Positions 1 to 64,000 of a DNA stretch of 64,000 bases are shown here, piece by piece. Each line of letters begins with the position of its first letter. The stretch's first letter is position 1. This DNA comes from a virus. The DNA is taken from the IMG/VR virus record IMGVR_UViG_3300032323_003754, positions 19,214 to 83,213 of that record; one strand, 5' to 3'. Below the pieces are notes generated by a model, which searched no databases, was not told where the DNA came from, and was given only the letters and a program-made list of their open reading frames with translations. Position numbers and translations under genes: made by a program.

Positions 1-2
1 CC

Positions 3-758
3 AGTGTTGGAGAGATTAATAGTAGAATGATGTTTATAGATTTAATGGCAAATCTATTAGCAATTGGCAGTGACTATGGTAAATTTTTAGTACCTCAATT
101 ATTAGTAGGATCAAATAAACAAGGTATTGGATTTCCTGGAGGTTCTAAGGGATTTGTTAAACATCTAACACACCCGGTAGAATTTCTAAATGATATGCTT
201 AAACTTAACTTCGAGGCTGAGGTAAAATCTAAGATAGAAAACATAAACGGCACTTTAGAAAAATCTAAAGCAGAGATTCAAGGTCTAAGTAAAGGACAAC
301 CCCTTCCTAAAGACGGGCAGGTTTACAAAACGTTAACTGCAATGCTAACCAATGATTTAGTAAACCAGTTAATCTATGAGCCTATAATGCTTTCCGGATA
401 TCCAACCGGTGAGTGGCACGTTGTCGTAGGAAATCCGCTGAATCCTATTGCTATGATTGGAAATCTAATATGCACTAACGTTACCATTAAACTTAATAAC
501 GTTTTAGGACCTGATGATTTTCCAACGGAGTTAACTGCGGTCTTTAGTATGAAAGCAGCAAGACAGAAACACAGGGGTGATTTTGAAAGCATGTTTAATA
601 GAGGCAATGGAAGATTATATCTCGGTAAACTGCCAATCTCTGATGCTACACTTAACGCCCAAGTTGGTGCACTTAGCGGTAATGATATACAAGGACAATT
701 ATCAGGTAACACCAGAACCGATGCGGGTATGTTTGCATCAAACCCTGATGGCCAATAA
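3..758 (+). CDS. Probable tail/baseplate structural protein (5'-truncated by window edge)
   Basis: Frame is open from position 3, upstream of the ATG at 27; C-terminal GEWHVVVGNPLNPIAMIGNLIC..GPDDFPTEL block; lies directly upstream of the baseplate genes. Confidence 0.45.
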   Translation, partial: SVGEINSRMMFIDLMANLLAIGSDYGKFLVPQLLVGSNKQGIGFPGGSKGFVKHLTHPVEFLNDMLKLNFEAEVKSKIENINGTLEKSKAEIQGLSKGQPLPKDGQVYKTLTAMLTNDLVNQLIYEPIMLSGYPTGEWHVVVGNPLNPIAMIGNLICTNVTIKLNNVLGPDDFPTELTAVFSMKAARQKHRGDFESMFNRGNGRLYLGKLPISDATLNAQVGALSGNDIQGQLSGNTRTDAGMFASNPDGQ

Positions 759-771
759 TAATTAAAATCTG

Positions 772-1365
772 ATGATCAGTATAGATATTTTAAATAACAA
801 GCAAGAAAAAATCATTAACGGTGTTAATGTGGTTGATCTAACAACTCAGTCGATTAATCAGGACGTTACACCGGGATATTCTAGGTTTATAGTTACCACT
901 GAAGAAATGACAATGAGAGCAGATCTTGTTTCTCATATGTATTGTGGGAGTCATGATAAAATGGGGACACTTTTAAAAATAAACTCAATAGGTAATCCAT
1001 TTTCGCTTGATAGTAATGAGGTTCTATTTATACCGGATTCCCCAACATTAAGTAATCTTCCAAGAAAACCAGCAGGAGAAGAACAAGGGGAGGTTAGAAA
1101 ATCTTTTAGAAAACAACTACAGGAAAGAGTATCAAAAGTGTCCGAGAACAGAAAAGAATACCTTAATTCGGTAAGTATTAGTGAGGCAACACAAGTACCA
1201 TTACCTCCTAACGTTGCACAGGAGGGATCAGAGCAATTTAAAGTTGAAAATGGAAAACTTATTTTTGGATCTGATATAGGAGTTTGTAGAACAAAAATAC
1301 AACAGAACAGATCTGTTGCAACCATAAAATCAAGATTTGCTCAAAGACAAATTTTTGAATCATGA
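772..1365 (+). CDS. Baseplate wedge protein, T4 gp53-like (LysM-like)
   Basis: MRADLVSHMYCGS..LLKINSIGNPFSL..LFIP matches the gp53/LysM pattern; baseplate context. Confidence 0.7.
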   Translation: MISIDILNNKQEKIINGVNVVDLTTQSINQDVTPGYSRFIVTTEEMTMRADLVSHMYCGSHDKMGTLLKINSIGNPFSLDSNEVLFIPDSPTLSNLPRKPAGEEQGEVRKSFRKQLQERVSKVSENRKEYLNSVSISEATQVPLPPNVAQEGSEQFKVENGKLIFGSDIGVCRTKIQQNRSVATIKSRFAQRQIFES

Positions 1366-2873
1366 TAGACAGCAAAAAGACAATAGTACAATTAGATAAA
1401 GAAACTATAGTTCTTGATGAACTTTCTATTATAGATGAAATAGGATCATCCGATAAAAAAAAGGTTGAAACAACAGGAGCTAGAGAAGAAACATCGATAG
1501 GCTTTGGTGCTCCGTTGATTATCATAAACTCCTATATGGTTAGGAATATTGGATTTTTTAGACTAGATTTAAGCGAAAGAATACCCCAATTAATATTTAG
1601 ATTTACCCCAGAAGACGAAAGTTTTCTTTATACCTCATATCCTAAAGATGGAGATGTTGTTGGTCTTTATATAAGAGCAACATCTGAGCTTTATAAACCA
1701 ATAAGAATGGACATGCTAGTGACTGAGGTTCTTAGTCATTTTTCAATGTCTCCTATACCAGAAGACAGAGCAAACTCGTCTGGTGCATCTTTCACAATTA
1801 AAGCTCAAATGAGAATTCCTTCTCTATTTCAGCACATCTCTAAATCTTTTATAAATAAAACATCGTTTGAAACATTAAGAGAAATAGCAAAAGATCTTGG
1901 ACTAGGGTTTGCGTCTAACGAGAGAAATACTAACGACAGGATGAACTGGATATGTCCGAGTAAAACCTATTATAAATTCATGGAGGATGTAGGTAATTCT
2001 TCTTGGCTAGGCGAGGAAGATTTTTTTGATTGGTGGATAGATCAATATTATGTTTTAAATTTTGTAAATCTCAGAAAGCAATTATTAGAAAAAAGTAAAG
2101 ATGAGACTAAGATATTAGCAGCAATAGGAACCGAAAATGGAATTAGCGGAGGATTAAATGGAAATATTAAACCCAGTGAAATATCTATGCCTTTACTTAT
2201 AACAAACGATTCTTATTACAAAGAGTATCCTTTTTATATAACAGCTTATTCTGTTAAAAATTCATCCGGATATATTACAAACAATTTTGGATATTCTAGA
2301 GACTTAGAGTTTTATGATACTAGATTAGTTAGCGATAGACCTGTTAATAAATTTGTAAGTTATAATATTGAATATGTGACCCAAAAGAGTCTAGATCCTA
2401 GCAGTATACTTTTTAAAGGAAGAGTAAATGAGGATGTTTACAAGAACGAGAGAAAAAAAACATGGGCAGGAACTCAATACGGAGAGAATCAACACAAGAA
2501 TATACAACAAGCTTTAGTTCAAAATAGACTTAACAGATATGAGAACTTTAAGGTGTATCTAGAAACAAAAATGCACGCATACGTTCCGTGGGTTTATAGA
2601 GGACAAACTATACCAACCAGAATAGTTCATATGGATTCTATAACTGCAAGATCTAACTCAGTTGAAAGCAAACAGAATGATCCTATAGATGCTCAACAGC
2701 ACGAGGCTGGTAAAAAAGTAGATAATAAGTTTTTAAGTGGTGTGTATATGATCATGGGTTCTTATATTGAGTATATAGACAGTAGAATTACCCAGTCTTT
2801 TGTTTTAGGAAAAAGAGAATGGTTAATCAACGATGGAAGGGGATCAGATCCTGGACCTAAAGTATCTAAATAA
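1362..2873 (+). CDS. Baseplate hub protein (gp27/gpD-like)
   Basis: 503 aa between the gp53-like and gp5-like genes; TSFETLREIAKDLGLGFASN..WICP and C-terminal NKFLSGVYMI..Y are typical of hub proteins; ATGA overlap with upstream gene. Confidence 0.55.
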   Translation: MIDSKKTIVQLDKETIVLDELSIIDEIGSSDKKKVETTGAREETSIGFGAPLIIINSYMVRNIGFFRLDLSERIPQLIFRFTPEDESFLYTSYPKDGDVVGLYIRATSELYKPIRMDMLVTEVLSHFSMSPIPEDRANSSGASFTIKAQMRIPSLFQHISKSFINKTSFETLREIAKDLGLGFASNERNTNDRMNWICPSKTYYKFMEDVGNSSWLGEEDFFDWWIDQYYVLNFVNLRKQLLEKSKDETKILAAIGTENGISGGLNGNIKPSEISMPLLITNDSYYKEYPFYITAYSVKNSSGYITNNFGYSRDLEFYDTRLVSDRPVNKFVSYNIEYVTQKSLDPSSILFKGRVNEDVYKNERKKTWAGTQYGENQHKNIQQALVQNRLNRYENFKVYLETKMHAYVPWVYRGQTIPTRIVHMDSITARSNSVESKQNDPIDAQQHEAGKKVDNKFLSGVYMIMGSYIEYIDSRITQSFVLGKREWLINDGRGSDPGPKVSK

Positions 2874-2876
2874 AAA

Positions 2877-4955
2877 ATGGCAAGTTTTTTAAACGAAATT
2901 AAGGATAATCTCAGCAGTGTAACTGATCCCAATCAGATACTAAACCGTGGTGTAGATAAGCAAAGAACCACTTTTCTTAAGGGATTAAAATCAACGTCTT
3001 CTGGACAAAAAGAGGATCCAACTTATACCGGATTTAGAATAATGTTTGATATGGGACATAATGGATTAGTAGATCCTGAGACATTTCTTCCAATAAGTCC
3101 TTTATTCTCTAACGGAAGAAGTGGAGAGGGAAATCCTAAAATGATGAAGATGGACGGATCCGTAGATTTTTTCCATCTATCCAGACAAAAAATGTATCCA
3201 TTTCCTAACTATACCGAAAAGATGCACTATATGACTGCTGAAGGATATCTTAGACAAAGAAGAAGCAAAGCAGAGAATGGACTAGGCGGGAATTTAACAG
3301 ATAACACTGGTAGAGTTATAGCCGGAGATAGAAGTCAAATAAATGACAGTTCTATATCACATAGAGCAGACTCTTTAGTTGGATTTAAAAATTTATTAAC
3401 TAGTATTAACGAAAAAAGTCCTTGGTTTATTCAATCCATAGAGGGTCTTGATAAAGTATTAAGTGTTACACCTCCTAGACAAATTGGTGGGGGATCTTCG
3501 TACAGGGAACAAAGATCTGGAATTTTAACTTTTGATTGTATGGATTCCATTGATTTAAGAATTAATGCAATGGCAGAGCTTTATAGAAAAGCAACATACG
3601 ATTATCAAAATCACAGAGAATTACTACCGGCTAACTTAAGAAAGTTTAGAATGTGGATTATAGTAACGGAGATTAGACAGATAGATTTACAGAAAAACCT
3701 AGGAGATGTTTTAAATCCATTTAATATGCCAGGTGTTTCAAGTGCTGTTGAATCAATCCGTAACATAGCAAGCTCTGCTGGTGTATTGAAAGATAAATCT
3801 ACCGAATCAGAAAATCCTAAGAGAGATTTGGAATCCTTTGTAAAATCCTTTGAGAGGATGCAGCCTTATATTATGATTTACCAATTAGATCTTTGCGAAT
3901 TTAATTTTGATGAATCTTATGCGTTTGGAACTCTTTCTAATTCTAACCTTTCTTCCGGATCGCCAGTTAAAAATAGATTTAAAGTTCACGTTGGAGCTGC
4001 TAAAGAATATAAGTTACAATACAATATACTTTCAGATCTAATTAGAAACGAATCTATATTTGCTCCAATATTAATACAGGATAGTTGGAATTTACTTGGA
4101 TCTAAAATTCTAATGAAGAATGCAACTACCGATAACAATACGAATCTTTTTAGAAACCTAGCAAGCAACTTCATTAACAATTCAGTTGCTTCTGTAGTAC
4201 AACAACAGGTTTCTCCTATTGTTACGGGAGCTCTTCTAGGAAATGCCTACGGATTTAGATTATCAGATGCTGTCAGATCCCTTAATTCAGTTCAAGATGC
4301 AGTTAATGGTCTAAGTAACATAAGATCTCCATTTCAGAATTCAACCCCGCAGGCTAACGGTCTTGGCGGACCTAGTGAAAGACAATATCAGGTAGTAAGG
4401 GAGGATGTTTATCCAAATAATGCTAATCCACCAGCAGGGGGGAGTCTTGGAAATATTTTACCTGGTGGGGGAGCTCCTGGAACAGTGGGAGCTAATGATG
4501 TTTATCCGAATAGCCCAGGTAGTGATCTTGGATTACCGTCTAGAATTTATCCAAAATCTAATGATGATGTATACAGAAACGTAGGTGGAGATCTTACTAA
4601 TAGTGATCTTGGTGTACCGGATAGGGTCTATTCAAATCTGCCAAAAGAGGACGTTTATCCAAATAGCCCAGGAAGTGATTTAGGACTTCCAAAAAGAATC
4701 TATGTGACTACTAAGAACGAGGATCTTTATTCAGATTCACCAGGTAAGGATCTTGGTGTACCTGATAGGGTATACAGACAAAGCGATGGTGGAAACATGG
4801 ATCTCTATCCAGATTCTCCAGGAACTAGCTTAGGTCTACCTGATAGATCGTATCCAAATAACAGCGGTGATGATCAATATCCTGACTCTCCAGGAAGTGA
4901 TCTTGGTGTACCGACCAGGAACTATAAAACAATCAACGAAAGAGTGTATAAATAG
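2877..4955 (+). CDS. Putative tail/baseplate structural protein with C-terminal peptide repeats
   Basis: 692-aa ORF in the baseplate cluster; C-terminal DxYPxSPGxDLGxPxRxY repeats. Confidence 0.5.
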   Translation: MASFLNEIKDNLSSVTDPNQILNRGVDKQRTTFLKGLKSTSSGQKEDPTYTGFRIMFDMGHNGLVDPETFLPISPLFSNGRSGEGNPKMMKMDGSVDFFHLSRQKMYPFPNYTEKMHYMTAEGYLRQRRSKAENGLGGNLTDNTGRVIAGDRSQINDSSISHRADSLVGFKNLLTSINEKSPWFIQSIEGLDKVLSVTPPRQIGGGSSYREQRSGILTFDCMDSIDLRINAMAELYRKATYDYQNHRELLPANLRKFRMWIIVTEIRQIDLQKNLGDVLNPFNMPGVSSAVESIRNIASSAGVLKDKSTESENPKRDLESFVKSFERMQPYIMIYQLDLCEFNFDESYAFGTLSNSNLSSGSPVKNRFKVHVGAAKEYKLQYNILSDLIRNESIFAPILIQDSWNLLGSKILMKNATTDNNTNLFRNLASNFINNSVASVVQQQVSPIVTGALLGNAYGFRLSDAVRSLNSVQDAVNGLSNIRSPFQNSTPQANGLGGPSERQYQVVREDVYPNNANPPAGGSLGNILPGGGAPGTVGANDVYPNSPGSDLGLPSRIYPKSNDDVYRNVGGDLTNSDLGVPDRVYSNLPKEDVYPNSPGSDLGLPKRIYVTTKNEDLYSDSPGKDLGVPDRVYRQSDGGNMDLYPDSPGTSLGLPDRSYPNNSGDDQYPDSPGSDLGVPTRNYKTINERVYK
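4497..4925 (+). repeat. Six degenerate ~23-27 aa coding repeats D[VL]YP[ND]SPGSDLG[LV]PxRxY
   Basis: Directly visible in the translation and as recurring ccaggaagtgatcttggt-like DNA. Confidence 0.9.
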
Positions 4956-4997
4956 GGGTTTTAGAAACAGGGATAAATAAGGTAAAATATTGTTTGT

Positions 4998-5777
4998 ATG
5001 CCTTTAGACAATCTCCAAGAATCCAATATAGAAAGAAGCCAGCATTTCCTTGGTGTAATCGTCGATAATAAAGATCCTGAATTCAGAGCAAGATGTAAAG
5101 TCAGGGTTTTTGGTGTTTTCGATGATATACAAGACCCGGATCTACCTTGGGCTTTTCAAAGATTTGATATTTCTTTCGGAGATAACGGAGGATCTGGTAG
5201 GGTAAGTATACCGAAATTAGGAGCAATTGTTCATGTTCAATTTAATAATGGTAATTATTATGCACCTGAATATAAAGCTGTACAAGAACTTTCAGCAGAT
5301 CTGATAGAAGAACTAAAAAGTTCTTATGAAGGAGCACATTCCTTAATATACGATGGTATAGAAAATCTTAGAATATTTTATACAGTTGCAAAAGGACTAA
5401 CAATAGACTTAAAAGACTCAACCGTTGTTATATCTAATGATAATTCTATAACATTTACCCACGCTGGTCAAACGTGTACCCTTGAATTTAGAGGTGGAAA
5501 AATAACAGAGTTTGCAAATTCTGAAATCGAAAGCACCGCAACTACTAGAATTAAACAAAGTAGTAATGAAGTTTGGGTTGATGGAAAGGTAACTAAACTT
5601 GGACACTCCCCAGTATACTCTGCGGTACTTGCGGAACCTCTCTGGATGTTTTTAAAACAGATGGCTTCTGCAATAGACGCAAAACTTCCTTCTACACCTG
5701 GTGCTATGTCTAGTTTAGCAGAGAGCTATGAACAGCTATCAACATCCGATGTAGTTAAGGTAACAAAGAGCAATTAG
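4998..5777 (+). CDS. Baseplate central spike, gp5/VgrG-type OB-fold protein
   Basis: GVIVDNKDPEFRARCKVRVFG..LPWA..SIPKLGAIVHVQF is the gp5 N-terminal OB-fold signature; no lysozyme domain seen. Confidence 0.85.
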   Translation: MPLDNLQESNIERSQHFLGVIVDNKDPEFRARCKVRVFGVFDDIQDPDLPWAFQRFDISFGDNGGSGRVSIPKLGAIVHVQFNNGNYYAPEYKAVQELSADLIEELKSSYEGAHSLIYDGIENLRIFYTVAKGLTIDLKDSTVVISNDNSITFTHAGQTCTLEFRGGKITEFANSEIESTATTRIKQSSNEVWVDGKVTKLGHSPVYSAVLAEPLWMFLKQMASAIDAKLPSTPGAMSSLAESYEQLSTSDVVKVTKSN

Positions 5778-5782
5778 TCTAA

Positions 5783-8700
5783 ATGGAAATAAACCCGGAT
5801 AAACTCCAAGATATAGTAGATCAAATCAAGAGCGGAAAAATAACTCCGCAGGATGCAGCAGGAATGTTGGGTGGGACATCAGACCCTATACCTACTGACG
5901 AAGAGATTATAGCAAACGGTAAAGAATTGGAAAATTCTATAGTTCCTGTTCCTCTGATATTAAGCGATGATGATATTAACGATCTTACGTGTACATATTC
6001 TGGTGAAGAATTAGCTAATAGAATGTTTTGGCTAATACTGGAAAGACAAGGATACCTTGACAGGATATCAGATGTTCCCGATTTTAGAACAAACAGGTCT
6101 TTCGATTCTTTTTTAACAAAAAAAGGATTGGAGATAGAATTAAACAGTGCCAAGGAAATGGTTTCTGATAATCTTGATCTGGATGGTATAGGAATTAAAT
6201 TTAGTGGGTCAAATAGAAAAGTAAGAAATTTCGGGATTGGACCTTTCCGGTTTCAAATTAATATTATAACAAATAAAGGAATACCCCTATTTTTTCATAT
6301 TGCACCTCCTAAATTAAATCTAGGCCAAATAGTAGATAGAATAAAATCAAGAATTACCCCGTCAGAGGGAAAATGCAAACAATCTACTATAGACGAGGAT
6401 TCAATGCTTCAGTCGTTGCAAGAACTTTTAGACCAGGAAGAAGAAAATAGAAATCTTAACAATCTGGATAATATTGTGGACGAAGTATTTTGTGAACCAA
6501 ACATACCAATTAATCCAGAAACTGGGGAACCACTATTCACAGAGAAAGACCTTAAAACATTTATACAAGAAATATGTGAGCCCGAACAGGAAACTCCAGA
6601 AGCACCTGTCATTCCAGAGATAGACATAGAGGATACTACTAAGTGTATAAATGAGACACTTTCACAGGCCAAGGGAATATTTAAAGATGTTAGAAGTAAT
6701 AATGAACTTAAATCTAGAAATGAAAAAGCAGAGAAGGAATTGGAGGAATTATTATATCACTATAGAATAATTCAAAATTTTTACAATACACTCAACTCTT
6801 CGTATAATCAAAAAATAAAAAACAAAAACAAGATAGATGCAGGGACGGTAACCCCATTAATAATAAAAAACAAAAGTTTAAGTTTTGTTAATGCGTTAAG
6901 ATCTTTTTCTGTTAGATTCAGCGGAAGTGATTTTACTACTTCCGGGTATACCGGAATTAATTTTGCTCTTTCGTATCCAACAGGACTTGGTAAATCTATA
7001 GAATACGAAACGGTAAAATCAGATTCCTCTAGTGAGCTATTATCTGACACATACCAAACCATTGACATAACTAAATTACAGTTAGGAATGGAGTTTTCAA
7101 AAAATGGTATACTAGGATCAGGAAATACCTCATTCTTAAAATCCTATAAAAATTTTATTACCTTAAAGGATCAAAATCCAAAGCTTAATAGTGAATTTTT
7201 CTCTTTTGTTAGCGACGTACAAAATACCAATAAATCAAAAGATGAAATAATAAAATCCATAGAAAAGGATCATGGATTTTTGTATTCTAATTTGTTAGAA
7301 TCATCTGCAAGTCCCTGGTTATTCTTTAATTCTACGGAAAGAGGAGATAATGATGCAAGAAAATCTGAGGATCTTAAACCGTCCAGCACAGATAGTGACG
7401 GAAATCCAAACCCAGAGTTTATAAATTTTTGGGGGGATTATAAGATTTCTTGGGACAAAAAATACACAAGTAAACAGAAAGAGATAGATCTCAAAATAGA
7501 GGAGATTAAAAAGATATCTGATGTCTTTGCAGAATCTCTTACTGATCACTATATAGTGTTTGGTAGCGGATTAGGCGACACACAAAAATCTCTAAAAGAA
7601 ACCTCAGATGCTATAGACGGAAGAGTTTTAGAGATAAAAAACCTATTGATGACTATCGGTGAATCTATACAAAAGCTTGACCAACAAAATTCTGGAGATA
7701 CATTATCTTCTAGAGCATCTTCGATAAAGTGTGGAAAAAATGACGATCCTGGGGTTAAAGTAAAATGTCCATCAGACTGTTGTGGACCTGCAGGATCTGG
7801 GTTAAATAAAGGATTAAATCCTAATACATCATACGGATCTGTAGATTGTCCAACTTTTTATACTAAATGTTATTGGAAGGAGTTTTCGAAAAAAGCTAAT
7901 ATAGTAGGATTACTCCCAGTATTAAACGGGGTTCCTCCTATTGAAAACCCAGCTCAATTCGCTCCTAATTTAGGAATGAAATATTGGCCAGTAGGATATC
8001 TACCGCCATCTTTTATTCCTCTACCTCCTCCGTTAGTTAATCCTCTAGACGGATTACCATTCATAAGAATACCAATGCCAATGATATGGACAAAGGTAGA
8101 TCCTATAGTTATACCTTTACCAGTAGGATTAATAGTAATATTCATTCCTTTTATAGGTGGGTTTATGCCTAGCCCTCTAGTATTTTTTTATGATTTCTTA
8201 ACCGGTAATTCTATATTTCTTTTAGGTATGAGAGGTTTTAGATTTATCCCTAGAAAATCTGATCCTGTTATACCAGACCCGTTGGAAAATTACAAAAAGT
8301 TTTTATCTTTTGGTATACCTAATTATCTTTTCCCTTTTAGTAATCTAGGAGGTGATAACGTAGATTCTTCTGGAAGATTACTACAAGAAGTAATTTCTAA
8401 TGTTGAAAAACAACTAACAAATGTACAGAAGAATGTTGATTTTTCTAAAATTCAAAAAGTACAGGATGACATTGCTAAAAAGAAAAAAGATTTAGAAGAT
8501 GAAGCACTTGAACTGAAAAGAAAAAGCGCAATCGAAGGAAAGGAAGCATACAATGAGAAGAAGAAACAATTAGAAGAAATATCTAAAAGTTTTGATTCAC
8601 TGAAAGAATCTTCGATAAAAGATACTCTTAAGGATCATTTAAAAAACTCTATAGATCTTCCTGATGTTACATTTCCTAAAAATTCAAAAAACCTAATAGC

Positions 8701-10084
8701 AGAAATACCTTCCCCTATAAAAAGAATACAGGACATAAACTCAAAAACAAAACTTGGAAGTTTACCCGAGGTCCCTTTTATAAATCTGCATTCCCGTATT
8801 TTAAGTAAGATCAATTCAGTAAAAATACCAGAGGATCCAAAGTTTAAAGAACAGAATAAAAATCTTTCTGCTGATTCAAAAATAGTAGCATCTTTTAATA
8901 ATAAGCTTTCTGAGATCAATAAAAGTGAAGAAGATCTATCTAAAATGAATAGTTTAGTTTCTAAGACTGTTGGTGATTATTTGAATTCCAAAGATTCACC
9001 CTTAAGTTCTAAATCTTTATTATCTTTTAAACCTAAAATAAATTCAATACCTAAGATTGGTGGAGAAACGATAGCTGCTGCAGGATTGGTAGAGAATATA
9101 CCTAACCCAGTAATAGACTCGTTAAAATCCCAATTAAGTAATGGGATTAAATTAAACACTAAAGACCTAACGGATCTTGTTAATAATACTGCTATAGGAG
9201 AGAATAAAGTATTAAGAGCTAGAGATTTAAAACTTATAGTAAAAAACACAGTGAATAAATCCCTTAGTGCGTTTCCTGTAGATCTTAAAAAATTCAGCAT
9301 ACCTGATCCTGCTAGTGCTGCTAACATAGCAAAAAGTATAAGTGGGTTTTCTTCATCCCTTGAAATTCCTCCATTTCCTCCTAAGAAAAGTGGAAATCCT
9401 GCTTCTCCCCTTGGAATAGGTGGTATTCCCCAAATACAAATACCGGGTAAGGTGATTAGTAATTTTTTGGTAGAGGGAATGTCGTCATCGATAGATTCAC
9501 TGGATATTAATTCAATTATTCCGGGTGGTCTTAATGCTTTTCAAGATTTAAGTGCAGATGATATTAAATCTATGGGAAAAAACATTGCAACAAATTTTAC
9601 AAAAAAAGCTAAAATTCCTGCAATAGAAAATATACCTCAAATTCCTTTAACTGCTAGACCCCAGGATTTTACCGAGTTAACGATGAACTTTTTACCTATT
9701 CATCCTTTTTCTGACATAGCTTTTACCCTTCTCTGGACAAAGTATAAAATGGTTCCTAGAATACCAGTACAATCCTCTTCTATAAAACCGATCAGAGATA
9801 TACAAAATGCATTGATTTATAATATACCTTGGCCGGTTGCTGCTTTAATGGGAAGAAATTTATTAAATATAATAAACCCTCTCTTTACTATAGATGATAT
9901 TCCTAGATGGGATAGAATGACTTTAAAGAATCCTTTTTTCGTTGTTTTCCTTGATGAGTTTTTAAGATCAGCAGCAGATATATCGGGAGGCTTTAAATTC
10001 TTTGTGGGTGCGGGAAAATTATTTTATCCCCTCCCAGATTCTGAAATTAATTTAGGGTTTGGTACTAAAATTAAAATAAACTAA
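5783..10084 (+). CDS. Large hypothetical virion protein (coiled coils, central Cys cluster, Pro-rich hydrophobic segment)
   Basis: 1433-aa ORF directly downstream of the gp5-like gene. Confidence 0.55.
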   Translation: MEINPDKLQDIVDQIKSGKITPQDAAGMLGGTSDPIPTDEEIIANGKELENSIVPVPLILSDDDINDLTCTYSGEELANRMFWLILERQGYLDRISDVPDFRTNRSFDSFLTKKGLEIELNSAKEMVSDNLDLDGIGIKFSGSNRKVRNFGIGPFRFQINIITNKGIPLFFHIAPPKLNLGQIVDRIKSRITPSEGKCKQSTIDEDSMLQSLQELLDQEEENRNLNNLDNIVDEVFCEPNIPINPETGEPLFTEKDLKTFIQEICEPEQETPEAPVIPEIDIEDTTKCINETLSQAKGIFKDVRSNNELKSRNEKAEKELEELLYHYRIIQNFYNTLNSSYNQKIKNKNKIDAGTVTPLIIKNKSLSFVNALRSFSVRFSGSDFTTSGYTGINFALSYPTGLGKSIEYETVKSDSSSELLSDTYQTIDITKLQLGMEFSKNGILGSGNTSFLKSYKNFITLKDQNPKLNSEFFSFVSDVQNTNKSKDEIIKSIEKDHGFLYSNLLESSASPWLFFNSTERGDNDARKSEDLKPSSTDSDGNPNPEFINFWGDYKISWDKKYTSKQKEIDLKIEEIKKISDVFAESLTDHYIVFGSGLGDTQKSLKETSDAIDGRVLEIKNLLMTIGESIQKLDQQNSGDTLSSRASSIKCGKNDDPGVKVKCPSDCCGPAGSGLNKGLNPNTSYGSVDCPTFYTKCYWKEFSKKANIVGLLPVLNGVPPIENPAQFAPNLGMKYWPVGYLPPSFIPLPPPLVNPLDGLPFIRIPMPMIWTKVDPIVIPLPVGLIVIFIPFIGGFMPSPLVFFYDFLTGNSIFLLGMRGFRFIPRKSDPVIPDPLENYKKFLSFGIPNYLFPFSNLGGDNVDSSGRLLQEVISNVEKQLTNVQKNVDFSKIQKVQDDIAKKKKDLEDEALELKRKSAIEGKEAYNEKKKQLEEISKSFDSLKESSIKDTLKDHLKNSIDLPDVTFPKNSKNLIAEIPSPIKRIQDINSKTKLGSLPEVPFINLHSRILSKINSVKIPEDPKFKEQNKNLSADSKIVASFNNKLSEINKSEEDLSKMNSLVSKTVGDYLNSKDSPLSSKSLLSFKPKINSIPKIGGETIAAAGLVENIPNPVIDSLKSQLSNGIKLNTKDLTDLVNNTAIGENKVLRARDLKLIVKNTVNKSLSAFPVDLKKFSIPDPASAANIAKSISGFSSSLEIPPFPPKKSGNPASPLGIGGIPQIQIPGKVISNFLVEGMSSSIDSLDINSIIPGGLNAFQDLSADDIKSMGKNIATNFTKKAKIPAIENIPQIPLTARPQDFTELTMNFLPIHPFSDIAFTLLWTKYKMVPRIPVQSSSIKPIRDIQNALIYNIPWPVAALMGRNLLNIINPLFTIDDIPRWDRMTLKNPFFVVFLDEFLRSAADISGGFKFFVGAGKLFYPLPDSEINLGFGTKIKIN

Positions 10085-10105
10085 AAATATCTAAAAACAA
10101 AAAAA

Positions 10106-11230
10106 ATGGCTAAGCAAAGACTTTACACAAGGGATGAGTATTCTCCGGAGGAAAGAGCTGTTATGGATGCCCTTTATGAAGGGCACTTTAAAAGTAATTT
10201 TACTGATAATAATATCAAATCTTATTCTAAGGAGCTAGAAGAAAATCAAGTATTAAGTGTTAAAATCACACAGGTAAGAGGAAACAGTGCAATAGGGGAA
10301 ACCTTAGTTGGACAATCCGTTTCGATTGATCTATCTAAAGAAGAAAAGGCAATCCGTAGATTAGGATTTCCTCCAATGGATGTTCAGGAGGGTACTCAAC
10401 TAGATGTTGTTATTTTCAAGGATAGATCCGGAGCATATAATGGTTCTCTTGCAGCAGGATATGAAAATTCTTTGAAAAATGAATTATCAGCATCTATTAA
10501 AGATGAAAACACTGCATACAGAGTTAGAATAGATTCAACATGTCCAGGTGGATTCATGGTAAACCTTTCTGGAATTAAATGCTTCCTTCCAGGATCTTTG
10601 GCAGCAGCAAATAGAATTATAGATTTCCAGTCATTTGTTGGTAAAACAATAAATGTTATGATTGAAACGTATGATGAAAAGAGAGATATCTTTGTTGTAT
10701 CGTTCAAAAAGTATCTAAAGCATATTATAGATGCCAAAGTAGAGGAACTATCTCTAACACAAAAATACACAGGAACAGTTACAGGAACATCTAATGCTGG
10801 TGTATTTGTTGAGTGGGACGAATACTATACTGGTTTAATTCCTGCCGAGGAATTTGAGAATAGTGGCACTAAAATGGAATTAAATGCAGGAGGAAGCGTA
10901 TCATTCTATGTTTCTGACTTCAGAAATCCTAATAGAATAGTATTAAGATTAAACCCACCTGAGGAAAAAGACAGGGAATTACAAGAGCTTAGAGACGTTT
11001 CTTTATTGGAAGATAAAGAAAATAAAATATATAGAGGAACAGTAACCAAAGTTAAAGGTTTTGGGGTTTTTGTAAAACTTGAAAACGGAATAGTTGGACT
11101 AGTTGAAAAGGACTATTTAGCAAAAAATCCTAAAGACTATGAGGTTGGGTCAGAAATGGCATTCACAGTCTTGGATGTAGAGCTACAGAGTTCGAAACTC
11201 TATTTAAAAGAAAAAATTGAAAATACTTGA
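10106..11230 (+). CDS. Ribosomal protein S1-like multi-S1-domain RNA-binding protein
   Basis: About 4 S1 repeats; GGFMVNLSGIKCFLPGSL..VVSFKKY resembles bS1 domain 2; GTVTGTSNAGVFVEW and GTVTKVKGFGVFVKL are S1 motifs. Confidence 0.85.
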   Translation: MAKQRLYTRDEYSPEERAVMDALYEGHFKSNFTDNNIKSYSKELEENQVLSVKITQVRGNSAIGETLVGQSVSIDLSKEEKAIRRLGFPPMDVQEGTQLDVVIFKDRSGAYNGSLAAGYENSLKNELSASIKDENTAYRVRIDSTCPGGFMVNLSGIKCFLPGSLAAANRIIDFQSFVGKTINVMIETYDEKRDIFVVSFKKYLKHIIDAKVEELSLTQKYTGTVTGTSNAGVFVEWDEYYTGLIPAEEFENSGTKMELNAGGSVSFYVSDFRNPNRIVLRLNPPEEKDRELQELRDVSLLEDKENKIYRGTVTKVKGFGVFVKLENGIVGLVEKDYLAKNPKDYEVGSEMAFTVLDVELQSSKLYLKEKIENT

Positions 11231-12680
11231 TCAAAATTTTTATTATGCAGCTCAAATAGGATTCGAGTTTGAATTCATGTCGTCTTTTACTAGAGACGAA
11301 ATAGCAGACAAAATTGGGGAAGATTTAGGGAAAAAAGTTAAGGTATTTAGAAAATACCACTCTAAATTTTCCCCAACTCGTGATATTTTTAAGTTAGAGC
11401 CTGATTTTTCCGGGGGTTTAAAAATGGTAGAGCTAATTACCGGACCGATGGATTATTTTGAGGCTATTCCAGTTTTAATTAGAATTCTTAAATGGATAGA
11501 CGAAAACGGATACACCACTGAAAAATCTGCATTACAATTTGGGCTAAGCTTTGATAGATTAAAATATCCATCGCTGGTTGATTTTAAGGAGTTAAATCCC
11601 TTGAAATTTGTTTTGGGTTTTGATGAGGAATTTATTTGGAAGAGATTTCCGGAAAGAAGAGGATCTTTATATGCTAAATCCATTAAGAGAATCTCCCCCT
11701 CTAATAAGTTCATTAGAGGATATAAAGACGTTTTAGGCGATCGAAATGCTTATAAAGTTTACACCGAGAAAAATATGGGTGTAAATCTAACCAAACTCGA
11801 AAAGGGCTATATGGAGGTTAGATACATGGGGGGTACAGATTATCAGAAAAAATACTCAGAGATAAAGGAAGTCATAGATTATACTATTAGTCATACCTTT
11901 AAATCGCTTTTAAGCAACGACACACTAAGCCAAAAAGAAACTGCTACCCTTAGTGAGTTAATTTCTAACGTTTATAAAGATACCGAGAGTTTTATTGATG
12001 CAGAATCTTTCATGAGAAATTATCCAAATTTTCATGTTAGCGTGGATTTAAGAGAAGATTTACAAATAATTAAAACATATTTTAATGAGGTTAGAAATAT
12101 CCTTTATAGCTTAATTGTTGAAAATTCAGTAACGGAAGGATTTTTAAACTACGACACCCAAATATCTAAATATCAATTAAAAGACGCGGTCACTAATAAT
12201 GCCAACATGATAAAGGATCTTGATTTGATCGAATGTGAGATAGAGGGAAATATTGGGAGATGTAGATTATTTGGTTGTGTATTAAATAATTGCCAGGTAG
12301 AGGATTCACAATTAGTTATGAACAACGATGTGAAAGAATCTAAAATAATAGATTGTGATCTAAGTTTTAGTAACAAGGTAATAAATTCCTATATAGATTC
12401 AAAGGATAGAGAAATCAGCTGTGAAATCGAAGGGGGAGTAATTAGATCTGGGTATATTACAAATCTGGCGGAGGTATCAAAAGAAACAGAAGTTATCAGT
12501 GATAGCGCAGATGCTAAAGGAAAGGATAAAGGAAAAGGCAAAGGCGGTAAAATGTTAGTGACCTCTGTATTTCCTGACAGAAATGATGACGGACAAATAA
12601 GGCCACAGGGACCTTTCAGCGATCTAAATAGCGGAAAACCTAGTTTTTCGATAAATAGATTGTTTAAAAATAACGAATAA
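11217..12680 (+). CDS. Amidoligase-like (COOH-NH2 ligase fold) protein with C-terminal beta-helix-like region
   Basis: IGFEFEF, ELITGPM, YMEVRYMGG motifs of phage amidoligase_2 proteins; TTG start overlapping the S1 gene. Confidence 0.65.
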   Translation: MKILDQNFYYAAQIGFEFEFMSSFTRDEIADKIGEDLGKKVKVFRKYHSKFSPTRDIFKLEPDFSGGLKMVELITGPMDYFEAIPVLIRILKWIDENGYTTEKSALQFGLSFDRLKYPSLVDFKELNPLKFVLGFDEEFIWKRFPERRGSLYAKSIKRISPSNKFIRGYKDVLGDRNAYKVYTEKNMGVNLTKLEKGYMEVRYMGGTDYQKKYSEIKEVIDYTISHTFKSLLSNDTLSQKETATLSELISNVYKDTESFIDAESFMRNYPNFHVSVDLREDLQIIKTYFNEVRNILYSLIVENSVTEGFLNYDTQISKYQLKDAVTNNANMIKDLDLIECEIEGNIGRCRLFGCVLNNCQVEDSQLVMNNDVKESKIIDCDLSFSNKVINSYIDSKDREISCEIEGGVIRSGYITNLAEVSKETEVISDSADAKGKDKGKGKGGKMLVTSVFPDRNDDGQIRPQGPFSDLNSGKPSFSINRLFKNNE

Positions 12681-12683
12681 GCG

Positions 12684-13454
12684 ATGAATACCACGGAAGA
12701 TCAGTTGATACAGGAGGTTAAGGATGATATTTCTCACTCGTGTGCTTTACCATATGCCTTAAATGATGGAGAAATAAAAAGAATTATAAAAAGGGCCAAA
12801 GCTTATTTTTATGACAACTACCAATATGCTGTCGAGGATAAGATCTTGGTATTGCCCGCTGTAATATTTGCAGGACCCCAATTTAGAGCAACAAGACAGG
12901 TTCAACTTCCTGAGTGTGTAGTAAGTGTATGGGACGTGAGAGAGGTTGGGGGATCTGGAATAGTTGGTACTCCTGACAGAGATTTTGGAGATAGTAAATT
13001 ACTAGGTTCTGAGTTAATGCTAAGTCCTTTCGTTGGAGATAATTTAGTTTACAGAACAGTATTATATTCATTTTTCGATTTAGCAAAAGCATATCTATTA
13101 GAGACATTTGCTTTTAATTATAATAAAAATACCAAAAGACTGACAATAAATGGTAGAGACCCCAATAGAACAACATCCACTGGATTAACTATGGGCGGTA
13201 GAGACGTCGGGGTTAGAGCATTTATTGCAATTCCTGAGGAAAATCTTTATTCTGATGAACTTTTTGTTAGATATGTTTTAGCAGAGGCTAAAATCAATAT
13301 AGGTAGACTTTTAGGAACATTCTCATATAAATTACCAGGAGACGTCACAATTAACGCTACCGCTATTCAATCTATAGGACAGGCAGAGAAAACTGAGGTT
13401 ATGGAAATGATTAAAAGCGAAAACACCCCTAGCTACTTTTTACAGTGGAACTAG
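12684..13454 (+). CDS. Neck/head-completion protein, T4 gp13-like
   Basis: C-terminal RYVLAEAKINIGRLLGTFSYKLPGDVTINATAI..EMIK matches the gp13 pattern. Confidence 0.8.
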   Translation: MNTTEDQLIQEVKDDISHSCALPYALNDGEIKRIIKRAKAYFYDNYQYAVEDKILVLPAVIFAGPQFRATRQVQLPECVVSVWDVREVGGSGIVGTPDRDFGDSKLLGSELMLSPFVGDNLVYRTVLYSFFDLAKAYLLETFAFNYNKNTKRLTINGRDPNRTTSTGLTMGGRDVGVRAFIAIPEENLYSDELFVRYVLAEAKINIGRLLGTFSYKLPGDVTINATAIQSIGQAEKTEVMEMIKSENTPSYFLQWN

Positions 13455-13481
13455 TCCCTTTAATTATCTTCTCCTAATATT

Positions 13482-13489
13482 TATAAATA
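13482..13489 (+). promoter_or_regulatory. T4-type late promoter TATAAATA inside an inverted repeat
   Basis: Exact TATAAATA 13 nt upstream of the gp25-like ATG. Confidence 0.6.
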
Positions 13490-13502
13490 TATAAGGAAGA
13501 TA

Positions 13503-13874
13503 ATGATCAAAATTTCGGACATATACCCAAGAAATCCTGATGATCCACTTTATGTGCCAAATAAGCTGGAGACTGACGATGTCGTAGAATCCACTATAGG
13601 TATGATAAAGCAGATTATGCTAACCAAACCTGGTTCGGTTCTTGGTGACCCGTTTTTTGGTATAGATCTTGAATCACTTATATTTGATTTTGAGGTTTCC
13701 CAATCAGAGTTGGAAGAGGCAATAAGCTTACAGCTTTATACCTACTGTACATTTGCTAGGGGAATATTAAAAATAGATTTTAAGGTTGGATTCTACCAGG
13801 GAGACACCAGAGATAGTTGTGTTATTGAATTTGGAATCAAAGGAAACCCGGTATTAGGAATAAAGGTAATTTAA
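13503..13874 (+). CDS. Baseplate wedge subunit, gp25-like
   Basis: IKQIMLTKPGSVLGDPFFGIDLESLIFD is the gp25 motif. Confidence 0.85.
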   Translation: MIKISDIYPRNPDDPLYVPNKLETDDVVESTIGMIKQIMLTKPGSVLGDPFFGIDLESLIFDFEVSQSELEEAISLQLYTYCTFARGILKIDFKVGFYQGDTRDSCVIEFGIKGNPVLGIKVI

Positions 13875-13877
13875 AAA

Positions 13878-15602
13878 ATGGATTTATTTAAAAAAAATCG
13901 GGCCAGAATACAGGATCTATTACAAGATACACTGGACCTTATACAAAGAAGATACAATCAAGCAAACCAGCTATTTACGGTGGCTTCTGCTTGGGGACAA
14001 ATTTTGTTTGTTTTACAGAACCTTTCCCAGCTTATTCTATTTTTTATAGAGGATTCGATCACTGAACTTGACATTAAAAAAGCAAGTAGAGAAAGCTCGG
14101 TTTATGGATTAGCTGCTTTAACCGGACATAATGCAACAAGGAGTAGTTCAGCAAGGGGTCAAGTAGAAATAATATGGAATGGCATAGATTCAACAACCGT
14201 TGGAGGTGGTGCAATACTAATTCCTAGATATGCCTCTATAAAATTTCAAAACGGAGGTACTGGATATCTTTTAAATCTACCACAGGATTTTGCTAGAATT
14301 AACCTTAATTCATCAACTAAAGTAACCTGCGAAATTATAGAGGGTAGTATAAGATCTACAGTTTTTACCGGTAATGGTACTATACTACAAAGCTATAACG
14401 TTTCAGATAGGGTAACATCTGCTATAGACAATTTTGAGGTTAAGGTTTTTGTCAATAGCGAGGAATGGAAGGTTTACGATTCTTTATATGACATACCATA
14501 TAACTACAAAGGATGTTTAGTAAAAACCGGAATAAGTAGTGGTATAGATGTTATATTTGGAAATTTAAACTTCGGAAGAATCCCTGCATTAGGCTCTACT
14601 ATTACTGTGCAGTATGTTGAGACGGTAGGAACTGGGGGTAATATTAATTCTATAGAACCTAATAAAATAGCATTTGAATTCGACGATGACGGAACGGACG
14701 TTTACGGAAACAACGTTTCTTTAAAGGAGTATCTAAAAGTTAGTTGTATAACTGCACCACAACTGGGAATCAATAAAGAGTCTATTCAATTGACCAGAAT
14801 ATTAGCTCCTAAAACTTCAAGATCGTATGTTCTTGCAAATCCGGATAACTATATTACATATTTTGAAAAATTCGGTACATTCTCTATTATAGAGGCATTT
14901 TCAACCTTTGATGATCAGTATTTAGATGACGACAATATTATTTACGTTCTATTGGTTCCCGATATCACACAGAAGCTAAAAACAAACGAGACGTACTTTG
15001 ACATCAAGGAATCTGAATTTACACTAACTTCATTTCAAAAAAATAGATTATTAAATTCTATTGAAGAGAGCGGACAAAAAATAGTTACCACCGAGGTTAA
15101 AATATTAGAACCTAAAATCTCAAGATACGTCATTAACGTATTAATTACGATGTTTGAAGGATATGATCCAGCAACGGTTAAAGGACAAATTATAGATTCA
15201 ATTAGTACCTACTTCATCGGGATCAGAAGAAGGGATAAAATACCAAGATCAGATCTTATTGCTATCGTTGAATCTATCCCTGGAGTAGATTCGGTAACTC
15301 TTTTCTTTGTTTCTCAGAAAAATGAAAACTACGCTATAAGCGTTTCCTCTTTATCTGATACTGATCCTAAGAAAAAAATAGTTTTAGGTTTGGATGAATT
15401 TGGTGATATCTCTTTTGATAAAGATGAGATTGCAATAATTACCGGTGGATGGTCAGACAGGGCTGGTCTTTTCTATGATAGGGGAGCGGATTTAAACAAA
15501 CTTTCTTCTATAAATATAGATGTTAGAAGCATAGTCCCTATCACGCATAATACTGAAATAAACCAGAGGAACAAGACCTTTATAAAAAATAGCACTCAAT
15601 AA
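13878..15602 (+). CDS. Baseplate wedge subunit, gp6-like
   Basis: SSVYGLAALTGHNATR, VIFGNLNFGRIP..ITVQY..G..GN and ESI..TR..AP motifs of gp6/baseplate J. Confidence 0.85.
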   Translation: MDLFKKNRARIQDLLQDTLDLIQRRYNQANQLFTVASAWGQILFVLQNLSQLILFFIEDSITELDIKKASRESSVYGLAALTGHNATRSSSARGQVEIIWNGIDSTTVGGGAILIPRYASIKFQNGGTGYLLNLPQDFARINLNSSTKVTCEIIEGSIRSTVFTGNGTILQSYNVSDRVTSAIDNFEVKVFVNSEEWKVYDSLYDIPYNYKGCLVKTGISSGIDVIFGNLNFGRIPALGSTITVQYVETVGTGGNINSIEPNKIAFEFDDDGTDVYGNNVSLKEYLKVSCITAPQLGINKESIQLTRILAPKTSRSYVLANPDNYITYFEKFGTFSIIEAFSTFDDQYLDDDNIIYVLLVPDITQKLKTNETYFDIKESEFTLTSFQKNRLLNSIEESGQKIVTTEVKILEPKISRYVINVLITMFEGYDPATVKGQIIDSISTYFIGIRRRDKIPRSDLIAIVESIPGVDSVTLFFVSQKNENYAISVSSLSDTDPKKKIVLGLDEFGDISFDKDEIAIITGGWSDRAGLFYDRGADLNKLSSINIDVRSIVPITHNTEINQRNKTFIKNSTQ

Positions 15603-15856
15603 TGTTTACTACAGAAAGAAAAAGTTATTACGAATATATTGGATCAACAGAGGATAGAAGATCTAACGCGGGATTTGATTACGAGGGAAAAATTCTCGAA
15701 AAAACTATGTCTTCTATAACACTTAGCGGCGATTCCAGTAGAAAAAATATACTAGAGTCAATTGAAAAGGTTGTTTTTAGATTAATAGAGACCACAAAGA
15801 ATATTAGAAACTTTGTAAATTATAGAGTTCCTAAAAATAATAAGTACGTTAGATAA
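15602..15856 (+). CDS. Hypothetical protein (baseplate cluster)
   Basis: 84-aa ORF with TAATG stop/start overlaps at both ends. Confidence 0.6.
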   Translation: MFTTERKSYYEYIGSTEDRRSNAGFDYEGKILEKTMSSITLSGDSSRKNILESIEKVVFRLIETTKNIRNFVNYRVPKNNKYVR

Positions 15857-18800
15857 TGAGTTATAAAAATTTACTCTTTTTCAATAAATCGGGAAGCCAG
15901 ACAAACTTAATTTGGAATGGTGATTTTTGGGAAGCTAGACTAATGCTGCCTGCGGTTTCTGTTGATCTTTTTGAAATCGAGCATTTTTTTATTGTTGAGA
16001 AATTTAAAAATTCTCAGGGTGAGATAGTCTATGGATACCCACACATAACCCCGGATCTGTCAGGTACAACCTCTGCTTCAAAAATCTTTGGATCCTTTAT
16101 TGCTGGATCAAGGAAGGTTGTAACGGACGTTGAACCTAAATTATCCTATGTAGGAGCTAAGCTTTTTTCTGTCCAATTTCCTAACGGCAATGAGGTAGTA
16201 GCAGTAGATGTTTCTGCAAAGACATTAACCCTTAATGATCCAGCAACCTATAACGAAACCTTAGTACCACTGGTTTTTAATATGTGGAAAGCTTCGTTTG
16301 AAACAACTAGAAACGTTTTAGATTTTGATACTTTCCCATCTTTTAAAGGCGAAGTAGTTAAAGGCAAAGATTACATTACTACCAATATAGATCTAAACTC
16401 TATTAAGGAAAGCTCCGAGCATTTAATGGTTCTGGGAAATGGAATTCCTAAGGATGCTAGAATAACCAGCATATCCGGAAAAAATATTTACCTAAATAAG
16501 ATATGTGAGGTTTCTCTTAAAAACACCACAGTTTTTGTTTATCCAGTAGAGGAAAGAAATGACGTTTCTGATTATATCTTCCAATATGAATTATTAGAAG
16601 ATCAGACACTAGATGCACCCGTATTAAATTCGATGCAAGACTCCTATATTAAAATAGGATACGATCCATCGGAATCCATAATTGATAACACAAGAAATAC
16701 TAATTTAATAGATTCTTCTAGTGTTTCTATTAATATAGCTCTAAAATCTAGTGAAGAAGGTATTTTTGGTAGAACACTAGTTATAGAAGATCTTTCTTTA
16801 GGCTATCCAAAAATTATAGCACGCATAGAAATACATGGCGAGACTATAGGAGAAGATGAGAGATACAAAACAATGTTATCTAACTTTGGTAGAAGACTAA
16901 ATTCTGAAGATGCGTTTATCCTAAGAGATACCGATCCTAAAGAGCCTTATACCGATTATGAAATAGTAAACGCTAAAAGAAAAGAATTACTTCTAGAGGG
17001 TCATGAGATTTTTCCATATTTAGGATCTTATAAGGGTTTAATTAATGCAATTAGATTTTTTGGATATCAGGATTTAAGAATTAAAGAATACTGGCTCAAT
17101 ATTAAAAAATCAGATACCGCAGAATCTGCTTTAAAACAAAATTCAGACTTTGTTGAGAAATTAAAATCTGAACCAAAGAGTCAATCGACTTTAATCGGAA
17201 GTTTGCTTGATGATGAAAACTCAGACAAATACAAGCAGATAGAAATATACGGAAAAAAGAAAGACGGAACCTACGGATTAAAATCCCCTATTGAAAATTT
17301 ATTTCCTTCTTCAAGTTTTAAGAAAACATCTCTGTTTGGATTATTTTATGATATCAATAAAATAGTAGAAGACGAATTTGATCAATTTGGTTATCCAGTA
17401 GTTGAAAATGCTTTTTTGTTTTCACCAGATGAAGTTTTAATGAAGCTGTTTGGTCTTAAAGAAAAACTAAAAAAAGATTACCTCCCACTTAATGCAAGAA
17501 TAATTGATATCACGGGGGAAGGTGTGTATTTCGGTGTATACAAAACCAGAGGATGGGTAGATAATTTAAAAATAGACGAACTAAATCAGGGTTTAGATGT
17601 TGAGATAAAGGCTTATCCTGAGTATGGTTATATCGAGGATTTAAGACCGTTTGGAATAAGGACAAACAGAACAACACCATACGTTCCTTTTGTTGGGTCT
17701 AATCAGTCCGTTTATAAGTTAAGCAATTATGGAAACACCGTACAACCTTTACCAACAAATCCAGTTTTAAGAGGTTCGGAATCTAAAAGACTTGCAGATG
17801 CTATCATTAATTTTTATGATGAAAGAAATTTCTTAGGAATAGAAAAATTTAGATTAGGCGATGGAGATAGTAAAAATGGGGGTTACCTTAAACTTTCCGA
17901 TGGGTTAAAATATGAAGTGCCCGCAGGATTTCCTACAGTTTTAGAAGTTACGTCCTTTATATTAACTTGGGACGAGATAACAAATAAATGGGAGGGATTG
18001 GACAGAAACGTTTCTACCTACTCAACCCAGATTGCATCTTTTAGTGATATCTTAAATTATACAGGAGATACCCATATTGATTCATCCTTTAATTTTACAT
18101 TTAATCTTAATACTCTTTTTGGTACGATATTCAATGTTACCCTACCTACTGGTATATCCTTTTTGAATCCAACGGTAGGAAAGGTTCAGATTAAATTCAC
18201 ATCTACTGATGATTCCGCTTGTCACTTTGTTGCCGAGGTTCAATCCTATAATACTTTAACCGGTGCTTGTGTTTTAAAACTTTTGAATGTTAAAAACGAA
18301 GGGGCGTTTAGTTCATGGGATATTGAATTAACAAACATATCCTCTAGTAGATTGGATGTAGAATATTATGACTATTCTTTTAATCCTGATGGATTCTATT
18401 CGTGGGAAAACCTAAGATTTGCTGGATTTTACGAGATAGAATGGACAGTAGAGAAGAAAGATGATAACCCCTTCTATTACGAATTTAGAGGCCGTTTAAG
18501 CGACTATTATAAAATCCCAGTGGTATTACCGTACGATGGAATATACTCCGTTAAATGCAGAGTATGGGACGGATTCAATGATATATGCTCAGTATATTAT
18601 GAAAACTATATCGAGGTTAAGAAAAGAGATATAGAACTTGCAAATGTTGCTAGATTTAGAGAGACTGAGGTCTATACCTGGGAAAATACCAAAAAAGACT
18701 GGAACAGTTATGGTTCAATGTGGTTATACCCGATAGAAGGAACTGAAAGAATTAAAATATCTAATCAGATACTTAATTTTAGCGAATATGGAAATCAATA

Positions 18801-21800
18801 TAACGAAGGACAAAACTGTAAGGTACTTAAGCAATTTGGTGACACTATAGCAACAGCCCCTGCTAGTTTTGGTCTTCAAAAAATACCTCTTTCTGCATTT
18901 ACTAGTAATTATCCAGGTGGTGGGATAGGTCCTGCAATTTTAACCTTAAATTCCTCATATCTTCCACACGAATTTGTAGAGGGAGAAAGGGTTACACTAA
19001 TAGATAACTTCAATCCTATTTCATCGAGTATTTCGGGTGTGTACAGAATCAGTAGGGTTACCTCTACTGGATTTTCAATTCCTGTTATATTGTCGGGTTC
19101 TGTAACTGCTTCACAATTCTCAGTTATTAAAAACGGTTCTATAACAATTAACTATAAGGGAAAAAGACAGGCTCGAGTAGAATTTAACGGAAGATTAGAT
19201 ACGACCCTTGGTAATTTAATGAGTGCATTAAATAATTCCAAAAAGGATCCATCTTTCGGTATAGACACTATATTAAGCTCTTCCATTTCGGATTCATTAG
19301 TTCAGGAATGGATGGATGTTACATTTAAAGCTCCAATTGGATCTGGTAATTTATATAATGGTGAGAATCTTGAAATTGTAACAACAGGAGGATTATATTC
19401 TTATGATGGAACATCCCGTGTTAAATCTACCTCAGCATTGATAGATGGCGGATCAAATTCTTATTCAGATTATGTTGACTATAATTTCGATGGCGATATT
19501 CCAGTAGAAAATATAAGATATTACGGGACTAAAAAACTAGATTGGGATGCTTTTGATGCTTTAGAGTGGGATAATTTATATTCTCAAACATGGCAACTCT
19601 ATGATTATCATCATGATTGGTTAGGTGGATTTTCCCTTTACAATTTACAAAGCGGTGATAAAATCAGGATTGGAGCTGATACTAAAGGAACAGTACTGGG
19701 TGACGCTTCGTCTCCAGACTATAGCCCAGGATATCTAGATTTAAGGGAAGCAGCAAATCAACTTAGTATTTCTACTGAGGCTGGTATTTCTAAATTCTAT
19801 TATGAAGTTAGAGGGTTTTCTAAATTACAGGGTAGCTTCAGACCTAACGGATTAATAAGACCGGAAAAGGAATTTATTGCAACCGCTTCGCAGACTAATT
19901 TTATTTATGAATATACACCAGATCATATAGAGGTTTATGTTAACGGGACTAAATTAACCTCCCTACAATATACTGCAAATGACGGTAATGTAATTAATAT
20001 ATCTTCTTCTATTTCTGCTGGTGATATAGTTAAAATAGTAGATCTTCCAATCTCGTGTCTCGCAATACCATATAACGGATCTACTGAATCATATGATGTT
20101 CAGCCTGGATTCTCACCAGGGGTAGGTGCTCCTACTTCGATAGTTCAAAGCAAAGATGGAGATATTGTAATGGGCGGAGATAACTTAACTGTATTTAGAT
20201 CTCCAACAGAAATTGATACTTATTACATCTCTTCTGAATATCCAGGATCAGTTCCTAGAAAAGTACAGACTGATGAATATAATAACTGGTGGTGCTATGG
20301 TGAAAGATGCGATGTTCCCCTTGTTATTTATAATAAACAAAATCCAGAAAAAACCAGGATTATTTCAACCACCCCTGTTGCTGGGTTTTCTAGACCAGAT
20401 CTTAATTTAATTCTTAATATACCGGATTCTAGATTTCAAGTAGTTGCCCTTGCGGTAGACAACTTAACCGATAACTTTGTAATGTATATTAAATACTATC
20501 AGTCTTATACATCGTCTGCACAAGATACTGTATTTAGATTGATTGAATATAATGCATCTACTAAAGAATTTGTTAATATATCCACATTAGGTCCACAGTG
20601 GTTAGGATCTAAAACGTATGATGTGGGAAGTATAGTTAGTCGGAACGGTAAATCCTATACATCATTATTAGGATCAAATTTCAATAAAAATCCAGAAACC
20701 AATCCAAATTATTGGAAGCTAATTTATCAAGAAAATATTGGTATTGTAGATGTTACCTCTATTTCAGTTAGACAAATGAAATTCGAATATGTTGGGGATA
20801 AATCTAAACTTTGGATGGCTACCAATGATGGAATTAAAATCTACGACGGAATTAAGATAAAGACTTTAAAGACGGGTAACTCTGGATTAGATTCCAATAA
20901 TACCTATGCTATTACGTTTGACGAGGTTGGTGGTAAATGGATTGGAACAACCGATGGTATATTCTATTTTGACGGCGGAAGATGGGGTGGATGGACAACT
21001 ACTTCAACCCCTTCACTACCCGCGGGAAAAACAAGAAATATAGTTAATCTTAAAAATGGCAGAATCTTCTACATGATTGAAACTGGTACAGGAACATACA
21101 AACTGGTTTATTTCAATGGAATAGAGTTTAAGATTTATGACAATGACCCAGGAACAACTAATCAATTTAGTCCTGCAGTTAACTTAGATTATGATTACGA
21201 GGAAATATATTTCTTTGCAAATAATGTTAAAACAATTTCGGGGGATTATACCAGATACGTAGGAGATCTTTTCTATCTAGGAGATGATGTAGGTCAGGAT
21301 GTTTATCTTAGAAAAATAAATTATACAATACCTTATATTCATGCATCCGCTAAAACTCCAGGTACGGCTGGATGGGATTTCATATATCATCTATCATATA
21401 GACCAATTCCTGATCCTATTTATTTGAAAAACAAGGGTCTAGGATCAGTTGAGGTTAATTTTAATTTAATTGTTGGTCCTTTATATACATCTTCGGTTAA
21501 CATAGGTAAAGATCCACAGTTACCTTATGTTGACACAAAAAGCTGGAAAATCCCTTCATGGATAAAATACGATTTTGAGAATGTTATAAACTCCCATCCA
21601 TCGATAAATGCTGATGATTTATTTTTAGATGCTCCACTTAGAGATATTATCTCAGGAAAAACTTCCCAGGAGAGTTATTGGAGAAATTCAAACGTTATAA
21701 GAAGTGCTCAGAGAGATAAAGGAAATATAGTAGATAGTTTTGAGTGGGTTATTAAGATAGGAGATTCTAATGATGATAGAGGAATTAAAACGTATATCGA

Positions 21801-23502
21801 CGAAGAAGGATTTGTGTATGTAACTGGATATTTTAAGGGCTCTGTTACATTTGGCTCTTCTAATAATATAGCATCAGGAACTGCTAATACGACGGAGATC
21901 TCTAATAATTGTCAATCTATATTTGTTGCTAAATACAACCAATTCGGTGTAATACAATGGGTTAGAAAATATGGCGATACCGGAATTCCTAATGATTATG
22001 ACTTTACCCCAACCGGGATTAAAGTTGATTATTTAGGAAATATTATAGTTGTAGGACATAAGAATAAAAACAGAAGCGTAGTAAGTGCAACCCCAGATTT
22101 ACCTAGTAACATTTACGTTAAATGGGATTGGAACGCAGATTTAGTTACAGCTACCACATTATTTACTCCTTCCAGCGGTACTATCGATGATATTATAAGC
22201 GATCTTGCAATAGATCAAGTGGGTAACGTTTATGTTACTGGTGTTTTTGATGGCACATTAAGTTCTGGCTTAAATACTATAACATCCACAAGTAGCGATC
22301 CTGAGGTTTTTGTTTCTCGAGTAGAAGGTGACGGAAACGTTAAATGGATTTATAAAATAGGAAGCGGGGGAAGTGAGACTAGCCCTCGTATACAAATAGG
22401 ATATGCATACGAAGATCTTTATGTTACGCTTAATGCTAACTATGGGTCAACCCAGGAGATCTTGCTTAGAAGATATTCTAGCTATGATTTCCATTTAGAT
22501 TGGAGCAAATCAATACCAAACCAAAATTATTCTGGTATACCTACCAAGCCACATATTAAATTATCGACCAATGGTGAAATTGCTTTAGGAGCAACATTTG
22601 CTGGAAATTTATCTGTTGAGAATATTAACATTGAATCTGAAGGACTAAGCGACATAGCAATATTTAAATTTAATGGATTCAAGGCACTCTGGGGTAAGAA
22701 CGTGGGATCAACCGTTTCAGATTTTTGTCATGATGTTGAAATAGATTCAGAGGGAAGTATATTTGTTCTAGGATCATACGGTGCATCATTAATCGCTTCA
22801 CCTGAATTTTCTTCACCTAATTATTACCCAGCACCTGAAGGTAATCTCGATCTTATCATGTTTAAATATTCTGGGGTGGGAACATTACTTGATATAGTTG
22901 ATGCAGGAGGTATAGCTAAAGACGAAGGAATTTCATTGTCTATAGACAAGGAGGATAATATTTATCTAACTGGTTATATCTCAGGGGAAGCTCAATTCTC
23001 TAACTGGATAGCTTCACCAAGCGGTGGGGAAGATGCCTTTATAGCTAAAATATCAAACCTGAGATACAGAAAAGGAAATAAAATAGGTAATCCTTTCTCC
23101 TGGTTTGGATCTTCTGCCTGGGCTAATGGAGATGTTAAGCTTTTTTCTAAGGAATTTGAAATACCATTGGGTACAACGGTAGTATTCAATCCTATAGATT
23201 CTTTCATTCCCGGGAAGAAAAACCACGTATGGAAATTAATAAAAGGCGAATCTGACGAGGAGCTAATAAATATTAAAGATGCACAATCCTTTATATGGAC
23301 ATTTAATCAGCCAGGATTTTATGATCTTTATGCTTCGATAGAAGATAGCAACGGTAATAAATCAATATTAGACAAAAAGGGATACATTAGAGTCATAGAT
23401 CACAAAAATCCAGCTCCGGGCGAAATAGTTAACACTGTAACTAGTGACACCTTCCGCAGAAGAGCAATTTATGAACCAATAACTAAAGGAGTACTTCTTT
23501 AA
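15856..23502 (+). CDS. Giant baseplate wedge protein (gp7-like N-part) with beta-propeller/SBBP repeats, CBM5/12-like and PKD-like domains
   Basis: 2548 aa after gp6; YLGSYKGLINAIRFFGY..IKEYW is gp7/tail-I-like; IDxxGxVYVTGxF repeats; C-terminal FNQPGFYDLYASIEDSNG. Confidence 0.65.
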   Translation: MSYKNLLFFNKSGSQTNLIWNGDFWEARLMLPAVSVDLFEIEHFFIVEKFKNSQGEIVYGYPHITPDLSGTTSASKIFGSFIAGSRKVVTDVEPKLSYVGAKLFSVQFPNGNEVVAVDVSAKTLTLNDPATYNETLVPLVFNMWKASFETTRNVLDFDTFPSFKGEVVKGKDYITTNIDLNSIKESSEHLMVLGNGIPKDARITSISGKNIYLNKICEVSLKNTTVFVYPVEERNDVSDYIFQYELLEDQTLDAPVLNSMQDSYIKIGYDPSESIIDNTRNTNLIDSSSVSINIALKSSEEGIFGRTLVIEDLSLGYPKIIARIEIHGETIGEDERYKTMLSNFGRRLNSEDAFILRDTDPKEPYTDYEIVNAKRKELLLEGHEIFPYLGSYKGLINAIRFFGYQDLRIKEYWLNIKKSDTAESALKQNSDFVEKLKSEPKSQSTLIGSLLDDENSDKYKQIEIYGKKKDGTYGLKSPIENLFPSSSFKKTSLFGLFYDINKIVEDEFDQFGYPVVENAFLFSPDEVLMKLFGLKEKLKKDYLPLNARIIDITGEGVYFGVYKTRGWVDNLKIDELNQGLDVEIKAYPEYGYIEDLRPFGIRTNRTTPYVPFVGSNQSVYKLSNYGNTVQPLPTNPVLRGSESKRLADAIINFYDERNFLGIEKFRLGDGDSKNGGYLKLSDGLKYEVPAGFPTVLEVTSFILTWDEITNKWEGLDRNVSTYSTQIASFSDILNYTGDTHIDSSFNFTFNLNTLFGTIFNVTLPTGISFLNPTVGKVQIKFTSTDDSACHFVAEVQSYNTLTGACVLKLLNVKNEGAFSSWDIELTNISSSRLDVEYYDYSFNPDGFYSWENLRFAGFYEIEWTVEKKDDNPFYYEFRGRLSDYYKIPVVLPYDGIYSVKCRVWDGFNDICSVYYENYIEVKKRDIELANVARFRETEVYTWENTKKDWNSYGSMWLYPIEGTERIKISNQILNFSEYGNQYNEGQNCKVLKQFGDTIATAPASFGLQKIPLSAFTSNYPGGGIGPAILTLNSSYLPHEFVEGERVTLIDNFNPISSSISGVYRISRVTSTGFSIPVILSGSVTASQFSVIKNGSITINYKGKRQARVEFNGRLDTTLGNLMSALNNSKKDPSFGIDTILSSSISDSLVQEWMDVTFKAPIGSGNLYNGENLEIVTTGGLYSYDGTSRVKSTSALIDGGSNSYSDYVDYNFDGDIPVENIRYYGTKKLDWDAFDALEWDNLYSQTWQLYDYHHDWLGGFSLYNLQSGDKIRIGADTKGTVLGDASSPDYSPGYLDLREAANQLSISTEAGISKFYYEVRGFSKLQGSFRPNGLIRPEKEFIATASQTNFIYEYTPDHIEVYVNGTKLTSLQYTANDGNVINISSSISAGDIVKIVDLPISCLAIPYNGSTESYDVQPGFSPGVGAPTSIVQSKDGDIVMGGDNLTVFRSPTEIDTYYISSEYPGSVPRKVQTDEYNNWWCYGERCDVPLVIYNKQNPEKTRIISTTPVAGFSRPDLNLILNIPDSRFQVVALAVDNLTDNFVMYIKYYQSYTSSAQDTVFRLIEYNASTKEFVNISTLGPQWLGSKTYDVGSIVSRNGKSYTSLLGSNFNKNPETNPNYWKLIYQENIGIVDVTSISVRQMKFEYVGDKSKLWMATNDGIKIYDGIKIKTLKTGNSGLDSNNTYAITFDEVGGKWIGTTDGIFYFDGGRWGGWTTTSTPSLPAGKTRNIVNLKNGRIFYMIETGTGTYKLVYFNGIEFKIYDNDPGTTNQFSPAVNLDYDYEEIYFFANNVKTISGDYTRYVGDLFYLGDDVGQDVYLRKINYTIPYIHASAKTPGTAGWDFIYHLSYRPIPDPIYLKNKGLGSVEVNFNLIVGPLYTSSVNIGKDPQLPYVDTKSWKIPSWIKYDFENVINSHPSINADDLFLDAPLRDIISGKTSQESYWRNSNVIRSAQRDKGNIVDSFEWVIKIGDSNDDRGIKTYIDEEGFVYVTGYFKGSVTFGSSNNIASGTANTTEISNNCQSIFVAKYNQFGVIQWVRKYGDTGIPNDYDFTPTGIKVDYLGNIIVVGHKNKNRSVVSATPDLPSNIYVKWDWNADLVTATTLFTPSSGTIDDIISDLAIDQVGNVYVTGVFDGTLSSGLNTITSTSSDPEVFVSRVEGDGNVKWIYKIGSGGSETSPRIQIGYAYEDLYVTLNANYGSTQEILLRRYSSYDFHLDWSKSIPNQNYSGIPTKPHIKLSTNGEIALGATFAGNLSVENINIESEGLSDIAIFKFNGFKALWGKNVGSTVSDFCHDVEIDSEGSIFVLGSYGASLIASPEFSSPNYYPAPEGNLDLIMFKYSGVGTLLDIVDAGGIAKDEGISLSIDKEDNIYLTGYISGEAQFSNWIASPSGGEDAFIAKISNLRYRKGNKIGNPFSWFGSSAWANGDVKLFSKEFEIPLGTTVVFNPIDSFIPGKKNHVWKLIKGESDEELINIKDAQSFIWTFNQPGFYDLYASIEDSNGNKSILDKKGYIRVIDHKNPAPGEIVNTVTSDTFRRRAIYEPITKGVLL

Positions 23503-24183
23503 TTATCTGTCGTTATACTCTGTGTAAATTCCCAATATTTCAGGTACAATAGGGTGTCTGTGATTTTTCTTAAGGTTGATAATCTTTACACCATCTACTC
23601 TAGATGCTACTGTATTTAAGAAATCGAGGCCTGAATCCTTTTTAACCTTTAAATCTATTTGTGAAACGTCACCGCAGATCATAATTTTTGAAGCTACTCC
23701 AAGTCTTCCTAAAACCATTTCCATTTGATTGTTGGTAACGTTTTGTGCTTCGTCTACAATTACACAAGAATTCAAAAATGTTCTACCCCTCATAAAAGGA
23801 AATGGAAGTATTTCTATTACCTGCTCTTCAACCATTTTATCGATCTTTTCCTTTTCGTATAACATATAAAGATTAGAATAGATCGGTGCTAGCCAAGGAT
23901 CCATTTTCTCTTTTAGATCCCCGGGTAAAAATCCAATATCTTCTTTTGCTACTGTTGGTCTGGTAATAATGATTTTTTCAGCCTCTCTATTAAAAAGAAG
24001 ATCTAATGCAATCTGACAAGCTAATAATGTTTTTCCTGATCCAGCCATTCCCCTGATAACAGTTACTGGATTTTCTAGAATTAGTGATTTTGCTTCTTTT
24101 TGTTCATCATTTAGCGTAAGCTTAAACTTGATTGGACCTTTAACTTTCCCCTTTACCTGCGGTTCTTTTGATGTTCTCTCCAT
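23503..24183 (-). CDS. phoH: PhoH-family ATPase
   Basis: GMAGSGKT, IITRP, GFLPGDLKEKMDPW, FMRGRTF, IVDEAQN, GDVSQID, RHPIV; start moved to ATG at 24183 (MERTSK). Confidence 0.95.
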   Translation of the reverse strand: MERTSKEPQVKGKVKGPIKFKLTLNDEQKEAKSLILENPVTVIRGMAGSGKTLLACQIALDLLFNREAEKIIITRPTVAKEDIGFLPGDLKEKMDPWLAPIYSNLYMLYEKEKIDKMVEEQVIEILPFPFMRGRTFLNSCVIVDEAQNVTNNQMEMVLGRLGVASKIMICGDVSQIDLKVKKDSGLDFLNTVASRVDGVKIINLKKNHRHPIVPEILGIYTEYNDR

Positions 24184-24272
24184 AAAATTGTTGGTTTTTT
24201 TAATAGAAACTAATGTATATTTTACTGTATGATCTCTACATGAAGGATTTATTTCTTCATTCAAGCTTATTT

Positions 24273-24280
24273 GATATATA
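24273..24280 (+). promoter_or_regulatory. Putative phage late promoter GATATATA
   Basis: Recurrent intergenic octamer, 22 nt before ATG 24303. Confidence 0.55.
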
Positions 24281-24302
24281 TATTCAGAATAAAAAACAGC
24301 AA

Positions 24303-25253
24303 ATGATTACTATACAGGAGATCCTAGGAACAGACTCGATCGCAGCTTCGAGACTAACGATTAACTCAAATTTTCTTCTAGTTGAAAATGAAATTAATGA
24401 CCTAGAAAACACATTTAATATTAATGTTGTAACGGGAGCAATGGATATTTCCCAGGCAACTAGCGGTCAGCTTAAAGCCAAATCCCTTTATGCTAACCAA
24501 GCAGCTTTTCCTGCATCTGGAACGCCAACGGTAAATATTTATGGAACAGGAGCAAGCGCTGGTAATGCATCTTTTTCTGGGATCGTTTCAGCAGCTCAGC
24601 TTTCAATTTCCGCAACCGGCTCATTTAACCAAGTTAATGCCTCAGGAGCAGCTATTTTTGGCTCTACTGTTAGAATTGATGGTGATACAACTTCTAACGC
24701 ATCTTTTATAAACGGACCAACCGGATCTTTTATTGAAAAAAATGCGATAGCTGCTGGTGGACCAACTAATGCTTTTTCTATTCCGTCTAACGGGGGTGGA
24801 GGTATTACAGGAACATATAGTAATCCTTATGCATTAACCTTTGATGAAAGCGTGATTTATGCTAACTGTGCAAATGTCAGTTCAGTAGGGGCAGACTCTG
24901 CAAACCAAACCGGGTTCTTCTTTAAGGTAAATGCTTCGGGCACTGCACCTTCAGGAACACCTCCGAGCGTTCCCCAGGGATTTAGATTAACAATTATTAA
25001 TACAAACTCTGCTGAGGGACGTATAGCAACTGGGGTAACCGGACCAGGTGATCAATACTATACTGGGTTTAACCAGAGTGCAGGTGGTTGGTCAGGTAAT
25101 TATTTAAGAGTTCCAGATTCTGCACCATACAGAACTTCAGTGACCCTACAATGGGAAAATAGAATAGGAAAGGGAGCAGGATCACAAAATGGATCTTGGG
25201 TGGTTGTATCATCTTCCGGATTTGATGGAGTATCAGATTTTGCAACACAATAA
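24303..25253 (+). CDS. Putative baseplate/fibre-connector structural protein
   Basis: MITIQEILGTDSIAASRLTINSNF resembles gp9/gp10/fibre-type N-termini; Gly/Ser/Thr-rich; start placed at ATG 24303 after the promoter motif. Confidence 0.55.
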   Translation: MITIQEILGTDSIAASRLTINSNFLLVENEINDLENTFNINVVTGAMDISQATSGQLKAKSLYANQAAFPASGTPTVNIYGTGASAGNASFSGIVSAAQLSISATGSFNQVNASGAAIFGSTVRIDGDTTSNASFINGPTGSFIEKNAIAAGGPTNAFSIPSNGGGGITGTYSNPYALTFDESVIYANCANVSSVGADSANQTGFFFKVNASGTAPSGTPPSVPQGFRLTIINTNSAEGRIATGVTGPGDQYYTGFNQSAGGWSGNYLRVPDSAPYRTSVTLQWENRIGKGAGSQNGSWVVVSSSGFDGVSDFATQ

Positions 25254-25269
25254 TAAAAAATAAGAATTA

Positions 25270-27456
25270 ATGGCGAAGACCCCATATATTAGGCCCTTAC
25301 AGTTACAGGGCGGAACTTTTTACACATTCAGTTCTGCTGCGGAGGATCTTGCTTTAACTTTTAATAACACTGTTAATAAGTTTAGATTTTCTAAATACGT
25401 TCTTTTAAACATCCCAGAATTCAGAAATCCGGTCTATGGAGAAAATACCATACAGTTTGATTCAATGGATTCTACGTTTTTGGATGTAGCAGAAGGATCT
25501 TTCGATTTAGTTAGTCCAAACAATCTAAGTCCTAACTTAGAGGTATCCTTTCAGAATTATTGTTTAAATCTGGAAGCAACCATACTTTCCGATAACAATT
25601 ATAACCCATCTTTAAAAAGAAACGTTTCTGAAAGAGTTTTTTGGAAATGGCTTAAAGAACTAGGAGCTGTTAGATTCAGACCAGCTAACTCTAACGAGGT
25701 TATACCAACGTTAGATCAAAACGCTACTGGACTAACTGGAGGATTCCCATACTCTGATAAGAGATGGACAGAAGAGGACGATTTTTTCACTGGTAATGGT
25801 AGTGTAACTCCTAGATATTCTAGAGTAGTTAAATATATCGGGGAGTGTGACATAGTTAACTCAGTTCAGCATAAGAACAATTCTTATTCCGAGGTTTATA
25901 TACACGTACCAACTAGCGACGGGCATACCCCTTTAGTTATGTTTAAAACTAAAGCAGATGAGAATTATTATCCTGGTCAAATATTAACAAACAGGCCAAG
26001 CGATCCCCTGGATTCTGAATATCTTCAAGGTAGAAGCTCTTCTGCTGGTCCATTCGGTCCTAATGGATTACCAACCTTTGCTATTTTTGATCAAGATGTA
26101 GTAGGTCAACCAGGTATTACTGGTACTTCTGCAACGGGAGCTGCTTTTTTTAATCAATGGTACTATCCTAGAAATACAGCTAATTCATATTACACCGAAT
26201 CTAGTTTCTTTAATTCCGATACCGAAGATATCACAAAATATATTAAAAACGGTACAGGAACACAGGTTACTTATAAAAGAAATAAACTTGATGGAATTCA
26301 ATTAGATTTCGATGCGGATAATTATAAACCTATAGTAGATAATCCTTCGATTAGTACAATAGAGGAATATAACTCAACGGTAGATTCTAGCTCATTTGAG
26401 TTTAATGCGGTTTTACTCTATTACGATGTTTACGATCCTAATAATCCAGCCGATTCTGAAACCAATCTTTATGGTGTTTTATTTTTAGAAGATATCGAGC
26501 CAATATCGAATTCTGCTGGAAAAATACCAACCTTTAAGAAATACAAACCTGACGCAGTTACAAAGCTTAATGGTAATTCATATGGATTAAAGGTAAATCT
26601 TAAATTCGATACTGATGTAGATAATACAGGGGTGGAACTTGCAGTAAATGATTACTCGTCTTTTTCACTTTCCATGTTTATGGATGCAGCTAACGTATTA
26701 CAGGAAGCTTCTAGAACATTAAATGATCAAACTACAGAAATTATAAATCTATCAAATAGAGTTTCTAACGTAGAAGATCTTATAATCACAATGGACGATA
26801 ACACATCTCTTAGTGCTAGAATTAAAGCACTAGAAGATGCAATGGTAGCAAACCAGTCATTGTTTAAAAATACGCAGGATATATTAGGACTGATTGAAAG
26901 AAATTATTCCCTTACTAATAATCTTTTAAACGGTAGAACTGATATTAAGCTTTCTTATGATCTGGATCTTGTTAGAAGTGGAAAGGGAATTAATGTTGAC
27001 AGATCTACACCGAACAAGTTAATACTAAATAATACAGTTCAGCATTATAACATAACAGAAGGTGTAAACTACAACTTTAACATTAACCAAACCAGCGGAA
27101 ATACCCTCGTACTTAACGAGTTTAATAATTATTATAAGCACACTAATTTCGGACTAACTATCAATCTGGTGAATGATTTGGTAATAAAAATAGACGACAC
27201 AAACAGTAAGTGGCATAAGGGACAAACACTTAGATTGGTTTTTGATGATATGGTGGTTCTTAATGGTAATAATATTTTAATATACACGGACATAAAAGGT
27301 GCATATCCTCTAAGTGCACCATCTGGAGTTCCATACAGCGTTCTAATTGGAGGATTTACACAAAGCATTTTCGCTTCTTCTAACAACAAACCGATATTTG
27401 ATATCGTTTGTGTTGACGAAAAGAATTTAGTTTTTGAAATAGATCAAATAAGATAA
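25270..27456 (+). CDS. Hypothetical virion structural protein
   Basis: 728-aa ORF with an internal coiled coil, in the structural cluster. Confidence 0.55.
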   Translation: MAKTPYIRPLQLQGGTFYTFSSAAEDLALTFNNTVNKFRFSKYVLLNIPEFRNPVYGENTIQFDSMDSTFLDVAEGSFDLVSPNNLSPNLEVSFQNYCLNLEATILSDNNYNPSLKRNVSERVFWKWLKELGAVRFRPANSNEVIPTLDQNATGLTGGFPYSDKRWTEEDDFFTGNGSVTPRYSRVVKYIGECDIVNSVQHKNNSYSEVYIHVPTSDGHTPLVMFKTKADENYYPGQILTNRPSDPLDSEYLQGRSSSAGPFGPNGLPTFAIFDQDVVGQPGITGTSATGAAFFNQWYYPRNTANSYYTESSFFNSDTEDITKYIKNGTGTQVTYKRNKLDGIQLDFDADNYKPIVDNPSISTIEEYNSTVDSSSFEFNAVLLYYDVYDPNNPADSETNLYGVLFLEDIEPISNSAGKIPTFKKYKPDAVTKLNGNSYGLKVNLKFDTDVDNTGVELAVNDYSSFSLSMFMDAANVLQEASRTLNDQTTEIINLSNRVSNVEDLIITMDDNTSLSARIKALEDAMVANQSLFKNTQDILGLIERNYSLTNNLLNGRTDIKLSYDLDLVRSGKGINVDRSTPNKLILNNTVQHYNITEGVNYNFNINQTSGNTLVLNEFNNYYKHTNFGLTINLVNDLVIKIDDTNSKWHKGQTLRLVFDDMVVLNGNNILIYTDIKGAYPLSAPSGVPYSVLIGGFTQSIFASSNNKPIFDIVCVDEKNLVFEIDQIR

Positions 27457-27457
27457 A

Positions 27458-30400
27458 ATGGCAGGTACTAAAAATTCAATAAGTTCATTACTAGCACAGT
27501 TTCTTAGACTGCAGAAAAATTCTCTGGAGATAATAAACAAACTAAGTAATGCTACGACATCTAAGCAAGACACCGTTAATGTGGAATTCTTGGATGATAA
27601 CAACGTTACGAGTATTGTTTCAATACCTTCCTGGGGTTATATTATAAATGAGATAAAGAGATTAGATTCCAATATTAAGACTTTAACCGGTTTGGATGAT
27701 GGAAATGCTAATGTTAGAAATGCAGATGGTACTGTTTCTAGAATATATCAGTCAAAGCCTCTTATTGATCCTATTGCTCCATCAACTTTACAAGTTCCAT
27801 CGAACTTTAAATTTAGGAGCAATCATTTTTTTGAAAGCTTTTTAAACCCTTTATTATTTGTTACCTTTGATCTTGATGGTCAGGTTGATCCTGGAACTAA
27901 AAGAGTTTTTGTTAAAAGAATCATAGCAAATACGTCAACTGATGCACAAAGAAATTATTTTGATACCAACTTAAAGGGTAGAAATGATATCTCTGATGCT
28001 GATTATATGAACTCACTTTTTGGTCAGGGAATAACATATACTATAGACGAAAGTCCTGAAGATTTACCTTTACAGGTTATAAGATACAGAGGAACTTTTT
28101 CGGTTCTAAGAGTTTTTGATCAGACATTACCTGTTACAGTAGGTGGACAGACAATCAATCAAAACGTAAGAAAATATAAACTTGATGTTGTATCGTATAA
28201 AGATACCATATCAAACTCAACAAATCCTGATAGACAATTAAAGATCGGAGATCTTTTAATGACCTCTACCGGAAGTAAATTTGAAATTACCAATGTGGAT
28301 ATTTCAGAATCCACTGTGGTGTTAAAAAGAATTAATGGATATGACCCAGTACCTATTGGTCTTAATGCCTTAACACTTGCGTCCGAGATGCTTTCTCCAT
28401 TACAGCTTAATGTTAATGTTGGACATGATGAAAGACAAGCTATTTTTATAAAAGCTATTAATGACGAAAAAAATGTAACAGGATCTTCATACAGTAATGG
28501 TGTAGTATTTCATTCAAATGAGATGCTAATCAATACCACAGACGGTACAATGAATCTTGATGACTTTTATAAAAGTCAGGTTGCAGACTTCGGTGCTCAG
28601 TTTCTTGGAAATACCAAAGAAAAGGTAATACCTTCGGTTTATGGTTTAACCCCCAATTCTCCTTCTTTAAGCGCTTCTAGTTTTAAAGTTGTACAGATCA
28701 ATAAACAAATAACACAGACAAATACCTCCGAAAAATTTGCTAATACTGTACAGACCAAAGTAAAGCTTCAAAACGAGATCGAATCTATTAATAAATCTAT
28801 AGATCAAGCAAGAAGTGAAATATCTCAATTGGTTACAACCTCTGTTACAACATCTAGTGGTTCTACCAGAGAAAGCTTACTTTCTAAAATAGATTCATTA
28901 ACAAAAGAAAAATCAACAAAGACTTCTTTATTACAAACAGTAATACAGGATCTAAATAACTTAACAGCAACTGCTCCAGAAATAACGGAATCTCCTAAAT
29001 ATAGAATCAGGGGATTCTGGCCAATGCCATCTCCAGTAACCGATGGAAAAACTGGAAATCAAGATGTAGTTCAATTTAGAGTTAGATATAGATATTTAAC
29101 AAAGCAAGGAAATTCTACCTCTACCGACGAGATTAAATTTATTGATAACGACGGTACGGAAAGAAGGGCAACATACAGTAATTGGATAGAGTATAAAACC
29201 GATATAAGAAAGAAAGGATACGATACCAATACTAAAAAATATTTCTGGTTGGATGAAGACGTTCAAAACGCAGACGTTCCTAATATTAATCAGGTTGATA
29301 TACCTATAACAGCTGGTGAAAAAGTTGAAATTAAAGTTGCATCTGTATCAGAAGCAGGCTGGCCGTTAAATCCTTTAGAATCCGATTTTTCTGCACCGAT
29401 TACTGTGGATTTTCCGGAAGAGTTTGTAACAGCTAACGGAAACTCTCAATATGTTGATCAAAACAAAAATGATCAAGTTCTAGTTTCTCTACAACAGGAT
29501 CTATCTTCTAGAGGTTTAGATTCACATCTTTCTACCGCATTTAACAGCGGTGACAAATACTATGCACACGTGGCTGATACGATTTCATCAGGATTTTTCG
29601 ATTCGACCGGGAAATCCTTAGATCTGTACCAGAAAATACTTTCAATGGATAAAGAAATAGCATCTCTAAAAGCACTTATATCCGTTGCTAAAGGAGTTCT
29701 TTCTGTCTTTGTTAAGGATAACACGGGAAATATGATTAGCGTCAAGAGAGGATCGGTTGTTGAGTTATTTACTGGATATTATAACGAAATTTTAGATCTT
29801 ACCAATTCTTCTAATTATGGAAAAATAGTTTCTTCTCTTTATACCATAGAGCTAAGAAATGATACTGCTTCTCCATTAGAATTATCCTCTGTTATTCCTG
29901 GGGGACAAAATTTAATAGCATTACCAAATACTGATGCAACGGCATCATCAGACTATAGAGATTTTAGAAAATATGATTTAACTCCAATTTCCCTTACCGG
30001 AATTAAATCCACTGATGTGGCAATAGGATTAACAGGATCTAATTTTTTCATACATCCTTCTCCTTTCCAATCATCAAATTCCAATTCACAATTTGTGTAC
30101 TGTAGATACAAGAGTGTTGGTTTTGATGAAGATCTTTATTTTACTCCTCAATCTACTAGCGCATGGGACGAAAACACAGGGGTTAGCGGGATTCCTTTAG
30201 ATCTAGGAATATTGCTACCATTTAATCCTACCGGAACATCTACACCTGGTGTTAGTAACTCGTTTGTTTGGGGTGGAACATATGACACAGTAAATAAAAT
30301 CCCACTAGGAAACGGAAAGCTAAACGAATTTTGCGTTCATATAGATCACCCAATAGTTTCTAATGAATCGAAGCAATCTTCTCCTAAGACTTTCAAAGAA

Positions 30401-31015
30401 TTAGTTAAACCTTCTCAGGGACCTGTAGGAACAAGAGGATTTGTATATCCTGCATTTAGACATTCATCAGGTTTCGAGGCTTCGAGCACCGAGGTATTTA
30501 GTCCTACTGTTACAAATCAAACAAAGGGATACCAGCAACTTGCATACAACAAAGTAGCTAATAATAGCTATGGCGTTGCTGGAGATAATCAATCATACCC
30601 AGAAAAACTTGGATTTAGCCCTGATGATGAATTTTTAATAGGCAAATATTCATGTGGCTCTTATCTTTACATGGCACCTTCTAGCCATTATCCTATACAG
30701 GTAGAAGGATCAACATCATTAGCAGTAAAAACTCTTTCTCCAGGAACAGAAAATGCAATAGTTATACCGGTTTTATTCCAGATGAGATGTCAGGATAAAC
30801 TAGGATTTGTTGGAGGATTTAGAAACAGTGGTACGATTAGAAACGTAACATATACCAAAAAAATAGGAATAGATATAAAAGTAAGTAACGAAGAGGTATT
30901 TTCTTTTGATCTATCTATATCAGGAAGTTATACTAAATCAGCTCTAGCATCTCCGACATATTCGAATTTTAAAGACACTCTTGGATATAGAAGATTTGAC
31001 CAAGCCCAACCATAA
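27458..31015 (+). CDS. Hypothetical virion structural protein
   Basis: 1185-aa ORF with coiled coils and beta-rich segments, tightly coupled to neighbours. Confidence 0.55.
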   Translation: MAGTKNSISSLLAQFLRLQKNSLEIINKLSNATTSKQDTVNVEFLDDNNVTSIVSIPSWGYIINEIKRLDSNIKTLTGLDDGNANVRNADGTVSRIYQSKPLIDPIAPSTLQVPSNFKFRSNHFFESFLNPLLFVTFDLDGQVDPGTKRVFVKRIIANTSTDAQRNYFDTNLKGRNDISDADYMNSLFGQGITYTIDESPEDLPLQVIRYRGTFSVLRVFDQTLPVTVGGQTINQNVRKYKLDVVSYKDTISNSTNPDRQLKIGDLLMTSTGSKFEITNVDISESTVVLKRINGYDPVPIGLNALTLASEMLSPLQLNVNVGHDERQAIFIKAINDEKNVTGSSYSNGVVFHSNEMLINTTDGTMNLDDFYKSQVADFGAQFLGNTKEKVIPSVYGLTPNSPSLSASSFKVVQINKQITQTNTSEKFANTVQTKVKLQNEIESINKSIDQARSEISQLVTTSVTTSSGSTRESLLSKIDSLTKEKSTKTSLLQTVIQDLNNLTATAPEITESPKYRIRGFWPMPSPVTDGKTGNQDVVQFRVRYRYLTKQGNSTSTDEIKFIDNDGTERRATYSNWIEYKTDIRKKGYDTNTKKYFWLDEDVQNADVPNINQVDIPITAGEKVEIKVASVSEAGWPLNPLESDFSAPITVDFPEEFVTANGNSQYVDQNKNDQVLVSLQQDLSSRGLDSHLSTAFNSGDKYYAHVADTISSGFFDSTGKSLDLYQKILSMDKEIASLKALISVAKGVLSVFVKDNTGNMISVKRGSVVELFTGYYNEILDLTNSSNYGKIVSSLYTIELRNDTASPLELSSVIPGGQNLIALPNTDATASSDYRDFRKYDLTPISLTGIKSTDVAIGLTGSNFFIHPSPFQSSNSNSQFVYCRYKSVGFDEDLYFTPQSTSAWDENTGVSGIPLDLGILLPFNPTGTSTPGVSNSFVWGGTYDTVNKIPLGNGKLNEFCVHIDHPIVSNESKQSSPKTFKELVKPSQGPVGTRGFVYPAFRHSSGFEASSTEVFSPTVTNQTKGYQQLAYNKVANNSYGVAGDNQSYPEKLGFSPDDEFLIGKYSCGSYLYMAPSSHYPIQVEGSTSLAVKTLSPGTENAIVIPVLFQMRCQDKLGFVGGFRNSGTIRNVTYTKKIGIDIKVSNEEVFSFDLSISGSYTKSALASPTYSNFKDTLGYRRFDQAQP

Positions 31016-31025
31016 CTATTAAAGA

Positions 31026-34000
31026 ATGGCCGAAAAGAAAGACAAATACAAATCATCGTTTGGAGTAGTAAGAGCCAACCCTAGAATTTCTGGTAATTTA
31101 AAACTTACCGTTGATTCAGGTTCTAATATATGGCTTAACTCTATAGATTCTAACGATGAAATGTCAAAGAACGAGTATAAAGGATATAGGATATCTCCTG
31201 ACGGAGATTTCTCTCAGGACGTTTATAACTTCTTTAATAAAGGAAAGACCCCAACTAATTTTATATTTGGTATAAAGAATGAGGAAAAACCACAAGAAAC
31301 ATATACAAGCTCGTTAGATCTTCAATATGATGGGTTTTATCACATGGGGGTTACCCCATTAATATCTGACGTTTATAGTGAAGACTTTTCATACCTTGCA
31401 CCAATGTGGCTTGGTACGGACATTCCTAAATATTTTGTTATTTTTAGAGTAGATGATCCTATAGATTTTTCATATCTAGTAAAAGTTACTTCATTAGAGA
31501 TTGGAAAAAATTATAAGGTTATTGAAAATTACGGGGTGGATACAACATCTCCTCAGTATCAACAGTATCAAATTAAATCCGACGGAATTACATATTCTTC
31601 AGGAACTATCTTTATTGCAACATCTTCAAACTTTACATCCTTATCCGGTAACGGTAGTGTTATTCTTTTGGATGGTAATTATAACAAGCAATTTGTAGGT
31701 GATATACAAGATCATTTCGTGGAGAATATACTTCCTAAATCGTCTGTTGTTGCAACCTTTTCCTTACAGGGGGATACTAAGGTAGGAAAATATATTAGAA
31801 AAATCCAGGCAAACTCAAATTATACGCAATCCCTGATTGATGTAAAGTTTGAACAAAATTCACTTAGCACATATAATGGCGTTTCTGTTAAAGATGGGGT
31901 ATACACTAAAAAAGGAGAATACTTAAATTCTAACTTTGTTACCGATTCTACTGTCATAGAGTTAGACCAAATAGTTACTGATGGATTTAAAAGAAATGAT
32001 ATAATATCTTACAATCTATTAAATCTTGAGTTTTTATTTACTGACGAAAATGCAGATCTTTACACCATAAATAGATATTATGGATTTTATGTTGATGATA
32101 TTACTACTGGAAAATTTAAACTTTCCGGAGAATCATTTTATCAAAACTCCCTAACTGAAGGAAATTTTCCGGAGCCTAAATCTGCTACACAGATCTCCGA
32201 TAAAATGACTTCATCTTTTTATCAAACTAACGAAAATGGGGTTAAACTATTTGTAGATCCTTCGTCTAAATGGGGATATGTTCCAACATCGGATGATGTA
32301 CACATTAATGATAGATTAAAGATATTTTACGTAAAAGATAAAAATCATAATTTCCATTCATATAAGCAAGTTAAGGATTATCAAAACTCTGCAACAGATA
32401 ATGATAAATGGGGAACCGGTACACCGTCCGAAGATTTAATAATTCTCAAAAATAAAATAATAGATCTTTCTATTTTTTCCGGAGCGGACAAAACTAAAAC
32501 TAAAGAATATAAGGGCACTTTAACAAAATCTGGTGGAAGATCATACTCTACCATTAAAATAACAGACGAACTTACACCAAATGATGCAATAGTTCTTTAT
32601 CACCCTTTTGGAGAAAACCTAATAAACAGTAGGAGATATGACTATTTTGTTGCATCAGATCTAACATACGTTAAACCCGGATGGGGTCCAGGAAGTTTTA
32701 GCGACGAAGGAGGTGCTTATTATTTTCATCCGTTTGGAACTAATGAAGAAATAGCATTGTCTATCACTAATGTTTTAAATAGCGTTAATTATAAATCATA
32801 TAGAGCTTTCAATTCTGGAAATGAGATTATTATCAGAACAGAAGGAAGCGATCGCAGAAACGATGGAATGTTTTCCCTTTTTATCTATAAAGATTTTTAC
32901 AACAAATCTCAGTTTACTGATACTGGAAAAATTTATTTTAACGACATTGATGGTAAGGATTTAACCGATGTGTTGAATTTTATAGGAGGTTCCGAGTACA
33001 CCAATACTAGAATTAAGGTTACAAATATAGATGCTAGTAAAATCTCGGTAGATAAAAGTTACGTTAGAACTAATTTCGGTTTTTCTAAGGTTAAATTTAT
33101 AGGAAAATGTATAGACTACGACCCGACTGAGATAGAGTTCAATCGTATAAAAAATTATGATACACATTCTGTAATAGAAATAGAAAACAATACCCATACT
33201 ATATTAGTAGGATCCAATAGTACAATCGTAGTAGAGGAATTAATTGATGTAGAGACCGGGGTATTTTCTATGTATGGTCTTAAAGATCTGGACGTGGATT
33301 TCTGGTCCAGTAACTACGGAAAAACCCCAACTGAGGAGTATTATAGATATGTCGATGTCCAGCCTGATGGGATAACTCCTATTATACAGGGTATAGACTA
33401 TGCTGTAGCTTTAGGTTCTATTGTTGAATACATGGGTACTAACTATGGTCAAGGAGCTACTGCAGGATTCATTTTTAGAGGTGGAACTGGTACTGCTTAT
33501 AAACTAATTCAATCATCAAATACCTCCAGATCAAATGTGGTACCTGCACCCTTTGTTAATTCTATAACGAATGCAGCTTCTGGAATAAACGATCCTTTAG
33601 TCGATATTGATAAATTTCCTGGATTCCTGGGATTACAAGATATTAAATTTTTAAATGATACCTCTACTATACTAACAAAAGAGGATCAGATGTATTTTGG
33701 AAAGGTTGATAGTGAGTACGATGTATTAAAGGAAAATTATATCAGAAATCTTTCAAACGTATCTAGAGTTATTCCATATATCACTAAATGGGTATATCAA
33801 GGGGGAATAGATGTTAGGGGAAATGATTATAGATTAAACTCTAGCCCTGCATTTACACCTCTTAACTTTTCACCTAGCTTTTTTAGTCCAGGAAGAGATC
33901 CTTTATATTTTACCAACGAGTGGTATTTATTAGAAAATCCTCCAATACTAGCAACACAAAAACTTATTGCGGATACAAATAATTATTGTACAGGGAGTAT

Positions 34001-36683
34001 TTCTTTATCATCCTTACAAAATGCTGATCCTTCAGAGGAGGATTATTTTGTTAACTATTTTACTGTTGATGGAAACGACTACTACAATTTAGATCCTGTT
34101 AAATTTAGTGAAATAAAAAGTAAGGCTGCAGATCAGAGATATACATATTTTACATACGATTCTGCATCCGGATTTTCTGAAACTCTATTTAGAGGAGTTA
34201 AAGTTAGGATCAAAGAAAGAACCGATACTTCTTTAAAAACAAAAGAGAGAAACCTATTTAAGTCGGGGGATCAGAAATTTAAGGGTTATAAGTTTTCTTG
34301 TATTCTTAAATCGATAGATGATCCAGATCCTTATTCTGTAACATCACCGGTCACGTTTAATGTTATACAGAATGATACATTCAAAACTGTTACTCTGGTT
34401 ATTACTATCATTAACAACGATCTAAGATTTACTGATTTTGAATCTCTGTCTGATGTATTGTATAATCCTAATTCGGATGCTAATCTTTTATTTAGCAGTG
34501 CTACTGGTTCTTGGTATTATAATCCGACTGGTATTTATGGAGGATCAGATTACTTTGGTTTATACTCCATTAGTAACAAATATAGACATTCGGTTACTGG
34601 TAGTTCTTCTTTATCTGAAAGAGCTAGATTATTAGGGGGAGGAACACTTTCATCTATGATAGGTGATGTTAAATTAAGCTCTGGGTTAAATGTAACCACT
34701 AGAGCAACCATAGGAATATCTTCTTATGTTGGATTTGATAGTTTTAATGGAAGCGGTATAATTCCTATAGTAGTTAATGAAGGATACGACACAGATTTGA
34801 GAGAGGAAGTTAAATTCTTTTCTCCATCAACACCCGTTTCGGGTCCTTCTACTAGACCTTCTTCTTTTAGGGATCAATATACCCTATTCTCTCCTAAACC
34901 TAATGACCCTGGTCAGTACTGGGAGAAAATACCTTGGCCTACCGGTGCTGGTAAAAACTATTTAAATTTTAATGAGGTATCTACGGTATCTTCATATTTG
35001 TTTGATTTTACTAATCTTGGCTATAGCCCGCCATTATTTACCAAAGTCCCTGTTGCTATTTCTTACAGTATGATTCAAAATAAATCTGTATATCAATTTT
35101 CATCCGGTGAAAATTATTGGGAGTATGTTTTTAATAAAATATCATTTCCCGAGATTTATAAACTCTTTTCAGAAGATAATGGTTATATTAATTACACCAG
35201 AACTTATTGGGATTCTTCTAGATCACTAACTGTCACTGAAAGCGATACGTATGTTTTAGAATTCACCAAACCATCATCGTTTATACAGAACTCAAGAAAA
35301 ATCCCTCTGGAGGATAATTTTAAGCCTGAGAAATATTCAAATACACTAGTAGGATATCAGCTTATAAACGAAAACAGTGTTACTGAATTTTTTAGATATG
35401 GCGGGGGATACTCTCCTAAATTCGTTGATGTCCTTCCTTTCTCTAATATAAAAGACGATTATTTAAGTTCGGATAGAAACAATCCTAATTCTTTAGATGT
35501 TATAGTTTCACTTAGAGAAAAAACAAGAGAAGATTCTAAATTTTATGGAGTAGGATCAATCTATGAAATATTGATAGATGGATCGCCTAGGAAAAAATTA
35601 AGACTTGTTAAAGGAAACACCTATAATTTTATTTTTGATAATTTCCGTTCAACGCTTCATAGTGGAGCTTTCCCTATAAAGAAGGATTTTGTAATATCCT
35701 TAGTTGAAAATTCGGGGGATCCCCAGAATTCGTACACTACAAAGTACACATTAGGAACGACAAGTTCAACTTTTACTGTTCCTGAAAATATACCTAACGA
35801 AGTATATTATGAACTAGAGGGGGAAAACTTCTCTGGTGGATCCGCTACCATAGTTGAAAGTTTAGAATATAAAAATACAACATTCGGTATAGAAAAAGAT
35901 TCTTTTGCAACTGTTAAGAATCTAAATTTCTATAAATATGCGAAATCAAATCCGTTCGGTATAGATCCTGAATCTGGATATAAATTACAATATCCACTTA
36001 TAGGAGAAACCCCAATAGACAGAAGAGATCTATTTATTTTTGAAAGTACCTGGGATGCTGGGAGATATCAAGAATATCTTGCCCCTACGACATATCAATA
36101 TCTACCAGGAACGAAGAATATGATAGAACAAAAATCTTTCTTAGGAAGTAAGGCAATGAAAACCCCGAATCTTATAAAAGAACAACTACAGCTTAAATAT
36201 CCTTCTTCGGTTAATGACGTTTTTAACTCAAATTCGGACCTTTATCCTAAGTATGAAATTATATGGGAAGAAACCGATACTGAGATAAAGGCCTTACTAT
36301 TGATCAATAGAACAGCGATAAAGCATTTCCAGAAGGGTGGAATAGACAAGAGATTTTCAGAATTACTTGTTTCTGAGTTTGGTATCGGAAATGATACGAC
36401 CTTAACTGACGATGTGGATGAATACATTAAAAATAACATTCTCCCACAATACGAAGCAAAAGAAATAAGCGTGTATATTAAAAAGATACAAATTACACCA
36501 GGTGTAGATTTACAACCAATAATTACAGATCTTTCTGACTATCAAAAGATCTCTAGTGGATTTTTAAAATCTACCAATAACGATATAACAAAAAAATCAC
36601 CTCTCGAGTATGAATTTAGACTTAGAAAAGATCCTTCTTTTGATTATTCAGTAGCTTTCTCTTTTCTGGTCGGAAAAATATAA
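31026..36683 (+). CDS. Giant hypothetical virion structural protein
   Basis: 1885-aa beta-rich ORF in the structural cluster. Confidence 0.55.
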   Translation: MAEKKDKYKSSFGVVRANPRISGNLKLTVDSGSNIWLNSIDSNDEMSKNEYKGYRISPDGDFSQDVYNFFNKGKTPTNFIFGIKNEEKPQETYTSSLDLQYDGFYHMGVTPLISDVYSEDFSYLAPMWLGTDIPKYFVIFRVDDPIDFSYLVKVTSLEIGKNYKVIENYGVDTTSPQYQQYQIKSDGITYSSGTIFIATSSNFTSLSGNGSVILLDGNYNKQFVGDIQDHFVENILPKSSVVATFSLQGDTKVGKYIRKIQANSNYTQSLIDVKFEQNSLSTYNGVSVKDGVYTKKGEYLNSNFVTDSTVIELDQIVTDGFKRNDIISYNLLNLEFLFTDENADLYTINRYYGFYVDDITTGKFKLSGESFYQNSLTEGNFPEPKSATQISDKMTSSFYQTNENGVKLFVDPSSKWGYVPTSDDVHINDRLKIFYVKDKNHNFHSYKQVKDYQNSATDNDKWGTGTPSEDLIILKNKIIDLSIFSGADKTKTKEYKGTLTKSGGRSYSTIKITDELTPNDAIVLYHPFGENLINSRRYDYFVASDLTYVKPGWGPGSFSDEGGAYYFHPFGTNEEIALSITNVLNSVNYKSYRAFNSGNEIIIRTEGSDRRNDGMFSLFIYKDFYNKSQFTDTGKIYFNDIDGKDLTDVLNFIGGSEYTNTRIKVTNIDASKISVDKSYVRTNFGFSKVKFIGKCIDYDPTEIEFNRIKNYDTHSVIEIENNTHTILVGSNSTIVVEELIDVETGVFSMYGLKDLDVDFWSSNYGKTPTEEYYRYVDVQPDGITPIIQGIDYAVALGSIVEYMGTNYGQGATAGFIFRGGTGTAYKLIQSSNTSRSNVVPAPFVNSITNAASGINDPLVDIDKFPGFLGLQDIKFLNDTSTILTKEDQMYFGKVDSEYDVLKENYIRNLSNVSRVIPYITKWVYQGGIDVRGNDYRLNSSPAFTPLNFSPSFFSPGRDPLYFTNEWYLLENPPILATQKLIADTNNYCTGSISLSSLQNADPSEEDYFVNYFTVDGNDYYNLDPVKFSEIKSKAADQRYTYFTYDSASGFSETLFRGVKVRIKERTDTSLKTKERNLFKSGDQKFKGYKFSCILKSIDDPDPYSVTSPVTFNVIQNDTFKTVTLVITIINNDLRFTDFESLSDVLYNPNSDANLLFSSATGSWYYNPTGIYGGSDYFGLYSISNKYRHSVTGSSSLSERARLLGGGTLSSMIGDVKLSSGLNVTTRATIGISSYVGFDSFNGSGIIPIVVNEGYDTDLREEVKFFSPSTPVSGPSTRPSSFRDQYTLFSPKPNDPGQYWEKIPWPTGAGKNYLNFNEVSTVSSYLFDFTNLGYSPPLFTKVPVAISYSMIQNKSVYQFSSGENYWEYVFNKISFPEIYKLFSEDNGYINYTRTYWDSSRSLTVTESDTYVLEFTKPSSFIQNSRKIPLEDNFKPEKYSNTLVGYQLINENSVTEFFRYGGGYSPKFVDVLPFSNIKDDYLSSDRNNPNSLDVIVSLREKTREDSKFYGVGSIYEILIDGSPRKKLRLVKGNTYNFIFDNFRSTLHSGAFPIKKDFVISLVENSGDPQNSYTTKYTLGTTSSTFTVPENIPNEVYYELEGENFSGGSATIVESLEYKNTTFGIEKDSFATVKNLNFYKYAKSNPFGIDPESGYKLQYPLIGETPIDRRDLFIFESTWDAGRYQEYLAPTTYQYLPGTKNMIEQKSFLGSKAMKTPNLIKEQLQLKYPSSVNDVFNSNSDLYPKYEIIWEETDTEIKALLLINRTAIKHFQKGGIDKRFSELLVSEFGIGNDTTLTDDVDEYIKNNILPQYEAKEISVYIKKIQITPGVDLQPIITDLSDYQKISSGFLKSTNNDITKKSPLEYEFRLRKDPSFDYSVAFSFLVGKI

Positions 36684-36687
36684 GGGA

Positions 36688-36695
36688 GATATATA
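36688..36695 (+). promoter_or_regulatory. Putative phage late promoter GATATATA
   Basis: Recurrent octamer 19 nt before the tail-fibre ATG. Confidence 0.55.
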
Positions 36696-36714
36696 TAAAA
36701 ACTAATAGAGCGAG

Positions 36715-39700
36715 ATGCCGCAAATAAACATACTAAATATTCTTCCTGGTGATCAACAATCAATACTAGTTGACAAGGTTAATTATAACTTTGACCAGAT
36801 ATTAACAGCTGGTGGAGGACCACAAGGACCGCAAGGTATTAGGGGTGCTACAGGGGCTATAGGACCTCAAGGAATTCAGGGACCTACCGGACCTCAGGGA
36901 TTAAGAGGAGCTAGATGGTACGTACAGCCATCTGCACCAGCTACTGGAAATCTTTTAAATACCCCTTGGGGGGAACCTGAACTTGGAGATTATTGGCTTT
37001 CTGGAACAAGCGATGCTAATCCTCTTGGCGTATATGTTTATGATGAAACCGTCCCAGGAACACTTAATTGGGTATATTCTAATGTTTCTTTTAACAATAC
37101 ATCGGTATTTACTGCTATTGATAATCTGAATAACACAAATGACAGGGCTTTAATTCACGATACGGAGTTTAGTAATAAATATGGACTAGTTCTTAGTGAT
37201 TACGGTGTTGTTGGCGGGGAAACTAATTTCAATTATGATTCTGCATTTGTTAGTAAATTTACAATAAACGCAGAAAGAGCTAAATTAAAAATAGCTACTG
37301 ATCCTGTGCAGGGTGCATCATCTTTGATTTCATTTGGTCGTGCAAATCTGGATAACGCAAACGGAGAAACTGGAGCTTCTTTCAGTCAAGGACACAACCC
37401 AAGATTTCAATGGAAAGTACCAGCCGCAACGAATGCTAATTATGATATTCAATTTTTTAGCCCCGTTGGAAATTTCGAGATACTTGCATCTGCTAGCACG
37501 TTTGGTGTAACTGGAGCAAATATTAGAATGTATGCTTCCTCTAATATAACATTAATAGGAAATACATTTACAATCACTAGAACAGGAGCGGGTAACACAT
37601 ATACCTCTACAGGGACTGGAACTTATGATGTGAGTGGATCTCAAATAAGATTTTCTCCAACATACACAGATACTATAGGTAATTTTATAGTTGGAGACGC
37701 TGTTAATACTGGTGGATCTAAAGGTATAGTTATTTCAACATCTGCAAATACCCCAGGAAGATCCTTAGTATTTAAAAGTCATCAATCTTTAGCTACTGAT
37801 TCTGCTTATGGTAAAATAGCAGCAGAAAAGCAAAACGGAACATCCCCGGTTTCTAGTATAGGGTTTGTAGCAGATGGTACAGGTACAAGAATAGATTTTT
37901 CTGTAAGTAACGGAAGTTCAAACGATTTAAATAGATTAAGACTTGATAAAGATGGTAACCTACAATTTAGAGCGGTTGATTCTTCGATTTATATGCAGGA
38001 CGTTGGTACTGGTGCTGCCGGATTAAATCTTTCTATATCTGCAGGATCAGGTGGAGGCGGTGGTAATCTGATACTAAACGGAGGATCCGTTCCTGGAGGA
38101 TTTACAAGCGGTAAGGTTATTATAAATCCCGGAGCAGTTGCTTCGGGGTCTGGATCTAGTCTTGGTAGTGTTTATTTACATACTACCCAATCCAATAAAA
38201 CAAACGTCAGTGGTGTTTCTATAGGAATAGATTCTAACACATCAGTTGATGCAGCATTAGTAGTTGCAGATACCAACTATAACATACCTGCAGGAGATAT
38301 ATTCGAGCTTAAAACGTATGCACAAAGAGCAATTGCTAGAAACACGGATCTTTCAGTTGATACCTCTCATTTCTTTGGATTTGACGGAGATGGGTATGCA
38401 ACTAAGGGCTTACCGTTCAACCCGACACTTGGATCTGGTGGATATGCATTATCCTCTGATAATTATAATTTGGACTATTATGCAGAAGGGGATTGGAACA
38501 GTAGTTTATCTCTAACTACTATAGGATCAGTTGCTGGCTGGGATTCAAGTAAATATAAAATAGTTAAATCTAGATTCACAAGAATAGGTGATACTGTTCA
38601 AGTGGATTTTGTTATAAAAATTGATTCTCTAACTTCCGGCATTGCTACACCTTCTCCTGCATCTAATGGATTTATGTATATTTCTGGATTTCCTTATTCC
38701 CCAGATTTTAGTAGAGTTAGATTAGGAACTGCAACCAACTTATACACAGCACCTGCTATGCCACTTGTATCGATTAAAGGATCCGGATTTGGTAATTCCA
38801 TTAATACCGGAGGAGGAAATCCAGTAGGGACTATACAAATATATCCTGGTGCTAATATACCTGCAGGATGGCTAACCTGCGACGGGTCTGCTATATCAAG
38901 AACAACGTATGCTGATTTATTTGCGTCAATAGGAACAACCTACGGGAATGGTGACGGTGGAACAACATTTAACCTTCCAGATTTAAGAGGTAAATTTATT
39001 AGAGGTTTAGGTGGAAATTCGTTGGGATTAACAGAAACACAGGCTGATGAGATAAAATCTCACTCTCACGTTCTTAATTACAAAAAAGGAGCATCCGACG
39101 ATAATGAATCAGGAATCTCTGGAGAATATATGAGAAAACTCGGTGCAGGAGGGGGATCCAATTATGGTAATGGAACAACTACCACGGAAACTTCAGGAAG
39201 CGGCATAGAAACCAGACCGGTCAATATGGCAATGAATTACATTATCTATGCCGGATCTACGTCAGGGGCTTCAACACAGACTGAACTTTCTGGTGCATTT
39301 GTTAACGAGAGTAATGGAAGATTTTATATCTATAATGGAAGCGGTAATTTGAACGTTTCTAATGTTCCTGCAGGAACTGGGGTTACCTCATATTTATATG
39401 GTAGTTTTAGTTATTTCACACTAAGTTCTACTACTTACAGTGGAATTGCTACTCCTAGTCCGATGGCACCACCACCTTCTCCAACTCCGACACCAACTCC
39501 GACACCAACACCGACGCCAACACCAACACCGACGCCAACACCGACGCCAACACCGACGCCAACACCGACTCCAACGCCAACACCGACTCCAACGCCAACA
39601 CCGACTCCAACGCCGACTCCAACGCCACAGCTATATTATTATCTTGTAGAAACTTGTGGTGGAGGTGAGCAATTTTATATTAGTACGAGTACCCAAACTG

Positions 39701-39921
39701 ATATAGGTAATGCAGTTAAGGTAAATGGAGTATGCTGTTTGGTAATTTCAACCGATAGTACTGGTACGGCCCTAGTGGATGAAACTAAATATATAGATTG
39801 CTCTGCATGTAATTCAGGGACTCCACCACCATCACCAGCACCAAGCCCAGGTGGCGGAGAAACACCAACGCCATCACCAACACCAGGAGGGCCGGGAGGA
39901 GAAGAAATACCTAATCCTTAA
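36715..39921 (+). CDS. Tail fibre protein with short collagen segment, tail-collar domain, (PT)n linker and Cys-rich C-terminal domain
   Basis: KVNYNFDQI..GPQGPQGIRGATG; PVGTI..PAGWLTCDGSAISRTTYADLFASIGTTYG..FNLPDLRGKFIRG..ETRPVNMAMNYII; PT repeat. Confidence 0.85.
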   Translation: MPQINILNILPGDQQSILVDKVNYNFDQILTAGGGPQGPQGIRGATGAIGPQGIQGPTGPQGLRGARWYVQPSAPATGNLLNTPWGEPELGDYWLSGTSDANPLGVYVYDETVPGTLNWVYSNVSFNNTSVFTAIDNLNNTNDRALIHDTEFSNKYGLVLSDYGVVGGETNFNYDSAFVSKFTINAERAKLKIATDPVQGASSLISFGRANLDNANGETGASFSQGHNPRFQWKVPAATNANYDIQFFSPVGNFEILASASTFGVTGANIRMYASSNITLIGNTFTITRTGAGNTYTSTGTGTYDVSGSQIRFSPTYTDTIGNFIVGDAVNTGGSKGIVISTSANTPGRSLVFKSHQSLATDSAYGKIAAEKQNGTSPVSSIGFVADGTGTRIDFSVSNGSSNDLNRLRLDKDGNLQFRAVDSSIYMQDVGTGAAGLNLSISAGSGGGGGNLILNGGSVPGGFTSGKVIINPGAVASGSGSSLGSVYLHTTQSNKTNVSGVSIGIDSNTSVDAALVVADTNYNIPAGDIFELKTYAQRAIARNTDLSVDTSHFFGFDGDGYATKGLPFNPTLGSGGYALSSDNYNLDYYAEGDWNSSLSLTTIGSVAGWDSSKYKIVKSRFTRIGDTVQVDFVIKIDSLTSGIATPSPASNGFMYISGFPYSPDFSRVRLGTATNLYTAPAMPLVSIKGSGFGNSINTGGGNPVGTIQIYPGANIPAGWLTCDGSAISRTTYADLFASIGTTYGNGDGGTTFNLPDLRGKFIRGLGGNSLGLTETQADEIKSHSHVLNYKKGASDDNESGISGEYMRKLGAGGGSNYGNGTTTTETSGSGIETRPVNMAMNYIIYAGSTSGASTQTELSGAFVNESNGRFYIYNGSGNLNVSNVPAGTGVTSYLYGSFSYFTLSSTTYSGIATPSPMAPPPSPTPTPTPTPTPTPTPTPTPTPTPTPTPTPTPTPTPTPTPTPTPTPTPTPQLYYYLVETCGGGEQFYISTSTQTDIGNAVKVNGVCCLVISTDSTGTALVDETKYIDCSACNSGTPPPSPAPSPGGGETPTPSPTPGGPGGEEIPNP
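39481..39627 (+). repeat. (Pro-Thr)24 coding repeat
   Basis: ccR-acN hexamers with mixed synonymous codons. Confidence 0.95.
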
Positions 39922-39951
39922 TAGAGGCTATTAATTCTAAATTTAATTAAT

Positions 39952-40239
39952 ATGAATAAGCAGGAAACTGAAAAAATAAAATCGATAATAAATAATTATA
40001 AATCGATCCACCAAGAACTTAATTCCTATGAAAAAAGATTAGAAAATATGTCTTTAGGAATTGAGGAGAAACTCGAAGATGAGATCTTCTTAGTTGGGAG
40101 TAAAATTAAAAAGTGTATAAAAAAACTAGAAGACGAAAGAATTCTGGAAAGAAAATTCTATTCATCCCTTGAAAAAAAATATGGGCCGGGTGAATTGGAC
40201 ATAAATACTTTAGAATATAAAAGTAAAAAGACAATATAA
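39952..40239 (+). CDS. Hypothetical coiled-coil protein
   Basis: 95-aa ORF, co-oriented, A/T-rich start context. Confidence 0.6.
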   Translation: MNKQETEKIKSIINNYKSIHQELNSYEKRLENMSLGIEEKLEDEIFLVGSKIKKCIKKLEDERILERKFYSSLEKKYGPGELDINTLEYKSKKTI

Positions 40240-40247
40240 AATTAATC

Positions 40248-41003
40248 ATGAAGGAAGTAAAACAAAAAGTTGAAAAACAGATAGAGGTTGTACAAAAATT
40301 TAAAAATAATAATATAAAGCTTCTTGTAGTAGCAGCTCTTTTTATATTAGCGTTTTTACTATATGGTACATTTAGCAATAACTATCACAAAAAAGAAATC
40401 AAAGCTCTTGAGAATGAGATTAGTGTAGTCCAAAAGAAGTTTGATGCTGCAGTAGAAGAAAAAGAAAAATTAAGAGATTCTTCCGAGACCTACGAGGATT
40501 TGGCCAAGGAGGAAGGGATAAGAGCTGACATTTTTAGAGCAAAAGCTGCAAAGGAGAAAAAAGATAAGGAAGCAGCTTTAGCAGCATTACAAAATTTACC
40601 AAAAGATGTGATTGATACATTTTTTATTAAAAGATACGCAGAAGTTCCTAAATCTGACATTGGTTTAGAATTAGACAAAAACGTAGGTAATGCTATAGTT
40701 GTAGAATTAGTTGAAAAAGATCATTTAGTTGGACAATTAGCAACTTCTGAGAATTTGGCAGTAACCCTTACATCCCAGGTTAATACTTTACAGACCTCTT
40801 TAAATTTTTCTAAATTGGCTCTTGTGAGTGCAGATTCTGCAATCGTAGCTAGATCTAAACAATTTGAATTACAACAGCAGGTAAGTAATCTATTAAAACA
40901 AGATTTAAAAGAAGCTAAGAAAAAAGCCTTTTGGAACAAAATAAAAGGAACTGCAGTAGGTGTAGCAGTTGGTTTAACTGTAGGTCTTATTGCAGTAAAA
41001 TAA
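40248..41003 (+). CDS. Membrane-anchored coiled-coil protein (spanin-like candidate)
   Basis: N-terminal hydrophobic helix LLVVAALFILAFLLYG, long coiled coil, C-terminal GTAVGVAVGLTVGLIA. Confidence 0.5.
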   Translation: MKEVKQKVEKQIEVVQKFKNNNIKLLVVAALFILAFLLYGTFSNNYHKKEIKALENEISVVQKKFDAAVEEKEKLRDSSETYEDLAKEEGIRADIFRAKAAKEKKDKEAALAALQNLPKDVIDTFFIKRYAEVPKSDIGLELDKNVGNAIVVELVEKDHLVGQLATSENLAVTLTSQVNTLQTSLNFSKLALVSADSAIVARSKQFELQQQVSNLLKQDLKEAKKKAFWNKIKGTAVGVAVGLTVGLIAVK

Positions 41004-41088
41004 TTTTTAGCGAATGTCCATAGATAGAAAGCAATCGGTTAAATCCGTGCGGAAATTCGGTATGATATTATTGGATGATAGAAAACTT

Positions 41089-41096
41089 GATATATA
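41089..41096 (+). promoter_or_regulatory. Putative phage late promoter GATATATA
   Basis: Recurrent octamer 7 nt before ATG 41104. Confidence 0.55.
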
Positions 41097-41103
41097 AAAG
41101 AAT

Positions 41104-43440
41104 ATGTCAAGTTTCACCTATACCAGTAAATTCTTTAGTCTAGCTCCTTATTTATTAATGGAGTACAGGTACGGTAGTCAGCCTAATCCTGAATTTCATC
41201 CCGTAAGCTTCGGAGCATCTGCGGTTGGGTTTGAAAAGATAACCAATGGATATTTAAACGGAGCAGTTCAAATCCTTAATAGAGACGAGGATACACAAAC
41301 TACAGGAAACGTAAGGGATAGGAGTTCAGTTCAAATCTCCCAAAACACCTTTGTTAGACTCGATATTGATAGATCTGTCCAGTATTTAGATTATGATGAT
41401 AAATTAACTAATGTATCAAATCTACCGGTAGCATTTGAAAGCAATCTAAACGTTTATTATGATACCGTAAGATATCACTTTTTAAGCGGATTTGATTTTG
41501 GAGCCAGGGACGGAGCTATTCTACAAATTCAATTTTCCGAAAGAAATGGTAAGAAATCTACAGTTTCCCAAATAACATACGAAAAAGGGGATATTGATAT
41601 TACTACACCAAATCCTACCCCTATTTATTTTAATGCTGGTATTTACGATCATTTTATAGAAGTAAAGATCCCATCATATTCACAGATAACTTATGAGTAT
41701 GACACCCAGGTAAATGCTGCTACTGCATCACAAACTACTGCTGCTAAAATAAGCTCTGACGGATCTGGATTTATTAGAAATCAGCCATTTAATGTTACTC
41801 TATTTGAAATAGAATCTACTCAGGATTTAAATGGGTTCTATTATTACCAGACATCCATAAATAGTATAGCTACTATAACTCCTACGGACGAGTATTCTGA
41901 ATTAGCAGCTAACGTAACGGAAAACACAGATTTTGATTACTTCGAATATTATCCTAGCTGGAAAGGTAATTTTATCGAGGATTTCATTTATACTGAAAGT
42001 TCACTTGGAAATATCTATTACATAATACATGACGTAGAGCTGCTTGAGCAGGTTGGATTGAGAAGAATTTCAACACAAAAAATTCAAGTACTTCAGGATA
42101 AGGATTTTAATGCACCATATATTTATAGACCAGTAGTAATGAGCCCAAAGGCAACTAGTTTTTCTATTAATTACTCTATGAGACTAGTTAATAAATTTGA
42201 CAACGTTTCTATACTAAGGGTAGCAACGCTAACAAGCACCGAGGTTGATAAGTATGGACCAGGCATTAAAAAAATCAATCTTTTAAACCAGCCTTATCCA
42301 CAGAAAGTTTATAATAAGGTTGTTGAACCTGTTGTTACCAAAGCATACACACTAAATGTTAATCCAATAGAAAGAGTAATAACTAAATACGTTCCTGCTT
42401 TCTTCGAAAGGGAAAACATAAATATTACGGAAGAGAATCTAACAATAGATAGCCTAGGCGGATTAACACAATCAACTACTTCTGATTCCACTGTCGCTTT
42501 TGGCCAGGGTAAATCCAAAATAGTAGTAAATCCGTATGATAACTATTATAAGTTTAGAATATTTACCAAGAATGATGGAAAAGAAAATACGGTATTAGAT
42601 CTTGGTACTAATTCAGACTTTTATCTAGTTTTTGAAGGAGGAGACAGCAAGACTGTTAGAATTTCAAGTTTATCCGATAGCACCTTCCAAAATCCAAATA
42701 AAGGAGAATTGGTTTTCAGAGTGGTTGAAGCGGATTCTAAAAAAATATCATCCTTTACCGAAAGAAATTTTCACATCGTTTCCAAAACAAATAATGGGAT
42801 AGAAACATCGATCTATCATGGATACTGGATACTTCCTTCGGAGAGAGATCAAAAACCGATTGCCGAACCTGTTGTTACACCAGCTCCAGCACCAACTCCT
42901 GTTGTAATAGCTTCTGTTCAAAACACAACAACACCAGTTGTCGATGTCATTCCACAGCAACCTAAAGATTACTTTGATATAAAAAATGATGCTGTAGTAT
43001 TGAATGTTGAACCTGCTGTAATTAAACAAACACCAGAGGTTCAGCCACCAGTGGTTAAGCCAAGACTTAAAGCAGATCTAGATACCCTTGCTAATCTAAT
43101 TAGCACTGATGAGTCAGCAGGAAAAAGTTTTAGTCAGATTGCAGATTACTATACCGTACCAGGAAATCCTGGAAATCTATTATATGAGGGAATAAGTGTT
43201 ACATTCTTCTTGAATGCAGTTAGGCTGGTACATCCAGATACAGATGGACAAAGAAGCACTCAATTTATCCAATACTCTAATTACCTAGGAGTAATCTATG
43301 AGCCATTTGAAAATCAGAGATATAGCGCAGGAGGCGGAGGTGGAATACCACAGTATTTCAACGATGGAGGATATGGTGTGGATAGAAGGGGATTCAACGA
43401 AAATAATGACTCAGGTCAGGGACAAACTTTTTATTTATAG
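41104..43440 (+). CDS. Hypothetical structural protein with Pro/Thr/Val-rich linker
   Basis: 778-aa ORF; EPVVTPAPAPTPVV linker. Confidence 0.55.
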   Translation: MSSFTYTSKFFSLAPYLLMEYRYGSQPNPEFHPVSFGASAVGFEKITNGYLNGAVQILNRDEDTQTTGNVRDRSSVQISQNTFVRLDIDRSVQYLDYDDKLTNVSNLPVAFESNLNVYYDTVRYHFLSGFDFGARDGAILQIQFSERNGKKSTVSQITYEKGDIDITTPNPTPIYFNAGIYDHFIEVKIPSYSQITYEYDTQVNAATASQTTAAKISSDGSGFIRNQPFNVTLFEIESTQDLNGFYYYQTSINSIATITPTDEYSELAANVTENTDFDYFEYYPSWKGNFIEDFIYTESSLGNIYYIIHDVELLEQVGLRRISTQKIQVLQDKDFNAPYIYRPVVMSPKATSFSINYSMRLVNKFDNVSILRVATLTSTEVDKYGPGIKKINLLNQPYPQKVYNKVVEPVVTKAYTLNVNPIERVITKYVPAFFERENINITEENLTIDSLGGLTQSTTSDSTVAFGQGKSKIVVNPYDNYYKFRIFTKNDGKENTVLDLGTNSDFYLVFEGGDSKTVRISSLSDSTFQNPNKGELVFRVVEADSKKISSFTERNFHIVSKTNNGIETSIYHGYWILPSERDQKPIAEPVVTPAPAPTPVVIASVQNTTTPVVDVIPQQPKDYFDIKNDAVVLNVEPAVIKQTPEVQPPVVKPRLKADLDTLANLISTDESAGKSFSQIADYYTVPGNPGNLLYEGISVTFFLNAVRLVHPDTDGQRSTQFIQYSNYLGVIYEPFENQRYSAGGGGGIPQYFNDGGYGVDRRGFNENNDSGQGQTFYL

Positions 43441-43446
43441 TAGGTT

Positions 43447-43998
43447 ATGTTATTAAACTCTAGGCAGAATGGTTTTATATTTAATTTTCCTAAAGGATTC
43501 TTCTCGGATGCTTTAGAGGAAAAATATCATGGCTATGTTAAGAGGATGCCCATTCCTTATGACACATTAAGGGATTTTATGAATTCCACAATTCAACAGG
43601 TTTCATTTCCAACGTTTCAAAGTATAGATAACGTAGAGCAAATTAGGCCAGGAGGATACAAGCAGAATTATAAAAGCTCAACAAACATACAGAATCTGAT
43701 ACAAAGAAATTTCAGTGTTAGTTTTAAACTCGGTGAGGGATTTATCAATTATTGGATTATGTACGAAAGCATTGTTAATTTCCTGGATTTCAGTAACCCA
43801 GAACAGGTTCTTCCAGATTTAACCCTAAGACTTCTTGATCACGAGGGTATAATAATGTCCACTGTTTCTTTCCAGCAACCTATATACACATCTCTGTCAG
43901 AAGCTCAGTTGAACTACTCCAGCACTACTCCTCAATTCTCAACTTTCAGTGTTGGATTTAGATGTAACTATGTAGATATTAAATTGGAGATAGGATAA
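43447..43998 (+). CDS. Tail tube-fold protein (gp3 tail completion/gp19-like)
   Basis: 183 aa; IQQVSFP..F.V.FKL.E..INYW.MYE..DLTLRLLD..F..P.SLSE..F.V.F pattern of tube-fold proteins. Confidence 0.55.
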   Translation: MLLNSRQNGFIFNFPKGFFSDALEEKYHGYVKRMPIPYDTLRDFMNSTIQQVSFPTFQSIDNVEQIRPGGYKQNYKSSTNIQNLIQRNFSVSFKLGEGFINYWIMYESIVNFLDFSNPEQVLPDLTLRLLDHEGIIMSTVSFQQPIYTSLSEAQLNYSSTTPQFSTFSVGFRCNYVDIKLEIG

Positions 43999-44829
43999 TT
44001 ATCTAAAATACCATTCCCTTATTAGGTTATAGAAATCATTATTAGGAAAATCAGCTATATTATGATTTGGAAATGATGATTTTTTAAATAGTGGATCACA
44101 GGAGTAATGTGCAAAATAGTGATTTTCCCTATTAAACCCATTTACGTTTGGAAAATATGTATTATCTTGACTTATACATTTTATTCTATTATTGTGGCAA
44201 GCAATCTGGAATGCCCACATTTGCATCCACCAACCAAAAGGACTTTCTAGATAATTTCTAGCTATTAAGATGCTTAGATCTATAACTTCTTCGATTATTT
44301 TTTTTAATGTTTTAATCCTTATTATAACAGGAACAAATCCTCCATCCATGTATTCATACTCCTTGTGTTTTAGGTATGGTTCAACAACATAGAAATTTTT
44401 CTTGGACGGATCTTTCATAAACATGTGCCAATCCTCGTACATATTACAGGTCACTACTTCTCCTTCACCTGGTAATATACCATCATATTTTTTAAGGGAA
44501 ATTACGTCGCAGTCTACTATACATAAAAATTCTTCCTCATTAAGATCTGATATTATTTGATTGATTGCAAAAAATAAATTTCCTGCGGAAAAATAAGAAT
44601 GATTATCAGATTCAGAAAGAACCGAATGTATGCCCTTTACTATTTTGTAGGGTATATTTATATTCCAGTCTACCTCTTTAACTATGTTCCCGTGCGAATT
44701 TCTATCCACTATTAACAGGGTAGAATTTAATGCTGATTGTGTACCGTATACTTTTTTTTGCGCATATTGGAATAAACTGCTTTGCCACTGAAATAACTTA
44801 TTAGGGGCTGCAACTGGAACGGTTATCAT
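43999..44829 (-). CDS. GT-A glycosyltransferase resembling plant HPAT/serine-galactosyltransferase (GT95/GT96) enzymes
   Basis: FQWQ near the N-terminus, Y..GN..FA..Q, EEFLCIVDCD (DxD), PVII..TLKKI, FGWWMQMWAF, HY..F.K. Confidence 0.65.
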   Translation of the reverse strand: MITVPVAAPNKLFQWQSSLFQYAQKKVYGTQSALNSTLLIVDRNSHGNIVKEVDWNINIPYKIVKGIHSVLSESDNHSYFSAGNLFFAINQIISDLNEEEFLCIVDCDVISLKKYDGILPGEGEVVTCNMYEDWHMFMKDPSKKNFYVVEPYLKHKEYEYMDGGFVPVIIRIKTLKKIIEEVIDLSILIARNYLESPFGWWMQMWAFQIACHNNRIKCISQDNTYFPNVNGFNRENHYFAHYSCDPLFKKSSFPNHNIADFPNNDFYNLIREWYFR

Positions 44830-44838
44830 GTAAATTTT

Positions 44839-45510
44839 TTAGATATTATTTCTTTCGACCTCATTCTTTAAAAATCTTGCTACCCAGATTGAATCGATTA
44901 TATCTTCAGTTGGTTTCTTTACAGTACCGCTTTTAGTCACCATCATTTCTTTCTTTTCCTTGATTAGGGTTATAAATTCTGAATTAACCTCTGTTTGTGA
45001 GCAAAGAGAATCGTACATGTCTATCTTTTTAAAATTTCCCTTACCTGCAAACTTTTTAATTGCAGTTGGGGAAAATACAAAAAATCTCCCCGAATCATTT
45101 CCAAGTATTTTTAGTATCTCACTTCTTAGTATTCCCGTCAGCATGGAAATATCAATAAGGCTATTTCCGGGCGAACCGAAAGAAATGCCCTCCATTCCTA
45201 TATACACATCGTCATCATCCCCTATAGATTCGATTATAGCATCCTTTATCTCATTAGCTAGAGATACGAAGTTGGATATTTTTTCCCTCTCTCTAATGTG
45301 ATATTCTTTGGATTTATCCAGCTCTTTATTTTTTAGAATCATCTTTAATTCACTGCACTCCCCGAGAAGTGTAAAGTGGTCGTTTCTGCTAAAAATCTTT
45401 TCTATATTATTGTCCGTCTTAAACACTGAGACCAAATTCACTGAATTTTCCCTCAAAATGCATATCCCGGTTGAATTTAAACTCAAATCTATTCCTATAA
45501 TTGTTTTCAT
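44839..45510 (-). CDS. RuvC-like Holliday junction resolvase
   Basis: IIGIDLSLNSTG, IGMEG, SPTAIKKFAGKGN, EDIIDS acidic RNase H-fold motifs. Confidence 0.8.
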   Translation of the reverse strand: MKTIIGIDLSLNSTGICILRENSVNLVSVFKTDNNIEKIFSRNDHFTLLGECSELKMILKNKELDKSKEYHIREREKISNFVSLANEIKDAIIESIGDDDDVYIGMEGISFGSPGNSLIDISMLTGILRSEILKILGNDSGRFFVFSPTAIKKFAGKGNFKKIDMYDSLCSQTEVNSEFITLIKEKKEMMVTKSGTVKKPTEDIIDSIWVARFLKNEVERNNI

Positions 45511-45516
45511 ATTCTT

Positions 45517-45535
45517 TATATACCTTGGATATATA
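45517..45535. promoter_or_regulatory. Back-to-back late-promoter-like motifs (GGTATATA on -, GATATATA on +)
   Basis: tatatacc at 45517-45524 and gatatata at 45528-45535, between the divergent resolvase and gp32 genes. Confidence 0.45.
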
Positions 45536-45608
45536 GATGGAACTTTTTGAGACAGTTAGGTATAACTTAGGAATCAATTTTAGTTAATTTAAAAAATTTA
45601 GAAAAAAC

Positions 45609-46595
45609 ATGGAAAATTTTGACATTTTTAGCCTGGACAACGAGGACTTCTTAAAGCCAGAACCAGCATCAACAGGAACAGGAGATGCTAACATTTACAA
45701 ACCTTATCCTGAATTAGGAAAGGACGGGGTATACAAATCCCTTATTAGATTTCTACCTAACGTAGCAAATCCTAAAAAATCCAAAATCCACAAATATTAT
45801 GTTTGGTTGAAAGACCCAGTAGACAATAGCAATTTCGTTGCAGATTGTCCTTCTACTGTTGGTAAAAAATCAATTCTGAAAGATATTTTTTGGAAATTGA
45901 AGAATTCCCCATCTGCTAAAGATCAGGAATTAGCAAAATCATTTGCTAGAAAAGAAGATTATTATTCTTTAATCCAAGTCGTTAAAGATCCTAATAAGCC
46001 TGAATTAGAGGGTAAAATTATGGTTTTTAAATTCGGTAAAAAGGTTGCAGATATGATCGAGCAACAAATTAAACCGGAATATGGTACACCATGTAATCCT
46101 TTCGATTTGTTCGAAGGTAAAAACTTTGGTGTTCATGTAAGAAAAGTTGGAGACTGGAATAATTATGACCTCTGTCAATTTGTTGGCGAAAAAGAGGGAA
46201 TCAGAATTAATGGTAAACAAGTTGAAAAAACAGATGCTGATCAAAAGCTAATCATCGATTATTTGAAAGATGGTCCACAGGATCTTGTTGAAAAATACGA
46301 TTACAAGGAATGGACAGACGAGGATAGAGATAAGATTACGTCTATTATCAGAAATATTGTACCAGACGGAAGAATGGTAGCTGAGATTCTATCAGGATCC
46401 CCTGATTCTAAACCATCATATCAAGCTGCTTCTAGTTCTAATAATCCACTTAAAAACGAAGCTAAGAAAAGTCCATCACCTGCTGACGATTTCTTCGGTG
46501 AAACCAAATCCGACGAGGAGGAAGAAGCACCAAGATCGTCTCCTAAAAAGGCAGCATCCTCAGGTAGCTTAGATGATTTATACAACGATCTTTAA
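45609..46595 (+). CDS. Single-stranded DNA-binding protein, T4 gp32-like
   Basis: IRFLP, CPSTVGK, RK..YY..IQVVKDP..PELEGKIMVFKFGKK, PFDLFEGKNF, acidic tail LDDLYNDL. Confidence 0.92.
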   Translation: MENFDIFSLDNEDFLKPEPASTGTGDANIYKPYPELGKDGVYKSLIRFLPNVANPKKSKIHKYYVWLKDPVDNSNFVADCPSTVGKKSILKDIFWKLKNSPSAKDQELAKSFARKEDYYSLIQVVKDPNKPELEGKIMVFKFGKKVADMIEQQIKPEYGTPCNPFDLFEGKNFGVHVRKVGDWNNYDLCQFVGEKEGIRINGKQVEKTDADQKLIIDYLKDGPQDLVEKYDYKEWTDEDRDKITSIIRNIVPDGRMVAEILSGSPDSKPSYQAASSSNNPLKNEAKKSPSPADDFFGETKSDEEEEAPRSSPKKAASSGSLDDLYNDL

Positions 46596-46615
46596 TATTC
46601 AAAATATGAGATCGT

Positions 46616-47668
46616 ATGCAAAAGCTAGGACTAGAAGAGGTAAAGGGTCTTGTAACTAAGATCCTGGAGAAATCTTTTCCGGGTAATTCCGGAAAGCAAA
46701 AGATCTATTCCTCTACCAACAGATTAAATTTTTCTTGTCCGTATTGCGGAGACTCAAATGATCCACGTAAAAAGAGAGGCAATCTTTATTTAGATAGCCT
46801 CTCTTTTAAATGTTATAACGGTGGATGTGGTCAATTTAGGGATTTTATTGGTTTATTATATGACCACGAACTGTCCCGTGAATTAAGTATTGAACAGCTC
46901 GAAGAAGCTAAGAACACAATCACACTTAAGAAAAGTAACAGGAGGATCTCTGCAAACGTTGATGTTTTTATTCTTGAGAATTACAAAGAGGTTTTAGTCG
47001 AAAGAGAAACTTACAAAAACAAGCTTAAACTTATAGAGTTACCAAGGCCTGTTAAAGAATATTTAACAAGCAGGAATCAGATTGTGGATGAAAGATATCT
47101 TTATTGCCCTATTAAAAAGTCAATACACATTCTAAATCTAACATCCGATGGTAAGTATATACTAGGACTACAGCTTAGAAACATGAAAAAGAATGCGGTT
47201 AACAAGTACTTCACTTACAAGCTAAGTGGTATACATAAGAACTTGCTAAGGAATTTTGATCCCGCCATTATATCAAAGGCAGAGGAGCTTGATCCTATTT
47301 CTTTGGTGTTTGGGTTTTCAACTGTCAACCTAGATGAAACAGTTACTATCTTTGAAGGACCTCTGGATTCATTTCTTTTTCCTAATGCTGTTGCACTTTG
47401 TTCTATCAATAATCCATTTCCGTTTGACATACCAAACAAAAGATGGTTCTATGACGGAGATGAAGCTGGAAGGGATGCTCTTAGAAAAAAATTATCGATA
47501 GGTGACACAGTATTTCTCTGGGACAAATTTATAAAAGAAAATGATTTACCAGAAAGAGATAAATGGGATTTGAACGATCTAGTAAATTATCTTAGAGAAT
47601 CTGGAAAGAAAATCAAAAGATTAGAAAAATATTTTAGCAACGAACAATGGGATTTAATTGGAATTTAA
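46616..47668 (+). CDS. DNA primase, T4 gp61-like
   Basis: Zn finger CPYCGDS..RG..FKCYNGGC; TOPRIM FEGPLDS, YDGDEAG, DLND. Confidence 0.9.
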   Translation: MQKLGLEEVKGLVTKILEKSFPGNSGKQKIYSSTNRLNFSCPYCGDSNDPRKKRGNLYLDSLSFKCYNGGCGQFRDFIGLLYDHELSRELSIEQLEEAKNTITLKKSNRRISANVDVFILENYKEVLVERETYKNKLKLIELPRPVKEYLTSRNQIVDERYLYCPIKKSIHILNLTSDGKYILGLQLRNMKKNAVNKYFTYKLSGIHKNLLRNFDPAIISKAEELDPISLVFGFSTVNLDETVTIFEGPLDSFLFPNAVALCSINNPFPFDIPNKRWFYDGDEAGRDALRKKLSIGDTVFLWDKFIKENDLPERDKWDLNDLVNYLRESGKKIKRLEKYFSNEQWDLIGI

Positions 47669-47874
47669 CAAAGGAGGAAATCGAGGCAATAGAACATAAA
47701 AAATCTTTGCTGAAAGTTCCAGTATCATACATGGTAGATTCTGATCTGGAAATACCAGATCTTGAAAATAATTTTACACCTAATGAGGTAAAGGTATCTA
47801 AAAGATTAAAGACTGAAGTTGTTGATATAAAGAAAAATAAAACTAAAAATAAAAGTAATAAACTGTATGAGTAG
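47647..47874 (+). CDS. Hypothetical protein
   Basis: 75-aa ORF overlapping both neighbours. Confidence 0.5.
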   Translation: MGFNWNLTKEEIEAIEHKKSLLKVPVSYMVDSDLEIPDLENNFTPNEVKVSKRLKTEVVDIKKNKTKNKSNKLYE

Positions 47875-48313
47875 CGAACCACAATCAGAAATGGAATCAC
47901 AGTTTGGAGAAGAAAGATCTGAATGGACCGAAAGAGTAAGAGAACTTTCTATCAGAATGAAAAACATCAGAGAAATCGGGGAGGTTCAGGTTGAACTTTA
48001 TTCTGATCGTCAAAGGCTCTTAGAATACGCATACAAACTTGGACAGATCCTTACTAGATTAAATAGTAAGTATAGAGCTGAGCGTAGAACTAAAATGGTT
48101 TATTATTCCGAAGAACATAACACAAGATATGGAGCCAACGAAAAAACATCGCTGATTGATGGAGATTTAGCGGACATAAAAAGAAAGATAGATTTAGTTG
48201 ACAATCACATGAGTTTTGTGAATGAGACAACAAAAACTGTCGACCATATGTTATATGGTATAAAATCCAGAATTTCGCTTGAAGAATTCATGCGCGGAGG
48301 AGGATTAAAATAA
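47867..48313 (+). CDS. uvsY: Recombination mediator, UvsY-like
   Basis: 148-aa helical protein ending YGIKSRISLEEFMRGG, directly upstream of the UvsW-like gene. Confidence 0.65.
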   Translation: MSSEPQSEMESQFGEERSEWTERVRELSIRMKNIREIGEVQVELYSDRQRLLEYAYKLGQILTRLNSKYRAERRTKMVYYSEEHNTRYGANEKTSLIDGDLADIKRKIDLVDNHMSFVNETTKTVDHMLYGIKSRISLEEFMRGGGLK

Positions 48314-48322
48314 AAACATTAA

Positions 48323-49864
48323 ATGTTAAAATTTATAGTATCTGAAGACCTTCAATGGTTAATTTTACAAGACTATGATGAAGAGGTTGACCGAAAACAA
48401 CTTGAAATATCTTTAACCAGAAAAATACACAATCATTTTTTTCACCCCTTAGTGAAGAAAAAACATTGGGATGGTGCAATATGCTTTGTAGATAAAAGAG
48501 GACCGTTCTGGAAGGTTCCTTCTGGATTATGGAGTGAGGTATTCGATATATGCGAGAAGTATAAGATAGAATGCGAAATACTAGGACTTGATAAGATTGT
48601 AGATGGAAATTTATCTCTGGAAGAATTTACTCAATGGGCTAATGAATTTTTTGCTGATAAGGAATTAAAGCCAAGAGACTACCAAATAGAAGCTGCTTGG
48701 AAAATTGTTAAATTCAGATTCTCCTGCTTAGAAATTGCAACATCATCAGGAAAAACTCTTATTGCATTTATTGTACTTGCTTATCTGAAGAATGTAAGGG
48801 GTATAAATAAATTCTTGATGATCGTTCCGAATACGACACTGATCATACAGGGATCTGAAGACTTCGAGGGATATGGATTAAAAGAATTAGACAACTGTGA
48901 TATCCAATTAATACACGGAGGAAATAAAAATAAAATCTCCGGAGGTTTAATGATCGGAACATATCAGTCTCTCGTTAAACAAGACGATGATTTTTTTGAT
49001 GGCGTTGAAGCTATCTTTGTTGACGAATCACACCAGTCACACTCTAAATCAATCAAGGAAGTTATATCAAAGTGTAAGGACTCTAGATATAGATTTGGTC
49101 TTTCCGGTACATTAACCAATAGAAATACAGCAGAACATTTAACCATCCAACAGTATCTTGGACCATTAACTATGGAGATTAGTCCTAAGTTTCTGTTTGA
49201 TAATAAGTACGCAACCCCAGTCGCTATTAAAATAGTAAAGATGGATTGGTTAGATGAAAATCTAAAACAAAAATTATACGAGCTAAGAAGCAACAAAAAC
49301 AGTAAGGACACGGAGAAACTCGAGGGAAGCGAAATATTTACTGTTGAAAGAAAACTTGTAATCTCTTCTGACAAAAGATTAAAGTATATTGTAGATTTTA
49401 TTGCCAAAACAAGCAAAAATTCTCTCGTACTTTTTCAGTCAGTTGGAGAGGGATACGGAAAAAGAATATATGAGTATTTAAGAGAGATTCAGGCGGATAA
49501 GGAGGTTTTTTATATAGACGGAGATACTGAGCCCGAAAGAAGAGATTATTATAAGACAAAGTTGGAAGAGGGAGCTAATAAGGTGATGGTAGCTAGCTTT
49601 GGTACACTTAGTACGGGGGTTTCCGTTAAGAATATCCATAATATATTCCTTGTTGAATCTTACAAATCCGAGGTTTTGATTAAACAAAGTCTAGGAAGAG
49701 GAATGAGATTGTATGAGGGAAAGGAAAGGGTTAACATTATCGATTTCGTTGACGATTTCTCCTATAATGGATCAATGAATTATCTAATGAAGCATTCTTT
49801 AGAAAGAATTGAGATCTACAAAAGGGAGAAGTTCGAATATAAGATATATGACGTTACTCTTTAG
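48323..49864 (+). CDS. uvsW: SF2 DNA helicase, UvsW-like
   Basis: PRDYQ, ATSSGKT, VDESH, GLSGT, QSLGRGMR, IIDFVDD. Confidence 0.92.
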   Translation: MLKFIVSEDLQWLILQDYDEEVDRKQLEISLTRKIHNHFFHPLVKKKHWDGAICFVDKRGPFWKVPSGLWSEVFDICEKYKIECEILGLDKIVDGNLSLEEFTQWANEFFADKELKPRDYQIEAAWKIVKFRFSCLEIATSSGKTLIAFIVLAYLKNVRGINKFLMIVPNTTLIIQGSEDFEGYGLKELDNCDIQLIHGGNKNKISGGLMIGTYQSLVKQDDDFFDGVEAIFVDESHQSHSKSIKEVISKCKDSRYRFGLSGTLTNRNTAEHLTIQQYLGPLTMEISPKFLFDNKYATPVAIKIVKMDWLDENLKQKLYELRSNKNSKDTEKLEGSEIFTVERKLVISSDKRLKYIVDFIAKTSKNSLVLFQSVGEGYGKRIYEYLREIQADKEVFYIDGDTEPERRDYYKTKLEEGANKVMVASFGTLSTGVSVKNIHNIFLVESYKSEVLIKQSLGRGMRLYEGKERVNIIDFVDDFSYNGSMNYLMKHSLERIEIYKREKFEYKIYDVTL

Positions 49865-49872
49865 AGTATTCG

Positions 49873-49880
49873 GATATATA
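49873..49880 (+). promoter_or_regulatory. Putative phage late promoter GATATATA
   Basis: Recurrent octamer 13 nt before ATG 49894. Confidence 0.55.
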
Positions 49881-49893
49881 AAATAAAAAAGCG

Positions 49894-50571
49894 ATGAAGC
49901 ACCTTAAGCCATATGAACTTTTAGAAAGCAGCGGCAGAAATCTAAGCAATTTTTCAAGCCAAAGGTTTAAATCTATTACTGGAAATGATTCGGCCCCTGG
50001 ATTTACTGGTTGGATGCACGGCCTTCTAAAAACCATGCAAAACCGCTTTGAAGGAATGGATAATTTTTTCAAGAGCGATATTTATATGAAATCATCAACT
50101 GGTACAATAGACACCGGACTAGGCTGGCTTTTAGGAACAGCTGGATCTCTAGCAACCGGCGTTCTTGCTAAAATATTTGAACCTGGAGATTTTATATCCA
50201 AAAATCAAAATTGGGGATCAGGCAGTAGTGGTGATCCGAGTTTACCAAAATCAGAAGCTGACGTTAAGCCAGAACACCTTAGGTTAATGAATAACAAGTT
50301 TGTTAATAACGATCTACCTAATATTAATAGTGATTCTCAAATGCAGGATTATATAGGTAATTCTTACAAAAAATGGGGGGTTTCTCCTGGTCAAAGTACA
50401 GTTGCCGACGATTTGGTTGCAACTAATGCTAATACCTATTATAATAAAACTAAGGGATATCCTGTTGCTTCTAAACTACCTTCTATGGGTGATATTGGAA
50501 ATGCAGTAAGCTTAGCAGCAAATTTCATTCCAGCAGGCAGAGCAGCCAAGGTAATAAGTAAAATAACATAA
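49894..50571 (+). CDS. Hypothetical protein (possible internal virion protein)
   Basis: 225 aa; N-terminal MKHLKPYELLES motif type shared with other small ORFs. Confidence 0.6.
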   Translation: MKHLKPYELLESSGRNLSNFSSQRFKSITGNDSAPGFTGWMHGLLKTMQNRFEGMDNFFKSDIYMKSSTGTIDTGLGWLLGTAGSLATGVLAKIFEPGDFISKNQNWGSGSSGDPSLPKSEADVKPEHLRLMNNKFVNNDLPNINSDSQMQDYIGNSYKKWGVSPGQSTVADDLVATNANTYYNKTKGYPVASKLPSMGDIGNAVSLAANFIPAGRAAKVISKIT

Positions 50572-50580
50572 AATAAATAA

Positions 50581-50850
50581 ATGAAAAAAGTATCACAAAT
50601 CCAAGAAAACCTTAAGGTTCAGAGTGCACACGCTATCTCTAAAATGGATGAAGCAAATAAGTACCTAAACTTTGCTAAGAAGTATTACAAGAAGCATGGT
50701 GTTTCCGGTCCGTTTGATGAGAAGTTCAAAGGAGATAAAAAGGCTCAAGAAAAATTCATGGAAGAATTAGGAAAGGCCTGGGCAGACTATAAAAAAGAAC
50801 ACAACATCTCAACGGGTGCAGGTAGCAAACCTTGGGACAAGAAAAAATAG
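50581..50850 (+). CDS. Hypothetical basic protein
   Basis: 89-aa Lys-rich ORF. Confidence 0.6.
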   Translation: MKKVSQIQENLKVQSAHAISKMDEANKYLNFAKKYYKKHGVSGPFDEKFKGDKKAQEKFMEELGKAWADYKKEHNISTGAGSKPWDKKK

Positions 50851-50876
50851 TAGGAATTAAATCCAATACTTATTTT

Positions 50877-51305
50877 ATGAATGATATACTTTTCCCCATC
50901 ATTGAACATTATATAGGAACTAGTGTTTCTGGTATTCGAAGAGATGATGAATTAGTTCTTTTTAAAACAAGTGCTGGCAGGGGAGGAAGAATTGAAAAAA
51001 ATCTATACGGTGATTGGGACCTATTAGTAGGAAATGAAAAGGTGTGCGAGATAGAGGATGTACTTTTTTCAATTTTCTGTGATTACGAGAGCCAACCACC
51101 AATTGATAAATATTATAAAAAACTACTAAAACTAAAATCGATTGGAACATTAAATCAAAGATCTAACATTCTTGTTGATCAATTGATGTTTTCGATCGAA
51201 TTTTTAATTATGAATATGGAGGTTAATTTGGAAGAACCAATTAAGATTGGACCATTCCTAGCTTTCAGTCACAACGGAAACAAACATGTTTTAGGACTAA
51301 ATTAA
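50877..51305 (+). CDS. Hypothetical protein
   Basis: ORF with likely ATG at 50877, avoiding overlap with the upstream gene. Confidence 0.55.
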   Translation: MNDILFPIIEHYIGTSVSGIRRDDELVLFKTSAGRGGRIEKNLYGDWDLLVGNEKVCEIEDVLFSIFCDYESQPPIDKYYKKLLKLKSIGTLNQRSNILVDQLMFSIEFLIMNMEVNLEEPIKIGPFLAFSHNGNKHVLGLN

Positions 51306-51310
51306 AAGAT

Positions 51311-53305
51311 ATGGCGGGTATTAAACATTTAAGTGAGATTTATAAAAAACAAGGAAACGATTTTCTTAATGAATTATTTGGAAAGGATCTTACTGTTTCT
51401 GAGAAATTAAATGGTATGAGTTTCTCCTTCGAGAAAAATTTATATGATGGATCACTTTCTTTTTATAAGAGAGACCAGATAAATCCTATTTCTAAAATTG
51501 ATAGGGTTTTAATGAAGTACTATGAATCTCCAATTTCACATGTGCAAAGTTTAGATAATTTAGTATTAAGTGAGATTCCAAACGGCTGGAGATTTGGTAT
51601 GGAATTTTTTATAAATCCTAGTCCCGTATTAGTATCATATCAGAGAATTCCAAAAAATGGATTAGTTCTTACACACATTATAGTTAAGAATGAATTTGGA
51701 GATATTGAAAAAACGATAGTTGAAAAAGAAGAACTTGAGTACTGGGCGAATTTAATAGGAGTTGAAAATCCCCCTATTATATTTCAGGGAAAATTGTCAG
51801 ATGAGCAAAAAGTTGAAATTAACGATTTTATTAATTCACCTAACGATAAACTCAAGGATCAGTACGGAACCAAAAGCTTTGCTAAATTCTTAATTACCTT
51901 ACTGAATAAAGATATTAATAAAACCCATCTTAATAACTCATTAGAAGAGCCTATAGAAGGTGTAGTTTTTAGATTTGGTCCAATAGACGGAACAGGAGAT
52001 TCTTTTACTGCAAAGATCCTTGATCCTATGTTTGAAGATATCACCAAGCAAAATAATGTTAAGAAAGCAAGTTATTTTCCTAGTGACATATACGGTATTA
52101 CCATCCTAGAGGTAATGAATTTCATTCTTGATAAAAATGTAGATAGTTTTTCTTTTGATGGCGATGATCCACAGGACAAATACATTTCTTATATTTCTTC
52201 AGTCTTTAATGCTTTCATTGAGGAGAATGGAGAAAAATATCTAGGATTAGATTTTCAAGAACCAGAATTCCTCAGACAAGAAGGATTTGAGATTAATCTA
52301 GAATTAATTAAGGACGAGAAAACTAAATCTATAATAGAGGAAGAAGAAAGTTATCAATCTCTTTTTAAACTCATACTTTCTGCATTCAGAAAAATAAAGA
52401 AAAGACCGGGTGGATTTTTTACGCAAGGAGCAATTGAACAGTTTAATATACTGGTAAGAGAAATCTCGAATTATTTAAATAATAGTTTATCCGTTGTTGA
52501 ATCGATGATTCCAACTTTTGACCAGTTTAGGAAGGGTAAAAAGACGTTCGTCCCACAAGAGGAAACTGACGACGAGGAAGAAATTGAAGATATAGAGGAT
52601 GAGGTTGAAGAAGCACCAAGAGCAGAAGTTGTAGAAACCCCGGAAGAGGATCAGTCAGAAGATCCGGTTGTGATAGAAGCACCCAAGGAGGGAGAGAATG
52701 AAGAAGATGCTATCCCTGTTGATTTAGACCTAGTAAATCAGATAAAGGATATCCTGGGACAGAACGATCCCATATCCGATCAAACCTTAGTTAATCCAGG
52801 AAAAGAGGTAAACATAGTAATTGGTAAATTCCAGCCATTCAATAATGGTCACTTAAAGCTCATAAAAAAAGCAAATCAGAGTAATGGATTACCTGTAGTA
52901 ATAATGGTCGTTAACGGACCTAAAAACTTCATTAAAGGAGAAATTATGGACAAGATGATGTCGATAATTTCTGGTGAACTACCTGATGTTGTTGATTCCT
53001 ATAAATATATCGATAATGATCTTCTTTCTAGCGCTCTAGATGGATTAGGAACTAAATACAATCCTAAGACACTAACCATTGGTACAAAGAGACTGGATAA
53101 TTATTTATTGCAGGCAAGATCTCTAAAAAAGAGAAAAAAACTAGATAAAGACTTTATTTTGCAAACCGCACCGGAATGGGTTAGCAGCAGTGAAATATTA
53201 AATGATCTGGGTGAGAAAAACTACATCAATTTTAAAAAGAACGTACCAAAGGGGTTAGCATCTATATGGGAAGAATTAACCAGGTGTTACGAATCCTCTA
53301 AATAA
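51311..53305 (+). CDS. Ligase-type nucleotidyltransferase domain fused via an acidic linker to a cytidyltransferase-like (HIGH) domain
   Basis: SEKLNG, GMEFF, EGVVFR, TAKILD ligase-like motifs; C-terminal IGKFQPFNNGH and SSSEI. Confidence 0.65.
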   Translation: MAGIKHLSEIYKKQGNDFLNELFGKDLTVSEKLNGMSFSFEKNLYDGSLSFYKRDQINPISKIDRVLMKYYESPISHVQSLDNLVLSEIPNGWRFGMEFFINPSPVLVSYQRIPKNGLVLTHIIVKNEFGDIEKTIVEKEELEYWANLIGVENPPIIFQGKLSDEQKVEINDFINSPNDKLKDQYGTKSFAKFLITLLNKDINKTHLNNSLEEPIEGVVFRFGPIDGTGDSFTAKILDPMFEDITKQNNVKKASYFPSDIYGITILEVMNFILDKNVDSFSFDGDDPQDKYISYISSVFNAFIEENGEKYLGLDFQEPEFLRQEGFEINLELIKDEKTKSIIEEEESYQSLFKLILSAFRKIKKRPGGFFTQGAIEQFNILVREISNYLNNSLSVVESMIPTFDQFRKGKKTFVPQEETDDEEEIEDIEDEVEEAPRAEVVETPEEDQSEDPVVIEAPKEGENEEDAIPVDLDLVNQIKDILGQNDPISDQTLVNPGKEVNIVIGKFQPFNNGHLKLIKKANQSNGLPVVIMVVNGPKNFIKGEIMDKMMSIISGELPDVVDSYKYIDNDLLSSALDGLGTKYNPKTLTIGTKRLDNYLLQARSLKKRKKLDKDFILQTAPEWVSSSEILNDLGEKNYINFKKNVPKGLASIWEELTRCYESSK

Positions 53306-53309
53306 TATT

Positions 53310-53337
53310 AAATCCTGCTAAATGCAGGATTTTTTGT
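53310..53337 (+). terminator. Rho-independent terminator
   Basis: aaatcctgc-taaat-gcaggattt followed by a T tract. Confidence 0.85.
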
Positions 53338-53369
53338 TTATACATTATTTTTACTCGGGGGTCCAACCT

Positions 53370-53377
53370 TATATTTA
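53370..53377 (+). promoter_or_regulatory. Bacteroidota-like -7 promoter element variant (TATATTTA)
   Basis: ccttatattt context matches ccttacattt at 55165; upstream of ATG 53402. Confidence 0.4.
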
Positions 53378-53401
53378 CAGTGTAAATTAAAAATATAAGT
53401 A

Positions 53402-54187
53402 ATGGCTCAAACAATAGATTCTCCGGGATATTCTAGGGAAGGTGTCACAGAAACCCAAGAAAGAAGTCCAGGAATAGACCAAAATGCCAGGAAAAAAATC
53501 ATCAATTGTAAACTACTTTTGATGACAAAGGCTGCTTTTTTTGGTCAACTCTCGATGAGTTTGGATTTCATAGAAAGAAGGGATCTCCCACATAGAACAA
53601 TGGCAACTGACGGATTTAAGATCTATTATGATCCGGACTTTGTGAACTCGAAACCCGATTATGAAATCAAATGGGTTATCTGCCACGAAATCATGCATTG
53701 TGCATTACACCACTTCTTAAGAAAGCAAGCTAATCCAACAGTTTGGAATGCAGCAGCGGACTATGCTATAAATCAGCTCATAGACGGATCCGGATACAGC
53801 GATCCTACTCAATCACCCTTTGGTGTTATGCCGAGTGGCGGATTGCTAGATAAAAAATACGAGGGATGGTCTGCAGAACAGATCTACCATCATCTAATCG
53901 AAAATAACGTACAACTACCACCCGAAGAAGGATGGAATTATGGAAACGTCGAGCCCCCAGTTTTTGTTGAGGTTATATCAGGCGATGATTTAGATACTGA
54001 TGATTTAGAGGAATGGGGAGAAAAAGCAAGTGTTGGTGACTATGTTACATTACCTGACGGAAAATTTGGGAAGATTGATGCCATAGATGATACCAACGGC
54101 GATGCAACTATATCTCCTCTGACGAAAAAAGAATTAGTAAAGATTATAGAATCACAAACCGGTAGAAAGATTAAAAAAATAATTTAA
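53402..54187 (+). CDS. DUF2201-N-like putative metallopeptidase
   Basis: TMATDG..IYYDPDFV..ICHEIMHCALHH..WNAAADYAIN..SAEQIY. Confidence 0.85.
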   Translation: MAQTIDSPGYSREGVTETQERSPGIDQNARKKIINCKLLLMTKAAFFGQLSMSLDFIERRDLPHRTMATDGFKIYYDPDFVNSKPDYEIKWVICHEIMHCALHHFLRKQANPTVWNAAADYAINQLIDGSGYSDPTQSPFGVMPSGGLLDKKYEGWSAEQIYHHLIENNVQLPPEEGWNYGNVEPPVFVEVISGDDLDTDDLEEWGEKASVGDYVTLPDGKFGKIDAIDDTNGDATISPLTKKELVKIIESQTGRKIKKII

Positions 54188-54193
54188 GGTATT

Positions 54194-55129
54194 ATGCTAG
54201 TAAACGTAAAAGAATTAAGAAAAGTAGAGGTTGAGTATGAGCCTGTTGATCCGGATAAAGAAAAGGAAAAAGAGGAAGCGGAGGGAGAAGGACCCGGCGG
54301 AGATTTTCCACAAGGAAAAAAACCTTGGAATGAAAAACAAGATCCTAATGACGAAAACGGATCTGGAAATAAAGGAAAGGGAGCAGTTTCTTTAAAGCCA
54401 AAGATGGTAACAAAAAAACCAACCGATGAGGAGGGTTTAAAGAAATTCTGGAAACAAAAACTGGAAGAAGCTAAAGACAGATCTGCAGGATCAGTTCCTG
54501 GAAATTTACTTCGAGCTATCGAGAGATTACTTGGTGTTAAAATAGATTGGAAGGGTCAGCTTAGAAAATTTGTAATTAGCATGTCTTCTAAATCTCAATA
54601 CTTTCTGCCAAATAGAAGATTCTTAGGAGGCGGGAACGTATTATGGGGAGCTAAGAAAAAGAAAGAAAGCTTCGAGACTCTAGTAGTTATTAGTGATACA
54701 TCAGGATCGGTTTCTGACAAGGAACTTCATCAATTTGTCACCGAGGCTTTGGGTGTAATGGAAAGCTTCAACCCTAAAGAAACGTATTTGATTTGGTGCG
54801 ACACTACGGTGTATGAACCTATAGATATTGTTAAGAAGGGAGAGAAATTTACAGTCAAACATGCACCCGGAAGAGGCGGTACAAGTTTCATTCCTCCTTT
54901 CCAATGGATAGAAAATAATCTTCTAGGTAAAAAGAAACTAGGTCCTGTTTTATTCTTTACTGACGGATACCCTAATACAGGAGAGAACGGAGGATGGCCA
55001 ACAGAGGATATGTTTAAAATAAGAAGCTATTCAAATAAAGTGTTTTGGATTATAATCGGTAATGGATCACCTAACAATGATCCGAATATAAAAATACCGT
55101 TTGGCAAGAGAATAGATCTGGTTATGTAA
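54194..55129 (+). CDS. VWA-like domain protein (DUF2201 C-terminal type)
   Basis: IDWK..LR, PNRR, MIDAS DTSGSV, CDT, GRGGTSF.PPF, FFTDGY. Confidence 0.85.
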   Translation: MLVNVKELRKVEVEYEPVDPDKEKEKEEAEGEGPGGDFPQGKKPWNEKQDPNDENGSGNKGKGAVSLKPKMVTKKPTDEEGLKKFWKQKLEEAKDRSAGSVPGNLLRAIERLLGVKIDWKGQLRKFVISMSSKSQYFLPNRRFLGGGNVLWGAKKKKESFETLVVISDTSGSVSDKELHQFVTEALGVMESFNPKETYLIWCDTTVYEPIDIVKKGEKFTVKHAPGRGGTSFIPPFQWIENNLLGKKKLGPVLFFTDGYPNTGENGGWPTEDMFKIRSYSNKVFWIIIGNGSPNNDPNIKIPFGKRIDLVM

Positions 55130-55167
55130 AAAGTGTTGATACAGAAAAATATCTCGCGATTCACCCT

Positions 55168-55175
55168 TACATTTG
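55168..55175 (+). promoter_or_regulatory. Bacteroidota sigma70 -7 element TAnnTTTG
   Basis: Exact TACATTTG 23 nt upstream of the ATPase ATG. Confidence 0.5.
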
Positions 55176-55198
55176 GAACATCAATTAAAAATTAAAAA

Positions 55199-56410
55199 AT
55201 GGAAATTTTACCTTATCCTTCAACAGACGTCGTAAACATAGACGCTGCAACATTAAAATACGAGGTCACCGCTAGATTTGAAAGTACAATGGAGGGCGGA
55301 TTCAATAAACCTATTTTCATATTTGGAGCACCAGGAATTGGGAAAACCGAAATAGTATCACAGGTGTGTGAAGAACTTAAAATAGATCTATTGACTGTGG
55401 ATTTACAATTTATGGACCCAGCAGATTTTCTGGGAGTACCATCGGTTGTTGAAGTATCCTCTGATGGAAAATATGGAGAAGGTGTAACAAGAACCAACCC
55501 TCCGATTTGGCTTCCTAGAGATAAAAACAGTAGGGGAATTATTTTCTTTGATGAGCTTAATCGAGCTGCAGATCCGGTAATTACTGGCATGATGAATCTG
55601 GCTCAGAGCAGAAGAGTAAATACCTATAATATGCCAGATGGATGGTTAATCATTGCTGCTGGTAATAGACCATCTGACGATAAGCCAGAAGCTGTTAAAG
55701 ATCTGGGAACAGCTCTTGCGGATAGATTTTCTATTTTCAATCTTGTTCCAACAGTAAAGGGATTTATTGATTATGTGCTTCGTTCTGAATCCCCATTAAA
55801 GGGAGCAATGGGTGCTAAACCAAGAGAAGTAGTTTTACCAGAATTGCTAAGCTTTTTGGAATTTTCCGAGGATTACTTCCACACACTTAATCCAAACAAA
55901 CCGGATGTTAAATTTGCTACACCCAGAGGCTGGATAGATGGATCTAAATTTTTATATTCAAGACTAAGGAAGTTAAAGGATCAAGGAAAGGAGGACATCA
56001 GTCCTGACGAAATTCTAAGAATATTTCAAACAGAAGTTGGATATACCCCTGCAAATGCCTTCGTTAAATTCTATAACATAGTACAAAGTATTCCGATTGG
56101 TGATGTAGTTAAAGTTTTTGATGAGCCAAACAAAGCACCTATTCCTAAGAAAACTGGTGGAAGATATGAACCCGATGTAATGTTTGCTACACTGGCAGCT
56201 ATTGTTACAAAATCAGAAAAGCTTAAGCCTTTGAAACCCGAGCAGTTTTCGAATGCGATTGACTATTCGATCAGAATAGATTCTGCTGAATATGCTTCTT
56301 CGTTCGTTAATATGATGATGTCTAAGCATGGCGAATATGTTAAAACTGATAGAAAATACTCTATACACATTAAGAAGTTTAACGAGTACTATCTTAAACC
56401 TTTACAATAG
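55199..56410 (+). CDS. MoxR-like AAA+ ATPase
   Basis: Walker A GAPGIGKT, Walker B IIFFDELNR, AAGNR, ALADRF, TPRGW. Confidence 0.9.
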   Translation: MEILPYPSTDVVNIDAATLKYEVTARFESTMEGGFNKPIFIFGAPGIGKTEIVSQVCEELKIDLLTVDLQFMDPADFLGVPSVVEVSSDGKYGEGVTRTNPPIWLPRDKNSRGIIFFDELNRAADPVITGMMNLAQSRRVNTYNMPDGWLIIAAGNRPSDDKPEAVKDLGTALADRFSIFNLVPTVKGFIDYVLRSESPLKGAMGAKPREVVLPELLSFLEFSEDYFHTLNPNKPDVKFATPRGWIDGSKFLYSRLRKLKDQGKEDISPDEILRIFQTEVGYTPANAFVKFYNIVQSIPIGDVVKVFDEPNKAPIPKKTGGRYEPDVMFATLAAIVTKSEKLKPLKPEQFSNAIDYSIRIDSAEYASSFVNMMMSKHGEYVKTDRKYSIHIKKFNEYYLKPLQ

Positions 56411-56417
56411 CATTTTA

Positions 56418-56447
56418 AGACCCCAGGTAAATCCTGGGGTTTTTTGT
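56418..56447 (+). terminator. Rho-independent terminator
   Basis: accccagg-taaat-cctggggt plus T tract after the ATPase stop. Confidence 0.88.
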
Positions 56448-56491
56448 GGGACTATGTTTTTGTTTTTGAATATATAAAGAAAAGGAATTAA

Positions 56492-57031
56492 ATGAAATTC
56501 ATTAAAGATTTTAAAAGCTACAAATTAAACGAGGGAGCTGGATACGCCAACGATTATTATGTAGACCAAAAAGTAGAGAAATCACAGTACTACTTTTTTA
56601 AGGTAGGAGAGGGTAAAGATGAAATAGGATTAATAGCCAAAATTGGGAAATTTTCTAGGTCCTCAGTTATATCAGAGACCGAAAGAAGCTATGGAGTTAT
56701 TCACTTAGAGGCTATTACCCCAAATGATATGGACGATTATCTAGTAAATGATAGCGAATACAAATCTAAGGAAGATGAGAAGATTTCTATCCCTCTTGAT
56801 TTACTAAACCAAGCATTTGTTATCATACAGAAAGCACTGGATAATTATTTGGAGAAAAATCCAAAGGTGACAAAATTCTATGACGAAATTTTGGAAAATC
56901 TGGAAATGAGTCCAGAGGATTATACAAGCTTTGTAACACCTAAAATAGAAGAATGGTCCGACGGAAGATGGAGCGTACAATCCGGGGCAACCGAGAGTGT
57001 TTTAATTTATATGAAAACATCCCATGAATAA
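56492..57031 (+). CDS. Hypothetical protein (possible internal virion protein)
   Basis: 179 aa; N-terminal MKFIKDFKSYKLNE; preceded by gAATATATA. Confidence 0.6.
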   Translation: MKFIKDFKSYKLNEGAGYANDYYVDQKVEKSQYYFFKVGEGKDEIGLIAKIGKFSRSSVISETERSYGVIHLEAITPNDMDDYLVNDSEYKSKEDEKISIPLDLLNQAFVIIQKALDNYLEKNPKVTKFYDEILENLEMSPEDYTSFVTPKIEEWSDGRWSVQSGATESVLIYMKTSHE

Positions 57032-57341
57032 TCTTAAGAAATACGGGGAATTCATCAACGAGTCTTTAACCCCCGTAATGTATATGAGTGTTAAAAACCC
57101 ATTAAAAAATTCCATAGTGAAGTTTTTATACGAAAAAGATAAGGCCACTAGGAAAGAAATATTGGAATTTGCTGCGACACTCGGCGAAAGCGGTCAATCT
57201 GTAGATAGAAGATGGATTTCCAGAAACAAGCAACTAATTAAATGCATAGTTTCTGAGGAGGGACCCAATCATTATGCCCTAACAAAATTGGGAAAAAGAT
57301 TTGCTAAAACCCTAATAGTTAATGAAACTAAAGGGGCATAG
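57024..57341 (+). CDS. Hypothetical protein, possibly winged helix
   Basis: MNNLKKYGEFINES start; ATRKEIL..YALTKLGK resembles a wHTH. Confidence 0.55.
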   Translation: MNNLKKYGEFINESLTPVMYMSVKNPLKNSIVKFLYEKDKATRKEILEFAATLGESGQSVDRRWISRNKQLIKCIVSEEGPNHYALTKLGKRFAKTLIVNETKGA

Positions 57342-57366
57342 TCAATATAATCAATAAATACTTTTT

Positions 57367-57549
57367 ATGGAAAGCTACGAAAAATTAGTTGCACTCTTAG
57401 AGTCAATGAAAGAAAATGTCGAAAAATTCTTTGTTAAAGGTAATAAATCTGCCGGAACAAGAGTTAGAACTCAAGCTCAGGAAATTAAAAAATTAGCGCA
57501 AGAACTTCGTTTAGATGTCCAAAATGCTAAGAAGACCACAGAGCAATAA
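57367..57549 (+). CDS. Histone H1-like (Hc1-type) small DNA-binding protein
   Basis: EKFFVKGNKSAGTRVR..QEIKKLAQELR is the Hc1-family signature found in Bacteroidota. Confidence 0.8.
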   Translation: MESYEKLVALLESMKENVEKFFVKGNKSAGTRVRTQAQEIKKLAQELRLDVQNAKKTTEQ

Positions 57550-57562
57550 GATAAAAACTTGG

Positions 57563-57588
57563 AAACCAGCCTTAGGGCTGGTTTTTTG
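57563..57588 (+). terminator. Rho-independent terminator
   Basis: aaaccagcc-ttag-ggctggttt plus T tract. Confidence 0.88.
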
Positions 57589-57596
57589 TGATCCCT

Positions 57597-57604
57597 GATA
57601 TATA
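57597..57604 (+). promoter_or_regulatory. Putative phage late promoter GATATATA
   Basis: Octamer right after a terminator, 19 nt before ATG 57624. Confidence 0.55.
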
Positions 57605-57623
57605 CAATCAATAGATATTATCA

Positions 57624-58451
57624 ATGGCAATAAGGGACGTAAAATACAACAGATTCGGTGCATCAGTTCCGGGTGCAACCAATAAAGGAACCCTAGCAAT
57701 AGCAGATGGAACTGATACCGTTGATTACAGTTCAAATGATTGGTATGGCGGGGTAGAAGATGAGGGATATTACGTGATAGCAACAGACACATATTCGATG
57801 GGTTGGGAAATACAAGATAATGCTAAGCCCACTTTTTGGAGATGCAACCAAACAGATGCTGATCTTTTAATCCTTATAAATCAATTGCCAGAAAGAGATA
57901 TTCAAAATGGAGGATCACATTTCAATAATATCACTGATGCATTAAACTGGCTGAATGGTACAAACAAATATGCTTTATTACCTTTAGAAACCGGAGGTCC
58001 AATAGGTTCGTCCGGGCAATGGGTTCTGGAAGTAGGAGCTCATGGATTTCAGCCTGCATTTGAGAATGGTTCAATGACTCTTACTATCTATGATGATGAG
58101 ATAGGATCTAATAATTTTAATGTTATTGCTGGATTGACTGTAAATGATTACGGTCTTTATATAAACGGGAAAGATTCTGCAGGCAACGATCAATCAGCTT
58201 TATTACAAAGTGTAATAGGACATTCGGGAACAATCGAGTTTGTTCAAGGACCTCATAATATAAAACTTGGATTTGGTCCGGGGACTTTTGGTGTCAACAA
58301 CTATGGAGATATAGATGGGATCATGACAGAAGGCAATAATAATCCTCTTCTTTCGATAATTTCAACGTCCAATACTGCATTTACGGGATGGGATGGATCT
58401 GGAATTCCTAACACAAGTCATCTATTAACAATAACAATCACAATAACTTAA
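57624..58451 (+). CDS. Hypothetical protein, possibly virion-associated
   Basis: 275-aa Gly/Asn-rich ORF under the late-type motif. Confidence 0.55.
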   Translation: MAIRDVKYNRFGASVPGATNKGTLAIADGTDTVDYSSNDWYGGVEDEGYYVIATDTYSMGWEIQDNAKPTFWRCNQTDADLLILINQLPERDIQNGGSHFNNITDALNWLNGTNKYALLPLETGGPIGSSGQWVLEVGAHGFQPAFENGSMTLTIYDDEIGSNNFNVIAGLTVNDYGLYINGKDSAGNDQSALLQSVIGHSGTIEFVQGPHNIKLGFGPGTFGVNNYGDIDGIMTEGNNNPLLSIISTSNTAFTGWDGSGIPNTSHLLTITITIT

Positions 58452-58452
58452 T

Positions 58453-58689
58453 ATGAGCCAATATCGAATAAATCTTTATGTTCTAAACAACCAAGGCCAA
58501 GTTGTGGAAGATACTATTTTAAAAATGGATCTACCAAATCAGATAACTGCAAGAACTCTGAAAATGTTACTGAATAATGAAAAATACCCAGATCCTTTGT
58601 CCGAGCATTTAACAGCAGGACCTAAATCTTTTAACGATGGGGATAAAGTAGCTGCTCCTTTTTTGACTTATACAATTAAATTGAAATAG
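58453..58689 (+). CDS. Hypothetical protein
   Basis: 78-aa ORF coupled to the upstream gene. Confidence 0.5.
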   Translation: MSQYRINLYVLNNQGQVVEDTILKMDLPNQITARTLKMLLNNEKYPDPLSEHLTAGPKSFNDGDKVAAPFLTYTIKLK

Positions 58690-58726
58690 AGGAATTGAAA
58701 CAACCGGACAGCTTTTGACTTTAATT

Positions 58727-58734
58727 GATATATA
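58727..58734 (+). promoter_or_regulatory. Putative phage late promoter GATATATA
   Basis: Octamer 12 nt before ATG 58747. Confidence 0.55.
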
Positions 58735-58746
58735 AAACAATAAATT

Positions 58747-58965
58747 ATGGCTTATTATCAATGTAAAGTAACGTTTGATTCCGGGGAAACAAACAAACAA
58801 GGAAAACCAATGATCACTAAAACTGTGATGCTAGTAGAGGCTACTGGTGTAACCGAAGCAGAAGCACGGATCACTGATCATTTAAAATCTGATATTATGG
58901 ATTTTGAGGTGACCTCGGTTTCTTTGTCTAACATCGAATCGGTGTTGCAAGAAAAAACTAAGTAA
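58747..58965 (+). CDS. DUF4494-like protein
   Basis: YQCKV..LVEATGVTEAEARI..FEVTSV..SNI resembles the Bacteroidota DUF4494 N-terminal half. Confidence 0.7.
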   Translation: MAYYQCKVTFDSGETNKQGKPMITKTVMLVEATGVTEAEARITDHLKSDIMDFEVTSVSLSNIESVLQEKTK

Positions 58966-58966
58966 A

Positions 58967-59167
58967 ATGAAAAACCAAAAATCTCCTGTAGAAGATCAAA
59001 TCAAAGAAGGCGGCAAAGCAGATATCTCTAATTATGAGGTTCCTGATAGCCCAGTTAAAATCCCGGACAACGATACCGGATTTGAAATGGTTAAGAAAAA
59101 CTACAGGAGATTTATTTGGACAATGGACGAACACTCCAAGAAAAGAGTCTCTGGAAAGGATAAATAG
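58967..59167 (+). CDS. Hypothetical protein
   Basis: 66-aa co-oriented ORF. Confidence 0.5.
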   Translation: MKNQKSPVEDQIKEGGKADISNYEVPDSPVKIPDNDTGFEMVKKNYRRFIWTMDEHSKKRVSGKDK

Positions 59168-59188
59168 TATTAAATATAAAATACTATT

Positions 59189-59533
59189 ATGCCAGCAGTA
59201 ACTCGGACACAGCAAAGACTATTTGGTCAAGCTTATGGCGTTAAGAAATTTCGCAGTACTAAAGGTAAGGAAGGACTTAATCCTAAAGATATCAATCCCA
59301 AGTATAAAGATGAAATCCTTAAATTAGCTGATTCTATGTCCATGGCAGAGCTTGAAAAGTATGCAAGTACTAAACACAAGAAATTGCCAGAAAGAGTTAA
59401 AGAAGGAGCTATAAAGGATATCTATTTCCATTTAAGTCCAGATGCTCAATACGATCCTTCTAAGGAAAAAGAGAGAAGGCTTGGAAATCTAGCTGATTAC
59501 AGAGAGTACATAAAAAAGAATAAAAGTAAATAA
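59189..59533 (+). CDS. DUF3008-like small basic protein
   Basis: MPAV..QQRLFG.A..MS..ELEKYASTKHKKLPERV. Confidence 0.6.
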   Translation: MPAVTRTQQRLFGQAYGVKKFRSTKGKEGLNPKDINPKYKDEILKLADSMSMAELEKYASTKHKKLPERVKEGAIKDIYFHLSPDAQYDPSKEKERRLGNLADYREYIKKNKSK

Positions 59534-59534
59534 T

Positions 59535-59984
59535 ATGGGAACTGAACAAATCAACGAGGAATGCGGTTGTGGTGCATCGACACCAGTAAGCGTTCCAGTA
59601 AGAGAAATAGATCCCTCCGTAGGAAAAATGGCTTCTTTGGCTGATGGAAGAAATGGAAAGATTAACGATTCGATCAGGAATTCAAGAGGAGAGGTTATTG
59701 GATACGTTATGAATAACGAAAAAGGAACGTTTAGAGTTTTCAAAGATAAGGTTACTAATATTTACGAGAGCGAAGGAGGAATGGCTTCTCTTGAAGGTAC
59801 ACCAGGTATGGGAGAGGTACAACCCCCTACTAGAACCTCTGATGGATCTGGAGATGTCTTTCCTACACTAACTGCAGGAACAGGATCGGCAAAGAAAGGA
59901 AAAAAGAAATCCAATAAGCCTTTACCTAAATCTGTTTTAGATTGGGAAACATTCAGGAAAAATATGCTTAAAAATCAATCATAA
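59535..59984 (+). CDS. Hypothetical protein with SH3/KOW-like segment
   Basis: VGKMASLADGRNGKI..GYVM..GTFRVFKDKV followed by a low-complexity tail. Confidence 0.55.
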   Translation: MGTEQINEECGCGASTPVSVPVREIDPSVGKMASLADGRNGKINDSIRNSRGEVIGYVMNNEKGTFRVFKDKVTNIYESEGGMASLEGTPGMGEVQPPTRTSDGSGDVFPTLTAGTGSAKKGKKKSNKPLPKSVLDWETFRKNMLKNQS

Positions 59985-60021
59985 GGTGACAAAATTTCTA
60001 AATTAATCAACTAACATATGT

Positions 60022-60057
60022 AAAAATGTCTTAATATCAATTAAGGCATTTTTTTTG
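60022..60057 (+). terminator. Probable Rho-independent terminator
   Basis: aaaatgtcttaat-atca-attaaggcatttt (one G-U pair) plus T tract. Confidence 0.6.
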
Positions 60058-60087
60058 TAATTTATTAGTTAATATAATTTATAAACT

Positions 60088-60447
60088 ATGCCTACAAGAA
60101 TTTATTCACCAGCAACTAGACTTCTAGACATCTACAATGGTTTAGATTTATTTCTAGGAAACAACATCAAGGAAGAAACCCCAATTCTTTCTTTTGATGT
60201 ACCAGGATTTTCTAAAGATGATCTTTCTGTTGTAATAGATCAGGACGAATCACTTTTAACTATTAAGGGGGAGAAAGAGATCAACGGTAGAGTAAGAACA
60301 ATCAATAAAAGTATTAGGGATTACCTGTTCAGAAACCTTGATCTAAAGAAAATAGAAGCGAAGGTAGAGAATGGGGTTCTGACCATTGATTTAAGAGATG
60401 CTGAAGACAAGAACAAATTGAGAAAAAAAGAAATTTCTCTTAATTAA
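60088..60447 (+). CDS. Small heat-shock protein (Hsp20/alpha-crystallin)
   Basis: DVPGFSKDDL..LTIKGEK..IEAKVENGVLTI. Confidence 0.9.
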   Translation: MPTRIYSPATRLLDIYNGLDLFLGNNIKEETPILSFDVPGFSKDDLSVVIDQDESLLTIKGEKEINGRVRTINKSIRDYLFRNLDLKKIEAKVENGVLTIDLRDAEDKNKLRKKEISLN

Positions 60448-60453
60448 ATCCTT

Positions 60454-60461
60454 TATATTTG
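60454..60461 (+). promoter_or_regulatory. Bacteroidota sigma70 -7 element TAnnTTTG
   Basis: Exact TATATTTG 4 nt before the GTG start at 60466. Confidence 0.45.
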
Positions 60462-60465
60462 GTGT

Positions 60466-60855
60466 GTGGAAAAACTCGATTTAATACAGACGCACTACGA
60501 AGATGATCCGTGGAAGATAATGATTTCATGTATTCTTCTAAATCAAACTTCTAATGTTCAGGTAAGACCTGTTATTAAAAAGTTTTTTGAGATTTTTCCC
60601 ACACCAAATTCTTTAAACGAATCACACCAAAATTTAATCTCTTCGATTCTACAACCAACGGGCTTTCAAAACGTCAAGGCCAAGAGAATCATTAATTTCA
60701 CCAATGTCTGGAATTTGGGGGAAAGAGATCCGAATAAATTTCCAGGTATCGGTCCATATGGTAGGGACTCTTGGAAGATATTCATAGAGGGAAAAACAGA
60801 TTTTAGTCCTGCGGATAAAAAACTATCTGCCTACCTACTCCAGTTAAATTCATAA
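60466..60855 (+). CDS. HhH-GPD DNA glycosylase, MBD4-like
   Basis: DPWKIMISCILLNQTS, FPTP, PGIGPYGRDSWKIF, P.DKKL..Y resemble the MBD4 glycosylase domain. Confidence 0.8.
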   Translation: MEKLDLIQTHYEDDPWKIMISCILLNQTSNVQVRPVIKKFFEIFPTPNSLNESHQNLISSILQPTGFQNVKAKRIINFTNVWNLGERDPNKFPGIGPYGRDSWKIFIEGKTDFSPADKKLSAYLLQLNS

Positions 60856-60909
60856 AATCGAATTCATTTACTGAAACTACCTTTGTTATTTTGCGTATAA
60901 CAAAGGAAT

Positions 60910-62319
60910 ATGATAATCGACATTGAAAATCTCGGGGAAAGCTTAAGGGTTTCCCACTACACGGAGGAAGGTGATTTAGCCTACCTAGATTTAAAGATAC
61001 CACAATCTGAAAGATACACGTGGAGAAAGTGTTCAGCTGCTGATAGGAGTCGGGAAAAAGGTTGGGCTTCTTGGGACGGTTTTCCTGTTAAGAAGCAATC
61101 AACTTTGAAGTACGACAAATATCGGCAAGTTGAATTACTTGAATCCTTCGATCGGGATATTACAAAACCCCTTTGGGAAACACAAACCCCTAAAAAATAC
61201 TTTGTCGATATTGAGGTTGAGATCACGGACAATCGTGCGGATTCTCTAGATACCTTACGTGCTAACAACAAAGTTCTCACAATTGCAATTGCATCATCAA
61301 CAGGAAAGATTCTAGTTCTTGGTTTAGATAAAATGGATTCTCCAAAAATTCTAAACATCGAGAAAAGAGTTAATGATCATTTTAAGGATCTTCCTTACGA
61401 TACTAAATGGACTTTCAATTACAGATCTTTTGAAAGTGAGTTTGATATGATTTACACGTTCATGTCTAAGCTCATGCATAAAATGCCTCTAATCACTGGA
61501 TGGAACTGGTTTGGATATGACTGGCCTTATTTAAGTAATCGTGCTAGGAAATTAGGTATTGATCCTAAGATATCTTCACCAAGCGGTGTACTACTAGGAA
61601 AGGATCAAATCCCGATGCACGTATTAATGGTCGATTATATTCAGATCTATAAGAAATGGGATAGAGTAATTAAAATTAGAGAATCAGATTCATTAGCATA
61701 CGTTTCTAATGCAGCACTAGGAGTTTCTAAAATTACATACAATGGAACTTTAAAAGATTTGTATGAATCTGATTTCGAGACTTATATTTTTTATAATGCA
61801 ATTGACTCCTGTCTAGTACATTATATTGACCAGAAGCTAAATACGCTTGCTACGTTCTTTAAAATAGCAAATGTAAGCGGTGTAGAAATTAACAGAGCAC
61901 TTTCTCCCGTTTGGACAACGGAGGTATTAATGCTTCGAAAATTCAGAGAAAGAAATCGTGTTATTGTATACGACAGAAAGGATGAAGAGCATACTAGATT
62001 CGAAGGAGCATATGTTAAACAACCAATAAAGGGTTTACATGAATGGGTTGTCTGCTTTGACTTTGCATCACTATATCCAAACACAATGATGCAATGGGGT
62101 TTGTCTCCTGAAATATTCATAGGTAAAAATCTAGCAAATCCACCAGAAGGAGCAATCAAAACTGCAGGAGGTGCATACTTCTTACCAAAGCAAGGCGAAG
62201 AACCAATACTGAGGGACGTTCTTACCACACTATATTCCATGAGAAAATCTGCAAAGAAAAAATACCTCGAGTGTGAAACAAAAATAATGGAATTACAAGA
62301 AATATTAAAATCAAAATAA
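60910..62319 (+). CDS. Family B DNA polymerase, N-terminal subunit (3'-5' exonuclease + motif A) of a split gp43
   Basis: ExoI DIEV, ExoII GWN..YDWPYL, ExoIII YNAID, motif A DFASLYP; stops in the fingers before motifs B and C. Confidence 0.88.
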   Translation: MIIDIENLGESLRVSHYTEEGDLAYLDLKIPQSERYTWRKCSAADRSREKGWASWDGFPVKKQSTLKYDKYRQVELLESFDRDITKPLWETQTPKKYFVDIEVEITDNRADSLDTLRANNKVLTIAIASSTGKILVLGLDKMDSPKILNIEKRVNDHFKDLPYDTKWTFNYRSFESEFDMIYTFMSKLMHKMPLITGWNWFGYDWPYLSNRARKLGIDPKISSPSGVLLGKDQIPMHVLMVDYIQIYKKWDRVIKIRESDSLAYVSNAALGVSKITYNGTLKDLYESDFETYIFYNAIDSCLVHYIDQKLNTLATFFKIANVSGVEINRALSPVWTTEVLMLRKFRERNRVIVYDRKDEEHTRFEGAYVKQPIKGLHEWVVCFDFASLYPNTMMQWGLSPEIFIGKNLANPPEGAIKTAGGAYFLPKQGEEPILRDVLTTLYSMRKSAKKKYLECETKIMELQEILKSK

Positions 62320-62321
62320 TC

Positions 62322-62801
62322 ATGGCAAACGTAGACAATTCATGTTCTCATTTAGAAGTGGAAGACGTATTTACTGAATCCCAAAATACATTAGCAGATC
62401 TTTACAATTTACAAAAGGATATACAAGAAAATGTATATGGTTACGATTTCGATCAGCTTAGATCTAAACCCCTTAATGAATTCCGTCAGTTTTTTGATTG
62501 GAATTATCATGCCATTCAGGATGAACTCAGGGAAACGTTTGATGCTCTTGGAGGTATTAAAGATGGTATAGGTAATGGTGTATGGAAACCTTGGAAAAAG
62601 TCATATCATGAAAAAGCCCCGGAGATGAGTTTTAATTCTCTGAGTGAATCTGATAAAAAAGAATTACAGATGGAATTGATCGATATTCAACACTTTCTTT
62701 TTAATATGATGCTAGCATCTGGATTAACCCCTGCTGATCTAATGAATATGTATTTTGCAAAAAATAAAGAAAATAGAGAGAGACAAAAAAGAGGATACTA
62801 G
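62322..62801 (+). CDS. All-alpha dimeric dUTPase/dCTPase (T4 gp56-like)
   Basis: DELRE, WKPWKK, MELIDIQHF, Y.AKNKENRERQ..GY. Confidence 0.85.
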   Translation: MANVDNSCSHLEVEDVFTESQNTLADLYNLQKDIQENVYGYDFDQLRSKPLNEFRQFFDWNYHAIQDELRETFDALGGIKDGIGNGVWKPWKKSYHEKAPEMSFNSLSESDKKELQMELIDIQHFLFNMMLASGLTPADLMNMYFAKNKENRERQKRGY

Positions 62802-62833
62802 GGCATAATAATGCCAATAAATTAATCATTTAC

Positions 62834-62862
62834 AAAAGAAGACCGTATGGTCTTCTTTTTTT
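62834..62862 (+). terminator. Rho-independent terminator (possibly bidirectional)
   Basis: aaaagaagacc-gtat-ggtcttctttt plus T tract. Confidence 0.88.
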
Positions 62863-62894
62863 GCCTTTAAATATATCTTAACCAAATTCACTAT

Positions 62895-62902
62895 GATATA
62901 TA
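62895..62902 (+). promoter_or_regulatory. Putative phage late promoter GATATATA
   Basis: Octamer 22 nt before TTG 62925. Confidence 0.5.
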
Positions 62903-62924
62903 GGGTTGAATAAAAGTACTAGAG

Positions 62925-64000
<1,076 letters not shown>

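Follow-up and report, generated by a model that had tools for sequence, protein, structure and literature searches.

Hydroxyproline O-glycosylation is regarded as a defining trait of plants and green algae, in which the hydroxyproline O-arabinosyltransferases (HPATs) HPAT1-3 and RDN/NOD3/PLENTY, grouped in CAZy family GT95, act after a prolyl 4-hydroxylase (P4H) on extensins and peptide hormones. In the strict sense, GT95 HPAT activity consists in the transfer of L-arabinofuranose from UDP-L-Araf to peptidyl hydroxyproline. The Skp1 system of Dictyostelium and Toxoplasma (the prolyl hydroxylase PhyA, then Gnt1, then later GT-A enzymes such as AgtA) follows a soluble, cytoplasmic hydroxylase-then-glycosyltransferase logic of the kind proposed below for a phage family, and modifies one proline of one protein; we take Pfam family PF11397 ('GlcNAc') to be the Skp1 hydroxyproline GlcNAc-transferase family, to which Gnt1 presumably is linked. 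Among viruses, the chlorovirus PBCV-1 has its own P4H (vCPH), the capsid glycosyltransferase A64R, cytoplasmic glycosyltransferases and, for GDP-fucose, a GDP-mannose dehydratase and a GDP-fucose synthase; its capsid glycans are N-linked, and we know of no HPAT-type enzyme in this virus. The O-glycosylation system of mycobacteriophages reportedly works without a hydroxylase and with enzyme families that differ from the HPAT-like one, its targets being the capsid and tail tube rather than fibres. According to the account of Freeman et al. (2023) in PMC12619734, the glycosyltransferases encoded by these phages add sugars to C-terminal segments of virion proteins, which are thereby shielded. Plant HPATs are called 'plant-specific' in an excerpt of PMC4738400, and an excerpt of PMC8012813 describes them as Golgi type II membrane proteins and presents the peptidyl-serine alpha-galactosyltransferase SGT1/SERGT1 (GT96) as related to GT95.

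We analyzed a stretch of 64,000 nucleotides (the window, to which all coordinates refer) from a viral record of 83,213 b that, according to CheckV, covers ~30% of its genome. The carrier is a large, uncultured water phage. The features considered are as follows.

36715..39921, + strand, tail-collar fibre and candidate acceptor (1068 aa; Pfam Collar, phrog_523)
39952..41003, + strand, two small ORFs between the fibre gene and the ORF at 41104 (95 aa and 251 aa)
41104..43440, + strand, second, weaker candidate acceptor of unassigned function (778 aa; Pro-rich linker)
43447..43998, + strand, conserved ORF (183 aa), tail to tail with the transferase gene, the stops abutting
43999..44829, - strand, transferase, predicted 276-aa soluble GT-A glycosyltransferase (Pfam HPAT family, phage clade)
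44839..45510, - strand, RuvC-like Holliday-junction resolvase (223 aa; phrog_159, E 1e-13)
62925..63998, + strand, collagen-like protein running off the window (Pfam Collagen, E 3e-49)

The transferase groups with plant HPATs in profile comparisons

The original prediction had recognized in the transferase ORF six motifs whose order was likened to that of plant HPATs and peptidyl-serine galactosyltransferases. All six are present in the translation in that order, namely WQ (residues 15-16), Y....N..FA..Q (79-91), EE.....DxD (99-108, with the acidic pair D106/D108), PVII....LKKI (167-178), FGW...M.AF (198-207) and HY.....F.K (HYS.D..F.K, 241-250), and the proposed likeness to HPATs proved to be true homology, well outside the range of chance. 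Pfam PF23452 (HPAT) aligned residues 8-250 with profile positions 7-249 of 307 at 46.5 bits (E 4.2e-12), above its curated cut-off of 23.9 bits, and the match was recovered by a six-frame search of the whole record as well. Alignment of the phage family against 15 plant sequences named HPAT3/RDN2/NOD3/PLENTY with hhalign yielded a probability of 94.7% (E 6e-8, 217 columns) and brought the transferase motifs into line with the same motifs of the plant proteins. Furthermore, a search of 1.84 billion proteins with the phage profile recovered an HPAT-like protein from Brassica (E 4.8e-6), and 35 of 47 homologue clusters carry a precomputed PF23452 label. No SGT1-named protein was found among the 52 listed longer relatives of plant HPATs. 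The reading frame is intact, 24 of 24 family-invariant residues are present, and close homologues (73-92% identity) occur on other contigs. These alignments place the transferase on a phage/bacterial branch of the superfamily to which plant HPATs belong.

The phage and plant proteins share a homologous catalytic domain and the order of its motifs, and the phage transferase has the GT-A fold of the family, in which an acidic metal-binding motif follows the fourth strand, but identity in the aligned columns is ~24% and the plant enzymes have E-P-D where the phage transferase has DxD. Whereas plant HPATs are Golgi-anchored, the phage protein is devoid of the type II anchor: it begins at the first strand of the fold, the hhalign alignment starting at plant residue 77, and neither a signal peptide nor a membrane anchor or other hydrophobic segment was detected in it (maximum Kyte-Doolittle 19-residue mean, 1.09). 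The sequence is that expected of a GT-A glycosyltransferase of the metal-dependent (DxD) kind that is soluble and resides in the cytoplasm. Plant HPATs use UDP-arabinofuranose as the donor, and no such supply was seen with the phage enzyme, a UDP-arabinopyranose mutase (RGP-type, PF03214) being absent from three transferase-bearing records and from the related genome G005. The transferred sugar need not be arabinose.

The gene lies in an inverted cassette behind a RuvC-like gene

As originally predicted, the transferase gene directly follows the resolvase gene: its start lies 9 nt behind the RuvC-like gene, with which it is probably co-transcribed, and its stop codon abuts that of the ORF at 43447-43998. 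The latter ORF has no match in Pfam or PHROG and is 87-88% identical in three syntenic relatives (G005-G007). At the site of the cassette, these relatives harbor a 183-aa RuvC on the + strand that is 40-43% identical to the one in the window, and flanking genes that are 85-90% identical. RuvC and transferase constitute a two-gene cassette in inverted orientation, its RuvC being divergent. The transferase lies outside the fibre module proper, ~4 kb beyond the fibre gene, on the opposite strand and at the border of replication-type genes (RuvC, SSB, primase-like and UvsY-like). The late-promoter-like motif attributed to the resolvase gene did not survive scrutiny. The RuvC strand shows no more than a TATAAAGA-like core, immediately before the ATG; exact TATAAATA occurs 15 times in the window vs 13.3 in shuffled sequences, i.e. 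without excess; and the recurrent GATATATA motif in the RuvC spacer (45528-45535) is on the + strand, facing the SSB gene instead of RuvC.

Candidate acceptors in the window

The fibre (Pfam Collar, E 5e-24; phrog_523 tail collar fibre, E 5.8e-35) consists of a short collagen-like N-terminus, a Collar domain (residues 705-762), a (PT)24 array, a Cys-rich knob and a Pro-rich tail. The extensin-like character ascribed to its tail was borne out, in that PSPMAPPPS immediately precedes exactly 24 PT units (residues 923-970) and the C-terminus reads PPPSPAPSP...TPTPSPTP. The array, in which every second of 48 residues is Thr, corresponds to about nt 39481-39627, a tandem repeat with only 85% DNA identity, and the repeat is therefore kept more in the protein than in the DNA. 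Only the first 276 aa of the fibre are shared with the syntenic relatives (64-66% identity).

The ORF at 41104-43440, which has no match in Pfam or PHROG, carries the predicted TPAPAPTP linker at residue 592; its orthologues in the relatives are 71-75% identical and have longer Pro/Ala/Thr linkers. The two small ORFs at 39952-41003 are also conserved in the relatives and returned weak matches only (Rz-like spanin phrog_739, E 0.0034; DivIC, E 0.0013), the 251-aa product being a coiled-coil with hydrophobic ends. Finally, the product of the ORF at 62925 is, as anticipated, a Ser/Thr-rich collagen, with Gly-X-Y over residues 44-358 (to the window end), 21.8% Thr, 13.4% Ser and 2.8% Pro. This protein could be a Ser/Thr-type glycan acceptor; as a Pro-poor sequence, it is not a plausible substrate of a prolyl hydroxylase.

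Family-wide linkage to prolyl 4-hydroxylases and Pro-rich tail proteins

At the level of the family, the co-occurrence expected from the original prediction was found. Of 77 viral loci carrying an HPAT-like transferase, 69 encode a collagen/plant-type P4H (two-domain oxygenase), which lies at most three genes from the transferase in 67 and is adjacent to it in 38. Proteins with a Pro-rich segment account for 82 of 419 genes within three genes of the transferase vs 23 of 508 farther away, and for 6 of 272 genes in the whole of G005; of these 105 proteins near and far, 95 fall into a single cluster of tail proteins, which have a crAss muzzle domain at the C-terminus, and the transferase is embedded among Pro-rich tail proteins in most related loci. 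Many of the 77 loci are near-copies of each other; with the transferases grouped at 60% identity, the P4H linkage is seen in 11 of 15 groups and a Pro-rich protein within three genes in only 7 of 15. Since tail modules are in any case where Pro-rich linkers concentrate, part of this enrichment may reflect location only.

By sequence, the window's transferase falls inside a P4H-linked clade of 31 rows (support 100/98 and 100/99), the other 30 of which all have a P4H at most three genes away, and it shares 70% identity with P4H-linked enzymes. In MAG chromosomes of gammaproteobacteria, HPAT-like domains also occur in fusion with JmjC/cupin-8 hydroxylases. PF11397 is encoded beside the transferase in 13 loci, and of 10 representative proteins scanned, 4 carry it as a fusion with the HPAT-like domain; a counterpart of this element of the Skp1 system is missing from the window and its record.

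Gene content of the record and of transferase-free relatives

No P4H-type or cupin-8 gene was found in the 83,213-b record, i.e. in ~30% of the genome; a P4H may be encoded in the 70% of this phage that is unsequenced. In a region outside the coverage of our record, the relative G005 encodes a P4H of 184 aa that belongs to the transferase-associated type (E 7e-55 with the cluster HMM) and shares 50% identity with the P4H that neighbors the transferase in locus L009. The record does contain, ~48 kb upstream of the transferase, a glycan-building cassette with GT10-like, DUF5672, GT17 and GT2 genes, two methyltransferase genes, and GDP-fucose-synthase-like and GDP-mannose dehydratase genes.

No trace of the transferase was found in the three syntenic relatives, one of which is represented by a 244,850-b record of 86% completeness. 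The (PAPT)n tails of their fibres are even longer, and these phages encode a further (PAPT)n protein. Thus, relatives devoid of the transferase keep Pro-rich fibres, and the fibres of this lineage do not require the enzyme.

Putative fibre glycosylation and alternative readings

We lean towards the view that the transferase starts O-glycans on hydroxyproline, or on Ser/Thr, of the Pro-rich tails of the fibre in the host cytoplasm. In such a pathway, a collagen/plant-type P4H would hydroxylate prolines in the Pro-rich (PT, PS, PA, PV) linkers of tail proteins, the HPAT-like transferase would add the first sugar to the resulting hydroxyproline, and other glycosyltransferases would then lengthen the chain. 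Like extensin, the phage candidate acceptors are Pro-rich stretches, and the likeliest here would be the (PT)24 and PPPSPAPSP tails of the fibre, perhaps joined by the linker of the ORF at 41104; the upstream GT10/GT17/GT2/methyltransferase/GDP-fucose cassette could extend the glycan. The acceptor would be hydroxyproline rather than Ser/Thr and the target the fibre, with a conceivable effect on the virion. The notion that this phage glycosylates its own fibres was therefore upheld in part: the homology to HPATs, the co-occurrence across the family and the glycan cassette of the record argue for it, while the record's lack of a prolyl hydroxylase and the independence of the lineage's fibres from the transferase argue against it.

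The same proteins might instead be modified by other chemistry, namely direct, SGT1-like glycosylation of Ser/Thr in (PT)24 or in the collagen-like protein with no hydroxylation of proline. SGT1 modifies Ser next to Hyp runs in extensins, its acceptor being Ser and not Hyp. Consistent with this alternative are the want of a P4H in the record, the alternating Thr residues of the array, the Pro-poor, Thr/Ser-rich collagen gene of the window and the relationship between GT95 and GT96/SGT1 asserted in the PMC8012813 excerpt; the nesting of the transferase in a clade otherwise entirely P4H-linked, its identity to P4H-linked enzymes and the matching P4H type of G005 nonetheless make it unlikely. A target outside the virion, be it a host envelope glycan or protein (for takeover or to keep other phages out) or a subsequent step in making the glycan of the upstream cassette, would fit an enzyme that is detached from P4H and the fibre module, that came with RuvC as a mobile two-gene cassette and that relatives manage without. 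We consider such a target distinctly improbable in view of the linkage of the family to P4H and Pro-rich tail proteins, its fusions to protein hydroxylase-type domains and the lack of a signal peptide or membrane segment in the transferase.

Phage DNA glycosyltransferases (T4 alpha/beta-GT, RB69/DLP3, JGT-like) are often found near replication genes, as is the transferase here, which raises the question of whether it glycosylates pyrimidines of phage DNA that bear a hydroxymethyl or hydroxyl group, as in T-even and other phages. Besides the neighboring genes for RuvC, SSB and primase-like and UvsY-like proteins, a weak match of the dUTPase_2 type that stays below cut-off (62322-62801, E 1.8e-4) could be read in this sense, as could, in G005, a divergent thymidylate-synthase-like ORF (PF00303, 21.3 bits for a cut-off of 24.3; CMP 5-hydroxymethylase 5b6d, E 4e-4) that neighbors a deoxypyrimidine nucleotidase. 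Phages do have DNA-glycosylating enzymes of the GT-A type, but those described in an excerpt of bioRxiv 10.1101/2023.12.21.572611 are base-J-glucosyltransferase/TarP-like and tied to 5mYOX or ThyS genes. Phage DNA glycosyltransferases have either GT-B folds, as do the RB69/DLP3 arabinosyltransferases, or JGT/TarP-like GT-A folds, and they pair with ThyS or TET-like genes. The HPAT-like family, unlike these, pairs with P4H and not with a TET-like oxygenase; no linkage of the transferase to a pyrimidine hydroxymethylase (ThyS-like) or TET/JBP-like dioxygenase was found, the record has no thymidylate-synthase-like gene, G005 has one yet lacks the transferase, and the transferase is acidic (pI 6.0; family median, 5.98). 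DNA as the substrate thus appears very improbable. Scarcely any credence, and the least of all, attaches to the transferase being a passenger, recently gained with the RuvC cassette and devoid of an adapted role in this phage: although it is missing from the three relatives and its companion RuvC is inverted and only 40% identical to theirs, its frame is intact with every family-invariant residue in place, homologues 73-92% identical to it exist on other contigs, and it is tightly packed between its neighbors.

Returning to the glycosylation of Pro-rich fibre linkers, we tentatively raise a broader possibility, which we hold with less confidence than the reading for this fibre, that tailed phages and some bacteria own a complete hydroxyproline O-glycosylation pathway of the plant/green-algal type, made up of a collagen/plant-type P4H, an HPAT-like transferase that initiates the glycan and glycosyltransferases that extend it. 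Glycosylation in the bacterial cytoplasm would stiffen the Pro-rich linkers of tail fibres and protect them from proteases, yielding glycoprotein rods like those of extensin, and the transferase would pass from one phage lineage to another, unrelated one in a small cassette, here with RuvC. Our literature searches found no paper describing such a phage HPAT-like system. If the proposal is true, GT95/GT96 enzymes are not plant-specific and their history involves viruses or bacteria. PBCV-1 is a eukaryotic virus, unlike this phage, but the two have in common the GDP-fucose branch, a GDP-mannose dehydratase and a fucose-synthase-like gene being present in our record too.

Family assignment and fold of the transferase

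The transferase matched the Pfam family of hydroxyproline O-arabinosyltransferases (HPATs; PF23452) over nearly its full length, with an E-value of 4.2e-12 and 46.5 bits against a cut-off of 23.9. Homologues of ~276 aa formed 47 clusters in a set of 5.8 billion proteins, with an identical protein encoded on a contig of 116,562 b; the transferase profile retrieved 89 representatives at E <= 1e-3 from a library of 1.84 billion, and the neighbours of the protein in the ESM Atlas were for the most part viral. Alignment of 26 family members revealed 24 invariant residues, including D106 and D108 of the DxD motif, Y131/W134/H135, G163/G164, W200/W201 and the stretch H241-Y-S-x-D245...F248.K250. All of the motifs on which the original prediction had based a resemblance to plant HPATs were found at their places in the protein. 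The phage profile further found a Brassica 'HPAT-like domain' protein (E 4.8e-6), by means of which named plant HPATs (HPAT3, RDN2, NOD3, PLENTY) were gathered; 15 of these were aligned. Profile-profile comparison of the phage and plant families returned a probability of 94.7% (E 6e-8) over 217 columns, with phage residues 7-247 pairing with plant residues 77-306 and the predicted motifs superposing. The proposed resemblance thus reflects true, though distant, homology. The phage transferase is an acidic protein (pI 6.0). Plant HPATs carry E-P-D where it has DxD, and they are type II membrane proteins of the Golgi (PMC8012813), whereas the phage protein is devoid of a membrane segment. Among the 52 proteins listed in a search for longer relatives of plant HPATs, none was named SGT1, the plant peptidyl-serine galactosyltransferase.

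The AF2 model of the transferase (pLDDT 95, pTM 0.92) displays a GT-A fold, and the top Foldseek ranks were occupied by retaining GT6 enzymes (BoGT6a, E 1e-6; alpha-3-GalT; ABO transferases). Since the solved folds nearest to the model are all those of retaining enzymes, the transferase is probably retaining as well. PDB sequence searches with the protein and its profile yielded nothing significant, the best match, jagged-1 (E 0.27), being taken as chance, and neither PHROGs nor NCBIfam holds a family for it. A tblastn search of 50,697 GenBank phage records with the transferase and a marine family member returned no match, so that none of these cultured or deposited phages is usable as a model.

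Genomic setting and Pro-rich fibres

The source record (83,213 b) is ~30% complete as estimated by CheckV. Its large structural proteins are distantly similar to those of Tenacibaculum phage PTm1, Lak megaphages and an uncultured 462-kb phage, and a syntenic relative, G005, measures 244,850 b; the source of the window is therefore a jumbo-type tailed phage. ORF calling accepted no start codon other than ATG and set the lower length limit at 50 or 60 aa.

Main features of the window (coordinates, strand where noted, description)
13878-15602, baseplate wedge gene
Between the baseplate wedge gene and the fibre, very large proteins of 2548, 1185 and 1885 aa
36715-39921, +, tail-collar fibre (Pfam Collar E 5e-24; phrog_523 E 5.8e-35)
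3' of the fibre, two small ORFs, then a 778-aa protein (ORF 41104), then a 183-aa protein
43999-44829, -, transferase of 276 aa, directly behind the RuvC-like gene
44839-45510, -, RuvC-like gene, 223 aa
Past the RuvC-like gene, +, gp32-like SSB, primase-like, UvsY-like and more replication genes
From 62925, +, collagen-like ORF (Pfam collagen E 3e-49)

The extensin-like fibre tail of the original prediction was confirmed, with exactly (PT)24 at residues 923-970 and an end reading PPPSPAPSP...TPTPSPTP. As DNA identity among the units of the PT array reaches only 85%, the repeat is maintained at the protein level and did not arise by fresh slippage. The TPAPAPTP linker is likewise present in ORF 41104 (residue 592), and ORF 62925, proposed to be a Ser/Thr-rich collagen, has a significant Pfam collagen match and contains 22% Thr, 13% Ser and 3% Pro. 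The 'late-promoter-like motif' ascribed to the resolvase gene, on the other hand, was not borne out: the RuvC strand has only a TATAAAGA-like core right before the ATG, TATAAATA is not over-represented across the window, and the copy of the recurrent GATATATA in the RuvC spacer lies on the + strand. Promoter and terminator scans around the transferase gene gave nothing above shuffles.

GATATATA itself occurs eight times in the window, always on the + strand (24273, 36688, 41089, 45528, 49873, 57597, 58727 and 62895), a count not above that in shuffles (8 versus 6.4). Six of the eight copies lie 15-30 nt 5' of ORF starts, including those of the fibre, ORF 41104 and the collagen gene; we regard it as a candidate phage promoter or leader motif.

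Across the family, transferase genes lie near those of prolyl 4-hydroxylases and Pro-rich tail proteins

A scan of IMG/VR identified 76 loci encoding the transferase (77 with the window), and their 1004 ORF proteins were clustered. The cluster of a partner oxygenase of ~393 aa was represented in 69 of the 77 loci, at a distance of no more than three genes from the transferase in 67 and directly beside it in 38; when transferases were grouped at 60% identity, this proximity (<=3 genes) held for 11 of the 15 groups. The N-terminal half of the oxygenase is a prolyl 4-hydroxylase (P4H; Pfam 2OG-FeII_Oxy_3, E 9.5e-16), and all nine of its PDB sequence matches were P4Hs, including those of Bacillus anthracis (E 4e-23), human C-P4H alpha-2, Chlamydomonas and PBCV-1. 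A TET-like identity was rejected on structure. Eight loci were without P4H in the fetched stretch (the window, L064, L067, L069, L070, L072, L075 and L076), three of which end within one gene of the transferase. Where transferase-bearing records were searched whole, P4H was present in three of four, including both complete ones. Deposited phages seldom carry genes like this P4H cluster (cl1; 12 of 50,697 records). In loci L008-L010, L022, L023, L059 and L068, the two-domain oxygenase is split into two adjacent genes (~184 aa and ~167 aa), the two modules thus remaining together whether fused or split.

A second cluster, represented in 54 loci, comprises tail proteins that have long PT/PS/PV/PA linkers and end in a crAss 'muzzle' domain (E 1.8e-20); in many of these loci, multiple copies flank the enzymes. 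Of the 419 genes at most three positions from the transferase, 82 encode proteins with Pro-rich segments, compared to 23 of 508 farther off in the same loci and to 6 of 272 in the whole G005 genome. Further neighbours include PF11397 'GlcNAc' transferases, a dTDP-glucose-dehydratase-like enzyme, GT2 and methyltransferase genes. The HPAT-like domain also occurs fused to PF11397, with or without an FkbM methyltransferase, and to a cupin-8/JmjC hydroxylase. In MAGs of Pseudohongiellaceae and other gammaproteobacteria, the latter fusion is encoded on long contigs of the chromosome (L082-L086, up to 1.28 Mb), and a chromosomal hydroxylase-transferase fusion therefore exists in bacteria. The HPAT-like domain is there the N-terminal part of a ~650-aa protein, the cupin-8/JmjC fusion being seen in the library twin P0054.

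The place of the window's gene within this family was determined from a maximum-likelihood tree of 70 of 86 transferase-cluster ORFs (230-330 aa), the 16 others being fragments, fused forms and over-long ORF calls. The window transferase falls inside a 31-row clade (support 100/98 and 100/99), and its nearest relatives are 62-70% identical. As all 30 other rows of the clade have a P4H within three genes, the separation of the window's gene from P4H is the derived state. Searches of the source record for P4H (own cluster HMM and PF13640), cupin-8, PF11397 and thymidylate synthase found no match, a result that covers ~30% of the genome and says nothing of the rest.

Close relatives keep Pro-rich fibres without the transferase

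No kin of the 1885-aa protein was found in four transferase-bearing records, but four other IMG/VR records have it in common with the source record (68% identity). One of these latter four, G005 (86% complete), is collinear with the source record over ~74 kb, at 48-94% protein identity. Profile search found the transferase in none of these four relatives. G005 was also negative with Pfam HPAT and with a six-frame HMM search, and tblastn against its sequence and against the portions fetched from the other three records returned only a 24-aa chance match (E 1.9). At the transferase site, G005 and the syntenic records G006 and G007 carry a 183-aa RuvC on the + strand (L096:10121-10672 in the G005 stretch). 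The 223-aa minus-strand RuvC of the window is only 40-43% identical to these forms and is inverted amid flanking genes of 85-90% identity, for which reason RuvC and transferase (43999-45510) look like an exchanged, inverted two-gene cassette.

The fibres of these relatives bear (PAPT)n arrays even longer than the Pro-rich repeat of the window, and Pro-rich fibres in the lineage are therefore independent of the transferase. The co-occurrence anticipated between transferase, P4H and Pro-rich proteins holds across the family, where P4H and Pro-rich proteins lie near the transferase, but not in the window's own lineage, in which relatives without the gene keep such fibres. The fibre module of the relatives further encodes an additional protein with two (PAPT)n arrays and a Hint-like end (L096:4604-5944 in G005, L097:4744-5820, L098:4647-5876), preceded by a 210-214-aa ORF without family match. 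The C-terminal region of the G005 copy matched PT-HINT (E 3e-4) and Intein_splicing (E 4e-4) weakly, both below cut-off.

G005 does encode, at 35969-36523, a 184-aa P4H of exactly the type that accompanies the transferase (cluster HMM E 7e-55); it shares 50% identity with the transferase-adjacent P4H of locus L009 and lies in a region not covered by the source record. In the G005 regions 57,499-60,401 and 62,515-68,930 (L093-L095, L102), two small P4H-type oxygenases adjoin a tryptophan-halogenase-like flavoenzyme (E 7e-97); a radical SAM/SPASM protein is found nearby, as is an epimerase with a fused 2OG oxygenase domain.

A glycan cassette in the same record

Ten genes at record positions 6,941-15,419 (L078), outside the window and ~48 kb upstream of the transferase, form a glycan cassette. 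Its members include a weak Nucleotid_trans-like gene, GT10-like, DUF5672, GT17, Methyltransf_24, GT2 and FkbM methyltransferase genes, a GDP-mannose 4,6-dehydratase (497 bits, above the cut-off of 415) and a GDP-fucose-synthase-like gene (413.7 bits, below the cut-off of 500). UDP-arabinopyranose mutase was found neither in three transferase-bearing records nor in G005. Among possible sugars, the nearby sugar genes suggest 6-deoxyhexoses. G005 has the same cassette with another centre, GT17, GT2 and FkbM being replaced by a Glyco_trans_1_2 gene, another epimerase and ORFs without known function.

Proposed mechanism and alternatives

In the cytoplasm of the host, a soluble P4H would hydroxylate prolines in the X-Pro linkers of freshly synthesized tail proteins. 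With a nucleotide sugar as donor and a divalent metal bound at DxD, the HPAT-like GT-A enzyme would next add the first sugar to the hydroxyl, and other transferases would then extend the glycan. In the window's phage, the acceptor may be the (PT)24/PPPSPAPSP tail of the fibre, with hydroxyproline as the acceptor residue and the P4H encoded in the missing 70% of the genome. The glycan might serve stiffening, protease resistance, shielding or adhesion.

Direct glycosylation of Ser/Thr by the transferase would agree with Thr-rich targets and with a record devoid of P4H, but the clade position of the enzyme speaks against it and we consider it unlikely. The cassette-like mobility of the gene would suit a target outside the virion, to which we assign a small chance. 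That the gene is a mere passenger is hard to reconcile with its intact invariant residues, and we give this reading the least credence.

Hardly more probable is hypermodification of DNA. It draws on a divergent thymidylate-synthase-like ORF of G005 (103,166-104,787; L104:3166-4787) with sub-threshold similarity to thymidylate synthase (PF00303, 21.3 bits, below cut-off) and a match to the CMP 5-hydroxymethylase 5b6d (E 4e-4), beside an NT5C deoxypyrimidine nucleotidase; these genes might point to modified pyrimidines in the lineage. The transferase, however, is absent from G005, no thymidylate-synthase-like gene is in the source record, and the dUTPase_2 match of that record at 62322-62801 is below cut-off. 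Moreover, the partner oxygenase of the family is a P4H, the transferase is acidic, and known DNA sugar transferases are either GT-B enzymes or GT-A enzymes of the JGT/TarP-like kind, which are associated with 5mYOX or ThyS (bioRxiv 10.1101/2023.12.21.572611). A DNA arabinosyltransferase of the RB69/DLP3 type was rejected, those enzymes being GT-B.

Relation to known systems

Hydroxyproline O-glycosylation by HPAT-type enzymes is regarded as a plant and green-algal trait. The abstract of a plant paper terms HPATs 'plant-specific' (PMC4738400), and our literature search found no paper on a phage HPAT-like enzyme or a phage P4H-transferase pair. Glycosylation of phage virions is already described for mycobacteriophages (PMC12619734), as are virus-encoded P4H and glycosylation for chloroviruses (PMC7019647; PDB titles). 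What the window adds is a detached, RuvC-linked form of the gene, indicating that the transferase can move alone, as a two-gene cassette with RuvC, and a negative co-variation test in close relatives, which, in keeping Pro-rich fibres without it, offer a natural comparison pair for experiments. If hydroxyproline-linked glycosylation of the fibre is true, phage fibres would bear plant-like glycoprotein rods, with a bearing on stability, adsorption and recognition in water. The soluble, confidently folded 276-aa homologue, linked in its family to P4H and natural Pro-rich substrates, would be an easy model for a first structure and mechanism of the superfamily, and hydroxylase and transferase would make a compact toolkit for Hyp-glycosylated peptides from bacteria.

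Other genes of the record

A PhoH-like gene (23503-24264, -; phrog_170 E 3.9e-66) is the lone minus-strand gene amid the + strand structural block. Just 5' of a DNA polymerase fragment, the stretch 60088-60855 encodes a small protein of the Hsp20 family (E 9e-11) and a short ORF of the HhH-GPD base-excision type (E 9e-9). Near the beginning of the record (878-3778; L078), a gene resembling asparagine synthase (E 3.5e-40) lies head to tail with a RimK-type ATP-grasp ligase bearing a Zn_protease-like end (E 1.5e-36).
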